Source: Candidatus Limnocylindria bacterium
GTDB lineage: Bacteria; Chloroflexota; Limnocylindria; QHBO01
DNA: 41,750 nt
Assembly (NCBI GenBank): GCA_036560105.1
Contig: DATBRU010000137.1
Span: 1 to 41,750 of the forward strand
Direction of reading: 5' to 3'
In this document: in pieces, positions 1 through 41,750 of the stretch
How positions within the stretch are numbered: the stretch's first letter is position 1
Layout: every line of letters begins with the position of its first letter
The notes under the pieces: generated by a model
Seen by the model: the letters and a program-made list of their open reading frames with translations, nothing else
Databases searched by the model: none
Told to the model about the DNA's origin: nothing
Program-made: the position numbers and the translations under genes

Positions 1-342
1 GAGGCGTGGCGCGTGCCGGTCATCGTCGGCGGGGCCGTACTCGAGTTCGTCGAGACCTCCGTGTCGATCTGGATTTCGCGTCGTTCGAGCGCCAAGGTCG
101 GCCCCGAAGCCCTGATCGGCTCGACCGCGACCGTGGTCGAGGACTGCATTCCCGAGGGACGGGTACGGATCCGCGGCGAGGTGTGGCGGGCGTGCAGCGA
201 CGTTGAGGCACGGACCGGTGAGCGCGTCCGGGTGGTCGAACGACGCGGGCTGACGCTGATCGTCAGACGAGCGAGCGAGCCTCTTCCATCGCGGCCGCAA
301 AGCGCGGAATCCCGTCCTCGACCATCTGATCCGACGCGGTGA
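1..342 (+). CDS. NfeD-family membrane protein, C-terminal part (5' end cut by the window edge)
   Basis: Frame 1 is open from base 1. A hydrophobic segment (VPVIVGGAVLEFVETSVSIW) is followed by an NfeD-type soluble beta domain (GSTATVVEDCIPEGRVRIRGEVWRA...GERVRVVERRGLTLIV). The last ~27 codons (263-342) run antisense to the 3' end of the next gene, so the true C-terminus is uncertain. Confidence 0.55.
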   Translation, partial: EAWRVPVIVGGAVLEFVETSVSIWISRRSSAKVGPEALIGSTATVVEDCIPEGRVRIRGEVWRACSDVEARTGERVRVVERRGLTLIVRRASEPLPSRPQSAESRPRPSDPTR

Positions 343-1450
343 GGCTGACTCGGAACCATCCGGGGACCTCGACGACCGTGCCCGGCAGGATCAGCACTCG
401 ATGGCGCGCCAGGATCTCGGCGAAGGCAACGTCGTCCGGGATGGGCGAACGAGCCATCGTGTAGAACGTGCCTTCCGGCAGTGAGGCCTCGTAGCCAAGG
501 TCGCGCAGGGCGGGCACCAGCCGATCGCGACGCCGCTGGAGCGCCCCGATGTCGATCGACAGGGTCTCCAGGTCCCCGAGCGCGTGCTGGAGGAGGGCGT
601 TGGGCCAGGCGTACCCGGTCGACGCCTGCTCGATGAAGATCGTCTCGCGCAGTTCCTCGCGGCCGGGCAGCGTCGGCGGCACGGTGAGGAAGCCGATGCG
701 CTGGCCCGGAGCCAACAGCGTCTTCCCGTACGAGTAGGTGATGATCGTGTGGGCGTAGTGCTCCGCGGGTGAGCTGTAGCCGCGGCCGTCGAAGACGATC
801 CGGTTGTACGGCTCGTCGCTGATGATCCAGATCGGATGCCCGATGCGCTCGGAGGCGTCGGTCAGCACCCGGGCAAGCGTCGCGAGATCGGCGGCGGAGT
901 AGATCCGTCCGCTCGGGTTGTGCGGGCTGTTGACGATGATCGCCCGGGTTCGGGGGGTGATGGCCGCCTCGATGCCGGCGAGGTTCGGGTCGAAGGCCGG
1001 AGGCTCCAGCGTGACCCGCACTGGCTCGCCGCCGGCGGCCAGGGTCAGGAACTCGTAGAAGAACCAGGGTGGCGAAAGGAAGATGACCTCGTCATCGGGC
1101 TCGACGAGCGTGCGCAGCGCCACGGCGAGCGCGCCGAATCCGCCGTTCGTCATCGCCACGTCCGCTGGATCCCACGCGAGCCCGGTCCGTCGGGTGAGCG
1201 TGTCGGCCACGATTCGCTGGGACTCCGGCTCGCTCAGCTTGTACGCGAACCAGTCCTTGTTGCGCGGCTCGATGTGCTTCTGCAGCGCCGCGACGTAGGC
1301 CGGCATCGGCATCTCCTGGGGGTTGCCGACCGCGAAGTTCGCGACGTCGCTCTCGGTGTTGAGGGTCGCGAACGGGCCGTTGAAGAAGGACAGGAACGGC
1401 GCGATGCTCCCGCGCATCCGCTCGCGTCGGGTGGTCGTCTCGATCGCCAT
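263..1450 (-). CDS. PLP-dependent aminotransferase, class I/II (fold type I)
   Basis: 395 aa starting at ATG (MAIETTTRRE...), which lies inside the 724-aa track ORF. Motifs NSPHNPSG and SYGKTLLAPGQRIGF (PLP lysine) are present. The upstream part of the track ORF is Arg/Pro-rich read-through over the EamA gene. Confidence 0.9.
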   Translation of the reverse strand: MAIETTTRRERMRGSIAPFLSFFNGPFATLNTESDVANFAVGNPQEMPMPAYVAALQKHIEPRNKDWFAYKLSEPESQRIVADTLTRRTGLAWDPADVAMTNGGFGALAVALRTLVEPDDEVIFLSPPWFFYEFLTLAAGGEPVRVTLEPPAFDPNLAGIEAAITPRTRAIIVNSPHNPSGRIYSAADLATLARVLTDASERIGHPIWIISDEPYNRIVFDGRGYSSPAEHYAHTIITYSYGKTLLAPGQRIGFLTVPPTLPGREELRETIFIEQASTGYAWPNALLQHALGDLETLSIDIGALQRRRDRLVPALRDLGYEASLPEGTFYTMARSPIPDDVAFAEILARHRVLILPGTVVEVPGWFRVSLTASDQMVEDGIPRFAAAMEEARSLV

Positions 1451-1470
1451 CGGTGGATAGTACGCCCCGC

Positions 1471-2418
1471 CTAGGCCGGCGTCGGGGTCGCGACCACCCC
1501 GCGACCGAACGCGGTCGCCAGCCGCGCCCGTGTCGACGCGATCGACGGAAGCGGCAGGCCGAGGACCAGGAACAGGCTCACGATCACCAGGCCGAAGCCG
1601 GCGACGAGGCCGGGGCCGATCGGCTCGGACAGCGCCAGCGCTCCCCACAGCATGCCAAAGGCCGGAACGATGAAGGTGACCGTGCTGGCGGCCATCGGCG
1701 TGGTGTGCGACAGCACCCGGAAGTAGAGCGGCCACGCCAGCGCCGTCGAGACCACCGCGGCGGCGACCAGCGCAGCGACACCGTCGACCGAGGGCACGCC
1801 CGGAGGTCCCGAGAGCAGGGCAACGGGCAGGAGCACAAGCGCGCCGATCGCGAGCTGGCCGGTCGCCAGCTCGACACCGGGCACGTCGTGCAGGCTGCGC
1901 CGGATGTACGTGCCGGCCACCGCGTAGCTCAGCGTCGCGCCGAGGACCGCGGCGACGGCGAGGATCGTGCCCGGGCCGGGCGGCAGCGGCGACCAGCCGA
2001 CCAGCACGAGGACCGCTGCCACGCCGATCCCCATGCCCAGCGCGGCTCGACCGGTGATCTTCTGGCCGATCCAGGCCGCCGACACGAGTGCGGTGAAGAT
2101 GGGCGTCGCGGCGTTGAGCAGGGCCCCGACCCCGGTCGGCAGCGTCACCGAGCCGAAGGCGATGAGGCTGAACGGTATCGCCGAGAACGTGATTCCCACG
2201 ACGGTGAACGGCACGAGGCGAGCCCGGATCGTTGGCCACGCGCGCCGGCCGAACAGGGCGATGAGGACGAGCGCGGCGAGACCGATGCGTGCCTCCGCCG
2301 CCCAGAGCGGGCCAACCTGGGGGGAGGCGATGCGAAGGAAGAGGAACGCCCCGCCCCACACGGCGCCGAGGACACCGAAGATGGCGAGGTCGGACAGGGA
2401 CACGCGTGGCGAGGACAT
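1471..2418 (-). CDS. EamA/DMT-family transporter
   Basis: 315 aa with about 10 predicted hydrophobic helices in two repeated halves, typical of drug/metabolite transporter proteins. ATG start. It lies 20 nt upstream of the aminotransferase on the same strand. Confidence 0.85.
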   Translation of the reverse strand: MSSPRVSLSDLAIFGVLGAVWGGAFLFLRIASPQVGPLWAAEARIGLAALVLIALFGRRAWPTIRARLVPFTVVGITFSAIPFSLIAFGSVTLPTGVGALLNAATPIFTALVSAAWIGQKITGRAALGMGIGVAAVLVLVGWSPLPPGPGTILAVAAVLGATLSYAVAGTYIRRSLHDVPGVELATGQLAIGALVLLPVALLSGPPGVPSVDGVAALVAAAVVSTALAWPLYFRVLSHTTPMAASTVTFIVPAFGMLWGALALSEPIGPGLVAGFGLVIVSLFLVLGLPLPSIASTRARLATAFGRGVVATPTPA

Positions 2419-2509
2419 GGGGCGAGCATGGGCTCACGGCTCAGCGCGGTCACCGGTCGGATCGCCGCGCGCGACTACGTCGTTCGGCCCCGGTAGCATT
2501 CAGCCTTCC

Positions 2510-3184
2510 ATGGCTGACGACGCACCGATCAGGTTCGAGCTGCGCCGAGGGGCCGTGACAGCGGTGCCCCTCGGGATCGCGGTCGGGTTGTTCGGCGTCT
2601 CGTTCGGGGTGCTCTCGGCGACGTCGGGCGGGATGGGCGCACTCCCCGCGATCGTGATGAGCGCGACGACCTTCGCCGGCTCGGCCCAGTTCGCCGCCGC
2701 TTCGGTGCTGTCGAGCGGGGGTCAGCCGCTCGCCGCGATCGCCGCCGCGCTCCTGCTGAACGCTCGCTATCTGCCGATCGGCGTGAGCGTGGCGCCGTAC
2801 CTCACCGGTGGCCCGGTGCGCAGGTTCCTCCAGGCCCAGCTCGTCGTGGACGAGTCGTGGGCGATCGCGGCGCAGGGCGAGGGCCGCTTCGATTCGAGCC
2901 GTCTCGTCGGCGCGGGGATCGTCCTGTGGCTGTGCTGGGTCGGGGGCACGATCATCGGCGCCATCGGCGGCGAGGCGCTCGGCGACCCGACCGTCCTTGG
3001 TCTCGACGCCGCCTTTCCCGCCCTGTTCCTGGCCCTCCTGGTCGGGCAGCTCGGGTCACGCCTCGCCGTCGTCGCCGCGCTGCTCGGTGCCGGTATCGCC
3101 GTGGCGCTCGTTCCCTTCACCCCGCCCGGCGTGCCGATCATCGCCGCGGCGCTGGCGGCGCTCATCGGGCTCGTGCGCCGATGA
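2510..3184 (+). CDS. azlC: AzlC-family branched-chain amino acid exporter subunit
   Basis: 224 aa (MADDAPIRFELRRG...). It is polytopic and carries AzlC-like GSAQF and LLLNARY segments. Its stop overlaps the ATG of the following small hydrophobic gene (ATGA). Confidence 0.85.
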   Translation: MADDAPIRFELRRGAVTAVPLGIAVGLFGVSFGVLSATSGGMGALPAIVMSATTFAGSAQFAAASVLSSGGQPLAAIAAALLLNARYLPIGVSVAPYLTGGPVRRFLQAQLVVDESWAIAAQGEGRFDSSRLVGAGIVLWLCWVGGTIIGAIGGEALGDPTVLGLDAAFPALFLALLVGQLGSRLAVVAALLGAGIAVALVPFTPPGVPIIAAALAALIGLVRR

Positions 3185-3495
3185 CCGATACCTGGCTCGT
3201 CGTGGCCGTGGTGGCCGGCGGCACGATCGTCATCAAGGCCTCGGGCCCGGTGCTCCTCGGTGGCCGGCCGCTGCCCGCCAGGGTGCAGTCCGTCGTGGCG
3301 CTCCTGGCACCGGCCCTCCTCGCCGCACTCGTCGCCACGACCACGCTCGGAAGGGGGCAGGAGCTCGTCGCCGATGCGCGGCTCATCGGCGTCGGTGTCG
3401 CGGCCGTGGCCCTGGCGCTGCGAGCCCCGGTGCTGCTCGTGGTCCTCGTCGCGGCCGTGGCGGCCGCGCTCGCTCGACTCGCCGGAGTCGCCTGA
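3181..3495 (+). CDS. azlD: AzlD-family small membrane protein
   Basis: 104 aa and very hydrophobic (MTDTWLVVAVVAGGTIVIKASGPVLLGG...). It has a 4-nt ATGA overlap with azlC, which is the canonical azlCD pairing. Confidence 0.75.
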   Translation: MTDTWLVVAVVAGGTIVIKASGPVLLGGRPLPARVQSVVALLAPALLAALVATTTLGRGQELVADARLIGVGVAAVALALRAPVLLVVLVAAVAAALARLAGVA

Positions 3496-3497
3496 GG

Positions 3498-4760
3498 TCA
3501 GCCCTCGGCGCTCACCGTCGTGGGCGTGCCCGGATCCTCGCGAGGCACCCAGAACGCTGCCGCCAGGGCCGATGCGGTCGCCCCGCCAAGACCCAGGATC
3601 ACGATCGCCAGCTCGATCGACTGGGTGGCCAGGACCCCCGCGACCGCGGCGCCGATCGGGATGCCGAGGTAGTTGAATGCCATGGACACGCTGAATGCGC
3701 GGCCGATCCAGGCGGGATCCGTGCGCCGCTGTCTCACCGTGAAGAGCGCGATGTCCATGGGCCCGAGGAGGATGCCGACGATCACCATGTAGGTCGCCAG
3801 CAGCGCGATGCCGATGCCGGACGGCGCGCCGGCCGCAAGGAGCATCAGGCCGACGGTCGGGACGAGCGCCACCATCGGCCAGACCAGCAGGGACCACTCG
3901 CGTCCACGGGTGTCCATCCGGCCGAACAGGAAGGCGGACGCGACGCCCGAGATGCCTGACGCGGCGAACACCAACCCGACGACGGCCTCCCCCAGGCCGA
4001 AGCGCTGGAGGACGATGAGCGGCAGGACGATCGCGGTCATCCCGTGCAGCAGGTTCCCGAAGGTGATCGAAAAGCCGAGCCCACGAAGGGTTCGGTTCCG
4101 CCACGTGTATGCGAGGCCGGCGCGGGCGTCGGCCAGGATGCGCCCGGTCGAGGAGCTCGGCGCCGCAGGCTCCGGCACACCGACGAGCACGACCGCGGCA
4201 ATGCCGAAGACGATCCCGATGACGATCAGTGCGGTGGCCCCGCCCAGCACGGCAACCAGGACGGCGGCGATCGGCGGCCCGACGATGGTGGCCACGACGT
4301 ACCCGTTGGAGTCGACAGCGTTCACTCGCTCCCACAGGGGCTCGGGAACGAGGATGGGGAACAGCGAGCGCAGGCCGACGTGGCTGAGGATCGACGTCAG
4401 CGAGCTGATGGTCGCGATGACGACGAGCAGCGCGCCCGGGAGGACATCGAGGATGGCCAGCGCACCGATCACGAACAACGCGACGAGGGCGACGACGTAG
4501 TCGAGCACGACCAGCCTGATGCGGCCGTGGCGGTCGAGCAGCGCGCCGGCGATCGGGCTGATGAGCAGGCCGGGAAAGATGCTGGCGAACGTGACGAGGC
4601 CCGCGAAGGCGGGCGAGCCATATCGATCCAGGGTGAACAGCACGAGTGCGACCGCGACCATCGACTGGGCGACGCGCGCCAGCTGCATCGAGACGAGGAC
4701 TCGACGGATCGTCGGGACCTGCAGCAGGGCGCGGTAGGATCGATCGGTGGGCTGGGTCAC
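3498..4760 (-). CDS. MFS transporter
   Basis: 420 aa with about 12 hydrophobic helices and an MFS loop motif (GALLDRHGRIR) between TM2 and TM3. GTG start. Confidence 0.85.
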   Translation of the reverse strand: MTQPTDRSYRALLQVPTIRRVLVSMQLARVAQSMVAVALVLFTLDRYGSPAFAGLVTFASIFPGLLISPIAGALLDRHGRIRLVVLDYVVALVALFVIGALAILDVLPGALLVVIATISSLTSILSHVGLRSLFPILVPEPLWERVNAVDSNGYVVATIVGPPIAAVLVAVLGGATALIVIGIVFGIAAVVLVGVPEPAAPSSSTGRILADARAGLAYTWRNRTLRGLGFSITFGNLLHGMTAIVLPLIVLQRFGLGEAVVGLVFAASGISGVASAFLFGRMDTRGREWSLLVWPMVALVPTVGLMLLAAGAPSGIGIALLATYMVIVGILLGPMDIALFTVRQRRTDPAWIGRAFSVSMAFNYLGIPIGAAVAGVLATQSIELAIVILGLGGATASALAAAFWVPREDPGTPTTVSAEG

Positions 4761-4776
4761 GCGGACGGGGTGAGGC

Positions 4777-5691
4777 CTACCAGGGCAGCAGCTGGCGCAG
4801 GACGAAGGTGACGTTCGCCGGCCGCTCGGCCAGGCGCCTCAGGTACCACGGATACCAGAACTCGCCGTAGGCGATCAGCACGCGGGCGCGGTACCCGGCC
4901 TTCGCCAGGCGTTCGAGCTCGTCGCCGCGGATTCCGTACAGCATCTCGACCTCGTACCGGTCGCGGCCGATCCCGGCCGCCTCCGCGGCGGCCCCGATCT
5001 GCTCGATGAGGCGCACGTCGTGGGTGCCGAGGCCGACGAGGCCGGTCCCCTCGCGCAGAAGCGCGATGCACTGGGCGACGAAGCTGGCGTCCACCTCGGA
5101 TCGCGTCCGATAGGCAATCGAGGCCGGCTCGTCGTAGGCGCCCTTCACCAGGCGGATGGCCGGCTGGAGCGGCAGAAGGCGTGTCACGTCCGCGGCCGTG
5201 CGCTTGAGGTACGCCTGGAGGCAGAGCCCGAGGTTGGGGTGGTCCGGCTTCATGGCCTCGTACAGCGCGACCGTCGCCTCGGTGTACTCGCTCCCCTCCA
5301 TGTCGATCCAGACCGTCCCCAGTCCCAGCTCGCGGGCGTGCGTGGCGAGGGTGGCCACGTGCCTGCGCGTGACCTCCGGATCAAGGTCGAGGCCCAGCTG
5401 GGTGAGCTTCACGCTGACCTCACCGTCCATCCCGCGCGACCGGATCTGATCGAGGGCGCCGAGGTAGTGGGCGGCGATCGCATCGGCCTCGGCCAGGTCG
5501 GTCAGGTTCTCGCCGAGGCGTGTGAAGAAGGCGGTGATCCCCGACGGCGTGAATGCCTCGGCGGCGACGAGGGCGTCCTCGAGCCGCTCGCCGGGCATGA
5601 AGCGACGCACCGCTCGCTTGGCGAACCACCAGGTGGGCACGTGTTCGCGGAGCCACGGGTTGCGGGCCATCCACAGGAAGACGCGTCGCAT
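4777..5691 (-). CDS. Proline dehydrogenase (monofunctional PRODH)
   Basis: 304 aa. Proline-dehydrogenase barrel signatures are present: VSVKLTQLG, IRLVKGAY, EVEMLYGI, and C-terminal YLRRLAERPANVTFVLR. An alternative ATG start lies at 5670. Confidence 0.85.
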   Translation of the reverse strand: MRRVFLWMARNPWLREHVPTWWFAKRAVRRFMPGERLEDALVAAEAFTPSGITAFFTRLGENLTDLAEADAIAAHYLGALDQIRSRGMDGEVSVKLTQLGLDLDPEVTRRHVATLATHARELGLGTVWIDMEGSEYTEATVALYEAMKPDHPNLGLCLQAYLKRTAADVTRLLPLQPAIRLVKGAYDEPASIAYRTRSEVDASFVAQCIALLREGTGLVGLGTHDVRLIEQIGAAAEAAGIGRDRYEVEMLYGIRGDELERLAKAGYRARVLIAYGEFWYPWYLRRLAERPANVTFVLRQLLPW

Positions 5692-5789
5692 GAGCGCCGA
5701 TGGTAGCGGCAGCGAGTACCCTGTGCGTCGCGCCGAGCCGATGGAGGAGCCGCGGCACGAGCGCGTGCGTACCGAGATCGTCCACTCCC

Positions 5790-6407
5790 ATGCGCCTTCC
5801 CTTCATTCCACGCGAAGAGAAGTTCTTCGACATGTTCGTCGAGGACGCCCAGAACGTCCTCGCCGGCGCGAGGACCCTCCACGAGTTCTTCCGCTCGTAC
5901 GACCAGCGCGAGCGCCTGGCGAGCCAGCTGCAGGACCTCGAGAAGCGCGGGGACTCCATCAGCCATGACATCGGGCACAAGCTGATGGACACGTTCGTCA
6001 CGCCGTTCGACCGAGAGGACATCCACGAGCTCATCACCGGCCTCGACGACATCCTCGACTTCGTGGAGGAGGTGGCCGACACGTGCATCCTCTTCCGCAT
6101 CGAGGCCCCGACCCCGATCTGCACGCAGCAGGCGGAGATCATCGTGCGGCAGTGTGAAGAGATCGTCCGCGCCCTCGAGAAGCTCAAGGGCTTCAAGGAC
6201 GTGGCGCCGCACTGGATCGAGGTGCATCGGCTCGAAAACGAGGGTGATCGGATCGGGCGCCAGGCCGTGGCCGACCTGTTCATGGACGGGATGGACCCGG
6301 TCGAGGTCATCAAGTGGAAGGACGTGTACGCCCTCCTCGAGTCGGGGATCGATGCCTGTGAGGATGTCGCCAACGTGATCGAGCGTATCGTCGCGAAGCA
6401 TGCCTGA
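5790..6407 (+). CDS. DUF47 / PhoU-like Pit accessory protein (YkaA family)
   Basis: 205 aa starting MRLPFIPREEKFFDMF. It has a helical repeat with the E/D-x3-D type motif (HRLENEGDRI) and overlaps the start of the Pit transporter by 8 nt. There is no obvious Shine-Dalgarno sequence. Confidence 0.85.
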   Translation: MRLPFIPREEKFFDMFVEDAQNVLAGARTLHEFFRSYDQRERLASQLQDLEKRGDSISHDIGHKLMDTFVTPFDREDIHELITGLDDILDFVEEVADTCILFRIEAPTPICTQQAEIIVRQCEEIVRALEKLKGFKDVAPHWIEVHRLENEGDRIGRQAVADLFMDGMDPVEVIKWKDVYALLESGIDACEDVANVIERIVAKHA

Positions 6408-7416
6408 GGGCGTCACCCTCAGCCTGCTGGTGGTTCTCGGGCTCGCGGTCGCGTTCGACTACATCAACGGCTTCCACGACACCGCCAACTCCATCGCCAC
6501 CAGCGTCAGCACGCGGGCGCTGCGGCCGGGTTGGGCGATCGTCATGAGCGCCGTCGCCAACTTCGCGGGGGCCCTCACCGGGCTGGCTGTTGCGGAGACG
6601 ATCGGGTCCGGCCTGATCGACCAGGCCGCCGAATCCCAGACGGTGGTAGCCGCGGCGCTGGTCGGTGCGATCGTCTGGAACCTGGTGACCTGGCGGCTCG
6701 GCATCCCGTCCTCATCGAGCCATGCGTTGATCGGGGGCCTGCTCGGCGCCTCGCTCATCGCGGCGGGCATCTCGTCGTGGAACATCGTTGGCATCGTCAC
6801 CAAGGTGCTCGTGCCACTCGTCGCATCGCCCTTCATCGGCTTCGGGGGCGGCCTGCTGCTGATGGCGCTCATCTTCAACGTGTTCCGCAGGGCGAACCCG
6901 AGGAGGCTGAACGCAGTCTTCCGTCGCCTCCAGGTGGGATCGGCGGCGTTCATGGCATTCAGCCACGGGAGCAACGACGCTCAGAAGACGATGGGCATCA
7001 TGACCTTGGCGCTCGTGACGGCAGGCGTGATCGACTCATTCGAGGTCCCGCTGTGGGTCATCCTCACCGCGGCTTCGGCCATCAGCCTCGGCACTGCGGC
7101 CGGGGGCTGGCGCATCATCAAGACGATGGGCCAGAAGGTTGTCAAGCTCGAGCCTGTCCACGGGTTCGCGGCCGAGACCACCGCCGCAACGGTCATCTTC
7201 GGCGCGTCGCAGTTCGGCATGCCGGTGAGCACGACCCACGTCATCAGCTCGGCGATCATGGGCGTCGGGTCGTCCGATCGGCTCAAGACCGTCCGTTGGG
7301 GAGTCGCGCGATCGATCGTGACGGCCTGGCTTCTCACCATTCCCGCGTCGGGCGCCACGGCGGCAATCGCCTACCTCGTGCTCAGCACGATCCTTCGGGT
7401 CAGCGGCGCGACTTAA
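6400..7416 (+). CDS. pit: Inorganic phosphate transporter, PiT family
   Basis: 338 aa. The PiT signature GFHDTANSIAT is near the N-terminus and the repeated half-signature SHGSNDAQKTMG is also present. The protein is polytopic. Confidence 0.9.
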   Translation: MPEGVTLSLLVVLGLAVAFDYINGFHDTANSIATSVSTRALRPGWAIVMSAVANFAGALTGLAVAETIGSGLIDQAAESQTVVAAALVGAIVWNLVTWRLGIPSSSSHALIGGLLGASLIAAGISSWNIVGIVTKVLVPLVASPFIGFGGGLLLMALIFNVFRRANPRRLNAVFRRLQVGSAAFMAFSHGSNDAQKTMGIMTLALVTAGVIDSFEVPLWVILTAASAISLGTAAGGWRIIKTMGQKVVKLEPVHGFAAETTAATVIFGASQFGMPVSTTHVISSAIMGVGSSDRLKTVRWGVARSIVTAWLLTIPASGATAAIAYLVLSTILRVSGAT

Positions 7417-7456
7417 CCCACGCTTCACACGTCGCTAAGGCCGCGTTAAGGGCACC
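7411..7456 (+). promoter_or_regulatory. Candidate Pho-box-like phased repeats upstream of pstS
   Basis: This is a locally AT-richer stretch 77-122 nt upstream of the pstS start. Hexamers CTTAAC (7412), CTTCAC (7423), CTAAGG (7435) and TTAAGG (7446) are spaced 11, 12 and 11 nt apart. PhoB/PhoP-type boxes are direct repeats with ~11-bp phasing. This is motif similarity only. Confidence 0.3.
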
Positions 7457-7532
7457 CACCCACGGTGTGCTCATCAACGTGTGCCCGATCCTGCCGTGCG
7501 CCGGCCGGGCCCAGCCGTTCGGAGGAGAAACC

Positions 7533-8573
7533 TTGAACCTGATGCGAACGGGGCGGCGCCCCGCACTTGCCATCGCGATGGTGGGAGCTCTGGCCCTGAC
7601 CGCCTGCTCGAGCAACTCCGGCGACGGGTCGGGCGAGCCGCCCACCAGCCAGGGCGGAAGCGACCTGACCGGCGAGGTCACGGTCTCCGGGTCGTCGACG
7701 GTCGAGCCGATCACGTCGATCGTCGCCGCGAACTTCAACGATGCCAATCCCGGCGTCGAGTACAGCGTCGACGGTCCGGGGACCGGCGACGGATTCGCAC
7801 TCTTCTGCGAGGGTGGCGTCGATGTCGCCGACGCCTCGCGCCCAATCAGCGAGGAGGAGACCGCGGCCTGCGAAGAGGCCGGTGTCAACTGGATCGAGCT
7901 CCAGGTCGCCATCGACGGCATCAGCGTCATCACGTCGCCCGAGACGACCGGCGTGACCTGCCTCAGCTTCGCCGACCTCTATGCGCTCACCGGGCCGGAG
8001 TCCCAGGGCGTCGGCAACTGGAACGACGCCGATGCGCTGGCAGAGGAGATCGGGTCCGGCGACTTCGGCGAGATCCACGCTCCCTTCCCGGCCGAGACGC
8101 TCACGATCGCGGCGCCTGGCGAAGAGTCGGGCACGTACGACACCTACGTCGAGTTCGTCATCTCCGACCTGGCGGAGGCGCGAGAAGCTGAGGAGGCAAC
8201 GCGCCCCGATTACCAGTCGTCCGACGACGACAACGTGATCATCGAGAACATCGGCGGCTCGCCGTTCACGCTCGGATGGGTGGGCTTCGCGTTCGCCGAC
8301 CTCAACAGCGACTCGGTGCAGTCGCTCGAGGTCGATGGCGGCGCCGGGTGCGTGGCTCCGACCACGGAGACCATCGCGTCGGGCGAGTACCCGATGAGCC
8401 GGCCGCTGTTCATCTACGTCAACACGGACGAGGCCGCCGCTCGGCCGGAGCTCGCCGCCTTCGTCGACTTCTATCTCTCCGACGAGGGAATCGCCGCGGT
8501 CAGCGAGGCCGACTATGTCGAGCTCACGCCCGAGGCCCTCGACGAGACCCGGGCCGCGTGGGACGGCCGCTGA
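7533..8573 (+). CDS. pstS: Phosphate ABC transporter substrate-binding lipoprotein PstS
   Basis: Only the C-terminal ~345 aa of the 680-aa track ORF are real. GGAGGAG at 7521-7527 lies 5 nt before TTG 7533, and an alternative ATG is at 7542. It has a signal peptide with lipobox LTAC and PBP-type motifs (VSGSSTV, GTGDG, PMSRPLFIY). Confidence 0.88.
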   Translation: MNLMRTGRRPALAIAMVGALALTACSSNSGDGSGEPPTSQGGSDLTGEVTVSGSSTVEPITSIVAANFNDANPGVEYSVDGPGTGDGFALFCEGGVDVADASRPISEEETAACEEAGVNWIELQVAIDGISVITSPETTGVTCLSFADLYALTGPESQGVGNWNDADALAEEIGSGDFGEIHAPFPAETLTIAAPGEESGTYDTYVEFVISDLAEAREAEEATRPDYQSSDDDNVIIENIGGSPFTLGWVGFAFADLNSDSVQSLEVDGGAGCVAPTTETIASGEYPMSRPLFIYVNTDEAAARPELAAFVDFYLSDEGIAAVSEADYVELTPEALDETRAAWDGR

Positions 8574-8596
8574 ACCGGGACCTCCTCCTCCCCCTT

Positions 8597-8631
8597 GCCG
8601 GACCGGGCGAGCTCCTCTCGCCCGGTCCGGC
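8597..8631 (+). promoter_or_regulatory. Perfect 15-bp stem-loop between pstS and pstC
   Basis: GCCGGACCGGGCGAG (8597-8611), a 5-nt loop CTCCT, then CTCGCCCGGTCCGGC (8617-8631). No U-tract follows. This is consistent with an intra-operon mRNA stabiliser or partial terminator. Confidence 0.5.
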
Positions 8632-8671
8632 CGTACTCGATGTTTCGGAGCCCAGCTAGGATGAGCCACCG

Positions 8672-9613
8672 ATGACGGCCAGCACCGCCCGTCCCCCCGC
8701 GCCGATCGCGCCCTCCGATCTCCAGATCGCGAGGGGCCGCAAGGCCCGTGAGCGGGCGATCCGCACGTTTTTCCTCGCGGCCGCGGCGTTTTCGATCGTC
8801 GTCAGCGTCGCCATCGTCGTGTCGCTGCTCGGGAACGCCCTGTACTTCCTCATCAACGTCGACAAGTCGGCTCTCTTCACCGATGGATGGTTCCCGCGTC
8901 GCGGGCTCTACGACATCGCCACGATCCTCGCCGGCACGCTCGTCATCAGCGCAGTCGGGATGCTCGTCGCCACGCCGCTCGGCCTCGGGGCAGGCATCTA
9001 CCTGTCGGAGTACGCCAGTCCCCGGACCCGGCGACTCCTCAAGCCGGTGCTCGAGATCCTGGCCTCGATCCCGAGTGTCGTGCTCGGCTTCTTCGCCTTG
9101 ACCTGGATCAGCCCGAACATCGTCCAGCCGCTGACCGGGGCGCCGCTCTCGAACATGGCTGCGGCCGGGCTGGCCGTCGGGATCCTCATCACACCGCTCG
9201 TCGCGTCGGTGAGCGAGGATGCGATGCATGCGGTCCCGCTCTACCTCCGCGAGGCGGCGTACGGCCTCGGAGCGCGGAAGCGCACCACGAGCCTGCGCGT
9301 CGTTGTGCCGGCGGCGATCTCGGGGATCGTGGCGGCGCTCCTGCTCGGCGTGTCGCGCGCGATCGGCGAGACGATGATCGTGGCCATCGCGGCAGGCGGA
9401 ACCGGCGGGTCGCTGTTCCAGGTCAATCCGTTCGAGCCGGGCCAGACCATGACGGCCGCGATGACCGCGCTGGCCATCGGCTCCGATCGCGTGCAGGGCG
9501 AAGAGCTGACCTTCGAAAGCCTGTTCTTCGTCGGCCTGCTCCTGTTCCTCATCACGCTCGTGCTCAACCTGGCCAGTGACGCCTTCGTGCGCCGCGTGCG
9601 GAGGGCGTACTGA
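8672..9613 (+). CDS. pstC: Phosphate ABC transporter permease PstC
   Basis: 313 aa with six hydrophobic helices and an EAA-type loop (YLREAAYGLGARKRTT). It follows pstS. Confidence 0.9.
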   Translation: MTASTARPPAPIAPSDLQIARGRKARERAIRTFFLAAAAFSIVVSVAIVVSLLGNALYFLINVDKSALFTDGWFPRRGLYDIATILAGTLVISAVGMLVATPLGLGAGIYLSEYASPRTRRLLKPVLEILASIPSVVLGFFALTWISPNIVQPLTGAPLSNMAAAGLAVGILITPLVASVSEDAMHAVPLYLREAAYGLGARKRTTSLRVVVPAAISGIVAALLLGVSRAIGETMIVAIAAGGTGGSLFQVNPFEPGQTMTAAMTALAIGSDRVQGEELTFESLFFVGLLLFLITLVLNLASDAFVRRVRRAY

Positions 9614-10530
9614 TGTCGGCGAGTCCAGGCACGCTCGCCACGCGAGAGGCGGTCGAACGGCGACTTCGCTCGGGAAGCAGTGACGTTCGCGGCACCGTCC
9701 TCGAGGCGCTCCTCCTCCTCTCGCTGCTCATCGCCCTCGGGGTCCTGCTCATCCTCATTGCCGACATCGTCGTGCGTGCCATCGGGGTCTTCACCGATCG
9801 GGGGACCGACTTCCTCGGCTCCGCGCTCGACGCCCGTCCGGATCAAGCCGGCATCCTCCAGGGCATCATCGGTTCGGTGCTGCTGACCGTCCTGGTTGCC
9901 GTGCTGGCACTGCCGCTCGGGATCGGCGCGGCCGTCTACCTCGAGGAGTACGCCCGTGACACGTGGCTGTCGCGGCTCATCCGAACGAACATCCGCAACC
10001 TCGCCGGCGTGCCGTCGATCGTGTACGGACTGCTCGGGCTGGCGATCTTCGTGAGCCTCGTCGGGATCGGCAACTCGCTCATCGCCGGTGGCCTCACGCT
10101 CGCCGTCCTCGTGCTGCCGATCGCCGTCATCACGGCCTCGGAGGCGCTGCGCGCCGTGCCGATGAGCATCCGCGAGGCGGCATTCGGGGTCGGGGCCACC
10201 CGCTGGGAGACGATCCGCAGCCACGTGGTGCCCTATGCCGCTCCCGGCATCCTGACGGGCACGATCCTGTCGCTTGGCCGGGCGTTCGGCGAGACGGCAC
10301 CGCTGCTGATGGTCGGAGCGATCGCCGGGACCTTCTCATCGACCGCGATCTCAGACATGCTGACCGGGTCATACACCGCCCTGCCGGTGATCGTGTACGA
10401 CTGGTCCGGCAAGCCGCAGGACGAGTTCCGATCGCTCACTGCGGCGGCGATCGTCGTGCTGCTCCTCGTCATCCTTCTCGTGAACGCGACCGCCATCCTT
10501 CTCAGGAATCGATATGACCGAAAGTGGTGA
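9613..10530 (+). CDS. pstA: Phosphate ABC transporter permease PstA
   Basis: 305 aa with an EAA loop ([16 protein letters not shown]). Its start overlaps the pstC stop by 1 nt (TGATG). Confidence 0.9.
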
Positions 10531-11452
10531 ACCGGCCATGACCGTCGAAACCTCGCCCATCCCGGCCACGCACGATGACGACGAAGGGCCGACAATACAT
10601 ATCGTGACCACGCAAGCCGAGCTCGACGCGTCGGAGCGGATCGCCCCGGCCGCAACCCGCGCCGCAGAGCCGTTCGAGGTGGCCGACGGAGAGGTTGTCT
10701 TCGAGCTCGAAGGGCTGTCGTGCTACTACGGCTCATTCCGGGCCGTGCGTGACGTCAGCCTGCGCATCCCGCGGAACCGCATCACCGCGATCATCGGTCC
10801 GTCGGGCTGCGGCAAGAGCACGCTTCTCCGCAGCTTCAACCGGATGAACGACCTCGTCGATGGCGCGTCGATCACCGGCTCGATCCGGTACCACGGCGTC
10901 GACCTCTACGCCGACGGCGTGGATCCGGTCGAAGTCCGGCGTCGCATCGGCATGGTCTTCCAGAAGCCGAACCCGTTCCCGAAGTCGATCTACGACAACG
11001 TCGCCTTCGGCCCCCGGGTCGCAGGGTTCCGTGGTGACATGGACGAGCTCGTCGAGCGCTCGCTCCATCGGGCGGCGCTGTGGGACGACGTCAAGGACAA
11101 GCTCAAGTCGCCGGGGACAGCCCTGTCGGGCGGCCAGCAGCAGCGCCTGTGCATCGCGCGAGCGATCGCCGTCGAGCCCGACGTCATCCTCATGGACGAG
11201 CCGTGCTCCGCGCTCGACCCGATCGCCACGCTGAAGATCGAGGAGCTCATGCGCGAGCTGCGCGAGAGCTACACGATTGTCATCGTGACCCACAACATGC
11301 AGCAGGCAGCTCGGGCGAGCGACGTGACCGCGTTCCTCACGATGGCCGAGGACCGCGCCGGCCACCTGGTCGAGATGGCGCCCACCGATCAGCTCTTCAC
11401 CAAGCCCGCGAACCGGATCACCGAGGACTACATCACGGGCCGGTTCGGCTGA
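10514..11452 (+). CDS. pstB: Phosphate ABC transporter ATP-binding protein PstB
   Basis: Walker [10 protein letters not shown], signature LSGGQQQRL, Walker [12 protein letters not shown] and the PstB-typical YYG are present. An acidic N-terminal extension of ~50 aa is present. An alternative ATG is at 10538. Confidence 0.92.
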
Positions 11453-12162
11453 TGACCACCAACGATCCGATGCGAGGGGCGGCCGACGTGGCACTCGAGC
11501 ACGGCGGCCCGCGCGCGACGTTCGATCGCGCGCTCGAGGGCGTCAAGGACGACGTCCTGCGCCTCGGCGCCAAGGTGGAGGAAGCGCTCGAGCGCGCCGG
11601 ACGCGCTCTCGTCGAGCGCGACAGCGAGCTCGCCGATCGTGTGCGCTGGGACGATCGCAACGTCAACGAGCTCCAGCGCGAGATCAATGCTGAGATCACC
11701 ACCCTCATCGCCACGCAGGGACCGGTGGCGCGCGACGTGCGCGAGCTGCTGGCGCTCTATCACGCCGCGGCCGAGCTCGAGCGCATGGGCGACTACGCCG
11801 TCAGCATCGCCAAGCTGGCGCAGCAGCTCGCCTCGGAGCCCGAGACGCCGATCCTCAAGCAGGTCCCGCGCATGGAGCAGATCTGCCGGGAGCAGCTTCG
11901 CGCCGCGATGCGCGCCCTCGTCGACGTCAGCGAGTCGGAGGCGCGCGAGGTGTGCCGGCGCGACGACGAGATCGACGAGCTCTACCGCAGCGTCTACGCC
12001 GATGCGCTTGCCATGATGGAGCTCACTCCCGAGCGCGCACGACAGGCAACGCACATGCTGTTCGCAGCACACCACCTCGAGCGGCTCGGCGACCGCGTCA
12101 CGAACATCGGCGAGGACGTCGTGTACCTGGCCACCGGCCAGGTCGAGGATCTCAACGACTAG
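11452..12162 (+). CDS. phoU: Phosphate signalling regulator PhoU
   Basis: 236 aa. Two PhoU repeats carry the E(L/R)ERMGD / LERLGDR motifs. Its ATG overlaps the pstB stop (TGATG). Confidence 0.9.
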   Translation: MTTNDPMRGAADVALEHGGPRATFDRALEGVKDDVLRLGAKVEEALERAGRALVERDSELADRVRWDDRNVNELQREINAEITTLIATQGPVARDVRELLALYHAAAELERMGDYAVSIAKLAQQLASEPETPILKQVPRMEQICREQLRAAMRALVDVSESEAREVCRRDDEIDELYRSVYADALAMMELTPERARQATHMLFAAHHLERLGDRVTNIGEDVVYLATGQVEDLND

Positions 12163-12166
12163 TCCC

Positions 12167-12865
12167 ATGCGACGACGGCTGCTGCTCGTCGAAGACGACG
12201 ACACGCTTCGCCAGGCGCTCGCGTTCAACCTGACCCGCGAGGGGTACGAGGTCGCCACCGTGGCGGACGGCGAGGCAGCGCTCGAGGCCGGCCGCAACGA
12301 CCGTCTCGACCTGATCCTCCTCGACGTGATGCTGCCCGGGATGAGCGGCGTCGAGGTCCTTCGCGTGCTGCGCGGCGAAGGAATCGGCACCCCGGTGATC
12401 ATCCTTTCCGCGAAGGGCGACGAGATCGACCGCGTGGTCGGCCTCAAGGTCGGAGCGGACGACTACGTCGCGAAGCCGTTCAGCCGGCCGGAGCTGCTGG
12501 CCCGGATCGAGGCCGTCATGCGCCGTCATCGCCGCGAGCCCGATGCTCCGGAGGCCAGAACCGAGCTTGAGTACGGCTCCGTCCACATCGACGTCGATCG
12601 GCGAGAGGTGACGGTCGCGGGCGAGCCGGTCCACCTCACGACGAAGGAGTTCGACCTGCTGGCGCATATGGCGTCGAGTCCCGGGCGCATCTTCACCCGC
12701 GATCAGCTGCTGTCCCGCATCTGGGGCTATGACTACGACGGCGACGGACGCACCGTCGACGTTCACGTCAGCTGGCTCCGGGGCAAGCTCCGCGGGAGCG
12801 ACGGGCACAACCACTTCCGAACCGTGCGCGGCGTCGGCTACGCCTTCGCGCCGCGGCCATCGTGA
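12167..12865 (+). CDS. OmpR/PhoB-family response regulator (PhoP/RegX3-like by context)
   Basis: The receiver domain shows LLVEDDD, LDLILLDVMLPGMSG and KP. The winged-helix output domain ends in FRTVRGVGYAF. It lies directly after phoU. Confidence 0.9.
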   Translation: MRRRLLLVEDDDTLRQALAFNLTREGYEVATVADGEAALEAGRNDRLDLILLDVMLPGMSGVEVLRVLRGEGIGTPVIILSAKGDEIDRVVGLKVGADDYVAKPFSRPELLARIEAVMRRHRREPDAPEARTELEYGSVHIDVDRREVTVAGEPVHLTTKEFDLLAHMASSPGRIFTRDQLLSRIWGYDYDGDGRTVDVHVSWLRGKLRGSDGHNHFRTVRGVGYAFAPRPS

Positions 12866-13911
12866 CGGAGCCGTCCGGCGCCGCGGCCTTCGAGGCCTTG
12901 ATCGGTCGTCGCAGCGACCACCTGTTCGTGATCGTGGACGATGCGCTGCGCATCGTGCGCGCCGGTCCGGAGGCCGCCGCCCTCGCGGAGCGCTCGGAGG
13001 TCGAGCTGGTGGGCATGAGCCTCATCGCCGCGTTCGGATCGGCATCCCTCGACGCCGTCGCGCGCCAGGCGCTTGCAGGTGTTGGTGTCAGCGGCGAGGC
13101 GGCGCTCGGCCATCTCGGCACGCGCCAGTTCACGGTCGACGCGGCCCCGCTGGCTGACGGCGGTCTGGTTCTCTCGCTGCACGACATCACCGCCCTGCGC
13201 CGGGCCGAGCGCGTGCGCCGCGACTTCGTCGCGAACATCGGCCATGAGCTGCGCACGCCGCTGACCTCGATCAAGCTGCTGGCCGAGAGCCTCTCGTCGG
13301 GTGCCGTCGATGACCTCGCCACGATGCGCGAGTTCGCCGGCCAGGTCGAGCGTGAGACCGACCATCTCGCCCAGCTGGTGGACGAGCTGCTCGACCTGAC
13401 CATGATCGAGTCGGGAGAGACGACCCTCTCCATCGCGCCGGTCGACCCGGACGACATCGTCGCATCCTGCGTGTCCCGTATCGGGCCGGTCGCCGAGCGG
13501 CGCGAGGTGCGCGTTCGGCGCATGCCGTCACCGGAGGCATCGGCGCGGGCGCTCGCCGATCCGGAGCGGCTCGGCCAGGCGCTCCTGAACCTGGCCCACA
13601 ACGCGGTGAAGTACAGCCACCACGGGGGAGAGGTCCGGGTCGGCTGGGAGCCGGTCGCCGACCTCGTTCGGTTCACGGTTTCGGACGACGGGATCGGCGT
13701 GCCGGAGGTGCATCAGTCGCGCGTGTTCGAGCGCTTCTACAAGGTCGATCGCGCTCGCACCCGCGAGCAGGAATCGCCCCACGGGGGGTCTGCCGGCCTC
13801 GGCCTGGCCATCGTGCGGCATATCGCCGAAGCCCACGGGGGCGCCGTCGGCCTCATCTCGGACGAGGGCGTCGGCTCGACCTTCTGGATCGAGGTCCCCC
13901 GAGCCGACTGA
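12862..13911 (+). CDS. Sensor histidine kinase, PAS-HisKA-HATPase, with no predicted transmembrane segment
   Basis: It has a GTGA overlap with the regulator gene. H-box HELRTPLTSI, N-box NLAHNAVKY, G1 DDGIGV and G2 GGSAGLGLAIV are present. The N-terminal ~110 aa are PAS-like and not hydrophobic. Confidence 0.88.
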   Translation: MTEPSGAAAFEALIGRRSDHLFVIVDDALRIVRAGPEAAALAERSEVELVGMSLIAAFGSASLDAVARQALAGVGVSGEAALGHLGTRQFTVDAAPLADGGLVLSLHDITALRRAERVRRDFVANIGHELRTPLTSIKLLAESLSSGAVDDLATMREFAGQVERETDHLAQLVDELLDLTMIESGETTLSIAPVDPDDIVASCVSRIGPVAERREVRVRRMPSPEASARALADPERLGQALLNLAHNAVKYSHHGGEVRVGWEPVADLVRFTVSDDGIGVPEVHQSRVFERFYKVDRARTREQESPHGGSAGLGLAIVRHIAEAHGGAVGLISDEGVGSTFWIEVPRAD

Positions 13912-13920
13912 GGCGGAGGG

Positions 13921-15993
13921 CTACTGGTCCGAGACCGTCAGCTCCAGGAAGGCCATCACGTCGGCGCGCTCGTCGATGAGCTTGCTGACCGGCTTGCCCA
14001 GCCCGTGGCCCGCATCGGTGTCGATGCGGACGATCACCGGCCCGTCTCCGGCCTGTGCGGCCTGGAGCGCGGCAGCGAACTTGAACGAGTGGCCGGGCAC
14101 GACCCGGTCGTCGTGGTCACCGGTCGTGATGATCGTCGGCGGATAGGCAACGCCGTCGCGGATGTTGTGCAACGGCGAGTACGCCATCAGCGTCCGGAAG
14201 CCGTCGGGGTCGTCGGCCGAGCCGTAGTCGCTCGTCCAGCCCCAGCCGATCGTGAACCGATGAAAGCGGAGCATGTCCATGACCCCCACCTCGGCCACGA
14301 CGGCCCCGTACAGCTCAGGGTGCTGCGTCATGCAGGCGCCGACCAGGAGGCCGCCGTTCGAACGGCCATGGATCGCGAGGTGGGCTGCATCGGTCCAGCC
14401 GGACGACGCCAGCCAGCGAGCACAGGCCGCGAAGTCGTCGAAGACGTTCTGCTTCTTCGTGAGCCGCCCGTCATCGTGCCAGGCCTTGCCGTACTCGCCG
14501 CCGCCCCGGAGCGACGCAACGGCCATGAGGCCGCCGCGCTCCATCCACGCCAGCCATTCGGGCTTGAAGAGCGGGCCGATCGCGATCTGGAACCCCCCGT
14601 AGCCGTACAGCCAGGTCGGGACCTCGCCGGTTCGCTCGACGTCGCGCCGATGCGTGAGGAAGAGCGGAATGCGGGTGCCGTCACCCGAGGTGACGAACAC
14701 CTGATCGGTCACGAAGTCGTCCGGATCCCACGCCAGCGACCGTTCGCCGATCTCGCGCACCGCGCCGTCGGCGGTGCGAATACCGAGCACCCGGGCGGGA
14801 GCCGCAAACGTCATGAGTGTGCAGAAGAGCTCGTCGTCCTCGCGCTCGCCGGCAAGGTCGGCGACGGTGCCGATCCCCGGCAGGCCGACGTCGCACACCG
14901 GCGTCCCGTTGAGCTCAGCGATGACCATCCGATGATGGGCGTCGTGGAGGTAGGCGCACACCAGGCGCCCGCCGACGAGCTTCACCGCCTCGAGCGCGTC
15001 CGCACCCTCGGGGACGATCTCGTCCCGGGTCGACGGATCCGCAAGGTCGATGGCGATGACGCGACCCATCGGCGCGTCAAGATCGGTGTGGAGGTACAGC
15101 GTCCCCTCGATCGCGCCGATCGGCAGGTAGCTCGCATCGGGCTCGTCGATGAGCGGGCGCACCTCGGCGGACTCGACGCCGGCCGTCAGATCGGCGATAT
15201 AGACCCGGTTCTCGGGGTCCGTGCCGCGCCACACGTTCAGAACGAGCAGGCGACCCTCGTCGAGGACCTCGGGCTCGAAGCCCCACTCGGGCTGGTCGGT
15301 CCGGGCATACACCAGCCGGTCCGAGGCGGGGTCGTCGCCGAGGCGGTGGTACCGCAGCTCCATGTTCAGGTTGGGCGCGTCGTATGCCGCATCGGGGGGT
15401 GGCTCGGGGTAGCAACCGTAGAAGAAGCCGGCGTCGTCGTGGGTCCAGGCGGCCGAGCTGAACTTGCTCCAGCTGATCCGGTCGGGCAGGTCCTCGCCGG
15501 TCGACGTGCGTCGCACGCCCCACGTCCGCCAGTCGGATCCTGCGTCGCTGGTCGCGTAGGCGATCAGCTCGCCGCTCTCGCTCGTGGCGGTCGCCGCCAG
15601 CGCCGTGGTGCCGTCGTCGCTCAGGAGGTTCGGATCGAGCAGCACGCGTCCGCCGACCCCCGGCGCGTCACCCGCCCAGAGCACATCCTGGTCCTGGAGC
15701 CCGGTGTTCCGCATCTGCAGCCAGCGATCACCCCGCCGCCACGGTGAGCCGGCGCGCGGGAAGTCCCACAGCTCGGCGAGCCGTGTGCGGATCTCGTGGC
15801 GCTCGGGTAGCTCACCCAGCACGCTCTCGGTTAACCGGTTCTGGGCGGCGATCCATTCGCGTGACTCCGGCGCATCCGAGTCCTCCAGAGCCCGGTACGG
15901 ATCGGCAACGGAGGTGCCGTGATAGTCATCGACCTGGTCGCCGATGGGAGCGGTCGGATAGTCGAGGGATGGCATGTCGTGATTGTCGCTCAC
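13921..15993 (-). CDS. Prolyl oligopeptidase (peptidase S9A)
   Basis: 690 aa with an N-terminal DPYRALED motif, a beta-propeller region, and the catalytic elements GRSNGG (Ser), GDHDDRV (Asp) and DAGHG (His). The start is GTG 15993, with an alternative ATG at 15975. Confidence 0.9.
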   Translation of the reverse strand: MSDNHDMPSLDYPTAPIGDQVDDYHGTSVADPYRALEDSDAPESREWIAAQNRLTESVLGELPERHEIRTRLAELWDFPRAGSPWRRGDRWLQMRNTGLQDQDVLWAGDAPGVGGRVLLDPNLLSDDGTTALAATATSESGELIAYATSDAGSDWRTWGVRRTSTGEDLPDRISWSKFSSAAWTHDDAGFFYGCYPEPPPDAAYDAPNLNMELRYHRLGDDPASDRLVYARTDQPEWGFEPEVLDEGRLLVLNVWRGTDPENRVYIADLTAGVESAEVRPLIDEPDASYLPIGAIEGTLYLHTDLDAPMGRVIAIDLADPSTRDEIVPEGADALEAVKLVGGRLVCAYLHDAHHRMVIAELNGTPVCDVGLPGIGTVADLAGEREDDELFCTLMTFAAPARVLGIRTADGAVREIGERSLAWDPDDFVTDQVFVTSGDGTRIPLFLTHRRDVERTGEVPTWLYGYGGFQIAIGPLFKPEWLAWMERGGLMAVASLRGGGEYGKAWHDDGRLTKKQNVFDDFAACARWLASSGWTDAAHLAIHGRSNGGLLVGACMTQHPELYGAVVAEVGVMDMLRFHRFTIGWGWTSDYGSADDPDGFRTLMAYSPLHNIRDGVAYPPTIITTGDHDDRVVPGHSFKFAAALQAAQAGDGPVIVRIDTDAGHGLGKPVSKLIDERADVMAFLELTVSDQ

Positions 15994-16015
15994 CTGTATG
16001 CTTGACGGTGCAACT

Positions 16016-16486
16016 ATGCCGTCGGTCGCCTCGGTTCAGAACCGCACCATCTCCGCCCGCGATCCGCGCCTCGCGGCGTGGCGGTCGTTCCTCCGCGCTC
16101 ACGCGCGCGTCGTGCGCAGTCTCGAGACCGAGCTGACCGATGAGCAGGACCTGGCGCTGACCGACTACGACGTGCTCGTCCAGCTGTCCCGCGCCCCCGA
16201 GCGACGGCTGCGCATGAGCGAGCTGGCCGATGCGCTCCTGTTGTCCCGCTCCGGCGCCACGCGCCTGGTCGACCGGCTCGTGGGTGCGGGGCTCGTCGAA
16301 CGGGTGGTGTGCGAGACCGATCGTCGCGGCCAATGGGCCGCCCTCACGGATGCGGGTCACCGGCGTCTTCGCACGGCCACGCCGACCCACCTGCGCGGTG
16401 TGGCGCAGCACTTCCTCGATCACCTCGGGCCGGATGACCTCGCCGCGCTGGAGCGCATGCTCGAACCGATCGCGAACGACGCCTAG
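16016..16486 (+). CDS. MarR-family transcriptional regulator
   Basis: It has a winged helix (MSELADALLLSRSGATRLVDRLVGAGLVER...DRRG). The start is ambiguous: TTG 15983, ATG 15998 and ATG 16016 are all in frame. It is divergent from the peptidase gene. Confidence 0.78.
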   Translation: MPSVASVQNRTISARDPRLAAWRSFLRAHARVVRSLETELTDEQDLALTDYDVLVQLSRAPERRLRMSELADALLLSRSGATRLVDRLVGAGLVERVVCETDRRGQWAALTDAGHRRLRTATPTHLRGVAQHFLDHLGPDDLAALERMLEPIANDA

Positions 16487-17352
16487 TCGCCCGCCGCGGC
16501 GTCGGCCTCGTCGCGGAGGCCCTGGACCATGCCGGCGCGAGGGTCGTCCTGCGCCAGCTCGAGAAACTCGTCGAATGCGGCAAGCGCCCGTTCCGGGTCG
16601 CCCTCCCCGCGCAGCGCGATGAGACCGTCGAAGAACGCGGCCTCGACCGGATCGACCGTGTCCAACTCGGCATACGAGTCGTGAACGGCACGAGCATTGA
16701 GGTAGTCCCCGGCCCGCAGATAGGCCGTCATCAGCCGCTCGTAGGCGTCGGCGCGACCCGGTTCGGCGTTGATGAGCAGCTGAAGGGACGCGGCAGCGCG
16801 CGCGAGGTCGTCCCCGGACGAGCCGGCGAGGTACGCATCGGCAAGGTCGGACAGGGTGGCAGCGTCGGTCGGATCCGCGGCAACGTCGGTCAGCAGCTCG
16901 GTGATGCGCGCCTGGCGCGCCGCTTCGGTGGCCTGTGCTGCGGCCAGCGACCGGTTCACGACGGTGGCGTTGGCCAGGCCGCTTGCCGGGACCAGCGTGC
17001 CGGCCAGCAGCGCGATGCCGATGGCGCCGGCGACCACGAACGCCGCGGTCCGTCCGTTGCGCGAGCCGGACGGCGCCGGCGGAACCGCCACGACGACATC
17101 GAGCGCGGCCCTGGTCTCGGCAGCGTGCGCCTCCACCTCGGCCAGCTGGGCGGCATATGCCTCGCCATCGAGGGATCCGGCGCGGTGGTCGGCCTCGACG
17201 TCGCGTAGCGCCTCGAGCGCCACGCGGTGGCGGATCTGCGCGGCATCTCGCTCGTCGAGGGGCGTTCCAGCGGGCGTTCCCCGCCACAGCGGGCTGAGCA
17301 CGAACGCGCCGGCCGCGGCCAGTCCGATGGCAAGGAGCAGGATCTCAGGCAT
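16483..17352 (-). CDS. ccmI: Cytochrome c maturation protein CcmI/CycH-like (2 TM plus TPR)
   Basis: 289 aa starting at ATG 17352, inside the 421-aa track ORF. It has an N-terminal TM helix (MPEILLLAIGLAAAGAFVL), a charged loop, a second TM helix, and TPR-like repeats (ADAYLAG...ERLMTAYLRAGDY). It is the last gene of the ccm operon and overlaps ccmH by 8 nt. The assignment rests on architecture and context. Confidence 0.7.
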   Translation of the reverse strand: MPEILLLAIGLAAAGAFVLSPLWRGTPAGTPLDERDAAQIRHRVALEALRDVEADHRAGSLDGEAYAAQLAEVEAHAAETRAALDVVVAVPPAPSGSRNGRTAAFVVAGAIGIALLAGTLVPASGLANATVVNRSLAAAQATEAARQARITELLTDVAADPTDAATLSDLADAYLAGSSGDDLARAAASLQLLINAEPGRADAYERLMTAYLRAGDYLNARAVHDSYAELDTVDPVEAAFFDGLIALRGEGDPERALAAFDEFLELAQDDPRAGMVQGLRDEADAAAGD

Positions 17353-17791
17353 CGAGCGCCTCCGCCTCGTCATGGAGGAGCCGTCGCTCCTCCGCGCTGA
17401 CCGACGCGACCGGGCTCGTTCCAGTGCGCCGTCGCACGAGCCACGCGGCGAGGGCCGCCGCCCCACCGATGACGACCACGAAGGGCAGCACCCACCAGGC
17501 GGGGGCGCTTGGCGACAGGAGCACCCACTCGCCGTATCGGTCGGTGAAGTGCTCACGTACCTCGGCATCGCTGGCGCCACCGGCGAGCAGCTCGTCGATC
17601 TGGCGCCGAATCTCGACCGCCGAGGCGGTGTGGGAGTCGGCCACGGACAGGCCGGCGCAGTCGGGACAGCGCAGGCCCCCGGCGAGCGCCTCCGCCCGGT
17701 CGGCAGCGGTCGCGGGTGGAGCCGGACGCAGGAGGATGATCGCCACAAGGGCCGCCAGCAGGCCGATCCCGACCACGGACGCCCACCGCAT
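17345..17791 (-). CDS. ccmH: Cytochrome c-type biogenesis protein CcmH
   Basis: 148 aa with a signal/anchor segment, then the LRCPDCAGLSVADSHTASA motif (LRCxxC) and a C-terminal TM helix. Confidence 0.85.
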   Translation of the reverse strand: MRWASVVGIGLLAALVAIILLRPAPPATAADRAEALAGGLRCPDCAGLSVADSHTASAVEIRRQIDELLAGGASDAEVREHFTDRYGEWVLLSPSAPAWWVLPFVVVIGGAAALAAWLVRRRTGTSPVASVSAEERRLLHDEAEALDA

Positions 17792-18312
17792 CACGGGCTG
17801 ACTCCGATCGTCGCCAGGTGCTCCTCCATGAGCTCCGGCGTGAGAGGACCGAACTGCTTGGCGCGCACGATGCCGTCGGCGTCGACGAAGTACGTCTCCG
17901 GTGGCCCGGTCACGCCGAAGTCGATGGCCACCCAGCCGTGCTCGTCGAAGAGCTGCTCGTACCCCGCGTCCCCGTAGCGGGCCAGGAAGACCTGGGCGTC
18001 GATGACCGTGTCCTGGTACGTCATTCCGACGACCGTCACTCCAGCGTTCTCGTAGGCATCGGCCAGCACCGGGTGCTCGTCGACGCACGCCGGAATGCAC
18101 CAGGAAGCCCAGAAGTTCACGACGTACGGCTCGCCGACCAGGTCGACGCTCGCGACGAGGTCGCCATCGAGATTCCGCAGTCGCCATTCGGGCGCCGGCT
18201 GACCGATGAGCGGCGACGTGAGCTCGGTGGGATCGCGCCCGAAGCCGGTGAAGAGCAGCCAGCCGAGCGGGATGACCACGGCCGGGATGAGGAGCCAGCG
18301 CAGGTATCGCAT
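17791..18312 (-). CDS. ccmG: Thiol:disulfide oxidoreductase CcmG/DsbE (TlpA family) with an atypical active site
   Basis: 173 aa starting at ATG 18312 with an N-terminal anchor. The thioredoxin-fold segment VVNFWASWCIPACVDEHP aligns with the E. coli DsbE WATWCPTCRAEH segment, but with one extra residue between the cysteines. Confidence 0.85.
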   Translation of the reverse strand: MRYLRWLLIPAVVIPLGWLLFTGFGRDPTELTSPLIGQPAPEWRLRNLDGDLVASVDLVGEPYVVNFWASWCIPACVDEHPVLADAYENAGVTVVGMTYQDTVIDAQVFLARYGDAGYEQLFDEHGWVAIDFGVTGPPETYFVDADGIVRAKQFGPLTPELMEEHLATIGVSP

Positions 18313-18319
18313 CGGCAGC

Positions 18320-20325
<2,006 letters not shown>

Positions 20326-20329
<4 letters not shown>

Positions 20330-20802
20330 GAATCCTCACCGGGGATGAAATTCCGGTCGGAAGGCAGCGCTCCCGGCTCTGGAGCCACGTAGTTCTCGTC
20401 GTGCTTGACGATGACCTGGGTGGCCTGGAACACGCCATCGATCCCGAGCCTGCCCTCCACCACGGCTCCCGAGCCCTCGCGGAAGGATGCCGTCGGGGCG
20501 GTGGTCGTGTGGACGGCGATCCGCTCGTCGCCATCGGTCAGCACGAAGGTGAGGTCGTACGGGTCGTCGGCCTGCACGATCGAGCCGTCGAGCACCATGC
20601 CGCCCAGTCGAACCGTGGTGTCGATGGCGTCGTCGCCACGGTCGAGCAGCTCGGTCGGAGTGACGTAGTAGACCAGCGCGTTGCCGACGCTGGAGAAGGC
20701 CAGGTAGCCGATGACGACCACCACCACGCCGACCAGGACAACGATGCCCCACGGCCTCCGCGGCGGTGGCAGCACCGGCTCGACGGGCGGCGCGACCGTC
20801 AT
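20326..20802 (-). CDS. ccmE: Haem chaperone CcmE
   Basis: 158 aa with an N-terminal anchor and an OB fold. The haem-binding motif VKHDENY (HxxxY) is present. Confidence 0.9.
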
Positions 20803-20897
20803 TGCGACCGGAGGCGACGCCAGAGCGTGACGGTGTAGAGCGCGAGCCCGCCGATGATCACGACGTAGGCGGCGATGACGAACTCGACGTCGGTCAT
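20799..20897 (-). CDS. ccmD: Haem exporter protein CcmD
   Basis: 32 aa (MTDVEFVIAAYVVIIGGLALYTVTLWRRLRSQ) with a single TM helix. It has ATGA overlaps with both ccmC and ccmE. The call is based on position and size. Confidence 0.6.
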   Translation of the reverse strand: MTDVEFVIAAYVVIIGGLALYTVTLWRRLRSQ

Positions 20898-21607
20898 CGG
20901 GATGCCTCCGCGGTTCGCGCGCTGGCCAGCCGGTCGAGGCGTGCCTCCTGCTCGCGCTGCCCCTGGGCCCTCGCCAGCTGGTAGCGGCGGATCATGAGGT
21001 ACAGCCACGTCAGCGTGAAGGCCGCGACCATGCCGAGCAGCGTGCCCACGAACGCCATCGGTGCGGCTGGATTGAGGACCCGATCCGGCGAGCCGATCGT
21101 CGCCCCCTGGTGCAGTCCGCGCCACCACTCGACGCTGAAATGGACGATCGGGATGTCGATGGCCGCCACGATCCCGACGATGGCGGCGCGCGTCGCGCGG
21201 CGCTCGGGGTCATCGGTCAGGCGCCGGAGGAGCAGGTAGCCGACATACAGCGCCAGGAGCAGCGCCGTGGTGGTCAGGCGTGGGTCCTCCCACTGCCAGA
21301 AGACGCCCCACACCGGCCGGCCCCACATCATCCCGCCCCAGATCGCGAACGCCGTGAACATGACGCCGATCTCGGCACCCGACAGTGCCACCGCATCGAA
21401 GCGCAGGTCCCGCTTCCAGAGCCACAGGACGCTGCCGACGGCGGTCACCCCGAAGGACAGGTACGCCAGCCAGGCCGATGCGACGTGGACGTACATGATC
21501 CGCTGCGCATCGCCCTGGTTGAGGTCTGCGGGCACCACGAAGAGCGCAACGGCCACCGCGACGGTGACGGCGACGAGCGCCACGAACCCCAGGATGCGGG
21601 TCTTCAT
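20894..21607 (-). CDS. ccmC: Haem exporter protein CcmC
   Basis: It carries the tryptophan-rich motif WGRPVWGVFWQWEDPRL and is polytopic. ATG 21607 is immediately preceded by an in-frame TTG at 21610. A charged C-terminal tail of ~30 aa is present. Confidence 0.9.
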   Translation of the reverse strand: MKTRILGFVALVAVTVAVAVALFVVPADLNQGDAQRIMYVHVASAWLAYLSFGVTAVGSVLWLWKRDLRFDAVALSGAEIGVMFTAFAIWGGMMWGRPVWGVFWQWEDPRLTTTALLLALYVGYLLLRRLTDDPERRATRAAIVGIVAAIDIPIVHFSVEWWRGLHQGATIGSPDRVLNPAAPMAFVGTLLGMVAAFTLTWLYLMIRRYQLARAQGQREQEARLDRLASARTAEASR

Positions 21608-22296
21608 CAATCCTCCAGCAGGTAGCCATAGGTGGCTGCTCCGGCCGCGACCATGATGACGTCGAACGCGGCCAGCAGCTGGAGCCAGGCCCCGAGCTCG
21701 CCGAACGGGTCGCCCCCCAGCGCCGCCGATGTCGCCTTCACCGCGGCGAGCAGCAGGGGTGCGAGCACCGGCAGCATGAGCAGCGGGAGCATCACCTCGC
21801 GCGCCCGGAGCCGGACCGTGAGCCCGGCGTAGAACGTTCCGACGGCCGCGATCCCGATGGTGCCCAGCACGACCGTCGCCAACAGCGGGAGCAAGGCTCC
21901 GCCGACGTCGACCGCGAAGAGGATCCCCACCGCCCCAAGGACCACGAGCCCGAGCACGAGCATGATCGCGAAGCCGCCCAGCGCCTTGCCGGCGTAGATG
22001 GCGCGCCGCGGAACCGGGTACAGGGCGAGCTGGTCGAGAGCTCCGTCATCGGTCTCGAGGAGGTGGAGCCGGCTCACGGCGAGCGTCCCGGCAAAGATCA
22101 GGGCCAGCCACAGCAGCCCAGGGGCGGCCGCCGCCAGGCGAGCTGCGTCAGGGCCCAGCGCAAATCCGAACAGCAGGAGGACCACGGCCGAGAAGAAGAG
22201 CGCCCCGACCGCAGCGTGGCGGCCGCGCAGCTCGGCGCGCGCGTCCTTGCGGGCAATCGCCAACGCCAGCGTCGCTTCGCGGCGCAAGGTGCTCAT
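21607..22296 (-). CDS. ccmB: Haem exporter permease CcmB
   Basis: 229 aa with six hydrophobic helices. It sits between ccmA and ccmC with an ATGA overlap with ccmA and a 1-nt overlap with ccmC. Confidence 0.85.
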   Translation of the reverse strand: MSTLRREATLALAIARKDARAELRGRHAAVGALFFSAVVLLLFGFALGPDAARLAAAAPGLLWLALIFAGTLAVSRLHLLETDDGALDQLALYPVPRRAIYAGKALGGFAIMLVLGLVVLGAVGILFAVDVGGALLPLLATVVLGTIGIAAVGTFYAGLTVRLRAREVMLPLLMLPVLAPLLLAAVKATSAALGGDPFGELGAWLQLLAAFDVIMVAAGAATYGYLLED

Positions 22297-23060
22297 CGGG
22301 TTGCCACCACCACGCGACGCTCGGCCGGGACGCCGACCGGCGTGCTGATCACGCCCATCCCGTCCACATCGGACACGAGGCCTCGGTCGAGGGTGACCCG
22401 CGCATCGAGATGGGGCTCCAGGCGATCGGTGCTGTGCGACGCGACGAGGACGGTGACGCCCACATCCCGCCAGGCGGCCATGAGCTGCGCCACGAGGCCG
22501 ACGCCCTCGTCATCCAGAGCAGCCGTCGGCTCGTCCAGCAGCACGAGCGAGGCCTGGCCGAGAAGGATGCGGCCAAGGGCGACGCGCTTGCGCATCCCGG
22601 CCGAGAAGCCCCGCACGCGGTCGTCGGCACGGTCGGAGAGGCCCATGTCGGCCAGTGCGCGCGCGACGCGGACCCGGCGGTCGGGTGTCCCGAGCATCGT
22701 CGCCGCGAAGTCGAGGTTCTCGCGCGCCGTGAGGTCGTCGTACAGGCCGGTGTCGTGCGACAGGTAGGCGACGCGCGCGCGGACGAGCGCCGCATCCCGG
22801 TCAAGGTCGAGCCCATCGATCCGGGCGGTTCCGAACGATGATCGGATGGCGGTGGCAAGGAGGCGCAGCAATGTCGTCTTCCCGGCGCCGTTCGGGCCGA
22901 GCAGGGCCACGGCCCGTCCAGCCTCGACCGTGAGCGAGACGCCGGCGAGCGCCGCGTTGCCCGCGAAGAGGCGCGCGAGGTCGACGGTGACGACCGCTGG
23001 GGGGCGCTGATCGGGTGCCCCGAGGGAGCGGGGCGAGACGTAGATCGTGGTCTGCGGCAT
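22293..23060 (-). CDS. ccmA: Haem ABC exporter ATP-binding protein CcmA
   Basis: Walker A GPNGAGKTT, signature FSAGMRKRV and Walker B VLLDEPTAALD are present. The start is ATG 23060, with an alternative GTG at 23090. Confidence 0.88.
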   Translation of the reverse strand: MPQTTIYVSPRSLGAPDQRPPAVVTVDLARLFAGNAALAGVSLTVEAGRAVALLGPNGAGKTTLLRLLATAIRSSFGTARIDGLDLDRDAALVRARVAYLSHDTGLYDDLTARENLDFAATMLGTPDRRVRVARALADMGLSDRADDRVRGFSAGMRKRVALGRILLGQASLVLLDEPTAALDDEGVGLVAQLMAAWRDVGVTVLVASHSTDRLEPHLDARVTLDRGLVSDVDGMGVISTPVGVPAERRVVVATR

Positions 23061-23205
23061 GCTCGACACGCGGGGCGAAGGGTGGGCCACCGCACTATGC
23101 GTGCCTCGTTCGGAGGCGTCAAATGGTCGTGGGGTGGCGTAACAATGTGCGTAACGCTCGGTGAGACCCGGGCCGACAAGCTTCGATCAGCGGGAGGCAC
23201 GACCT

Positions 23206-23565
23206 GTGCATCGATCATCTCGGATGGCGCTCACCGGCGTCCTCCTCATCCTCATCGTCACCCTTGCCGGCTGCGGCGGCGGAGCCGATCCATCCGCGGG
23301 AGGCGACACGGGCGAAACGGTCTCGCTCTCGGGCAGCCAGTTCTCCCCGTCGAGCCTGACGATTCCGGCGGGCACGACCGTCACGTTCACGAACACCTCG
23401 GGCCACACCGTGACGGAGGGAACCGACGGGCAGCCCGTCGACGACCCGATCATTGACGAGCAAGGCGGCGAGGACATTGTCTTCACGTTCGACGAGCCCG
23501 GGACCTACGACCTCACGTGTCGGATCCACTCGTCCATGCACATGACGATCACCGTCGAAGGCTGA
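23206..23565 (+). CDS. Cupredoxin (amicyanin/plastocyanin-like blue copper) lipoprotein
   Basis: GGGAGG (23192-23197) lies 8 nt before GTG 23206. It has lipobox LAGC and candidate type-1 Cu ligands: His in TSGHTV and the C-x2-H-x2-M loop CRIHSSM. It is divergent from ccmA. Confidence 0.8.
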   Translation: MHRSSRMALTGVLLILIVTLAGCGGGADPSAGGDTGETVSLSGSQFSPSSLTIPAGTTVTFTNTSGHTVTEGTDGQPVDDPIIDEQGGEDIVFTFDEPGTYDLTCRIHSSMHMTITVEG

Positions 23566-23620
23566 GCGCTCCGCGCTCCGGTTGAGGGCCGGGCGGTGCG
23601 GTGCTAGGGTTCGCGTCCTG

Positions 23621-23998
23621 ATGGACGCCAGCCCAGCACCCACCGTGCCCACCTCGACCCGCTCCCGCGCCGCCCGACGCGAGGCCGCGCAGCACGCCGA
23701 ATGCGCCGCCACGGCAGCACTCAACGTACTCGGGCAGAAGTGGGTGCTTCGCATCATTCGCGCCCTGGGGGAGCGAACCCAGCGGTTCTGCGAGCTCCAG
23801 GACGCCCTCGGCGGCGCGAACTCGGCGACCCTCTCGCAGCGGCTCAAGCTGCTCGAGGACGAGGACCTCATCGAGCGACGCGAGATCAGCGCGATGCCGC
23901 CGTGGGTCGAGTACTCGCTCACGGCGAAGGGCAGCGAGCTGCGTGGCGCGATCGTCTCCATCGATCGCTGGGCGGAGCGCTGGGCCGCGCGCCAGTGA
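23621..23998 (+). CDS. HxlR-family transcriptional regulator
   Basis: 125 aa starting at ATG 23621. HxlR hallmarks are present: LNVLGQKWVLRIIRAL, RFCELQ, LSQRLKLLEDEDLIER, and YSLT.KG. Confidence 0.8.
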   Translation: MDASPAPTVPTSTRSRAARREAAQHAECAATAALNVLGQKWVLRIIRALGERTQRFCELQDALGGANSATLSQRLKLLEDEDLIERREISAMPPWVEYSLTAKGSELRGAIVSIDRWAERWAARQ

Positions 23999-24483
23999 GC
24001 CACCCCGTCGCGGAGGAGCGTCCCGCGCTCCACGGGGACGCACTCAACGGGCTTCGGGCGGCGATCGCCGAGGCCTCCGATCCGGAGCCCGCGACGCAGC
24101 GGGTGGTCGAGCTCCTCCGCGCCCGATTCGGACATTACGACTGGGTCGGCATCTACTGGGTCGATGGCCCGGATCTCGTCCTCGGACCCTGGAGCGGGCC
24201 TCAGGCGACCGACCACACGCGCATCCCGATCGGGACGGGCATCTGCGGCGCCGCAGCCGCCTCCGGCCAGACCGAGATCGTCCCCGACGTCGAGGCGGAT
24301 CCCCGCTACCAGGCCTGCTTCGCCACAACGCGGAGCGAGATCGTCGTCCCGATCTTCGATGGTGGCACCGTCATCGGAGAGATCGACATCGACGGGTCCG
24401 ACCTCGACGCGTTCGACGAGACCGATGCTCGCTTCCTCGAGGAGGTCGCCGCGCTGGTCGCCCCGCTGCGGTCCCGGGCGTAA
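23995..24483 (+). CDS. GAF-domain protein, free methionine-(R)-sulfoxide reductase (YebR/MsrC) family
   Basis: The GTG start overlaps the HxlR stop (GTGA). Segments GTGICGAAA, YQACFATTRSEIVVPI and VIGEIDIDGS align with the E. coli YebR segments GKGVCGTAA, IACDAASNSEIVLPL and IIGVLDIDS, including the catalytic cysteines. Confidence 0.8.
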   Translation: MSHPVAEERPALHGDALNGLRAAIAEASDPEPATQRVVELLRARFGHYDWVGIYWVDGPDLVLGPWSGPQATDHTRIPIGTGICGAAAASGQTEIVPDVEADPRYQACFATTRSEIVVPIFDGGTVIGEIDIDGSDLDAFDETDARFLEEVAALVAPLRSRA

Positions 24484-24507
24484 CCGCGGTCGTACCGCAT
24501 CGGTGAG

Positions 24508-25023
24508 ATGGACACCGGTCCGGGACCCTTCGAACACGTCTACGACGAGCACGTCGTCGGCATCTATCGGTTCGTCTATGCCCGGGTCGGCAACCACCCC
24601 GACGCTGAGGACCTGACCGCGCAGGTCTTCGTGCGCGCGGTCGAGCAGCTCGACACGTCGCGCGACCCGCGCCAGGTCGCCGCGTGGCTGTACCGGGTGG
24701 CCCACAACGCCACCGCCGACTACTGGCGCGCGTTCTACCGCCTCCCCGTCGTCGGCGTCGACCACGTCGCACCCGGCTGGGAGCCCGCCGACGAGTCCGG
24801 GCGGCCGCAGCCAGAGCCCGACGAGCGCGCGGGCATCCGGGTCCAGGCGCTCCTGCGACGTCTCCCCGACCACTACCGCCGGGTGCTCGAGCTGCGCTTC
24901 CTCGAACGCAAGACCGTGGCCGAGACGGCCGTCGAGCTCGGCATCAGCAATGGCAATGCCCGCGTCCTCCAGTACCGCGCGCTGCGCCGAGCGGCATTGC
25001 TCGGAGAACCCACCGATGGCTGA
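24508..25023 (+). CDS. ECF-type RNA polymerase sigma-70 factor
   Basis: 171 aa with region 2 (AEDLTAQVFVRA, WLYRVAHN) and region 4 (YRRVLELRFLERKTVAETAVELGISNGNARVLQYRALRR). Confidence 0.88.
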   Translation: MDTGPGPFEHVYDEHVVGIYRFVYARVGNHPDAEDLTAQVFVRAVEQLDTSRDPRQVAAWLYRVAHNATADYWRAFYRLPVVGVDHVAPGWEPADESGRPQPEPDERAGIRVQALLRRLPDHYRRVLELRFLERKTVAETAVELGISNGNARVLQYRALRRAALLGEPTDG

Positions 25024-25819
25024 TGAAGAACGCCGCCTGAACGACGCCGCCGAGCGATTCGACGGCTACCTGGAGGCGCTCCTCGGCGACGGACGGCCGT
25101 CACCGGAGAGCGTCGAGGACCGCGACGAGGCGGAGATGGCGCGCACGGCCGCCGAGCTGGCCGCGGGCGTCCGTCCGGCCGACGGCTCGGCCCCCGACCC
25201 GGCCTTCGTCGAGCAGCTTCGGCTGCGCATGCGCGAGGCCGATGCGGGCATCGAGACGATACGGACTCCTCCGCCGGTGCGCGATCAGCCCCAGCCGGAA
25301 GGGGTCGGACGCTGGCGCCTCTCGCGGCGCCAGGTGCTCCAGGCGGGCGTGGGCGCCGCCGCGGGGCTCGCCGCTGGGCTGGTCGGGGTGGCGCTGCGCA
25401 CCGGGGCCGATCGCACCGCGGGAACCTGGGACGATGAGCCGCTCGTCGCCGGCGAGGGGTTCTGGACCGAGGTCGCTCGGGTCGACGAGGTGCCCGAGGG
25501 AACGGCGCTGCGCTTCAGCACCGCGGCGTTCGACGGCTTCGTCGTCAATGACGGGGGCACGATCCGCGCCCTCTCATCGGTCTGCACGCACATGGGCTGC
25601 ACGCTCTCCTACCGACCCGACTGGCAGGATCTGCGCTGCCCGTGCCACGATGCCTCGTTCAATCTCGCCGGGCAGCTGGTCAACGGGCGGCGGGCATGGC
25701 GAGCCGAGGGCGCCTACCGCGGCGATGCTCGTGCATATCCGCTCGAGCTTCCAGATCTCGTCCGACCCGAGGTCAAGGTCGAGGGCGACGCGATCAAGGT
25801 CTGGACCGCGCAGGCCTGA
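25016..25819 (+). CDS. Membrane protein with a cytoplasmic N-terminal region, an internal twin-arginine/TM segment and a C-terminal Rieske [2Fe-2S] domain; putative anti-sigma factor
   Basis: 267 aa starting at an ATG that overlaps the sigma gene by 8 nt. The N-terminal ~110 aa are acidic and helical with no zf-HC2 motif. SRRQVLQAGVGAAAGLAAGLVGVAL is Tat-like plus a TM helix. Rieske boxes CTHMGC and CPCHDA are present. Confidence 0.75.
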   Translation: MADEERRLNDAAERFDGYLEALLGDGRPSPESVEDRDEAEMARTAAELAAGVRPADGSAPDPAFVEQLRLRMREADAGIETIRTPPPVRDQPQPEGVGRWRLSRRQVLQAGVGAAAGLAAGLVGVALRTGADRTAGTWDDEPLVAGEGFWTEVARVDEVPEGTALRFSTAAFDGFVVNDGGTIRALSSVCTHMGCTLSYRPDWQDLRCPCHDASFNLAGQLVNGRRAWRAEGAYRGDARAYPLELPDLVRPEVKVEGDAIKVWTAQA

Positions 25820-25822
25820 GCG

Positions 25823-26053
25823 TCAGAGTCGCACGACCGAGAGCAGGTAGCCGACGGCATACGGGATAGCCAGGATGACGAGGATGATCAGCAGGACCAG
25901 GCCGGCATAGAGGAACAGGCTCAGGTCTGGCGGGCCGGATCGCGCTGGCGGCGGCGTCAGCCGTTTGGGCAGGTGGGAGGGCCGGTGCGGCCGCTGATGC
26001 TCGTACCGGTGCGGCGTCGACAGGTCCGGCAGCTTGATCGGGGAATCGGGCAC
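25823..26053 (-). CDS. Hypothetical 76-aa tail-anchored membrane protein
   Basis: The GTG start lies 5 nt after the dehydrogenase stop. GC3 is high throughout. It has a Pro/His/Arg-rich N-terminal half and a single C-terminal TM helix (LSLFLYAGLVLLIILVILAIPYAVGYLL). I recognise no homology. Confidence 0.4.
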   Translation of the reverse strand: MPDSPIKLPDLSTPHRYEHQRPHRPSHLPKRLTPPPARSGPPDLSLFLYAGLVLLIILVILAIPYAVGYLLSVVRL

Positions 26054-26058
26054 GTGCG

Positions 26059-27033
26059 CTACTCGTAGACCTCGGGATTGATCGGGTTCGGCAGCCGCTC
26101 TCCCTGAAGTCCCGCGAGCAGGTTGTCGGCTGCCATCGCCGCCATCTTGCCACGTGTCACCCGCGACGCCGATGCGATGTGCGGCACCACGACGCAGTTC
26201 GGCAGGCTCACCAGCGGGTGATCGGCCGGCAGCGGCTCGGGCTCGGTGACGTCGAGCCCGGCGGCGAAGATCTGACCATCGCGGAGCGCATCGGTCAGGG
26301 CGTCGGGGTCGATGACCGGCCCGCGCGACGTGTTGACGAGCACGGCGGTTGGCTTCATGGCACGCAGCGCATCGGCGTCGATGAGGTGGTGGGTCTCCTC
26401 GGTCAGGTTGACGTGCAGGCTGACGAAGTCGGACTCGGCCAGCAGCTCGTCCAGCTCGACACGGCGGGCACCGAGCTCGGCCTCGTCCTCCGGCGTGGCG
26501 GCGAACACGTCGTGGTACAGGATCCGCATCCCGAATCCGCGGCCCCGACGCGCCAGTTCACGGCCGATGCGCCCGAAGCCGACGATCCCGAGCGTGGCGC
26601 CGTGGACATCGACGCCCATGAGCAGCATCGGTCCCCAGGTGCGCCAGTTGCCGTCGCGGACGTAGTCGACCGACTCGGGGATACGGCGGGCGGCAGCCAT
26701 CAGCAGCGCGAACGCCAGATCGGCCGTCGTCTCGGTCAGGACCCCGGGCGTGTTCCCGGCCGGGATGCCGCGACGGGTACAGGCCGCCACGTCGATGTTG
26801 TCGAAGCCGACGGCGAAGTTGCTCACCACCTTGAGCTGCGGCCCGGCGGCATCGAGCAGCTCGTCGTCGACCGTGTCCGTCAGCAGGGAGAGGAGCCCAT
26901 CCACGCCGGCGACCCGGCGCAGCAGCTCGTCTCGCGGCGGCGGCAGCTCGTCGCCCCACAGGTCAACGTCGCATGCTTCGCGCACCGGGTCGAGGCCCTC
27001 GTCGGGGATGACGCGGGTGACGAGCACCCTCAC
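26059..27033 (-). CDS. D-isomer-specific 2-hydroxyacid dehydrogenase (glyoxylate/hydroxypyruvate reductase-like)
   Basis: 324 aa starting at a GTG that overlaps the upstream aminotransferase stop (GTGA). NAD motif [13 protein letters not shown], the catalytic region NTSRG, and PHIASAS (His) are present. Confidence 0.88.
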
Positions 27034-28229
27034 GCCGAGGCCCCGACCAGCTCCCCGGTCCGCTCCAGCTTCGCCAGCGACTCGCCGATGCGCTCCAGTG
27101 CCGCCGCCAGGTTCTCCCGCGAGTTCGCGTAGCTGAACCGCAGATGGCCCTCGCCATGCACCCCGAAGGCGGTGCCGGAAAGGCCGCACACGCCGGCGTC
27201 GTAGAGGAGGTGGTCGGCGATCTCGTTGGAGGAGCGTCCGAACGAGCTGACGTTGGGGAACGTGTAAAACGCGCCGTGCGGCATGACGCACGACACCCCC
27301 GGAATGGCATTGAAACCGTCGACCATGAGCTGGCGGCGCGCGATGAACTCGGTCCGCATCGCATCGGCGGCGTCCTGCGGCCCGGCCATGGCCTCGATCG
27401 CGCCGAACTGAGCGAACGCGTTCGTGCAGGACACGCTGTTGATCACGAGGCGGCTGAAGGAAGGCATCAGCCACTCGGGCACGATCCCGTAGCCGAGGCG
27501 CCACCCGGTCATGGCAAAGGTCTTGGAGAAGCCGTCGAGCGTGATCGTGCGCTCCGCCATGCCCGGCAGCGTCGCGATGCTCAGCGGCTCGCCCTCGTAC
27601 TGCAGGCGGGCGTAGATCTCATCGGCCAGGACCACGAGGTCGTGCTCGACGGCGAGCTCGGCGAGGCGCCGGGTGTCCGCATCGGTGAGGATCGAGCCGG
27701 TCGGATTGTGGGGCGAGTTGGTGATGAGCAGCTTCGTGCGTGGGGTGACGAGTCTGGCGACCTCGTCGACGTCCATGCGGAAGTCGTCCGCCTCGCGCAG
27801 CGGGGCCGCCACCGGGGTGCCGCCGACGTAACGGGCCATCGACTCGTAGATCGGGAAGCCGGGGTTGGGGTAGATGACCTCGTCGCCCTCGTCGATCAGG
27901 GCGAGCATCGCGTAGAACATGATCGGCTTCGCGCCCGGCGTCACCACCACCTGGTCGGCCGTGGTGTCGATGCCCTTCCAGCGCTTGGCATCGGCGGCGA
28001 TCGCCTCGCGCAACGGCAGGATGCCGGTCGCCGCGGTGTAGTGGGTGGCCGCATCCTCCAGGAGGGCTCGCGCCGCGGCCTCGCTGACGTTGCGCGGCGT
28101 GTCGAAGTCTGGCTCGCCCATCTCGAGATGGATGACATGACGGCCCGTCGCCTCCAGCACCCTCGCTCGCGCGGCGGCCTCGAACGCCGTCTCGGTCCCG
28201 ATTCGCTCCATGCGACTCGCAAGTTTCAC
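27030..28229 (-). CDS. Aspartate/aromatic aminotransferase (class I PLP enzyme)
   Basis: 399 aa with motifs [16 protein letters not shown] and [14 protein letters not shown] (PLP lysine). An AGGAGG sequence lies 12 nt upstream of GTG 28229. Confidence 0.9.
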
Positions 28230-28389
28230 GGCGCGCGCATTCCTCCTGTGCGGGGCCCCAGTGTACCGATGCGCGATCCCGCGGGCGGGAGGCGCGAGTG
28301 CCGGTTGACCCGCTGTCCTACGATGCTCGGCGGAGGTGACGACGGCTCAATCCCGAGACCGGCGAGCCATACGGAGGAGTGTGCCCAAG

Positions 28390-28806
28390 ATGGACCTGTC
28401 GAAGCTCAGCTCATCGGAGCGGATGGCGGTCTTCGCCTCCGCCGTCGTGGTGATCACCGGCATCCTCAGCCTGGTGTGGAACTGGGGATCGCTCATGCTC
28501 ATCGCCGCGATCGCCGGTGCCGTCGTCCTGGGCGGCATCCTGCTGCCGCAGCTCTCTCCGTCGACGAACCTGCCCGCTCCGAAGGGTCTCGTCATGCTCG
28601 CCGGCGGGATTGTCGCGGCACTCGCGTTCATCATCACCGCGTTCGATTGGCTGGGCTGGATCGGCGACCACCTCGCGACGTTCGACACGATCCAGTTCCT
28701 GGTTGGCCTCGTGGCGTCGCTGGTGATGGCGTGGGCGGGCTGGCGCGCGTACCAGGAGTCCGGCCACGTGGGTTCGGCGGCCCCCCCTTCCGGTGGTTCC
28801 ACCTGA
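28390..28806 (+). CDS. Hypothetical integral membrane protein (about 4 TM)
   Basis: 138 aa starting at ATG 28390, which is preceded by GGAGGAG (28373-28379). It has four hydrophobic segments and high GC3. I recognise no family. Confidence 0.6.
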   Translation: MDLSKLSSSERMAVFASAVVVITGILSLVWNWGSLMLIAAIAGAVVLGGILLPQLSPSTNLPAPKGLVMLAGGIVAALAFIITAFDWLGWIGDHLATFDTIQFLVGLVASLVMAWAGWRAYQESGHVGSAAPPSGGST

Positions 28807-28822
28807 GCCCCCGTTCGTCCCG

Positions 28823-28853
28823 TTGCAGCGTCGGCCGCATCGGTTGCTATACT
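28823..28853 (+). promoter_or_regulatory. Candidate sigma-70-type promoter with an extended -10 upstream of the IscA-like gene
   Basis: TTGCAG (28823-28828) is followed by a 19-nt spacer, then TGcTATACT (28845-28853). It lies ~75 nt upstream of ATG 28928. This is a sequence match only. Confidence 0.3.
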
Positions 28854-28927
28854 TTCCGAAGCGTTAACCCGACCCCGATGCGCCACGGGCGCCTCACCAG
28901 CACACGAACCCGGGAGACCGAACCGCA

Positions 28928-29353
28928 ATGACGATGTCCGAGACTCCTCGAGAATCGATCTCGCTCACCTCGCCCGCTCCGACGAGCGAGCTGCTCGTAT
29001 CGGTCACCGAGGCGGCTGCGAAGAAGGTGATCGAGCTGCGCGCACGCGAGGGCAAGGCAGATGCGAACCTCCGCCTCTTCGTGAAGGCCGGCGGCTGCTC
29101 CGGCTTCAGCTACGGCCTCGCCTTCGACGACAAGCTCAATGACGGCGACAAGCTCGAGGATCATGCCGGCGTTCCGGTCGTCATCGATCAGTTCAGCCAG
29201 CAGCATGTTGCCGGTGCCGAGATCGACTACGTCGACTCGCTGATGGGCTCCGGCTTCGCGATCAACAACCCGAACGCGGTGAGCAGCTGCGCCTGCGGCT
29301 CCTCGTTCAACACCGATGGCTCACCCGCCAAGGCAGGCGGCTGCGCCCACTGA
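28928..29353 (+). CDS. HesB/IscA-family iron-sulfur cluster insertion protein
   Basis: Motifs LRLFVKAGGCSGFSYGLAFD and the C-terminal SCACGSSF (three conserved Cys) are present. It also has ~25 extra N-terminal and 14 extra C-terminal residues. Confidence 0.88.
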   Translation: MTMSETPRESISLTSPAPTSELLVSVTEAAAKKVIELRAREGKADANLRLFVKAGGCSGFSYGLAFDDKLNDGDKLEDHAGVPVVIDQFSQQHVAGAEIDYVDSLMGSGFAINNPNAVSSCACGSSFNTDGSPAKAGGCAH

Positions 29354-29376
29354 CGCTCCGATCCTCCTCCCCGTCA

Positions 29377-29410
29377 AGCCCTGGCTGTTCGCAGCCGGGG
29401 CTTTTCGGTT
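29377..29410 (+). terminator. Rho-independent terminator after the IscA-like gene
   Basis: AGCCCTGGCTG (29377-29387), loop TTCG, then CAGCCGGGGCT (29392-29402). The stem is 11 bp with one G-U pair and is followed by TTTTCGGTT. Confidence 0.6.
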
Positions 29411-29439
29411 CCTCGGCCCGATCCAGAGGCGGTGGCCGG

Positions 29440-29605
29440 TCTATCGGTCAATGCTCGCCGGATGGCGCTCCCGCGCGGGGTCTGTCTGTTCTATCGGTCA
29501 AGCTTCAGCGTGAAGTGCGCCGCTGCGCGGCATTCATGCTGATGGCTGACTGACACACCGACCAAACGCAGCACGAATTGGCCTTCCGGAGGGAATTGAC
29601 CGATA
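29440..29605. repeat. Three copies of TATCGGTCAA (two direct, one inverted) in the intergenic region upstream of the GbsR/MarR-like regulator
   Basis: TCTATCGGTCAA occurs at 29440-29451 and again at 29490-29501, exactly 50 nt apart. The inverted copy TTGACCGATA is at 29596-29605, ~37 nt before GTG 29642. Confidence 0.55.
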
Positions 29606-29641
29606 CGGCAGTCGGCTATGCGTCACTGGTAACATGCTTTC

Positions 29642-30373
29642 GTGAGTAGCACGTTTACGCGCACCGACGGCTCGGCGGCCGAAGAGCTGCGTCGGTCGTT
29701 TGCCGCTGCCTGGGGCGAGATCGGCGCGGCATGGGGCGTGGCCCCGTCGACGGCGACCGTCCAGGGCTATCTGCTCGTCTCCGACGGCCCGCTCTCCGAG
29801 CCCGAGGTCCGCCGCGCCCTTGGGATGAGCCATCGGGCCACCAGCCTGGCCCTGCGGCAATGCGAGGAGTGGGGCCTCGTCGAGCGGGCCACCGCGCCGC
29901 GCCGCTCCGGCCAGCGCGGCCCCGCGGCGACCGCGTGGATCGTGGTCGACGATCACTGGGAGTGGTTCCGCCGCGTGGCGGCGGGACGACGAGAGCGCGA
30001 GACGGCACCCGTTCTGCCGGTGATCGAGCGCTGCGTGACCGAGGCGCACGAGGCAGCCCGCGGCGGGTCGGACCCGGAGATGCAGCGGCTGGGTGAACGC
30101 CTCGACGCGCTCCTCGGGTTCGTTCAGCGCTTCGAGCATGGCGTCGAGATCTTCGTCCAAGGGGACGCGCCGGCCATCGAGGGCCTGTTCGCGGCGCTGG
30201 CGTCCCTGGACGACGACACCGTGACCCGCCTGTGGGCCCTCATGGGGGAGCTCGGACCGGACGAGATGGGGCGTGCCCTTGCGGCGCTCTCGAAGCTGTC
30301 GCCCGCGAGCGCGCGCGGCCTGGTGCAGCTGGCGGATCAGCCGATGCTGCAGAAGCTCATCGGGATGCGATAG
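29642..30373 (+). CDS. GbsR/MarR-like winged-helix transcriptional regulator
   Basis: 243 aa with a GTG start. The N-terminal wHTH (GYLLVSDGPLSEPEVRRALGMSHRATSLALRQCEEWGLVER) is followed by a helical C-terminal domain. The family call is moderate. Confidence 0.7.
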   Translation: MSSTFTRTDGSAAEELRRSFAAAWGEIGAAWGVAPSTATVQGYLLVSDGPLSEPEVRRALGMSHRATSLALRQCEEWGLVERATAPRRSGQRGPAATAWIVVDDHWEWFRRVAAGRRERETAPVLPVIERCVTEAHEAARGGSDPEMQRLGERLDALLGFVQRFEHGVEIFVQGDAPAIEGLFAALASLDDDTVTRLWALMGELGPDEMGRALAALSKLSPASARGLVQLADQPMLQKLIGMR

Positions 30374-30388
30374 GACCGAACGCCAGCG

Positions 30389-31837
30389 CTACTCCCCGGA
30401 GCCGTCGTCCTCGAAGACCGATGCGCCCGCGACGACAGCGGCCGCGCCCCGTCCACCCAGCGCCACCGGCAGAGGCCGTGCGACGGGCACACGGGTCACG
30501 AATCGCTCGACGTGCTCACGCGTGCCGCCGATCTTCAGCTCGTCGAAGAGGAGCCCGAACTTGGCCCGCAGATGGGACCCGACCTCGTCGGCCGCAGCGG
30601 GCGGCAGGGTCCACAGCTGGCGCTTGAACGGCCCGATCGCCTTCTTGCGGGTCTTGTAGAGGAACTGCTCATCGGTCTCGCCGGCCTTGCGCTCGTCCGC
30701 GCAGCTCGCGACGCACCACGCCATCATCTCGGCACGAAGGTCCGCGGGCAGGCCCCCGTCGTCGTAGAGGATGTTCTGGAAGCCTGTGGCGAGGTGGATC
30801 TCTGCGGTGCCGTTCGTGGGGAAGTGGTTGAACGCCTCGTCCGGCAGCGTCGAGGCGCCGTGCTGGACGCATCCCGCCATGCCGTACTCGTCGCGCGCCA
30901 CGCTGGAGAGACGACGCAGCGTGTCGAAATCGATGCTCACGCTGGCGACGCTGCCGTCCGGCAGGACCACGCCCCCGTGGGACGTGCCGGTCTGGACGCT
31001 CACCTTGCTGATCGGCTCGACGCCCGCGCACTGCTCCAGGTAGCCATCGACATAGGCCCGCAGCTCCTCCTCCGTCGAGTTCACCTTGCCGACCTCGCCG
31101 ATCTCGCCGCCGATGCTGATCGTCACACCACGAGGCTGGAGGGATCGGATCAGCCGCGTCAGCGCGGCGGTGTTGTCGGCATTCACGCGCTGCTGCTCGG
31201 CGACCGAGGGCTGCGACAGGTCGACCAGCGTCGAGGCGTCGATGTCGATGTTGAGGAATCCGGCGCCGATGGCCTCGCGGACGAGGTCACGCAGGCCGTT
31301 CAGCTCCCCGTCAGGATCCGTGGCCCACTTCGTGGCGTTGAACTGGAAGTGGTCGCCCTGGAGGAACACCGGCGTCCGCCACCCACTGCGCAGTGCGGCG
31401 GCCAGGATGACAGCGGTGTACTCGGCCGGCCGCTGGTCGGTGTAGGCCATCTCGCTCTTGGCGATCTCGAAGATGACCGCGGAGGCGTCGCGCTCGAGGG
31501 CCGCGGCGAATGCCTGGCGCGCGGTGAGGTACGTCGCGGCCCGCACGTTGATGGCCGGAACGGTGAATGCTGTCGGCGGAACCTCGCCACGGCCGCGGGC
31601 CCGGTACAGGTCGTGGATCGAGGCGGAGCCGCAGCCGAGTGCCTGCGACGCGCTCCAGATGACCCAGCGCGCCGCATCGCGCACGTCCGCGTCGGCTCCG
31701 AAGACCGCCGCGAGGACGATGTCGTCCATCAGCTCTCCCCGCAGCGCCACCTCGTCGTGAACGTCGAGCCCGACGTCGCTGATCGTGGCGACGCTCGAGA
31801 GGCTGCCGCGCAGATCGTCGATGGTGGCAATCGTCAT
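30389..31837 (-). CDS. Class II (metal-dependent) fructose/ketose-bisphosphate aldolase, long form
   Basis: 482 aa with motifs FLQGDH, GGEIGEVG, QTGTSHGG and VQHGAST, which are class II aldolase metal and substrate residues. It lies 9 nt downstream of the preceding membrane ORF on the same strand. Confidence 0.85.
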   Translation of the reverse strand: MTIATIDDLRGSLSSVATISDVGLDVHDEVALRGELMDDIVLAAVFGADADVRDAARWVIWSASQALGCGSASIHDLYRARGRGEVPPTAFTVPAINVRAATYLTARQAFAAALERDASAVIFEIAKSEMAYTDQRPAEYTAVILAAALRSGWRTPVFLQGDHFQFNATKWATDPDGELNGLRDLVREAIGAGFLNIDIDASTLVDLSQPSVAEQQRVNADNTAALTRLIRSLQPRGVTISIGGEIGEVGKVNSTEEELRAYVDGYLEQCAGVEPISKVSVQTGTSHGGVVLPDGSVASVSIDFDTLRRLSSVARDEYGMAGCVQHGASTLPDEAFNHFPTNGTAEIHLATGFQNILYDDGGLPADLRAEMMAWCVASCADERKAGETDEQFLYKTRKKAIGPFKRQLWTLPPAAADEVGSHLRAKFGLLFDELKIGGTREHVERFVTRVPVARPLPVALGGRGAAAVVAGASVFEDDGSGE

Positions 31838-31846
31838 GCGTCCATC

Positions 31847-32185
31847 CTACCGAAGCGCCGAGACGAGGGTGAACGCCAGCAGAGGGGCGATCAACAGCCC
31901 GAGACCCGCCGCCAGCAGGTACCAGTCTCGGGCGGCGCCGTCATCGGCCACGCCTCGACGGCGAAGGCTGCGCGTCCACCATCGCACCGCCGACAGACCG
32001 ATCACGTACAGCACCGCGCCCAGTCCGACAACGCCGATGGCGAAGGATCGGACCTCGTCGCAGTCACCGAAGGCCAGCGGTCCGCCGGGCGGGCATGGGG
32101 CGCTCAGCTCCAGGCCGATGAGGACGCCGGCGCTCGCGATGACGAGGCCCGACCAGGCGAGATGAGCGAGCAGCGACCGATTCAG
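31847..32185 (-). CDS. Hypothetical small membrane protein (about 3 TM), start codon unresolved
   Basis: The frame has a strong GC3 signal and hydrophobic helices (LLAHLAWSGLVIASAGVLIGL..., FAIGVVGLGAVLYVIGLSAV..., WYLLAAGLGLLIAPLLAFTLV). No ATG, GTG or TTG lies between 32341 and the first helix. CTG at 32185 directly abuts the upstream stop. Confidence 0.4.
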   Translation of the reverse strand: MNRSLLAHLAWSGLVIASAGVLIGLELSAPCPPGGPLAFGDCDEVRSFAIGVVGLGAVLYVIGLSAVRWWTRSLRRRGVADDGAARDWYLLAAGLGLLIAPLLAFTLVSALR

Positions 32186-32769
32186 CGGCGGGCGAGCTCG
32201 GTGCTGCGGCTGGCCGCGGCGGCGGCCTCGCGGCCGGTGACACGCCGGAACTCGAACGCCAGGTACACGCAGGCGGCGGCGCCGAGGCCCGCGGCAATCA
32301 ACCCGAAGGCCACCGACTGCAACGTGATGTTCACCGGCCACAGCGACCCGCCGGCGAGGTTGAAGGCCATGATCGGGATGATCATCAGGACGGTGGCGAG
32401 GTAGTTCAGCCCGACGAACAGCCGAAGCGCTGACCATCCGAATCCGCGCCGGCCACGAGACGCCTGGACGAGGACGGCCACCACGATCAGCGCCGCGAAC
32501 GCCGTCATACCGGCACCGTTGGCGATGAGGAAGCCGACATCCTCGCTGAATCGCAGGAACGGGAGCTCGACGGTGACGAGGTAGTAGATGTAGTTCGAGA
32601 CGTAGAAGAGCGAGAAGTACAGGAACAGGAACAGCGGCACGGCCTTCAGCACGGCGACGAGCCACGTCTCGTGGCCGAAGAGCATCCAGCTCATGAAGTC
32701 ATCGGCCCAGCCGAGGAGGCGGTTCACGCCACCCTTCGGGCGGTAGGTCGGATACGCGGTCGTGCTCAT
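32182..32769 (-). CDS. Hypothetical integral membrane protein (about 5 TM) in the Rieske/cyt b operon
   Basis: 195 aa. The ATG lies 10 nt after the cytochrome c stop. Codon usage is good to the end of the frame. I recognise no family. Confidence 0.65.
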   Translation of the reverse strand: MSTTAYPTYRPKGGVNRLLGWADDFMSWMLFGHETWLVAVLKAVPLFLFLYFSLFYVSNYIYYLVTVELPFLRFSEDVGFLIANGAGMTAFAALIVVAVLVQASRGRRGFGWSALRLFVGLNYLATVLMIIPIMAFNLAGGSLWPVNITLQSVAFGLIAAGLGAAACVYLAFEFRRVTGREAAAAASRSTELARR

Positions 32770-32779
32770 CGATTCACCA

Positions 32780-33592
32780 TCAGTCCCCGGTCTGGGTCAG
32801 CAGGAAGGTGATGAGGGCCTGCAGCGCGCTGTCGGAGAGCGAGTCTTCCGGATGCGGCGGCATGCCCGTGGCGTTCCCGTCGTTGTAGTTGGCGGACGAG
32901 TCCCGGATCCACAGCTCCAGGAAGTTGCGGGGATCCTCCGCGTAGTCCGCCTCCATCTCGGCGCGACCGGACGGCTCGTTGAACCCGCTCAGGTCGACGA
33001 GCCCGGAGCCGATGGTCGAGATGTTGGGTCCGGCCGTCGAGCCGGTCAGGTCCGCGCCGTGACATCCGGCGCAGCCCGCGGAGGCGAAGACCTCGGCGCC
33101 GGCTTCGGGCGTGTCCGGCACCTCCTCGGGCAGATCGGTCGCTGCGTCCTCGGCCCAACCGGTGACCAGGGCGACGACCGCGTCGATCTGCTGCACGTTC
33201 AGCGGGCCGCCGACCTCGGCGCTCCAGGCCGGCATCGGCGAGTTCACGTTGCCGGAGACGACCACGCCGCCGTAGCTGACGGCGAGGTGGACGTAGTTGG
33301 GATTGACCGCCAGCTTGTTGGCGAGCGATGCCGTGTGCAGGCTCGGCGCACGGCGTCCGTCGGGATCGTTCGGGATCGCGCCGCCGGTTCCATCGGCGCC
33401 GTGGCATCGCGCGCAGCCGGCGGCAGCCGGCTCGGTCTCGGAGTCGCTGAAGACGACCTCGCCGTACTCGAGCAGCTCCTCCTCCTGGGCGACCGCGATC
33501 GCACCGCGTCGTGCCGGATCGGTGAACCAGAAGAGCATCGTGAACGCGGCGAGCACGGTGACGAGCAGGACGCCGAGCGCCTTGATGCGCAT
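32780..33592 (-). CDS. Membrane-anchored di-haem cytochrome c
   Basis: 270 aa with an N-terminal anchor. It has two CxxCH motifs (CARCH, CAGCH), each followed by a distal Met-containing segment (SPMPAW, GMPPH). It lies 3 nt after the Rieske gene. Confidence 0.88.
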   Translation of the reverse strand: MRIKALGVLLVTVLAAFTMLFWFTDPARRGAIAVAQEEELLEYGEVVFSDSETEPAAAGCARCHGADGTGGAIPNDPDGRRAPSLHTASLANKLAVNPNYVHLAVSYGGVVVSGNVNSPMPAWSAEVGGPLNVQQIDAVVALVTGWAEDAATDLPEEVPDTPEAGAEVFASAGCAGCHGADLTGSTAGPNISTIGSGLVDLSGFNEPSGRAEMEADYAEDPRNFLELWIRDSSANYNDGNATGMPPHPEDSLSDSALQALITFLLTQTGD

Positions 33593-33595
33593 CGC

Positions 33596-34252
33596 TCAGC
33601 CGGTGCAGTGGGGCATGTCGGTCGGCCCGCGTTCGTCGAACCCGATCGTCCCGGGGGGTGGACCGCTGACGACCTCGCTCGTATCGACGATGTAGGTCCC
33701 GTCCTCGACGATGACATTGAAGCGATCCATGCCGCGCGGCGCGGGGCCGTCGCGCTTCTCGCCGAGCACCGTGTACTTCGATCCATGGCACAGGCATTCG
33801 AACCACTGGCTCTCGTTGCACAGCTGCGGCACCTGGCAGCCGAGGTGCGGGCACTTGCGGTACAGCGCCATGACGGAACGTTCCGCCGGTGGCAGATCCG
33901 GTGAGACGTCGGCCCCGGGATCGGGCACCGGGTTGGCGACCGTCCCGTCGCCGTCGACGCGCTCCTTCGCGGCGGGCACGTTCACGAAGAACAGGTTCGC
34001 CTGGTTGTAGACGTAGGGCAGCCCGTTCGCCCAGTCCGGCCAGACCGCGTTGATCTCGTCAGCCGTTCCCAGCGTGATCTGGGCACCAAGCCCCTCGGTC
34101 AGGTTCGGCCACAGGAAGGCGATGGTGCCGCCGAGGAACTCGAGCGTCAGCAGACCGACTCCGACACCGAGCATCCGGCGCATGAAGCCGCGCCGGGTGA
34201 TCTCACCGGTCGGCGGGCCATGGACGGGGCCGTAGGAGGCGTGCTGCGTCAT
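33596..34252 (-). CDS. Rieske [2Fe-2S] subunit of the Rieske/cytochrome b complex
   Basis: 218 aa starting at ATG 34252, with an ATGA overlap with the upstream gene. It has a Tat motif and anchor (TRRGFMRRMLGVGVGLLTL) and Rieske boxes CPHLGC and CLCHGS. Confidence 0.9.
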   Translation of the reverse strand: MTQHASYGPVHGPPTGEITRRGFMRRMLGVGVGLLTLEFLGGTIAFLWPNLTEGLGAQITLGTADEINAVWPDWANGLPYVYNQANLFFVNVPAAKERVDGDGTVANPVPDPGADVSPDLPPAERSVMALYRKCPHLGCQVPQLCNESQWFECLCHGSKYTVLGEKRDGPAPRGMDRFNVIVEDGTYIVDTSEVVSGPPPGTIGFDERGPTDMPHCTG

Positions 34253-34866
34253 AGCGTGAAGAACAGGCCGTCCCAGGGCCAGACCCAGTTCCAGCCCGGT
34301 CCGCGGAAGAAGGAGCCGATGAAGGTCACGATCAACCCGCCGATCATGATGCAGAGGAAGAAGACCCACATCATCTTCCGGTCGCGCGCGGCCTTGTACG
34401 GCGAGCGGTCGATGTACGGGATGATGATGAGCCCGCCAAGGTAGACCGGGATGACGAGCACGCCGGCCACGGTCGGGTTGAAGTAGCTGAGCAGCTCCTG
34501 GAGGCCGAGGAAGTACCACGGCGCCTTGGCCACGTGCGGGGTGACCGCCGGGTTGGCCATCTCCTCAAGCGGGGCGGTGATGAACACCGAGGCCACCACC
34601 AGCAGGCCGGTGATGAGCATCCCCATCAGGAACTCGGGCCGCAGCAGGTGGGGCCAGGTCAGGACGGTCTCATCGGGGCGCTTGTCAACACGGACCATCG
34701 ACTCCTGCTTCACGTAGGCGAGGAGGCGGAAGCGCTCCGTGCCCGGCACGCCGGGCGGCCCGGGCAGCTTGGGTCCCGTGCCCGGGGCCAAGATCGGCGC
34801 ACGCTCGGGGGCCTGCGTCGGCACGTTCTTGTCGGCCGTGGCGTTGGGTCGCTTCTCGATCGTCAT
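34249..34866 (-). CDS. Cytochrome b C-terminal half (subunit IV / PetD-like)
   Basis: 205 aa with three TM helices. The Qo-loop motif region is VAKAPWYFLGLQELL, which is the PEWY-box position. It follows the b6-like gene after 13 nt. Confidence 0.88.
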   Translation of the reverse strand: MTIEKRPNATADKNVPTQAPERAPILAPGTGPKLPGPPGVPGTERFRLLAYVKQESMVRVDKRPDETVLTWPHLLRPEFLMGMLITGLLVVASVFITAPLEEMANPAVTPHVAKAPWYFLGLQELLSYFNPTVAGVLVIPVYLGGLIIIPYIDRSPYKAARDRKMMWVFFLCIMIGGLIVTFIGSFFRGPGWNWVWPWDGLFFTL

Positions 34867-34879
34867 CGGTCCATTCCCA

Positions 34880-35623
34880 TCACACCGGCCCGCTGATCCC
34901 GCCGTCCTTCCTGATGCGCCAGAAGTGGACGATCATCAGGATGGCCGCAACGAGCGGGAAGAAGATGACGTGCGCGACATAGAAGCGCAGGAGCGTGCCC
35001 TGCCCGACGGAGATTCCGCCGAGGATGAAGAAGCTCGACTCGCTGGCCAGCAGCGGCGCGTACGTCGCCATCTGGGTGCCGACCGTGATGGCCCAGAACG
35101 CGATCTGGTCCCACGGCAGCAGGTAGCCGGTGAAGCTGAGCGCCAGCGTGAAGAAGAGGAGCAGGACGCCGATGACCCAGTTGAACTCACGCGGCGGCTT
35201 GTAGGCGCCGTGGTAGAAGACGCGGATCATGTGCAGGAAGACGGTCAGCACCATCAGATGCGCCGCCCATCGATGCATGTTGCGCACGAAGGCGCCGAAG
35301 GCAACCGACGCTTCGATCGACTGGATGTCCTGGTAGGCCTGGCTGATGGACGGGACGTAGAAGAACATCAGGTACAGGCCGGTCACGGTCAGGTTCAGGA
35401 ACAGGAAAAAGCTGATCCCGCCCAGGCAGAACGTGTACGTGTAGCGCACCGCGTGACGCTTGACCCGAACCGGGTGCAGGTGGAGGAACACGTTGTTCAT
35501 CACCGCCAGCGCGCGAGTGCGGCTCGTCGTCGGGTACGGCTGGCGGAACAGGCTGCGCCAGGCCGACGATTCCTTCACCCAGCGGGTGATCGGGTTGCCA
35601 CCCTGGCCGGGAATGTCGCTCAT
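34880..35623 (-). CDS. Cytochrome b6-type subunit (N-terminal half of cytochrome b, PetB/QcrB-like)
   Basis: 247 aa with four helices. The haem-ligand pairs are H-x13-H ([15 protein letters not shown]) and H-x14-H ([16 protein letters not shown]). A b6-like FCLGG segment is present. The ATG overlaps the upstream stop (ATGA). Confidence 0.92.
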
Positions 35624-37629
35624 CGGTCCGCCGTCATGCCAGCCTGCTGGCCGACCTGTCCGAGCACATTGTCCTTGTAGCTCTCCAACAGAACCTTCCC
35701 GTCAGGCGTGAACCGCTCGAGCTCGAGGCGGTCCATGGTGATGCAGTTCGTGGGACAGCGCTCGACGCACAGGTTGCACCGGATGCACCGTTCCTCGTCG
35801 ATGATCATGGCGATCCCGCGCGGCCACGATTGGAAGAATCCCTGCTCCGGGTCGTCGCCGCCGACCTGCGCCTTGTCGATCATGTAGATCACGCCCTCGG
35901 GGCACACGTCGGCGCAGAGCCCGCACAGGATACAGCGGGGCCCGTCGATGTTGATGTTGTGGTTGCACTGGAGGCAGCGCGTTCCCTCGGCGATGGCACC
36001 ACGCGTGTCGTAGCCGACCTCGACGAGCGAGCGGAAGTCCCGGCGCAGCTCCGGCGGGGCCATCGGGATCTCCTGGCGCGGGGTCGCCTCGTAGAAGCGT
36101 GGCATGTCGTGCTCGAGGCTCTGGGTGATGACCGCGCGGTTGATGACCGGCAGTTCCTCGAGCTCGGTGCCTCGCAGCCCGGCCAGCCAGCGGTCGACCG
36201 AACGGGCCGCCCGTCGCCCCAGCCCGGCCGCCTCGATGATCGTCGCCGGCCCCGTGACGAAGTCGCCGACGGCGAAGATGCCGTCCGAGGTGGTGCCGAA
36301 CGTATCGGCGTTGATCGAGACATTGCCGCGGTTGAAGTCGAACGTCAGCGAGTTCAGCGGACGGCCGTCCTTGTCCTTCGGCGTGGTCCCGTTGAGCGGC
36401 TGCGTGCGCCAGGAGCTGAGCGACCCGCCCTCGACCACCGAGCGCGTATCGGTGACCCCGACGTGGCGGTTCAGCTTGGCCCCGAACTCTCCGAGGACGT
36501 TGTTGTCCGACGCCTGGCTCGTGCAGGGGATGACCATGTCGCACGGAACGGTGAACTCGCTGCCCGGGATGGGCTCGGCACTGCGCCGCCCGCTGGCATC
36601 CGGCGGGCCGAGCTGGGTGCGCTGGAAGACGATCCCGTTGACGCGCCCGTCGGCGCCGGCGGTCACCTCGACCGGGGACGCGAAGAATTCGAACCCGACG
36701 CCCTCGAAGCGGGTCTCGTGCTGCTCTTCCTCGTCGACCACCATCTCGTCAGGGCCGCGGCGGTAGAAGATCGTCGAGGTCGTGGCGCCGAGCCGCAGAG
36801 CGGTGCGCGATGAGTCCATGGCCGTGTACCCGCCACCGATGACGACGACGTGCTTCCCGACCCATTGCGGCTGCCCGAGGTTCGCGCGCTTGAGGAAGTC
36901 GACGCCGTAGATCACGCCCTCGAGCTCCTCGCCGGGCACGTTCATGGCCACCGGGTACATGCAGCCCGTGGCAACGACGACCGCGTCGTGACGCTGGCGC
37001 AGCTGCTCGAGGGTGATGTCCCGGCCGATCTCGACGTTGTAATGGAACTGGACGCCGTGCTTGGCGACCCAGTTGACATCGAGCTCGATGACGTCGCGCG
37101 GGAGGCGGAAGGCCGGAACGCCGATGAGGGTCGTCCCGCCGCCGCTGGGCAGGGCCTCGTACACGTGGACGTCGTGGCCCCAGCCGCCGAGCTCCTTGGC
37201 GGCCGCCAGGCCCGCCGGTCCGGCGCCGATGACCGCCACGCTGCGGCCCGTCGCCGGCTGCACCTCCACCTGGTCGGGCATGTTGTTGCCGTAATGCCAG
37301 TCGACGAGGAATCGCTTCATGGCGCGGATGGCCAGCGGCTTGTCGATGTCGGCCCGGCGGCAGGCCTTCTCGCACGGCGCGGAGCACACGTAGCCGCAGA
37401 TCGCGGCAACGGGGTTCGGGTCGCGAGCGAGGATGTAGCCCTCCTCGAAGCGGCCCTCGGCGGCCAGCATGAGGTAGCCCCGGCAATTCGTGTTGACCGG
37501 GCAGCCTTCCTGGCACTCGATATTGCACTGAAGCCAATCGACGCCGACCTCGGCGGTCTGGAACCTCAGCGGAATCGCCGTATCACTGATCACTGCGTCG
37601 TCGTCGCTCTCCGCGCGGTCTTGACCCAT
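35620..37629 (-). CDS. GltD/NfnB-like NAD(P)H-dependent FAD/Fe-S oxidoreductase fused to a C-terminal 2x[4Fe-4S] ferredoxin domain
   Basis: 669 aa with no TM helix. N-terminal GltD-type Cys clusters are [10 protein letters not shown] and [13 protein letters not shown]. Dinucleotide folds are [14 protein letters not shown] and [12 protein letters not shown], and GDF..GP is also present. The C-terminal region carries [12 protein letters not shown] and [12 protein letters not shown]. Confidence 0.88.
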
Positions 37630-37894
37630 GGGCTATCGAAGGAGCGGCAGGACCGATGCTACCCGTTCGCTCGCAGGCGGCGCAAGGCGGGGCGGCAGTT
37701 CGCGGCGCGCGAAGGTGAGCGATACATCGGTCACAGGGCGCATGAGATGTCTTCGGCGCGGGCCTTGACCGACGTGCCGACCACCAGCACACATGAGGGC
37801 CGCGCTCACGCCCCGTTCGTGCTCAGCGATGGCCGATCGATCGCTCAAACCAAGCGCAGATGGCAGATCCTGCTGGAATTGGTCGCCAGATCGA

Positions 37895-38419
37895 TCATCG
37901 CCGAGTTCGGCGCTCCAGCTCGTCCAGGTAGGCGGCGATCGCGGCTGTGCTGTGTCGCCGCCACAGCTCCACGTGGTCGACCGTCCGTGAGCGCGCCGGA
38001 CGCCGGAGGGTGCTGAACGCGGGAGCCAACGCGTCGCGTTGGGCGCGAATGAGGGAACGCGGCGATGCTTCCAGACGGTCAAGGAGCACGAGCTTCAGCC
38101 GGAACTCGAGGCGCATGTCGCGCAGATGGTGGACGGGGCGCTCGAGCCAGGCACCCTGAAGGCGTCGACCGGCCGGGGTGATGCGATGCACCCGACGCTG
38201 CGGGCCTGCCTCCCCTGCCTCGACGCGGGTCGGCCGAGCCAGGCCCTCGGCCACGAGGTGGTCCAGGGCCCGGTAGGCGAGCGAGCGACGCACGGTCAGG
38301 ACGCGGCCGATCGAGCCGTCGGCGGCGAGCTCACGCGCGATCGCGAAGCCGTGGGTCGGGCCCTCGGCCAGGAGGCCGAGGACGGCGTGCTCGCTGAGAG
38401 ACAGTCGCGGCTCATCCAT
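37895..38419 (-). CDS. PadR-family transcriptional regulator
   Basis: 174 aa starting at ATG 38419. PadR wHTH elements are present: LSEHAVLGLLAEGPTHGFAIAREL, YRALDHLVAEGL, and ITPAGR. It is divergent from modA. Confidence 0.8.
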   Translation of the reverse strand: MDEPRLSLSEHAVLGLLAEGPTHGFAIARELAADGSIGRVLTVRRSLAYRALDHLVAEGLARPTRVEAGEAGPQRRVHRITPAGRRLQGAWLERPVHHLRDMRLEFRLKLVLLDRLEASPRSLIRAQRDALAPAFSTLRRPARSRTVDHVELWRRHSTAAIAAYLDELERRTRR

Positions 38420-38445
38420 GCCGAGCGAGGGTAAACCACGACCCC

Positions 38446-38475
38446 TTGCGGCGGGCTGGTCCGAGTCGGTATTCT
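38446..38475 (+). promoter_or_regulatory. Candidate promoter for modABC
   Basis: TTGCGG (38446-38451) is followed by an 18-nt spacer, then TATTCT (38470-38475). It lies ~44 nt upstream of ATG 38519. This is a sequence match only. Confidence 0.25.
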
Positions 38476-38518
38476 CAATGTGACTACTCACTCGTCCCGA
38501 TCATCGGAGGCCTCCACG

Positions 38519-39340
38519 ATGTCCCGACCTCGCGTCGCCACCGGTGTGACGATCCTGTTCCTCGTGTCGGGATGCGGCACCGGGGCGTCGTCGACGGCCC
38601 CCTCCGAACCGCCGGCCTCGCTGCCTTCCTCGGACGCGGCTGAATCGGTCGCGCCGAGCCTCGAGGGCGAGCTGCTCGTCTTCGCCGCCGCATCGCTGAC
38701 CGATGCGCTGGCCGAGGTGGAGTCCGCCTTCGAGGACGCGAACCCCGGCGTCGACGTCGAGCTGAACCTTGCCGGCAGCTCGGCCCTGCGTGAGCAGATC
38801 CTCGAGGGCGCTCCCGCGGATGTCTTCATGTCGGCCAACGCCTCGAACATGGACCAGGTGATCGAGGCGGAGGAGGCGACCGAGTCCGCGATCTTCGTGA
38901 CGAACCTCCTCCAGATCGCGGTCCCGGCCGGAAACCCCGGTGGCGTCACCGGCCTCGACGACTTCGCGGACGATGCCCTGTTGATCGGCCTCTGCGCCGA
39001 GGAGGTCCCGTGTGGTGACTTTGGTCGCCAGGCATTGGAGAATGCCGGCGTGACTCCGGCCATCGACACCAACGAGCCTGACGTCCGGGCGCTGCTCACG
39101 AAGATCGCGGAAGACGAGCTTGACGCCGGCATCGTCTACGTCACCGACGTCCTCGCTCAGGACTTCGCCGATGACGTCGAGGGCATCGACATTCCGCCGG
39201 ACGACAACGTGCTGGCCGAGTACCCGATCTCGGCGCTGAGCAACGCCCCGAACCCCGACGCCGCCGCCGCGTTCGTGGCGTTCGTCCTCTCGAGCGAGGG
39301 GCAGGCGATTCTGAACGAGTACGGCTTCGGCTCCCCTTGA
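38519..39340 (+). CDS. modA: Molybdate ABC transporter substrate-binding lipoprotein ModA
   Basis: GGAGG lies 8 nt before ATG 38519. It has lipobox LVSGC and ModA-like segments VFAAASLTDAL, GSSALREQI, ADVFMSAN and IVYVTD. Confidence 0.88.
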   Translation: MSRPRVATGVTILFLVSGCGTGASSTAPSEPPASLPSSDAAESVAPSLEGELLVFAAASLTDALAEVESAFEDANPGVDVELNLAGSSALREQILEGAPADVFMSANASNMDQVIEAEEATESAIFVTNLLQIAVPAGNPGGVTGLDDFADDALLIGLCAEEVPCGDFGRQALENAGVTPAIDTNEPDVRALLTKIAEDELDAGIVYVTDVLAQDFADDVEGIDIPPDDNVLAEYPISALSNAPNPDAAAAFVAFVLSSEGQAILNEYGFGSP

Positions 39341-40149
39341 CCGAATCGGGTCAGGACGGAACCGCCTGGCGAGGACGGCCGCCCGCCGTCCTCGTCGTGC
39401 TGGCCGCGATCGGTCTTGGGATCTTCGTCCTGCCCTTCCTGGGCCTCCTCGCCCGAACGCCGTGGGGGGAGCTGGCGAGCCTGCTCACAGGGCCCCTGGT
39501 CGTCGAGGCGCTGCGCCTGTCCCTCATCAGCTCCTTGGCCGCCACCGCCATCGCCCTCGTCGTCGGGGTGCCGCTGGCGTGGGTGCTGGCACGCGTCGCC
39601 TTCCCGGGCCGCGCCTTGGTGCGAGGCCTCGTGGTCCTCCCGCTCGTCCTGCCGCCGGTCGTCGGCGGCGCGGCCCTGCTGTTCGCGCTCGGGCGACGTG
39701 GCCTCATCGGGGGTCCCGTCTATGACGCGACCGGATTGCTGCTCCCCTTCTCGATCTGGGGCGTGATCCTCGCCAGCACGTTCGTGGCGATGCCGTTCCT
39801 CGTCATCACGGTCGAGGCGGCACTCCGCAACCTCGACGCACGTTACGAGGCGGCCGCCGCGACGCTGGGGGCCGGACGCTGGACGATCATGCGCCGCGTG
39901 ACACTGCCGATGATCGCGCCGTCGCTCGCTGCCGGGCTCGTGCTCACCTGGGCCCGGGCGCTCGGAGAGTTCGGGGCGACGATCACGTTTGCCGGCAACC
40001 TCGAAGGGCGCACCCAGACGCTGCCGCTCGCGGTGTTCGTGGCGCTCGAGAGCGACCGCGACACGGCCGTCGCGCTCAGCCTCCTGATGGTCGCCGTATC
40101 GCTGACCGTGCTGATCGTCCTGCGCGACCGGTGGCTGCGCGCGTTGTGA
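39337..40149 (+). CDS. modB: Molybdate ABC transporter permease ModB
   Basis: 270 aa. The TTG start overlaps the modA stop (TTGA). It has an EAA loop (EAAAATLGAGRWTIMRRVTLP) and FAGN, which is typical of ModB/CysTW permeases. Confidence 0.9.
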   Translation: MTESGQDGTAWRGRPPAVLVVLAAIGLGIFVLPFLGLLARTPWGELASLLTGPLVVEALRLSLISSLAATAIALVVGVPLAWVLARVAFPGRALVRGLVVLPLVLPPVVGGAALLFALGRRGLIGGPVYDATGLLLPFSIWGVILASTFVAMPFLVITVEAALRNLDARYEAAAATLGAGRWTIMRRVTLPMIAPSLAAGLVLTWARALGEFGATITFAGNLEGRTQTLPLAVFVALESDRDTAVALSLLMVAVSLTVLIVLRDRWLRAL

Positions 40150-41237
40150 ACGAGCCCGGCGAGCCGGGCGGGCTCGATGCCCGCCTCGTACTGCAGCGCG
40201 GCACGTCATTCCGGCTCGACCTGTCACTCGCGATCCCGCCCGGTCGCACGGTCGCCCTGCTGGGTCCGAATGGGGCCGGCAAGTCCACTGCCGTCGCGGC
40301 TATCGCGGGGCTCCTGCGCCTCGAGAACGGCTGGATCCGCCTCGACGGTCAGACGCTCGACGAGCCCGGCGTCGGGCGATACGTGCCGCCCGAGGCGCGG
40401 CGGGTCGGCGTGGTCTTCCAGGAGTACCTGCTCTTCGGTCACCTGACCGTCGTCGAGAACATCGCGTTCGGCCCGCGCAGCCGTGGCGTCCCCCGCGATG
40501 AGGCAAGGGCCCGTGCGGCGGAATGGATCGAGCGGCTCGGGATCGACGGGAACGGCGAGCGCAAGCCGACGGACCTCTCGGGCGGGCAGGCGCAGCGGGT
40601 GGCGCTGGCGCGCGCGCTCGTGACCGAACCGAAGCTGCTGCTCCTCGACGAGCCGCTCGCGGCACTCGACGTGACGACCAGGGTCGAGCTGCGCCGGGTG
40701 CTGGCCGAGCACCTGTCCGCCTTCACCGGTCCGCGCCTCCTGATCACCCACGACCCGACCGAGGCCTTCCTCCTCGCCGATGAGATCCACGTCATCGAGG
40801 ATGGCAGCGTCACGCAGTCGGGCAGCGCGGACGAGATCCGGCGGCGGCCGCGCACCCCGTACGTGGCGGACCTGTCGGGCTCGAACCTCGTGATCGGCAC
40901 AGCCGCCGCCGGTGTCGTCGACACCGGGACGCATCGGCTCCATGTCGCCGATCACGAGATCGGCGGCCCGGTCCTTGCCGTGATCCGTGCGACCGCCGTC
41001 GCCCTGCACCTTCAACGGCCCGAGGGGAGCCCGCGCAATGCCTGGGCGACGAGGATCGTGCGCCTCGAGCACCTTGGTGACCGCGCACGCCTGCTCACCG
41101 GGGACCCGCTGCCGCTGACCGCCGAGGTCACCGAGGAGTCGGCAACGGAGCTGGCGCTGACCGTCGGCGCCGAGGTCTGGATCTCGATCAAGGCGACCGA
41201 GATCGCCGTCGAACCGTACCTGCCGCCGATCGCCTAG
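40131..41237 (+). CDS. modC: Molybdate ABC transporter ATP-binding protein ModC with a C-terminal TOBE-like domain
   Basis: Walker A GPNGAGKST, signature LSGGQAQRV and Walker B LLLDEPLAALD are present, plus a C-terminal ~120-aa beta domain. The start is GTG 40131, or GTG 40146 with a GTGA overlap with modB. Confidence 0.88.
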   Translation: MAARVVNEPGEPGGLDARLVLQRGTSFRLDLSLAIPPGRTVALLGPNGAGKSTAVAAIAGLLRLENGWIRLDGQTLDEPGVGRYVPPEARRVGVVFQEYLLFGHLTVVENIAFGPRSRGVPRDEARARAAEWIERLGIDGNGERKPTDLSGGQAQRVALARALVTEPKLLLLDEPLAALDVTTRVELRRVLAEHLSAFTGPRLLITHDPTEAFLLADEIHVIEDGSVTQSGSADEIRRRPRTPYVADLSGSNLVIGTAAAGVVDTGTHRLHVADHEIGGPVLAVIRATAVALHLQRPEGSPRNAWATRIVRLEHLGDRARLLTGDPLPLTAEVTEESATELALTVGAEVWISIKATEIAVEPYLPPIA

Positions 41238-41750
41238 TTGAAGTGCGCGGCCATGACCTGGCGGACGAGCGGGGCCGCATCGGCGCCGCCCGTGCCGAGC
41301 GGGATGTTGAGGATGACCGTCGCGACGGCGATGGTCGGGTCGTCGGCTGGAGCGTAGGCCGGGAACCAGGCATGGGGATCGGGCGCGCTGGTCTCGGCCG
41401 TCCCCGACTTGCCGGCGACGGGGATGCCGAAGCCGGCGAAGGCCGCGGTCCCGGTCCCGTAAGGGAGGGTGACGACCGCCTGCAGCGTGTCGGTGACATA
41501 GGCCAGGTTCTCCGGCGAGACCGAGACGTGCCGAATCTCGGTCGGCGGCACCTCGCGGGCCACCGTCCCGTCGGGGAGGGTGGCACGGACCACGATCCGA
41601 GGTTGCCATAGCGTCCCGCCGTTGCCGATGGCGGCGAAGGCGTTCGCCAGCTGGAGCGGCGTGCCGAGGAAGGCGCCCTGTCCGATGGCCAGCTGGACCT
41701 GCTCGAAGCCGGTGAAGCCACCGCGGCCATTGGCCGCCAACCAGGCGTCA
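41234..41750 (-). CDS. Penicillin-binding protein, transpeptidase domain C-terminus (5' part lies outside the window)
   Basis: The frame is open to the window edge. The KSGT motif is present (VAGKSGTAE), followed by PHAWF. The stop overlaps the modC stop on the opposite strand. Confidence 0.8.
   Translation of the reverse strand, partial: DAWLAANGRGGFTGFEQVQLAIGQGAFLGTPLQLANAFAAIGNGGTLWQPRIVVRATLPDGTVAREVPPTEIRHVSVSPENLAYVTDTLQAVVTLPYGTGTAAFAGFGIPVAGKSGTAETSAPDPHAWFPAYAPADDPTIAVATVILNIPLGTGGADAAPLVRQVMAAHFN

What the first reader, a model, noticed from the sequence alone, without database searches (positions are those of the whole stretch)
24508..25819. ECF sigma factor translationally coupled to a membrane protein with an exported Rieske [2Fe-2S] domain
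Seen: the ECF sigma gene (24508-25023) overlaps by 8 nt the start of a 267-aa protein. That protein has:
- a ~110-aa acidic, helical cytoplasmic N-terminus with no HxxxCxxC zinc motif;
- an internal twin-arginine segment plus a TM helix (SRRQVLQAGVGAAAGLAAGL);
- a complete Rieske fold with CTHMGC and CPCHDA boxes.

Established: ECF sigma factors are normally co-transcribed with their anti-sigma factor, whose extracytoplasmic domain senses the signal. Internal Tat motifs that export a folded Rieske domain are known from actinobacterial QcrA-type proteins.

Inference: this is a candidate anti-sigma factor whose sensor is a periplasm-side Fe-S cluster that could respond to redox state, oxygen, NO or iron. 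I do not recall a Rieske-type anti-sigma factor being characterised. Its neighbours are the ccm operon, a cupredoxin, HxlR and fRMsr, which suggests the regulon may concern envelope redox or cytochrome homeostasis.
Basis: partly seen in the sequence, partly recalled or inferred. Interest (0 to 1): 0.68.

Follow-up and report, generated by a model that had tools for sequence, protein, structure and literature searches.

The report
Candidate Rieske-domain anti-sigma factor
An alternative sigma factor gene overlaps the gene for a membrane protein that has a short cytoplasmic helical domain and an exported iron-sulfur (Rieske) domain; the pair, a blue-copper protein gene and a shared promoter-like motif recur in soil Chloroflexota and in mycobacteria, so this looks like an undescribed switch that may read an iron-sulfur cluster outside the cell, though sigma binding is untested.

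Summary
An ECF sigma gene (24508-25023) overlaps by 8 nt a 267-aa ORF (25016-25819). That ORF has an acidic, Cys/His-free N-terminus with three predicted helices, an internal SRRQVLQ twin-arginine motif plus a hydrophobic segment, and a complete Rieske domain.

- **Conservation.** Relatives occur in 117 species-level genomes, nearly all Candidatus Limnocylindria. Sigma lies immediately upstream in all 79 of the 80 loci that hold upstream DNA, and 68/80 keep the same 8-nt overlap.
- **Second phylum.** Mycobacteriaceae, including an M. abscessus plasmid, carry a collinear sigma / N-domain-RR-TM-Rieske / cupredoxin module.
- **N-domains.** The N-domains of the two phyla are homologous (hhalign 95.7%) but match no Pfam family or PDB sequence.
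- **Shared motif.** A GTAACC-N5-8-C(G/C)TA motif with a weaker downstream GNYGA-like block precedes both the sigma gene and the cupredoxin gene in both phyla.

Best reading: an undescribed membrane anti-sigma factor with an extracytoplasmic [2Fe-2S] sensor that controls an autoregulated sigma whose conserved target is a cupredoxin.

Sigma binding is inferred, not shown. The ccm operon carries no copy of the motif. No paper describing such a system was found.

The parts
23138..23164 (+). Motif copy at the head of the operon: CGTAAC-N6-CGTAAC, then CGGTGA at 23159-23164 (15-nt spacer after the first hexamer). It lies between the divergent ccmA gene and the cupredoxin gene.
   Evidence: This is one of only two matches in the window; 0.05 are expected for the stricter pattern. 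A head motif is present in 52/53 Limnocylindria loci that have an adjacent cupredoxin and absent in 12/13 that lack one. The equivalent site precedes the cupredoxin gene in 6/6 mycobacterial loci.
23206..23565 (+). Cupredoxin gene (type-1 copper, plastocyanin/pseudoazurin-like) with a lipoprotein signal (LAGC). It is the likely conserved target gene. The start is uncertain: GTG 23206 with GGGAGG upstream, while the ORF is open from 23161.
   Evidence: Pfam Cupredoxin_1 and Copper-bind; NCBIfam and PDB matches; 34% identical to the cupredoxin of the M. abscessus plasmid module.
23621..23998 (+). HxlR-family winged-helix regulator. It belongs to the operon in Limnocylindria only.
   Evidence: Pfam HxlR at 5e-23. 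It is weakly similar to the redox regulators RrpA/RrpB. It is absent from the mycobacterial modules.
23980..24483 (+). Stand-alone GAF protein of the free methionine-R-sulfoxide reductase (fRMsr) family. Its TAA stop codon lies inside the first hexamer of the sigma-proximal motif.
   Evidence: Pfam GAF at 6e-17; PDB 3mmh_A methionine-R-sulfoxide reductase at 2.8e-30; sequence.
24479..24506 (+). Sigma-proximal motif copy: CGTAAC-N6-CGTACC, then CGGTGA at 24501-24506 (16-nt spacer). It ends 1 nt before the sigma ATG.
   Evidence: This is the second of the two matches in the window. A motif at one mismatch or fewer precedes sigma in 74 distinct Limnocylindria upstream sequences (75 sites at two mismatches or fewer). 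In the 21 loci inspected the ATG always lies 25-29 nt from the motif start.
24508..25023 (+). [quoted passage not shown]
   Evidence: Pfam and NCBIfam. The nearest solved relative is BldN, 6dxo_A, at 8.9e-19. It is 42% identical to the sigma of the mycobacterial module, E 3e-39.
25016..25324 (+). Cytoplasmic N-terminal domain of the 267-aa protein (residues 1-103), the proposed sigma-binding domain. It is acidic, with three predicted helices (about 3-23, 36-50 and 62-83). Conserved core: RFxxYLxALLxxxRPxP...DEAEMARxAAEL...PDPAFVEQLRxRM.
   Evidence: AlphaFold models; conservation; homology to the mycobacterial N-domain, hhalign 95.7%, E 9e-9; no Pfam, NCBIfam or PDB match.
25322..25396 (+). 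Internal twin-arginine motif (S103-R-R-Q-V-L-Q) plus a Gly/Ala-rich hydrophobic segment (residues 106-127). Read as an uncleaved Tat signal-anchor.
   Evidence: Borderline Tat HMM scores. The motif is conserved in Limnocylindria, and mycobacteria carry NRRQVI/TRRQVI. No conserved AxA cleavage site is seen in the alignment.
25433..25819 (+). Extracytoplasmic Rieske [2Fe-2S] domain (residues 140-267) and stop codon. Ligand boxes are at 25583-25600 (CTHMGC) and 25637-25648 (CPCH); C195 and C210 are in the disulfide positions.
   Evidence: Pfam Rieske at 3e-14; pLDDT about 95; Foldseek best matches are the Chlorobaculum Rieske domain 8hn2_A, PetC3 5cxm_A and arsenite oxidase AioB; the boxes are invariant in the family.

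Best explanation
The 267-aa protein is most likely the cognate membrane anti-sigma factor of the ECF sigma factor encoded just upstream.

**Shown**
- The two genes overlap and stay together in two phyla.
- The protein has a conserved cytoplasmic domain of about 75-100 aa with three predicted helices, then a twin-arginine motif and a hydrophobic segment, then a complete Rieske domain.
- A sigma-family-specific motif precedes both the sigma gene and a cupredoxin gene in both phyla.

**Inferred**
- The N-domain sequesters sigma at the membrane, much as RsbN holds BldN.
- The Rieske domain is folded and loaded with its [2Fe-2S] cluster in the cytoplasm. The Tat pathway then moves it across the membrane and leaves the RR segment as an uncleaved anchor.
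- The state of the exposed cluster decides whether the anti-sigma factor stays intact. The most likely variable is cluster integrity or occupancy, with redox state as the alternative.
- When the cluster is lost or never inserted (through copper, oxidants, NO or iron shortage), the domain unfolds or fails export, the protein is degraded and sigma is freed.
- Free sigma transcribes from the GTAACC-type promoters. These drive its own operon and the gene for an exported lipoprotein cupredoxin, which sits on the same side of the membrane as the sensor.
For: **Gene arrangement**
- The 8-nt overlap ATGnnTGA is seen in the window and in 68/80 species-level Limnocylindria loci.
- Sigma is directly upstream in every one of the 79 loci that hold upstream DNA.
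- The pair stays together where the cupredoxin, HxlR or the divergent ccmA gene is missing from its usual place (L057, L061, L064, L081, L083).

**Second phylum**
- The M. abscessus plasmid NC_021278.1 and five Mycobacteriaceae loci (chromosomal assemblies and metagenome contigs) carry sigma, a 4-nt overlap, an N-domain-RR-TM-Rieske protein and a cupredoxin.
- Identities to the window proteins are 42%, 31% (collinear over residues 18-223) and 34%.
- The N-domains of the two phyla are homologous (hhalign 95.7%, E 9e-9).

**Domain features**
- Three helices are predicted in about 85 cytoplasmic residues, followed by one hydrophobic segment.
- RsbN has the same layout: three helices in a 117-aa cytoplasmic region, one TM helix and an outside domain (PMC6101532).
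- BldN, RsbN's partner, is the sigma's nearest solved relative and nearest curated family, though below the family cut-off.
- Helix faces carry invariant hydrophobic residues: Y18, L22, L23, F64, L68.

**Co-variation**
- With background distances regressed out, sigma and N-domain distances correlate at 0.58.
- The N-domain correlates with its own Rieske domain at only 0.32.
- In the bootstrap, the sigma/N-domain value exceeded that in 100% of resamples, and exceeded sigma/Rieske domain in 92%.

**Motif**
- There are two exact copies in 41.7 kb.
- At least 74 Limnocylindria sigma genes have one upstream.
- The head copy tracks the cupredoxin gene, 52/53 against 1/13.
- All 12 mycobacterial sites, six upstream of sigma and six upstream of the cupredoxin, carry it.
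- Sigma is the only DNA-binding protein common to the modules of both phyla.

**A separate respiratory Rieske protein**
- The window also holds a full cytochrome b / Rieske / cytochrome c operon with its own Rieske subunit, which carries CLCHGSKY.
Against:
- The N-domain resembles no known anti-sigma domain by sequence.
- Foldseek found no structural match either. The model has no compact fold, with pTM 0.30.
- Synteny within each phylum extends well beyond the pair. Within-phylum conservation is therefore weak evidence on its own.
- The co-variation margin over the controls is modest (88-92% of bootstraps).
- Rieske proteins and cupredoxins are classical electron-transfer partners, so a purely redox role for the protein is conceivable.
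- No protease gene that could act on the protein was seen nearby.
- Tat HMM scores are just below their cut-offs, and a Tat motif after about 100 residues is unusual.
- In Limnocylindria the sigma-proximal motif copy sits so close to the ATG that a canonical -35/-10 reading puts the transcription start inside the sigma ORF.
Confidence: 0.6

Rival explanations
1. The protein is a membrane-anchored electron-transfer partner of the cupredoxin, a Rieske-to-blue-copper redox pair. It would be an output co-expressed with the sigma factor, not its inhibitor. Sigma would be controlled some other way, and the N-domain would have another cytoplasmic role.
For: - All cluster ligands and both disulfide cysteines are invariant, as expected for a working redox centre.
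- The nearest folds include AioB, whose NCBIfam model is named for an azurin acceptor, and the non-b6f Rieske protein PetC3.
- The cupredoxin co-occurs in both phyla.
- The N-domain matches no known anti-sigma domain.
Against: - A conserved cytoplasmic domain of 75-100 aa is unnecessary for a periplasmic electron carrier.
- The overlap with the sigma stop codon is kept in both phyla.
- The sigma/Rieske pair persists in 13 Limnocylindria loci that have no adjacent cupredoxin.
- The N-domain co-varies with sigma more than with its own Rieske domain.
- No other anti-sigma candidate is conserved next to sigma in both phyla.
- The two roles are not exclusive. Electron exchange with the cupredoxin could itself be the signal.
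Confidence: 0.2
2. The protein is an anti-sigma factor, but the signal is the redox state of the intact cluster rather than cluster loss and proteolysis. The cluster would equilibrate with the quinol, cytochrome c or cupredoxin pool, and reduction or oxidation would change conformation or oligomerisation reversibly.
For: - The positions two and four residues after the ligand histidine are Ala/Thr and Phe (CPCH-G/D-A-S-F; CPCH-S-T-S-F). In the respiratory paralogue they are Ser and Tyr (CLCH-G-S-K-Y).
- From published bc1 mutagenesis, cited from memory, this predicts a lower midpoint potential than the respiratory Rieske protein. Such a potential could sit within the working range of the carrier pool.
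- The output is itself a redox carrier.
Against: - Rieske domains change little in structure on reduction (general knowledge).
- Passing such a change through a single Gly/Ala-rich helix is hard to picture.
- Characterised single-pass ECF anti-sigma factors are mostly inactivated by proteolysis (general knowledge).
- No tool here can separate this model from the cluster-integrity model.
Confidence: 0.25
3. The N-terminal domain is a maturation handle, not a regulator. It would be a docking site for an Fe-S delivery or Tat proofreading chaperone. Adjacency to sigma would reflect co-expression only.
For: - Tat substrates with cofactors often bind dedicated chaperones through their N-terminal regions (general knowledge).
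- An A-type Fe-S carrier gene lies 3 kb away and is syntenic in Limnocylindria.
Against: - Known chaperone-binding regions are the signal peptides themselves, not separate 100-aa helical domains.
- The Fe-S carrier gene is absent from the mycobacterial modules.
- This reading explains neither the translational overlap nor the co-variation with sigma.
Confidence: 0.07

Closest known systems
RsbN / sigma-BldN of Streptomyces venezuelae (class III anti-sigma domain; PDB 6DXO; PMC6101532)
   Same: - It is a single-pass membrane protein with a cytoplasmic N-terminal region of about 100-117 aa containing three helices, and a separate extracytoplasmic domain.
- Its gene lies next to that of an ECF sigma.
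- BldN is the nearest solved relative and the nearest curated family of the window's sigma.
   Different: - There is no detectable sequence similarity to RsbN; PDB profile searches found no anti-sigma chain at E up to 10.
- The sigma scores 95 bits against a BldN-family cut-off of 206, and at 171 aa leaves no room for BldN's N-terminal pro-sequence (described in PMC7826278).
- The outside domain here is a Rieske Fe-S domain preceded by a twin-arginine motif.
Class I anti-sigma domains, including zinc-binding ZAS proteins (RsrA, RslA, ChrR, RseA)
   Same: The anti-sigma factor is encoded directly downstream of its ECF sigma. It has an N-terminal helical sigma-binding domain, then one TM helix, then a variable sensor domain. 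Some of these proteins are redox-sensitive.
   Different: - There is no HxxxCxxC, and no Cys or His at all in residues 1-103.
- Pfam zf-HC2 and the other anti-sigma models give nothing at E up to 10.
- Three helices are predicted rather than four.
- The redox-active cofactor would be outside the cytoplasm and would be an Fe-S cluster, not a Zn-thiolate site.
Fe-S-associated regulators of sigma factors: S. coelicolor RsmA [2Fe-2S] (from memory), M. tuberculosis RshA reported with an Fe-S cluster (PMC3427169), Wbl proteins (PMC7363131)
   Same: An iron-sulfur cluster is tied to the control of a sigma factor.
   Different: Those proteins are cytoplasmic and soluble, with Cys-ligated clusters and different folds. 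Here the cluster would be a His2Cys2 Rieske centre on the outer face of the membrane.
Small Tat-exported Rieske proteins: arsenite oxidase AioB, cyanobacterial PetC3, the Chlorobaculum Rieske soluble domain
   Same: These are the best sequence and fold matches to the C-terminal domain. They share the CxHxGC / CxCH boxes with disulfide cysteines and an RR signal-anchor before the domain.
   Different: - All NCBIfam equivalog scores are far below their cut-offs, for example 32.5 against 95.65 for AioB and 34.8 against 250 for PetC.
- No AioA or cytochrome b gene is adjacent.
- The RR motif here follows a conserved 100-aa cytoplasmic domain.
ECF40 promoters: sigma-ShbA CGTAAC-N16-CGATGA and SigD GTAAC-N17-18-CGAT (PMC12019637)
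   Same: The -35-like element GTAAC(C) is the same. The window reads CGTAAC-N16-CGGTGA upstream of sigma and CGTAAC-N15-CGGTGA at the operon head. Some Limnocylindria loci read CGATGA exactly.
   Different: - The sigma scores only 52.8 bits on the ShbA model, against a cut-off of 209.
- An extra conserved block, CGTA in Limnocylindria and CTAT in mycobacteria, sits in the spacer and is more conserved than the -10-like block.

Membership tests
ECF (group IV) sigma-70 factors | [quoted passage not shown] | tested here: met
   Sigma70_r2 and Sigma70_r4_2 are found. TIGR02937 scores 70.5 bits against a cut-off of 42.9, and the protein is 171 aa.
BldN family (TIGR02952; ECF121) | Score above the equivalog cut-off, and an N-terminal pro-sequence | tested here: not met
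   The score is 95.1 bits against a cut-off of 206.45. At 171 aa the protein has no extension. The BldN pro-sequence is described in PMC7826278.
ECF40 (ShbA/SigD) | Score above the ShbA subfamily cut-off | tested here: not met
   NF007230 scores 52.8 bits against a cut-off of 209. Only the promoter-like motif resembles ECF40.
Rieske [2Fe-2S] domain (PF00355) | CxH...CxxH ligand boxes, the Rieske fold and a Pfam score above the gathering threshold | tested here: met
   The score is 53.1 bits against 20.3. The CTHMGC and CPCH boxes are invariant. The model has pLDDT about 95, and 192 PDB matches reach E 0.001 or better; all of the top 50 listed are Rieske-type proteins. Cluster binding itself was not measured.
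Rieske subunit of cytochrome bc1/b6f (PetC/QcrA) | Equivalog-level score and a gene next to cytochrome b | tested here: not met
   Scores are 34.8 against 250, 32.4 against 154 and 31.4 against 275. The window's cytochrome b operon (32780-35623) has its own Rieske gene, only 28% identical over 46 residues.
Arsenite oxidase small subunit AioB | Equivalog score and an adjacent large subunit AioA | tested here: not met
   TIGR02694 scores 32.5 against a cut-off of 95.65. None of the neighbouring genes scanned is a molybdopterin oxidoreductase, and none is called in the syntenic loci.
ECF anti-sigma factors (functional class) | Encoded next to and co-transcribed with the cognate ECF sigma | tested here: met
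   An 8-nt overlap is kept in 68/80 Limnocylindria loci, and a 4-nt overlap in 6/6 mycobacterial loci.
ECF anti-sigma factors (functional class) | Physically binds and inhibits the sigma factor | not testable with these tools
Only indirect co-variation is available.
Class I anti-sigma domain / ZAS | Four-helix ASD detectable by the zf-HC2 or ASDI models; HxxxCxxC in ZAS proteins | tested here: not met
   There is no Pfam hit at E up to 10 other than TAT_signal. Residues 1-103 contain no Cys or His. Three helices are predicted.
Class III anti-sigma domain (RsbN-like) | Three-helix cytoplasmic domain, single TM helix, and binding between sigma-2 and sigma-4 of a BldN-type sigma | tested here: inconclusive
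   The predicted helix count, domain size and topology fit. No sequence or fold match was found. The binding mode could not be tested.
Tat (twin-arginine) substrates | S/T-R-R-x-F-L-K motif followed by a moderately hydrophobic segment, at the N-terminus of a cofactor-containing exported domain | tested here: inconclusive
   SRRQVLQ plus a Gly/Ala-rich segment is present and conserved. TIGR01409 scores 16.4 against 16.7 and PF10518 scores 17.2 against 22.7. The motif is internal, at residue 103, not N-terminal.

The most novel reading that the evidence does not exclude
An exported Rieske [2Fe-2S] cluster acts as a sacrificial or redox 'fuse' on the outer face of the membrane. Its loss, non-insertion or redox change would free an ECF sigma factor from a previously unrecognised three-helix anti-sigma domain that precedes an internal Tat signal-anchor. 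This would be a Tat-inserted Fe-S anti-sigma factor, tied to a copper protein as its output and possibly also as its signal. In addition, the sigma may use a promoter whose most conserved elements (GTAACC and CGTA/CTAT) lie only 5-8 bp apart. In Limnocylindria that geometry would give a leaderless sigma mRNA.
Probability: 0.3. Interest if true: 0.85.

Novelty: new variant of a known kind. Interest (0 to 1): 0.7.

Why it matters
ECF sigma/anti-sigma pairs are among the most widespread bacterial signalling systems, yet the signal is unknown for most groups. This candidate would add a sensor type I found no report of in the papers searched: an Fe-S cluster outside the cytoplasm. It would also add a new anti-sigma domain family, and it would link Tat export and Fe-S assembly to transcriptional control.

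The module has a simple, conserved read-out: a cupredoxin gene behind a recognisable motif. It occurs in named Mycobacterium/Mycolicibacterium species and on an M. abscessus plasmid, not only in uncultured Limnocylindria. Genetics, reporter assays and spectroscopy are therefore feasible straight away.

Public records call these proteins 'Rieske (2Fe-2S) protein', 'cytochrome b6-f complex iron-sulfur subunit' or 'nitrite reductase/ring-hydroxylating ferredoxin subunit'. The regulatory reading is therefore absent from current annotation.

Tried and rejected
- **Single-sequence search with the N-domain.** phmmer against 1.84 billion representatives found 29 hits, nearly all fragments or frameshifted copies of the same family.
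- **Profile search with the N-domain.** The profile search also found only Limnocylindria fragments. I first concluded that the domain was confined to that class. The plasmid tblastn hit and hhalign overturned this.
- **Known-family matches for the N-domain.** PDB profile searches with A2 and the cross-phylum A6, and Pfam at E up to 10, gave nothing meaningful.
- **Foldseek on the N-domain model.** It gave two non-significant hits. The model has no compact fold, so this negative result says little.
- **ECF group assignment.** No ECF Hub models were available. The reclassification paper has no held supplements, and its main text does not mention Rieske, cupredoxin or Tat. Huang et al. 2015 is not held.
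- **Motif as a palindromic or direct-repeat operator, for example for HxlR.** Rejected as the main reading. The motif also accompanies sigma in loci and in a phylum that lack an adjacent HxlR gene.
- **Motif as a sigma-54-type -24/-12 promoter.** Only the spacing resembles one; the sequence does not.
- **ccm or bc-complex genes as regulon members.** There are no further motif copies in the window.
- **L092 as a cupredoxin-less mycobacterial locus.** Rejected, because the 118-aa ORF there is a truncated cupredoxin N-terminus.
Full report
**Observation**

- The sigma ORF runs 24508-25023. The next ORF starts at ATG 25016, inside the last codons of sigma, and ends at 25819 (267 aa; 8-nt overlap; GGAGAA 8 nt upstream).
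- Sigma carries Sigma70_r2 and r4_2 domains and passes the ECF superfamily model.
- The 267-aa protein has a Pfam Rieske domain (E 3e-14) with CTHMGC and CPCHDA boxes.
- Its first 103 residues are acidic (pI 4.5) and contain no Cys or His.
- S103-R-R-Q-V-L-Q is followed by a Gly/Ala-rich hydrophobic stretch. It scores just under the Tat-signal thresholds.
- The neighbours are as stated:
  - a divergent ccm operon;
  - a lipoprotein cupredoxin;
  - an HxlR regulator;
  - an fRMsr-type GAF protein.

**Structure**

AlphaFold models the Rieske domain with pLDDT about 95. The N-terminus comes out as three helices (about 3-23, 36-50, 62-83) without a compact fold.
- The Rieske domain is closest to small Rieske domains:
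  - the Chlorobaculum Rieske soluble domain;
  - PetC3, a Synechocystis plasma-membrane Rieske protein;
  - arsenite oxidase AioB.
- It reaches no equivalog cut-off.
- The window also holds a complete cytochrome b / Rieske / cytochrome c operon at 32780-35623. Its Rieske subunit has CPHLGC/CLCHGSKY and is only 28% identical over 46 residues to the sigma-linked protein. The sigma-linked protein is therefore an extra paralogue, not the respiratory subunit.

**Conservation in the home lineage**

- The full-length protein has hundreds of relatives, the listed ones at least 70% identical.
- A scan of one genome per species found 117 genomes with a relative, nearly all Candidatus Limnocylindria or unclassified Chloroflexota.
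- Of the 80 loci fetched, 79 hold DNA upstream of the Rieske gene, and all 79 have sigma immediately upstream.
- 68 of the 80 keep the identical ATGnnTGA overlap.
- The wider neighbourhood is also syntenic, so this is weak evidence alone. Still, the pair stays together where the cupredoxin, HxlR or the divergent ccm operon is missing from its usual place (L057, L061, L064, L081, L083).

**The N-domain first looked like an orphan**

- phmmer against 1.84 billion representatives returned 29 hits, nearly all fragments or frameshifted copies of the same family.
- A profile search returned only more such fragments.
- Pfam, NCBIfam, PDB sequence searches and Foldseek found nothing.

**A second phylum**

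A tblastn search against plasmids hit M. abscessus subsp. bolletii plasmid NC_021278.1.
- The annotated genes there are an RNA polymerase sigma factor, a 'Rieske (2Fe-2S) protein' that overlaps it by 4 nt, a cupredoxin, a metallophosphoesterase and a small membrane protein.
- Identities to the window proteins:
  - sigma, 42% (E 3e-39);
  - the Rieske protein, 31% over residues 18-223, collinear through the N-domain, RR motif, hydrophobic segment and Rieske boxes;
  - the cupredoxin, 34%.
- hhalign of the two N-domain profiles gives 95.7% probability, E 9e-9.
- The mycobacterial family is large (1667 hits) and includes named species:
  - M. aubagnense;
  - M. hodleri;
  - M. kansasii 824;
  - Mycolicibacterium sp. 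050158.
- In this family the boxes CTHQGC and CPCH(S/T)TSF and the motif N/TRRQVI are conserved.
- Five further loci, from genome assemblies and metagenome contigs, show the same order: sigma, Rieske protein, cupredoxin. In four of them a Tat-signal metallophosphoesterase and a small membrane protein follow. In the fifth, L092, the cupredoxin gene is truncated and both are missing.
- The plasmid copy sits in an unrelated context, so the module moves as a unit.

**Shared cis-motif**

In the window, CGTAAC-N6-CGTA occurs exactly twice: at 23138, upstream of the cupredoxin gene, and at 24479, ending just before the sigma ATG.
- At one mismatch or fewer it precedes sigma in 74 distinct Limnocylindria upstream sequences. 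At two mismatches or fewer there are 75 sites.
- The operon-head copy is present in 52/53 loci with an adjacent cupredoxin gene and in 1/13 without one (Fisher p = 3e-11; the loci are phylogenetically related, so this overstates independence).
- All 12 mycobacterial sites read TGTAACCC-N6-(C/G)TAT, and most are followed by a GNYG(A/T)G-like block. Six lie 57-80 nt before the sigma start and six lie directly after the Rieske stop codon, before the cupredoxin gene.
- Sigma is the only DNA-binding protein common to the modules of both phyla. The motif is therefore most simply its own promoter: autoregulation plus the cupredoxin gene as the conserved target.
- The -35-like GTAAC(C) and the window's CGTAAC-N16/15-CGGTGA resemble ECF40 promoters (CGTAAC-N16-CGATGA; PMC12019637).
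- No copy is oriented toward ccm or lies near the bc operon.

**An unresolved point about the motif**

- The spacer block (CGTA in Limnocylindria, CTAT in mycobacteria) is more conserved than the -10-like block.
- In the 21 Limnocylindria loci inspected, the sigma ATG lies 25-29 nt from the start of the motif, and in those checked no alternative in-frame start is available.
- A canonical -35/N17/-10 reading therefore places the transcription start inside the sigma ORF. That would give a transcript able to encode only the anti-sigma factor.
- The alternative is to read CGTA as the -10 element. That gives a leaderless sigma mRNA, but it leaves GTAACC only 5-6 bp upstream, which does not fit the known geometry of sigma-70-family holoenzymes.
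- Mapping the transcription starts is needed to settle this.

**Why an anti-sigma factor is the best reading**

- The layout is a conserved helical cytoplasmic domain of about 75-100 aa, one hydrophobic segment and an outside domain. That matches single-pass ECF anti-sigma factors.
- It matches RsbN in particular: three helices in 117 cytoplasmic residues (PMC6101532). RsbN's partner BldN is the nearest solved relative and nearest curated family of this sigma, below the family cut-off.
- Translational overlap is kept in both phyla.
- Conserved hydrophobic positions lie on the predicted helices.
- With background divergence regressed out, N-domain distances track sigma (r = 0.58) better than they track the protein's own Rieske domain (r = 0.32). 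The bootstrap supports this in 100% of resamples, but the margin over the other controls is only 88-92%.
- None of this shows binding.

**Mechanism (inferred)**

- Rieske domains fold and receive their cluster in the cytoplasm and cross the membrane by Tat. Here the RR segment would remain as an anchor, since no conserved AxA cleavage site is seen.
- The sensor cluster would then share a compartment with the lipoprotein cupredoxin.
- I favour cluster integrity or occupancy as the signal, acting through protein stability, because single-pass anti-sigma factors are usually removed by proteolysis.
- Reversible redox sensing is the main alternative. The residues after the ligand histidine (A/T and F, where the respiratory paralogue has S and Y) suggest a lower potential than the respiratory Rieske protein.
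- Three observations hint at copper or oxidative stress, but they are only hints:
  - Met-rich linkers in the mycobacterial cupredoxins;
  - the Limnocylindria fRMsr gene;
  - the HxlR-type gene.

**Comparison and novelty**

- The system works like an ECF sigma/anti-sigma pair but meets the membership criteria of none of the described anti-sigma domain classes.
- Searches of open-access papers found no Rieske-type or Tat-inserted anti-sigma factor. ECF Hub supplements and Huang et al. 2015 could not be read, so an unpublished or supplementary listing of this gene neighbourhood cannot be excluded.
- Public annotation names the proteins only as Rieske or b6f-type proteins.
- I rate it a new variant of a known kind, with interest 0.7.

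Noticed in passing
window 24479-24510; Limnocylindria loci L006-L085: The sigma-proximal motif copy abuts the sigma start codon: in the 21 loci inspected the ATG is always 25-29 nt from the motif start. The TAA stop of the upstream GAF gene is part of the CGTAAC hexamer. A canonical -35/-10 reading would start transcription inside the sigma ORF. Reading the CGTA block as the -10 element gives a leaderless sigma mRNA but an upstream element only 5-6 bp away.
   Followed up: partly
window 32780-35623 (- strand): This is a complete quinol:cytochrome c oxidoreductase operon: cytochrome b N-terminal part (34880-35623), cytochrome b C-terminal part/subunit IV (34249-34866), a Rieske subunit (about 33596-34267, with CPHLGC/CLCHGSKY and its own RR motif) and a cytochrome c (32780-33592). 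A 669-aa Pyr_redox_2/4Fe-4S protein lies upstream at 35620-37629.
   Followed up: partly
window 23094-23124 (- strand): A sigma-70-like promoter for the divergent ccm operon reads TTGACG-17-CATAGT. Its -35 region (GCGTCAAAT on the + strand) is conserved in most Limnocylindria loci, at variable distance upstream of the cupredoxin-side motif.
   Followed up: partly
L086 (NC_021278.1 105394-111642); L088, L090, L093, L094: The mycobacterial module carries extra conserved members. These are a metallophosphoesterase with its own twin-arginine signal (MNRRQLL), a four-TM protein of about 120 aa, and a cupredoxin with a lipoprotein signal (SRRTLV...AAC in L086) and a Met-rich linker that suggests Cu(I) binding. 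One copy is on a mobilizable M. abscessus plasmid.
   Followed up: partly
L092 4798-5154: In this long metagenomic mycobacterial contig the cupredoxin gene is truncated after its Met-rich linker, and the metallophosphoesterase and small membrane protein genes are missing. The promoter-like motif in front is intact. This may be a real deletion or an assembly indel.
   Followed up: no
window 28928-29353 (+): An A-type Fe-S carrier gene (PF01521, HesB/IscA-like) lies 3 kb downstream and is syntenic across Limnocylindria. It carries no copy of the motif and is absent from the mycobacterial modules.
   Followed up: no
window 25823-26053 (- strand): A conserved 76-aa ORF with a C-terminal hydrophobic helix converges on the Rieske gene and follows a 2-hydroxyacid dehydrogenase gene. 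It has no family match in Pfam or NCBIfam, and it is syntenic in most Limnocylindria loci.
   Followed up: no
P0129 (188 aa, JGI contig of 1874 bp): In this family member the N-domain joins the Rieske domain directly, without the RR motif or hydrophobic segment. It could be a soluble variant or an assembly or gene-calling artefact.
   Followed up: no
L019, L021, L037, L040, L060, L066, L077, L080: These contigs have the typical Limnocylindria gene order and 58-75% identity. Yet they are filed under MAGs named Binatia, Steroidobacteraceae, Angelobacter or Dormiibacterota. Binning errors are the likely cause.
   Followed up: no

Follow-up and report, generated by a model that had tools for sequence, protein, structure and literature searches.

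The locus considered here encodes a Rieske/cytochrome b complex of the APWY clade. Kao and Hunte (2014), who defined this clade and included Chloroflexi in it, noted that none of its members had been characterised and predicted mid-plus to high potentials for its Rieske proteins (PMC4122944). The co-occurrence of a flavoprotein with cytochrome b has been recorded in ‘subfamily G’ of Dibrova et al. (2013, 2017; PMC5600118), which we equate with the APWY clade. Citing de Almeida (2016), Dibrova et al. (2017) report that Kuenenia has complexes with both cytochromes b and oxidoreductase subunits (PMC5600118). More recently, anammox complexes were modelled with AlphaFold3 (2025), placing an extra haem b between the N-terminal histidines of two b6 copies, and the measured midpoint potentials of the Rieske proteins Kustd1480 and Kuste4569 were given as +335 mV and +303 mV (PMC12954380). 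For the flavoprotein half of such systems, a precedent is the NfnA subunit of Caldicellulosiruptor saccharolyticus, in which Lys-170 is a ligand of cluster A7 (PMC11829005).

The window analysed here, a stretch of 41,750 nucleotides from a soil or freshwater Chloroflexota (Limnocylindria) genome, contains a tight minus-strand operon (37629-31847) of seven ORFs, with the following features in and around it:

37895-38491, PadR-family regulator gene (Pfam PadR)
37630..37894, minus strand, upstream intergenic region following the PadR-family gene, presumed operon promoter region
35620..37629, minus strand, cytoplasmic Fe-S flavoprotein (Pfam Fer4_20, Pyr_redox_2, Fer4)
37285..37533, minus strand, its N-terminal two-cluster domain (eight Cys and K105)
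36190..37242, minus strand, its FAD and NAD(P)(H) Rossmann domains (Pfam; GAGPAGL at about aa 134-141, GGGYTAMD at aa 265-272)
35734..35976, minus strand, its C-terminal ferredoxin domain (Fer4 motifs, invariant in the family)
34880..35623, minus strand, cytochrome b6, 247 aa (Pfam Cytochrome_B, E 3e-44)
34249..34866, minus strand, subunit IV, 205 aa, three predicted transmembrane helices (Pfam Cytochrom_B_C, transmembrane scan)
33596..34252, minus strand, Rieske [2Fe-2S] protein, 218 aa (Pfam Rieske)
32780..33592, minus strand, membrane-anchored dihaem cytochrome c (two Pfam Cytochrom_C matches, transmembrane helix at aa 5-23)
32182..32769, minus strand, membrane protein 1, 195 aa, about four transmembrane helices (transmembrane scan)
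31847..32185, minus strand, membrane protein 2, about 112 aa, three transmembrane helices (translation)
30389..31837, minus strand, class-II aldolase-family protein, 482 aa (Pfam F_bP_aldolase)

The order thus runs from the flavoprotein through cytochrome b6, subunit IV, the Rieske protein and the dihaem cytochrome c to two membrane proteins. The preliminary description had placed seven co-directional genes here, and all seven ORFs were confirmed; its gene assignments proved correct by Pfam, PDB sequence search and AF2/Foldseek, and both of the ATGA overlaps that it had reported, between flavoprotein and b6 (35620-35623) and between subunit IV and Rieske (34249-34252), are present. The remaining junctions in the block measure 3-13 nt. 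A scan of the operon found no promoter-like site, and terminator-like sites in it were not above chance; the intergenic region upstream (37630..37894) holds a single weak terminator-like hairpin (37873-37856) and no sigma-70-like match. At the other end the block probably extends into the aldolase-like gene (30389-31837), which follows after a 9-nt gap, keeps its position in the relatives L001 and L010, and is possibly co-transcribed.

The first gene encodes a soluble protein, with no transmembrane segment detected in the transmembrane scan, that carries cysteines for four [4Fe-4S] clusters together with NAD(P)(H) and FAD sites. Pfam locates Fer4_20 at aa 33-115, Pyr_redox_2/Pyr_redox at aa 130-336 and two Fer4 motifs at 566 and 615, bearing out the three families anticipated for the 669-aa ORF. 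Its AF2 model (pLDDT 84, pTM 0.85) finds its best Foldseek matches in 9bov_A, 8oh5_C and 9n5u_A over about 660 columns. Pfam, PDB alignment and Foldseek hence agree with the earlier proposal of an NfnB/GltD-like flavoprotein with a C-terminal ferredoxin domain, and identify the protein, at the level of sequence and modelled fold, as an NfnL/GltD-like NAD(P)(H)/FAD module joined to a C-terminal 2x[4Fe-4S] ferredoxin domain. Its length needs revision: the ORF does span 669 aa, but close homologues are almost all 657-659 aa long, and GGAGAG stands before the GTG at 37593 while no Shine-Dalgarno sequence precedes the ATG at 37629, so that the protein is probably 657 aa, starting at that GTG. The N-terminal domain has cysteines at positions 35, 39, 43, 49, 78, 82, 86 and 90, and K105 (37315-37317); C39, C43, C82, C86, C90 and K105 are invariant among 40 family members, as are the Rossmann residues G135/G137/G140 and G265/G267/D272. 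In the alignment to 9bov_A, K105 falls on Lys-170, the ligand of the FAD-proximal cluster A7. The AF2 pLDDT profile also delineates a low-confidence insertion of about 45 aa (aa 389-435) in the Rossmann region.

The membrane partners have the predicted makings of a Q-cycle core, namely two b-haem sites, a haem-cn motif, a three-helix subunit IV with APWY, and a high-potential-type Rieske protein. Cytochrome b6 has the haem-ligand histidines H117, H131, H218 and H233 and the CLGG haem-cn motif with C66 (35426-35428). Its best PDB match, cytochrome b6 of b6f, aligns only from residue 63, leaving a 62-aa N-terminal extension with H48 (35480-35482); a PDB search with the N-terminal 65 aa matched no solved chain. 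Subunit IV bears APWY at its Qo motif (34513-34524) and the motif RLLAYVK (R47-K53; 34708-34728) in its cytoplasmic N-tail. The Rieske protein, with a twin-arginine signal-like RRGF at aa 20 and cluster motifs CPHLGC...CLCHGSKY (33773-33853), has the Ser158/Tyr160 pair typical of high-potential Rieske proteins; its closest solved relatives are Kustd1480 (9rk3_A) and Kuste4569 (9rk4_A), which makes the anammox comparison drawn in the preliminary description an apt one (PMC12954380). The dihaem cytochrome c, with haem motifs CARCH (33401-33415) and CAGCH (33059-33073), is the high-potential outlet and is conserved in L010, L012, L001, L009 and L004. Membrane protein 1 matches no Pfam family above threshold and keeps its position in the Limnocylindria loci L012, L010 and L001; it is possibly a lineage-specific subunit. 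Membrane protein 2 has no ATG, GTG or TTG near its conserved N-terminus and probably starts at CTG 32185, overlapping the preceding stop as CTGA; its sequence is conserved from the first residues in L001 and L010.

The same operon recurs in close relatives, and family flavoproteins adjoin Rieske/b6 genes in at least five phyla (Chloroflexota, Brocadiales, Acidobacteriota, Nitrospirae and Eisenbacteria), so that the synteny on which the earlier reading had been staked is indeed conserved. Distant flavoproteins are only 34-39% identical, yet they adjoin Rieske/b6 genes in the Chloroflexi locus L004, where the gene order is identical, in Brocadia L002, in Terriglobia L003 and in L008, with further linked loci in Chloroflexia, Nitrospirae, Acidobacteriota and Eisenbacteria. 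In L001, L003 and L004, the stop of the flavoprotein gene and the next start still share a 4-nt overlap. The shared gene order in related and distant genomes indicates that the arrangement did not arise by chance. Its sequence places the complex in the published APWY clade, and the gene arrangement is not rare: the earlier statement that it was known only from anammox planctomycetes does not hold, as it has been published for several phyla, with Chloroflexi in the APWY clade. Four of the eight distant family members examined are stand-alone flavoprotein genes, so an adjacent b6 is not needed for the flavoprotein to work.

On the cytoplasmic side the clade has a modular partner: the full flavoprotein, a ferredoxin-only protein (14 metagenome loci carry, directly upstream of b6, a separate ORF of about 138 aa that is homologous to the ferredoxin domain only) or none. 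The partnerless clade members look complete, with b6, subunit IV, Rieske and cytochrome c. The subunit IV N-tail motif, defined by the pattern R-h-h-[ASTG]-h-h-[KR], occurs in 23/28 loci with a flavoprotein or ferredoxin-only partner as against 0/9 partnerless loci (Fisher p = 1.6e-5). Related sequences are among those counted, and the occurrences are not independent; in five Acidobacteriota-type linked loci the motif is present in degenerate form only. The same motif appears in the N-terminal extension of 25/316 family flavoproteins (0.0007 per protein in shuffled sequences), including three of the four known stand-alone flavoproteins versus none of the five known b6-linked ones. AF2 models the motif as a beta-strand in the stand-alone P0291 (E11-19; residues 11-20 have a mean pLDDT of 87). 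This fusion in cis of the motif to stand-alone flavoproteins argues for physical docking. H48 of b6, in contrast to the motif, occurs without exception in 14 linked loci and likewise in 80/80 metagenome loci, including those without an Fe-S partner; it is, across these sequences, a trait of the whole clade and as such uninformative on the flavoprotein specifically. Nor is the link once drawn between the ci/cn haem branch and the flavoprotein required, since Acidobacteriota keep the flavoprotein without the CxGG cysteine.

With somewhat better than even confidence, we favour a single APWY-type membrane complex of which the flavoprotein is a real cytoplasmic-side subunit and which works in the quinol-to-NAD(P)+ direction. 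That the flavoprotein is physically associated with the complex and exchanges electrons with it we hold to be quite likely; the direction, taken separately, is more tentative and falls a little short of an even chance. The C-terminal ferredoxin domain, proposed here as the docking and wire module towards b6/subunit IV, would bind the core from its cytoplasmic side, in part through pairing with the beta-strand-forming N-tail peptide R47-K53. A linear wire would then connect NAD(P)(H), FAD, four [4Fe-4S] clusters and the b-haem chain, possibly via an additional haem b coordinated by the H48 residues of two b6 copies, an arrangement present in the 2025 anammox models, with the flavin as a non-bifurcating entry/exit port by analogy with the NfnL-like domain of NfnABC/StnABC. 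On quinol oxidation at Qo, one electron would go uphill in potential through Rieske and cytochrome c to an oxidase, and the second, strongly reducing one could reach NAD(P)+ along the Fe-S wire, either replacing quinone reduction at Qi or accompanying it. Such a complex would let respiration drive NAD(P)H formation, or serve as a redox valve. Against this, the need of an aerobic heterotroph for quinol-derived NAD(P)H is not evident, and a high-potential quinone in the organism would weaken the energetic argument for NAD(P)+ reduction.

The same complex might instead pass electrons from NAD(P)H along the Fe-S wire to the b-haem/Qi side, either as a membrane-anchored NAD(P)H:quinone oxidoreductase (with the Qo half, NAD(P)H:cytochrome c) or as a means of priming Qi, in a manner close to that of ferredoxin/FNR in b6f. 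Electron transfer to menaquinone from NAD(P)H runs strongly downhill, Dibrova et al. propose membrane-anchored dehydrogenases on a small cytochrome b as the ancestors of such complexes (PMC5600118), the homologous module is the NADPH entry port in NfnABC/StnABC (PMC11829005), and the ferredoxin-only variants resemble acceptors of cytoplasmic low-potential electrons. We nevertheless consider this flow rather unlikely: some 250-300 mV would be lost without any evident coupling, the wasted potential being the ground on which the 2025 authors rejected it for Kuenenia (PMC12954380), and it leaves the pairing of a high-potential-type Rieske with an APWY Qo site unexplained (PMC4122944).

Two further readings are improbable. 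The flavoprotein core shares homology with NfnB/NfnL, the FAD of which is bifurcating in NfnSL (4ylf_B, 5jca_L), and its flavin domains are flanked by two separate cluster pairs. It could accordingly be imagined as an Nfn-type enzyme splitting NADPH at FAD, or doing the reverse, with the C-terminal clusters leading to b-haems/quinone (high potential) and the N-terminal ones to soluble ferredoxin (low potential), as a FixABCX-like NAD(P)H:quinone/ferredoxin system on cytochrome b6. However, the best structural matches are the Bfu-type NfnA/StnC, whose FAD is the non-bifurcating terminus of a linear chain (PMC11829005), the proximal cluster with its Lys ligand (K105) is of the non-bifurcating type, and the operon has no NfnS/NfnA-like partner or ferredoxin gene. 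There is likewise little probability that a soluble NAD(P)H:acceptor oxidoreductase is simply co-transcribed with an ordinary menaquinol:cytochrome c reductase, even though many family members are stand-alone and complete-looking clade members without an Fe-S partner exist. Such independence sits poorly with the adjacency kept across at least five phyla despite shuffled gene order and 34-39% identity, with the conserved stop/start overlap, with a subunit IV motif confined to loci that encode a partner and joined in cis to stand-alone proteins, and with the Kuenenia complexes reported by Dibrova et al. (PMC5600118, after de Almeida 2016).

Set beside the described systems, what is new here is the modular partner, the partner-limited subunit IV motif, its cis fusion, and the clade-wide occurrence of H48. 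In NfnABC a linear chain terminates at the flavin, and K105 of the present flavoprotein corresponds to its FAD-proximal Lys ligand (PMC11829005).

Seven ORFs occupy the minus strand of the window from 37629 to 31847, in DNA with a G+C content of about 70%. Both ATGA overlaps that the preliminary description had placed within this block, at 35620-35623 and 34249-34252, are present, and the remaining intergenic gaps measure 3-13 nt. A promoter/terminator scan found no promoter-like site across the block and no terminator-like sites above chance. The features on which the following analysis draws are:

35620-37629 (-): flavoprotein, NfnL/GltD-like, with a C-terminal 2x[4Fe-4S] ferredoxin domain
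37629-31847 (-), second gene: cytochrome b6, 247 aa, Pfam Cytochrome_B (E = 3e-44)
37629-31847 (-), third gene: subunit IV, 205 aa, three hydrophobic helices, Pfam Cytochrom_B_C
34708-34728 (-): motif R47-LLAYV-K53 in the cytoplasmic N-terminal tail of subunit IV
37629-31847 (-), fourth gene: Rieske protein, 218 aa, with C134-P-H136...C139 and C153-L-C155-H156 (cluster ligands and disulfide cysteines)
37629-31847 (-), fifth gene: dihaem cytochrome c, 270 aa, CARCH and CAGCH, class-I type
37629-31847 (-), sixth and seventh genes: two membrane proteins

The flavoprotein gene itself stands as first described, while its length of 669 aa does not: since its close homologues measure 657-659 aa and the GTG at 37593 (-) has an upstream GGAGAG that is missing before the ATG at 37629, the real protein is probably 657 aa long. 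The seventh gene lacks a canonical ATG/GTG/TTG start, and its sequence is conserved from the first residues in relatives; it most likely begins at a CTG at 32182-32185 (-), which overlaps the preceding TGA as CTGA and mirrors the two ATGA overlaps. The two membrane proteins, earlier called unassignable, indeed match no Pfam family above threshold. The flavoprotein finds its nearest homologues, at 83-92% identity, in MAGs of Chloroflexota and Candidatus Limnocylindria, and the Limnocylindria MAG locus L012 retains the gene order of the window with a b6 that is 90% identical.

Several neighbors of the operon can be recognized. A class-II aldolase-family gene (482 aa, 30389-31837, -) follows 9 nt after it and keeps this position in the Limnocylindria relatives L001 and L010, with no evident functional link. 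A gene for a PadR-family regulator (37895-38491) lies directly upstream, and beyond it three plus-strand ORFs (38480-41237) look, by sequence, like an ABC-type (molybdate-like) transporter. The upstream neighbors differ in L001, and in the Chloroflexi locus L004 an Rrf2 regulator precedes the operon. An IscA/ErpA-like Fe-S biogenesis gene is found at 28928-29353, and a System I cytochrome c maturation cluster (CcmA, B, C, E, F; 18320-23090, -) lies about 10 kb from the operon. Dibrova et al. (PMC5600118) describe the attachment of haem cn in non-photosynthetic carriers of the CxGG motif as unknown.

The membrane proteins of the core preserve the residues expected of a quinol-oxidizing complex. 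The haem-ligand pairs of b6, H117/H131 and H218/H233, are spaced by 14 and 15 residues and are invariant in our alignment (A3), and a haem-cn motif is present as F-C66-L-G-G (CLGG). The best PDB matches of this protein are the b6 subunits of b6f, from residue 63 onward only; the first 62 residues, an N-terminal extension, have no match in the PDB. In subunit IV, the Qo motif is APWY (A115-P-W-Y118) instead of PEWY; among six aligned homologues, P116 is replaced by Ala in one, and the other three positions are invariant. The Rieske sequence CHG-S158-K-Y160 is of a type predicted to have a mid-plus to high potential, and the solved Rieske proteins nearest to it are Kustd1480 and Kuste4569 of Kuenenia (9rk3, 9rk4), for which potentials of +335 mV and +303 mV, respectively, have been measured (PMC12954380). 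By sequence, the window encodes a complete Q-cycle core with a cytochrome c outlet, accompanied by a soluble protein with sites for NAD(P)(H), FAD, and four clusters.

The domain composition foreseen for this soluble protein was borne out by Pfam, with Fer4_20 (aa 33-115), Pyr_redox_2/Pyr_redox (130-336), and two Fer4 motifs; a transmembrane scan detected no transmembrane helix. Its AF2 model (pLDDT 84) and its sequence both find their top matches in the NfnL-like parts of Bfu-type NfnABC/StnABC (9bov_A, 8oh5_C, 9n5u_A), with sequence E-values of about 1e-100 and Foldseek E-values of 1e-48 to 1e-50 over ~660 columns that include the ferredoxin-like segment, followed by NfnB/NfnL, GltD, and DPD. 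The first cluster of NfnABC is ligated by a Lys (PMC11829005), which aligns with K105 of the window protein, a residue invariant in the family; in the Kuenenia subunits, too, a Lys lies buried next to the cluster nearest the FAD (PMC12954380). We also mapped Arg511 of Kuste4570, which corresponds to K586 of the window; this correspondence was dropped, as K586 is not conserved in other linked proteins, that is, those whose genes adjoin Rieske/b6 genes. An insertion of ~45 aa within the flavin domains (aa 389-435; 36325-36465, -) is modeled with very low pLDDT and is missing in the 616-aa homologue P0121 and in more distant homologues.

The arrangement had been presumed unique; the literature and our survey remove this presumption, and it is not rare. 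The large NAD(P)-binding Fe-S oxidoreductases were already noted to co-occur with subfamily G of the cytochrome b proteins, and an evolutionary scenario was built on this co-occurrence, as set out by Dibrova et al. (PMC5600118). Using a profile of distant family members followed by neighborhood look-ups, we found that adjacency to Rieske/b6 genes recurs outside Planctomycetes, in Terriglobia, Chloroflexi, and further lineages. The gene order is Rieske, b, flavoprotein, subunit IV, HAO-like in Brocadia, and flavoprotein, Rieske, b6, subunit IV, cytochromes c in Terriglobia; a Chloroflexi MAG has exactly the order of the window, and one further MAG is also linked. A separate scan of species genomes listed among its matches linked loci from at least Chloroflexia, two Limnocylindria, Nitrospirae, three Acidobacteriota, and Eisenbacteria; since it relied on the generic FAD GxGxxG pattern alone and is a sample rather than a census, it yields no per-phylum frequencies. 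Close homologues are numerous in public metagenome assemblies, one 90%-identity cluster comprising 613 sequences. The window flavoprotein shares no more than 34-39% identity with the other linked ones, and in a rough NJ tree the linked and stand-alone members of ~600 aa form one superclade, separate from their multidomain relatives.

The Acidobacteriota versions differ from the window in their membrane core. In L024 (8358-9962), L026 (8451-9815), and L031 (8819-10237), as also in the Terriglobia locus L003 and the MAG locus L008, the Cys of the CxGG motif is absent (YYLGS, YYLGG, FWLGT), and three Acidobacteriota loci encode a single long cytochrome b that joins b6 to subunit IV, with the flavoprotein gene still adjoining. 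L003 additionally encodes a second, conventional complex with a Rieske protein and a cytochrome b-c fusion (946-3031, -), ~4 kb from the flavoprotein-linked one.

Scanning metagenomes with the b6 alignment gave 40 loci that could be classified by their cytoplasmic partner: 14 encode the full flavoprotein, 14 a ferredoxin-only protein, and 12 neither. In the ferredoxin-only loci, an ORF of ~138 aa with a 2x[4Fe-4S] signature, homologous to the C-terminal domain of the flavoprotein only, lies directly upstream of b6 (about 400-500 nt upstream in L112, L126, L137, L141, L143, L159, L161, and L167). Thus, the recurrent partner of b6 is the ferredoxin domain, to which the NAD(P)/FAD part is added in some loci only. 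Two partner-less loci, L150 (3113-4129, 6973-10758) and L162 (3885-4925, 6871-10596), are flanked by a HEAT-repeat protein and have a ~1250-aa ORF downstream, which is a multihaem cytochrome c in L150, the one locus of the two for which this was established.

The distribution of these partners is matched by that of a short motif in the cytoplasmic N-terminal tail of subunit IV, with the pattern R-h-h-[ASTG]-h-h-[KR]. An HMM of the tail, trained on 11 sequences, proved underpowered and dominated by Limnocylindria-like sequences, and was replaced by this simple pattern with a shuffle control. As one fixed pattern, the motif occurs at 13 of 18 full-flavoprotein loci, all 10 ferredoxin-only loci, and none of 9 partner-less ones (Fisher p = 1.6e-5, for sequences that are not phylogenetically independent); the five full-flavoprotein loci without it have tails of the Acidobacteriota type, in which the motif is degenerate. 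Among 316 flavoproteins of the family, 25 carry the motif in an N-terminal extension, against 0.0007 per protein for shuffled sequences. Three of the four members known to stand alone have it, and the five known to be b6-linked have short N-termini that all lack it. In the AF2 model of the stand-alone member P0291, the motif is predicted with confidence to be a beta-strand (E11-19; mean pLDDT 87 for residues 11-20). That a peptide borne by subunit IV in some systems is fused to the flavoprotein in others constitutes Rosetta-stone-type evidence that the subunit IV tail may bind the Fe-S module. The 2025 modeling paper on the Kuenenia complexes (PMC12954380) does not mention the tail motif, and neither the motif, the ferredoxin-only variant, nor the Limnocylindria operon is described in the portions of Kao & Hunte 2014 and Dibrova 2017 available to us.

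A further candidate for a partner-associated feature was H48 of b6. In AlphaFold3 models of the Kuenenia complexes, His43/His62 ligate an additional haem b where the two monomers meet, beside the oxidoreductase (PMC12954380). H48 of the window aligns with this His, which is H47 in the Brocadia orthologue. Given the offsets in numbering, among them a 14-residue planctomycete insertion, the positions would fit the published His43/Arg247 and His62/Arg266-Lys267. Invariant in 14 of 14 linked b6 sequences, H48 was considered as a marker of flavoprotein-bearing complexes and rejected: the motif is present in 80 of 80 clade b6 sequences from the metagenome scan, including 12 partner-less loci with adequate flanks. 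As it is found with or without a partner, it is a clade trait that neither diagnoses nor provides evidence for the flavoprotein.

As to mechanism, we propose that the ferredoxin domain would dock on the cytoplasmic face of the core, and that docking would create a linear path from NAD(P)(H) to the b-haem chain. The haem ci/cn branch, suggested in the preliminary description as the link to the flavoprotein, is not required, since the Acidobacteriota keep the flavoprotein without the haem-cn Cys. The quinone of Chloroflexota is presumed to be menaquinone. Together with a Rieske protein of the high-potential type, this would give the second Qo electron a potential low enough to reduce NAD(P)+, and we weakly favor quinol-driven NAD(P)+ reduction as the direction. 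An equivalent argument, that the second Qo electron can reduce NAD(P)+, has been made for anammox bacteria (PMC12954380).

The principal rival to quinol-driven reduction is the opposite flow, in which NAD(P)H would feed electrons into Qi, and the linear path to the b-haems would serve it as well. In a further variant the flavin itself would bifurcate. The FAD of NfnABC, the closest structural counterpart, is a non-bifurcating NADPH port that terminates a linear cluster chain (PMC11829005). No NuoEF-like genes lie near the window operon, the flavoprotein ends after its ferredoxin domain with no Fdh-like domain, and the operon and the other window genes scanned include none for an NfnS/NfnA small subunit ([2Fe-2S] and FAD, NAD-binding). 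Finally, the flavoprotein and the complex might merely be co-transcribed: four other family members examined are stand-alone genes. Set beside this are the 4-nt overlap at the 3' end of the flavoprotein gene, which is kept in L001, L003, and L004, and the co-distribution of partner and tail motif. Evidence that the flavoprotein may belong to the membrane complex is indirect, consisting of conserved synteny and the tail motif. A Rosetta-stone search for more direct evidence found no cytochrome b domain fused to family flavoproteins in 9 multidomain representatives.

Extending quinol-driven NAD(P)+ reduction to aerobic Chloroflexota and the other phyla with the operon, we tentatively offer, as a possibility we consider rather less probable than its contrary, that a main quinol:cytochrome c reductase doubles as a respiration-driven NAD(P)+ reductase with modular exits. 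Bifurcation at the Qo site would be pulled by the high-potential Rieske centre and an oxidase, and the second electron would be pushed via the b-haems and the docked Fe-S flavoprotein onto NAD(P)+. Variants with a ferredoxin-only protein or with no partner would then make up a modular series of cytoplasmic-side exits, for which the tail peptide of subunit IV might be the universal docking handle.

The docking-motif and ferredoxin-only observations are what is new here; the kind of complex is already known and biochemically uncharacterized. NAD(P)+ reduction driven by a Rieske/cytochrome b complex has been an open proposal since 2011-2013, left unsettled by slow-growing anammox bacteria with elaborate complexes. 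With its dihaem cytochrome c and three-helix subunit IV, the operon of the Limnocylindria type is simpler than any other in this survey, and may ease testing, for instance in a heterologous host or in a carrier that can be cultured. Concrete predictions on the docking of the cytoplasmic module, for mutation and for structure, follow from the tail motif and the ferredoxin-only variant. Redox-balance models of several widespread soil phyla would change if the complex does generate NAD(P)H. Our literature search on respiration in Limnocylindria found nothing relevant.

Comparison with known systems places the operon more precisely. Cyanobacterial and chloroplast b6f shares the split of b6 and subunit IV and haem cn, and there a stromal/cytoplasmic NADP-linked flavoprotein (FNR) has been proposed to exchange electrons at the n-side. 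However, the window flavoprotein has no relation to plant-type FNR, its gene is part of the operon, and it brings its own Fe-S wire; the Qo motif of b6f is PEWY rather than APWY, and the 62-aa N-terminal extension of the window b6 is absent from every solved structure, b6f included. The large subunit of NfnSL (NfnAB), GltD, and the N-terminal half of dihydropyrimidine dehydrogenase (4ylf_B, 5jca_L, 6s6s, 1h7w) share the two-cluster Fer4_20 domain and the FAD/NADPH Rossmann domains. In contrast to the window protein, they lack a fused C-terminal 2x[4Fe-4S] domain and have a proximal-cluster ligand of a different type, whereas the window lacks an NfnS, GltB, or DPD catalytic partner. The Bfu-type NfnABC/StnABC proteins (9bov_A, 8oh5_C, 9n5u_A) come closer in having a Lys-ligated proximal cluster and an NADPH/FAD port that ends an Fe-S chain. 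They, however, extend further, into an Fdh/NuoG-like domain, and associate with NuoEF-like subunits that carry a bifurcating FMN, while the window chain stops after two clusters and its genomic partner is a membrane cytochrome b6.

The Kuenenia complexes Kuste4569-4574 and Kustd1480-1485 (Kartal 2011/2013; de Almeida 2016; PMC12954380) resemble the window in the split b6 and subunit IV, the Rieske protein (the two Kuenenia ones are the closest solved), the CxGG haem-cn motif, the N-terminal His of b6, and an NAD(P) oxidoreductase of the NfnL/GltD type, which has a [4Fe-4S] chain and, beside the FAD-proximal cluster, a Lys. The window flavoprotein and the Brocadia subunit P0336 belong to one family: a profile search recovers both, they are 37% identical, and they share a superclade in the rough NJ tree. 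The differences lie in the cytochromes (hexa-/octahaem and HAO-like in Kuenenia, a dihaem class-I-type cytochrome c in the window), in subunit IV (five transmembrane helices against three), and in the flavoprotein gene, which lies between b and subunit IV in these complexes and first in the window operon, with products ~37% identical. The window subunit IV lacks the two-helix insertion of L003, L004, and L008, and that of Brocadia (L002) is extended at the C-terminus instead. The window also adds two small membrane proteins, and it comes from a Chloroflexota MAG lineage that stands outside any anammox setting.

The broadest frame for these likenesses is the APWY clade of Kao & Hunte (PMC4122944), which spans multiple phyla, including Chloroflexi, Planctomycetes, and Nitrospirales, with Rieske proteins predicted to be of mid-plus to high potential and no member characterized. 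We take this clade to correspond to subfamily G (Dibrova 2013/2017, PMC5600118). The APWY motif of subunit IV places the window complex in this clade, with which it also shares a short b6 with CxGG, a Rieske protein of the Ser/Tyr type, and a patchy multi-phylum distribution. As documented for subfamily G, the complex is accompanied by a large NAD(P)-binding Fe-S oxidoreductase, and we see no defining difference. Thus, judged by every defining feature tested in its sequence, the window complex is a member of the APWY/subfamily G complexes.
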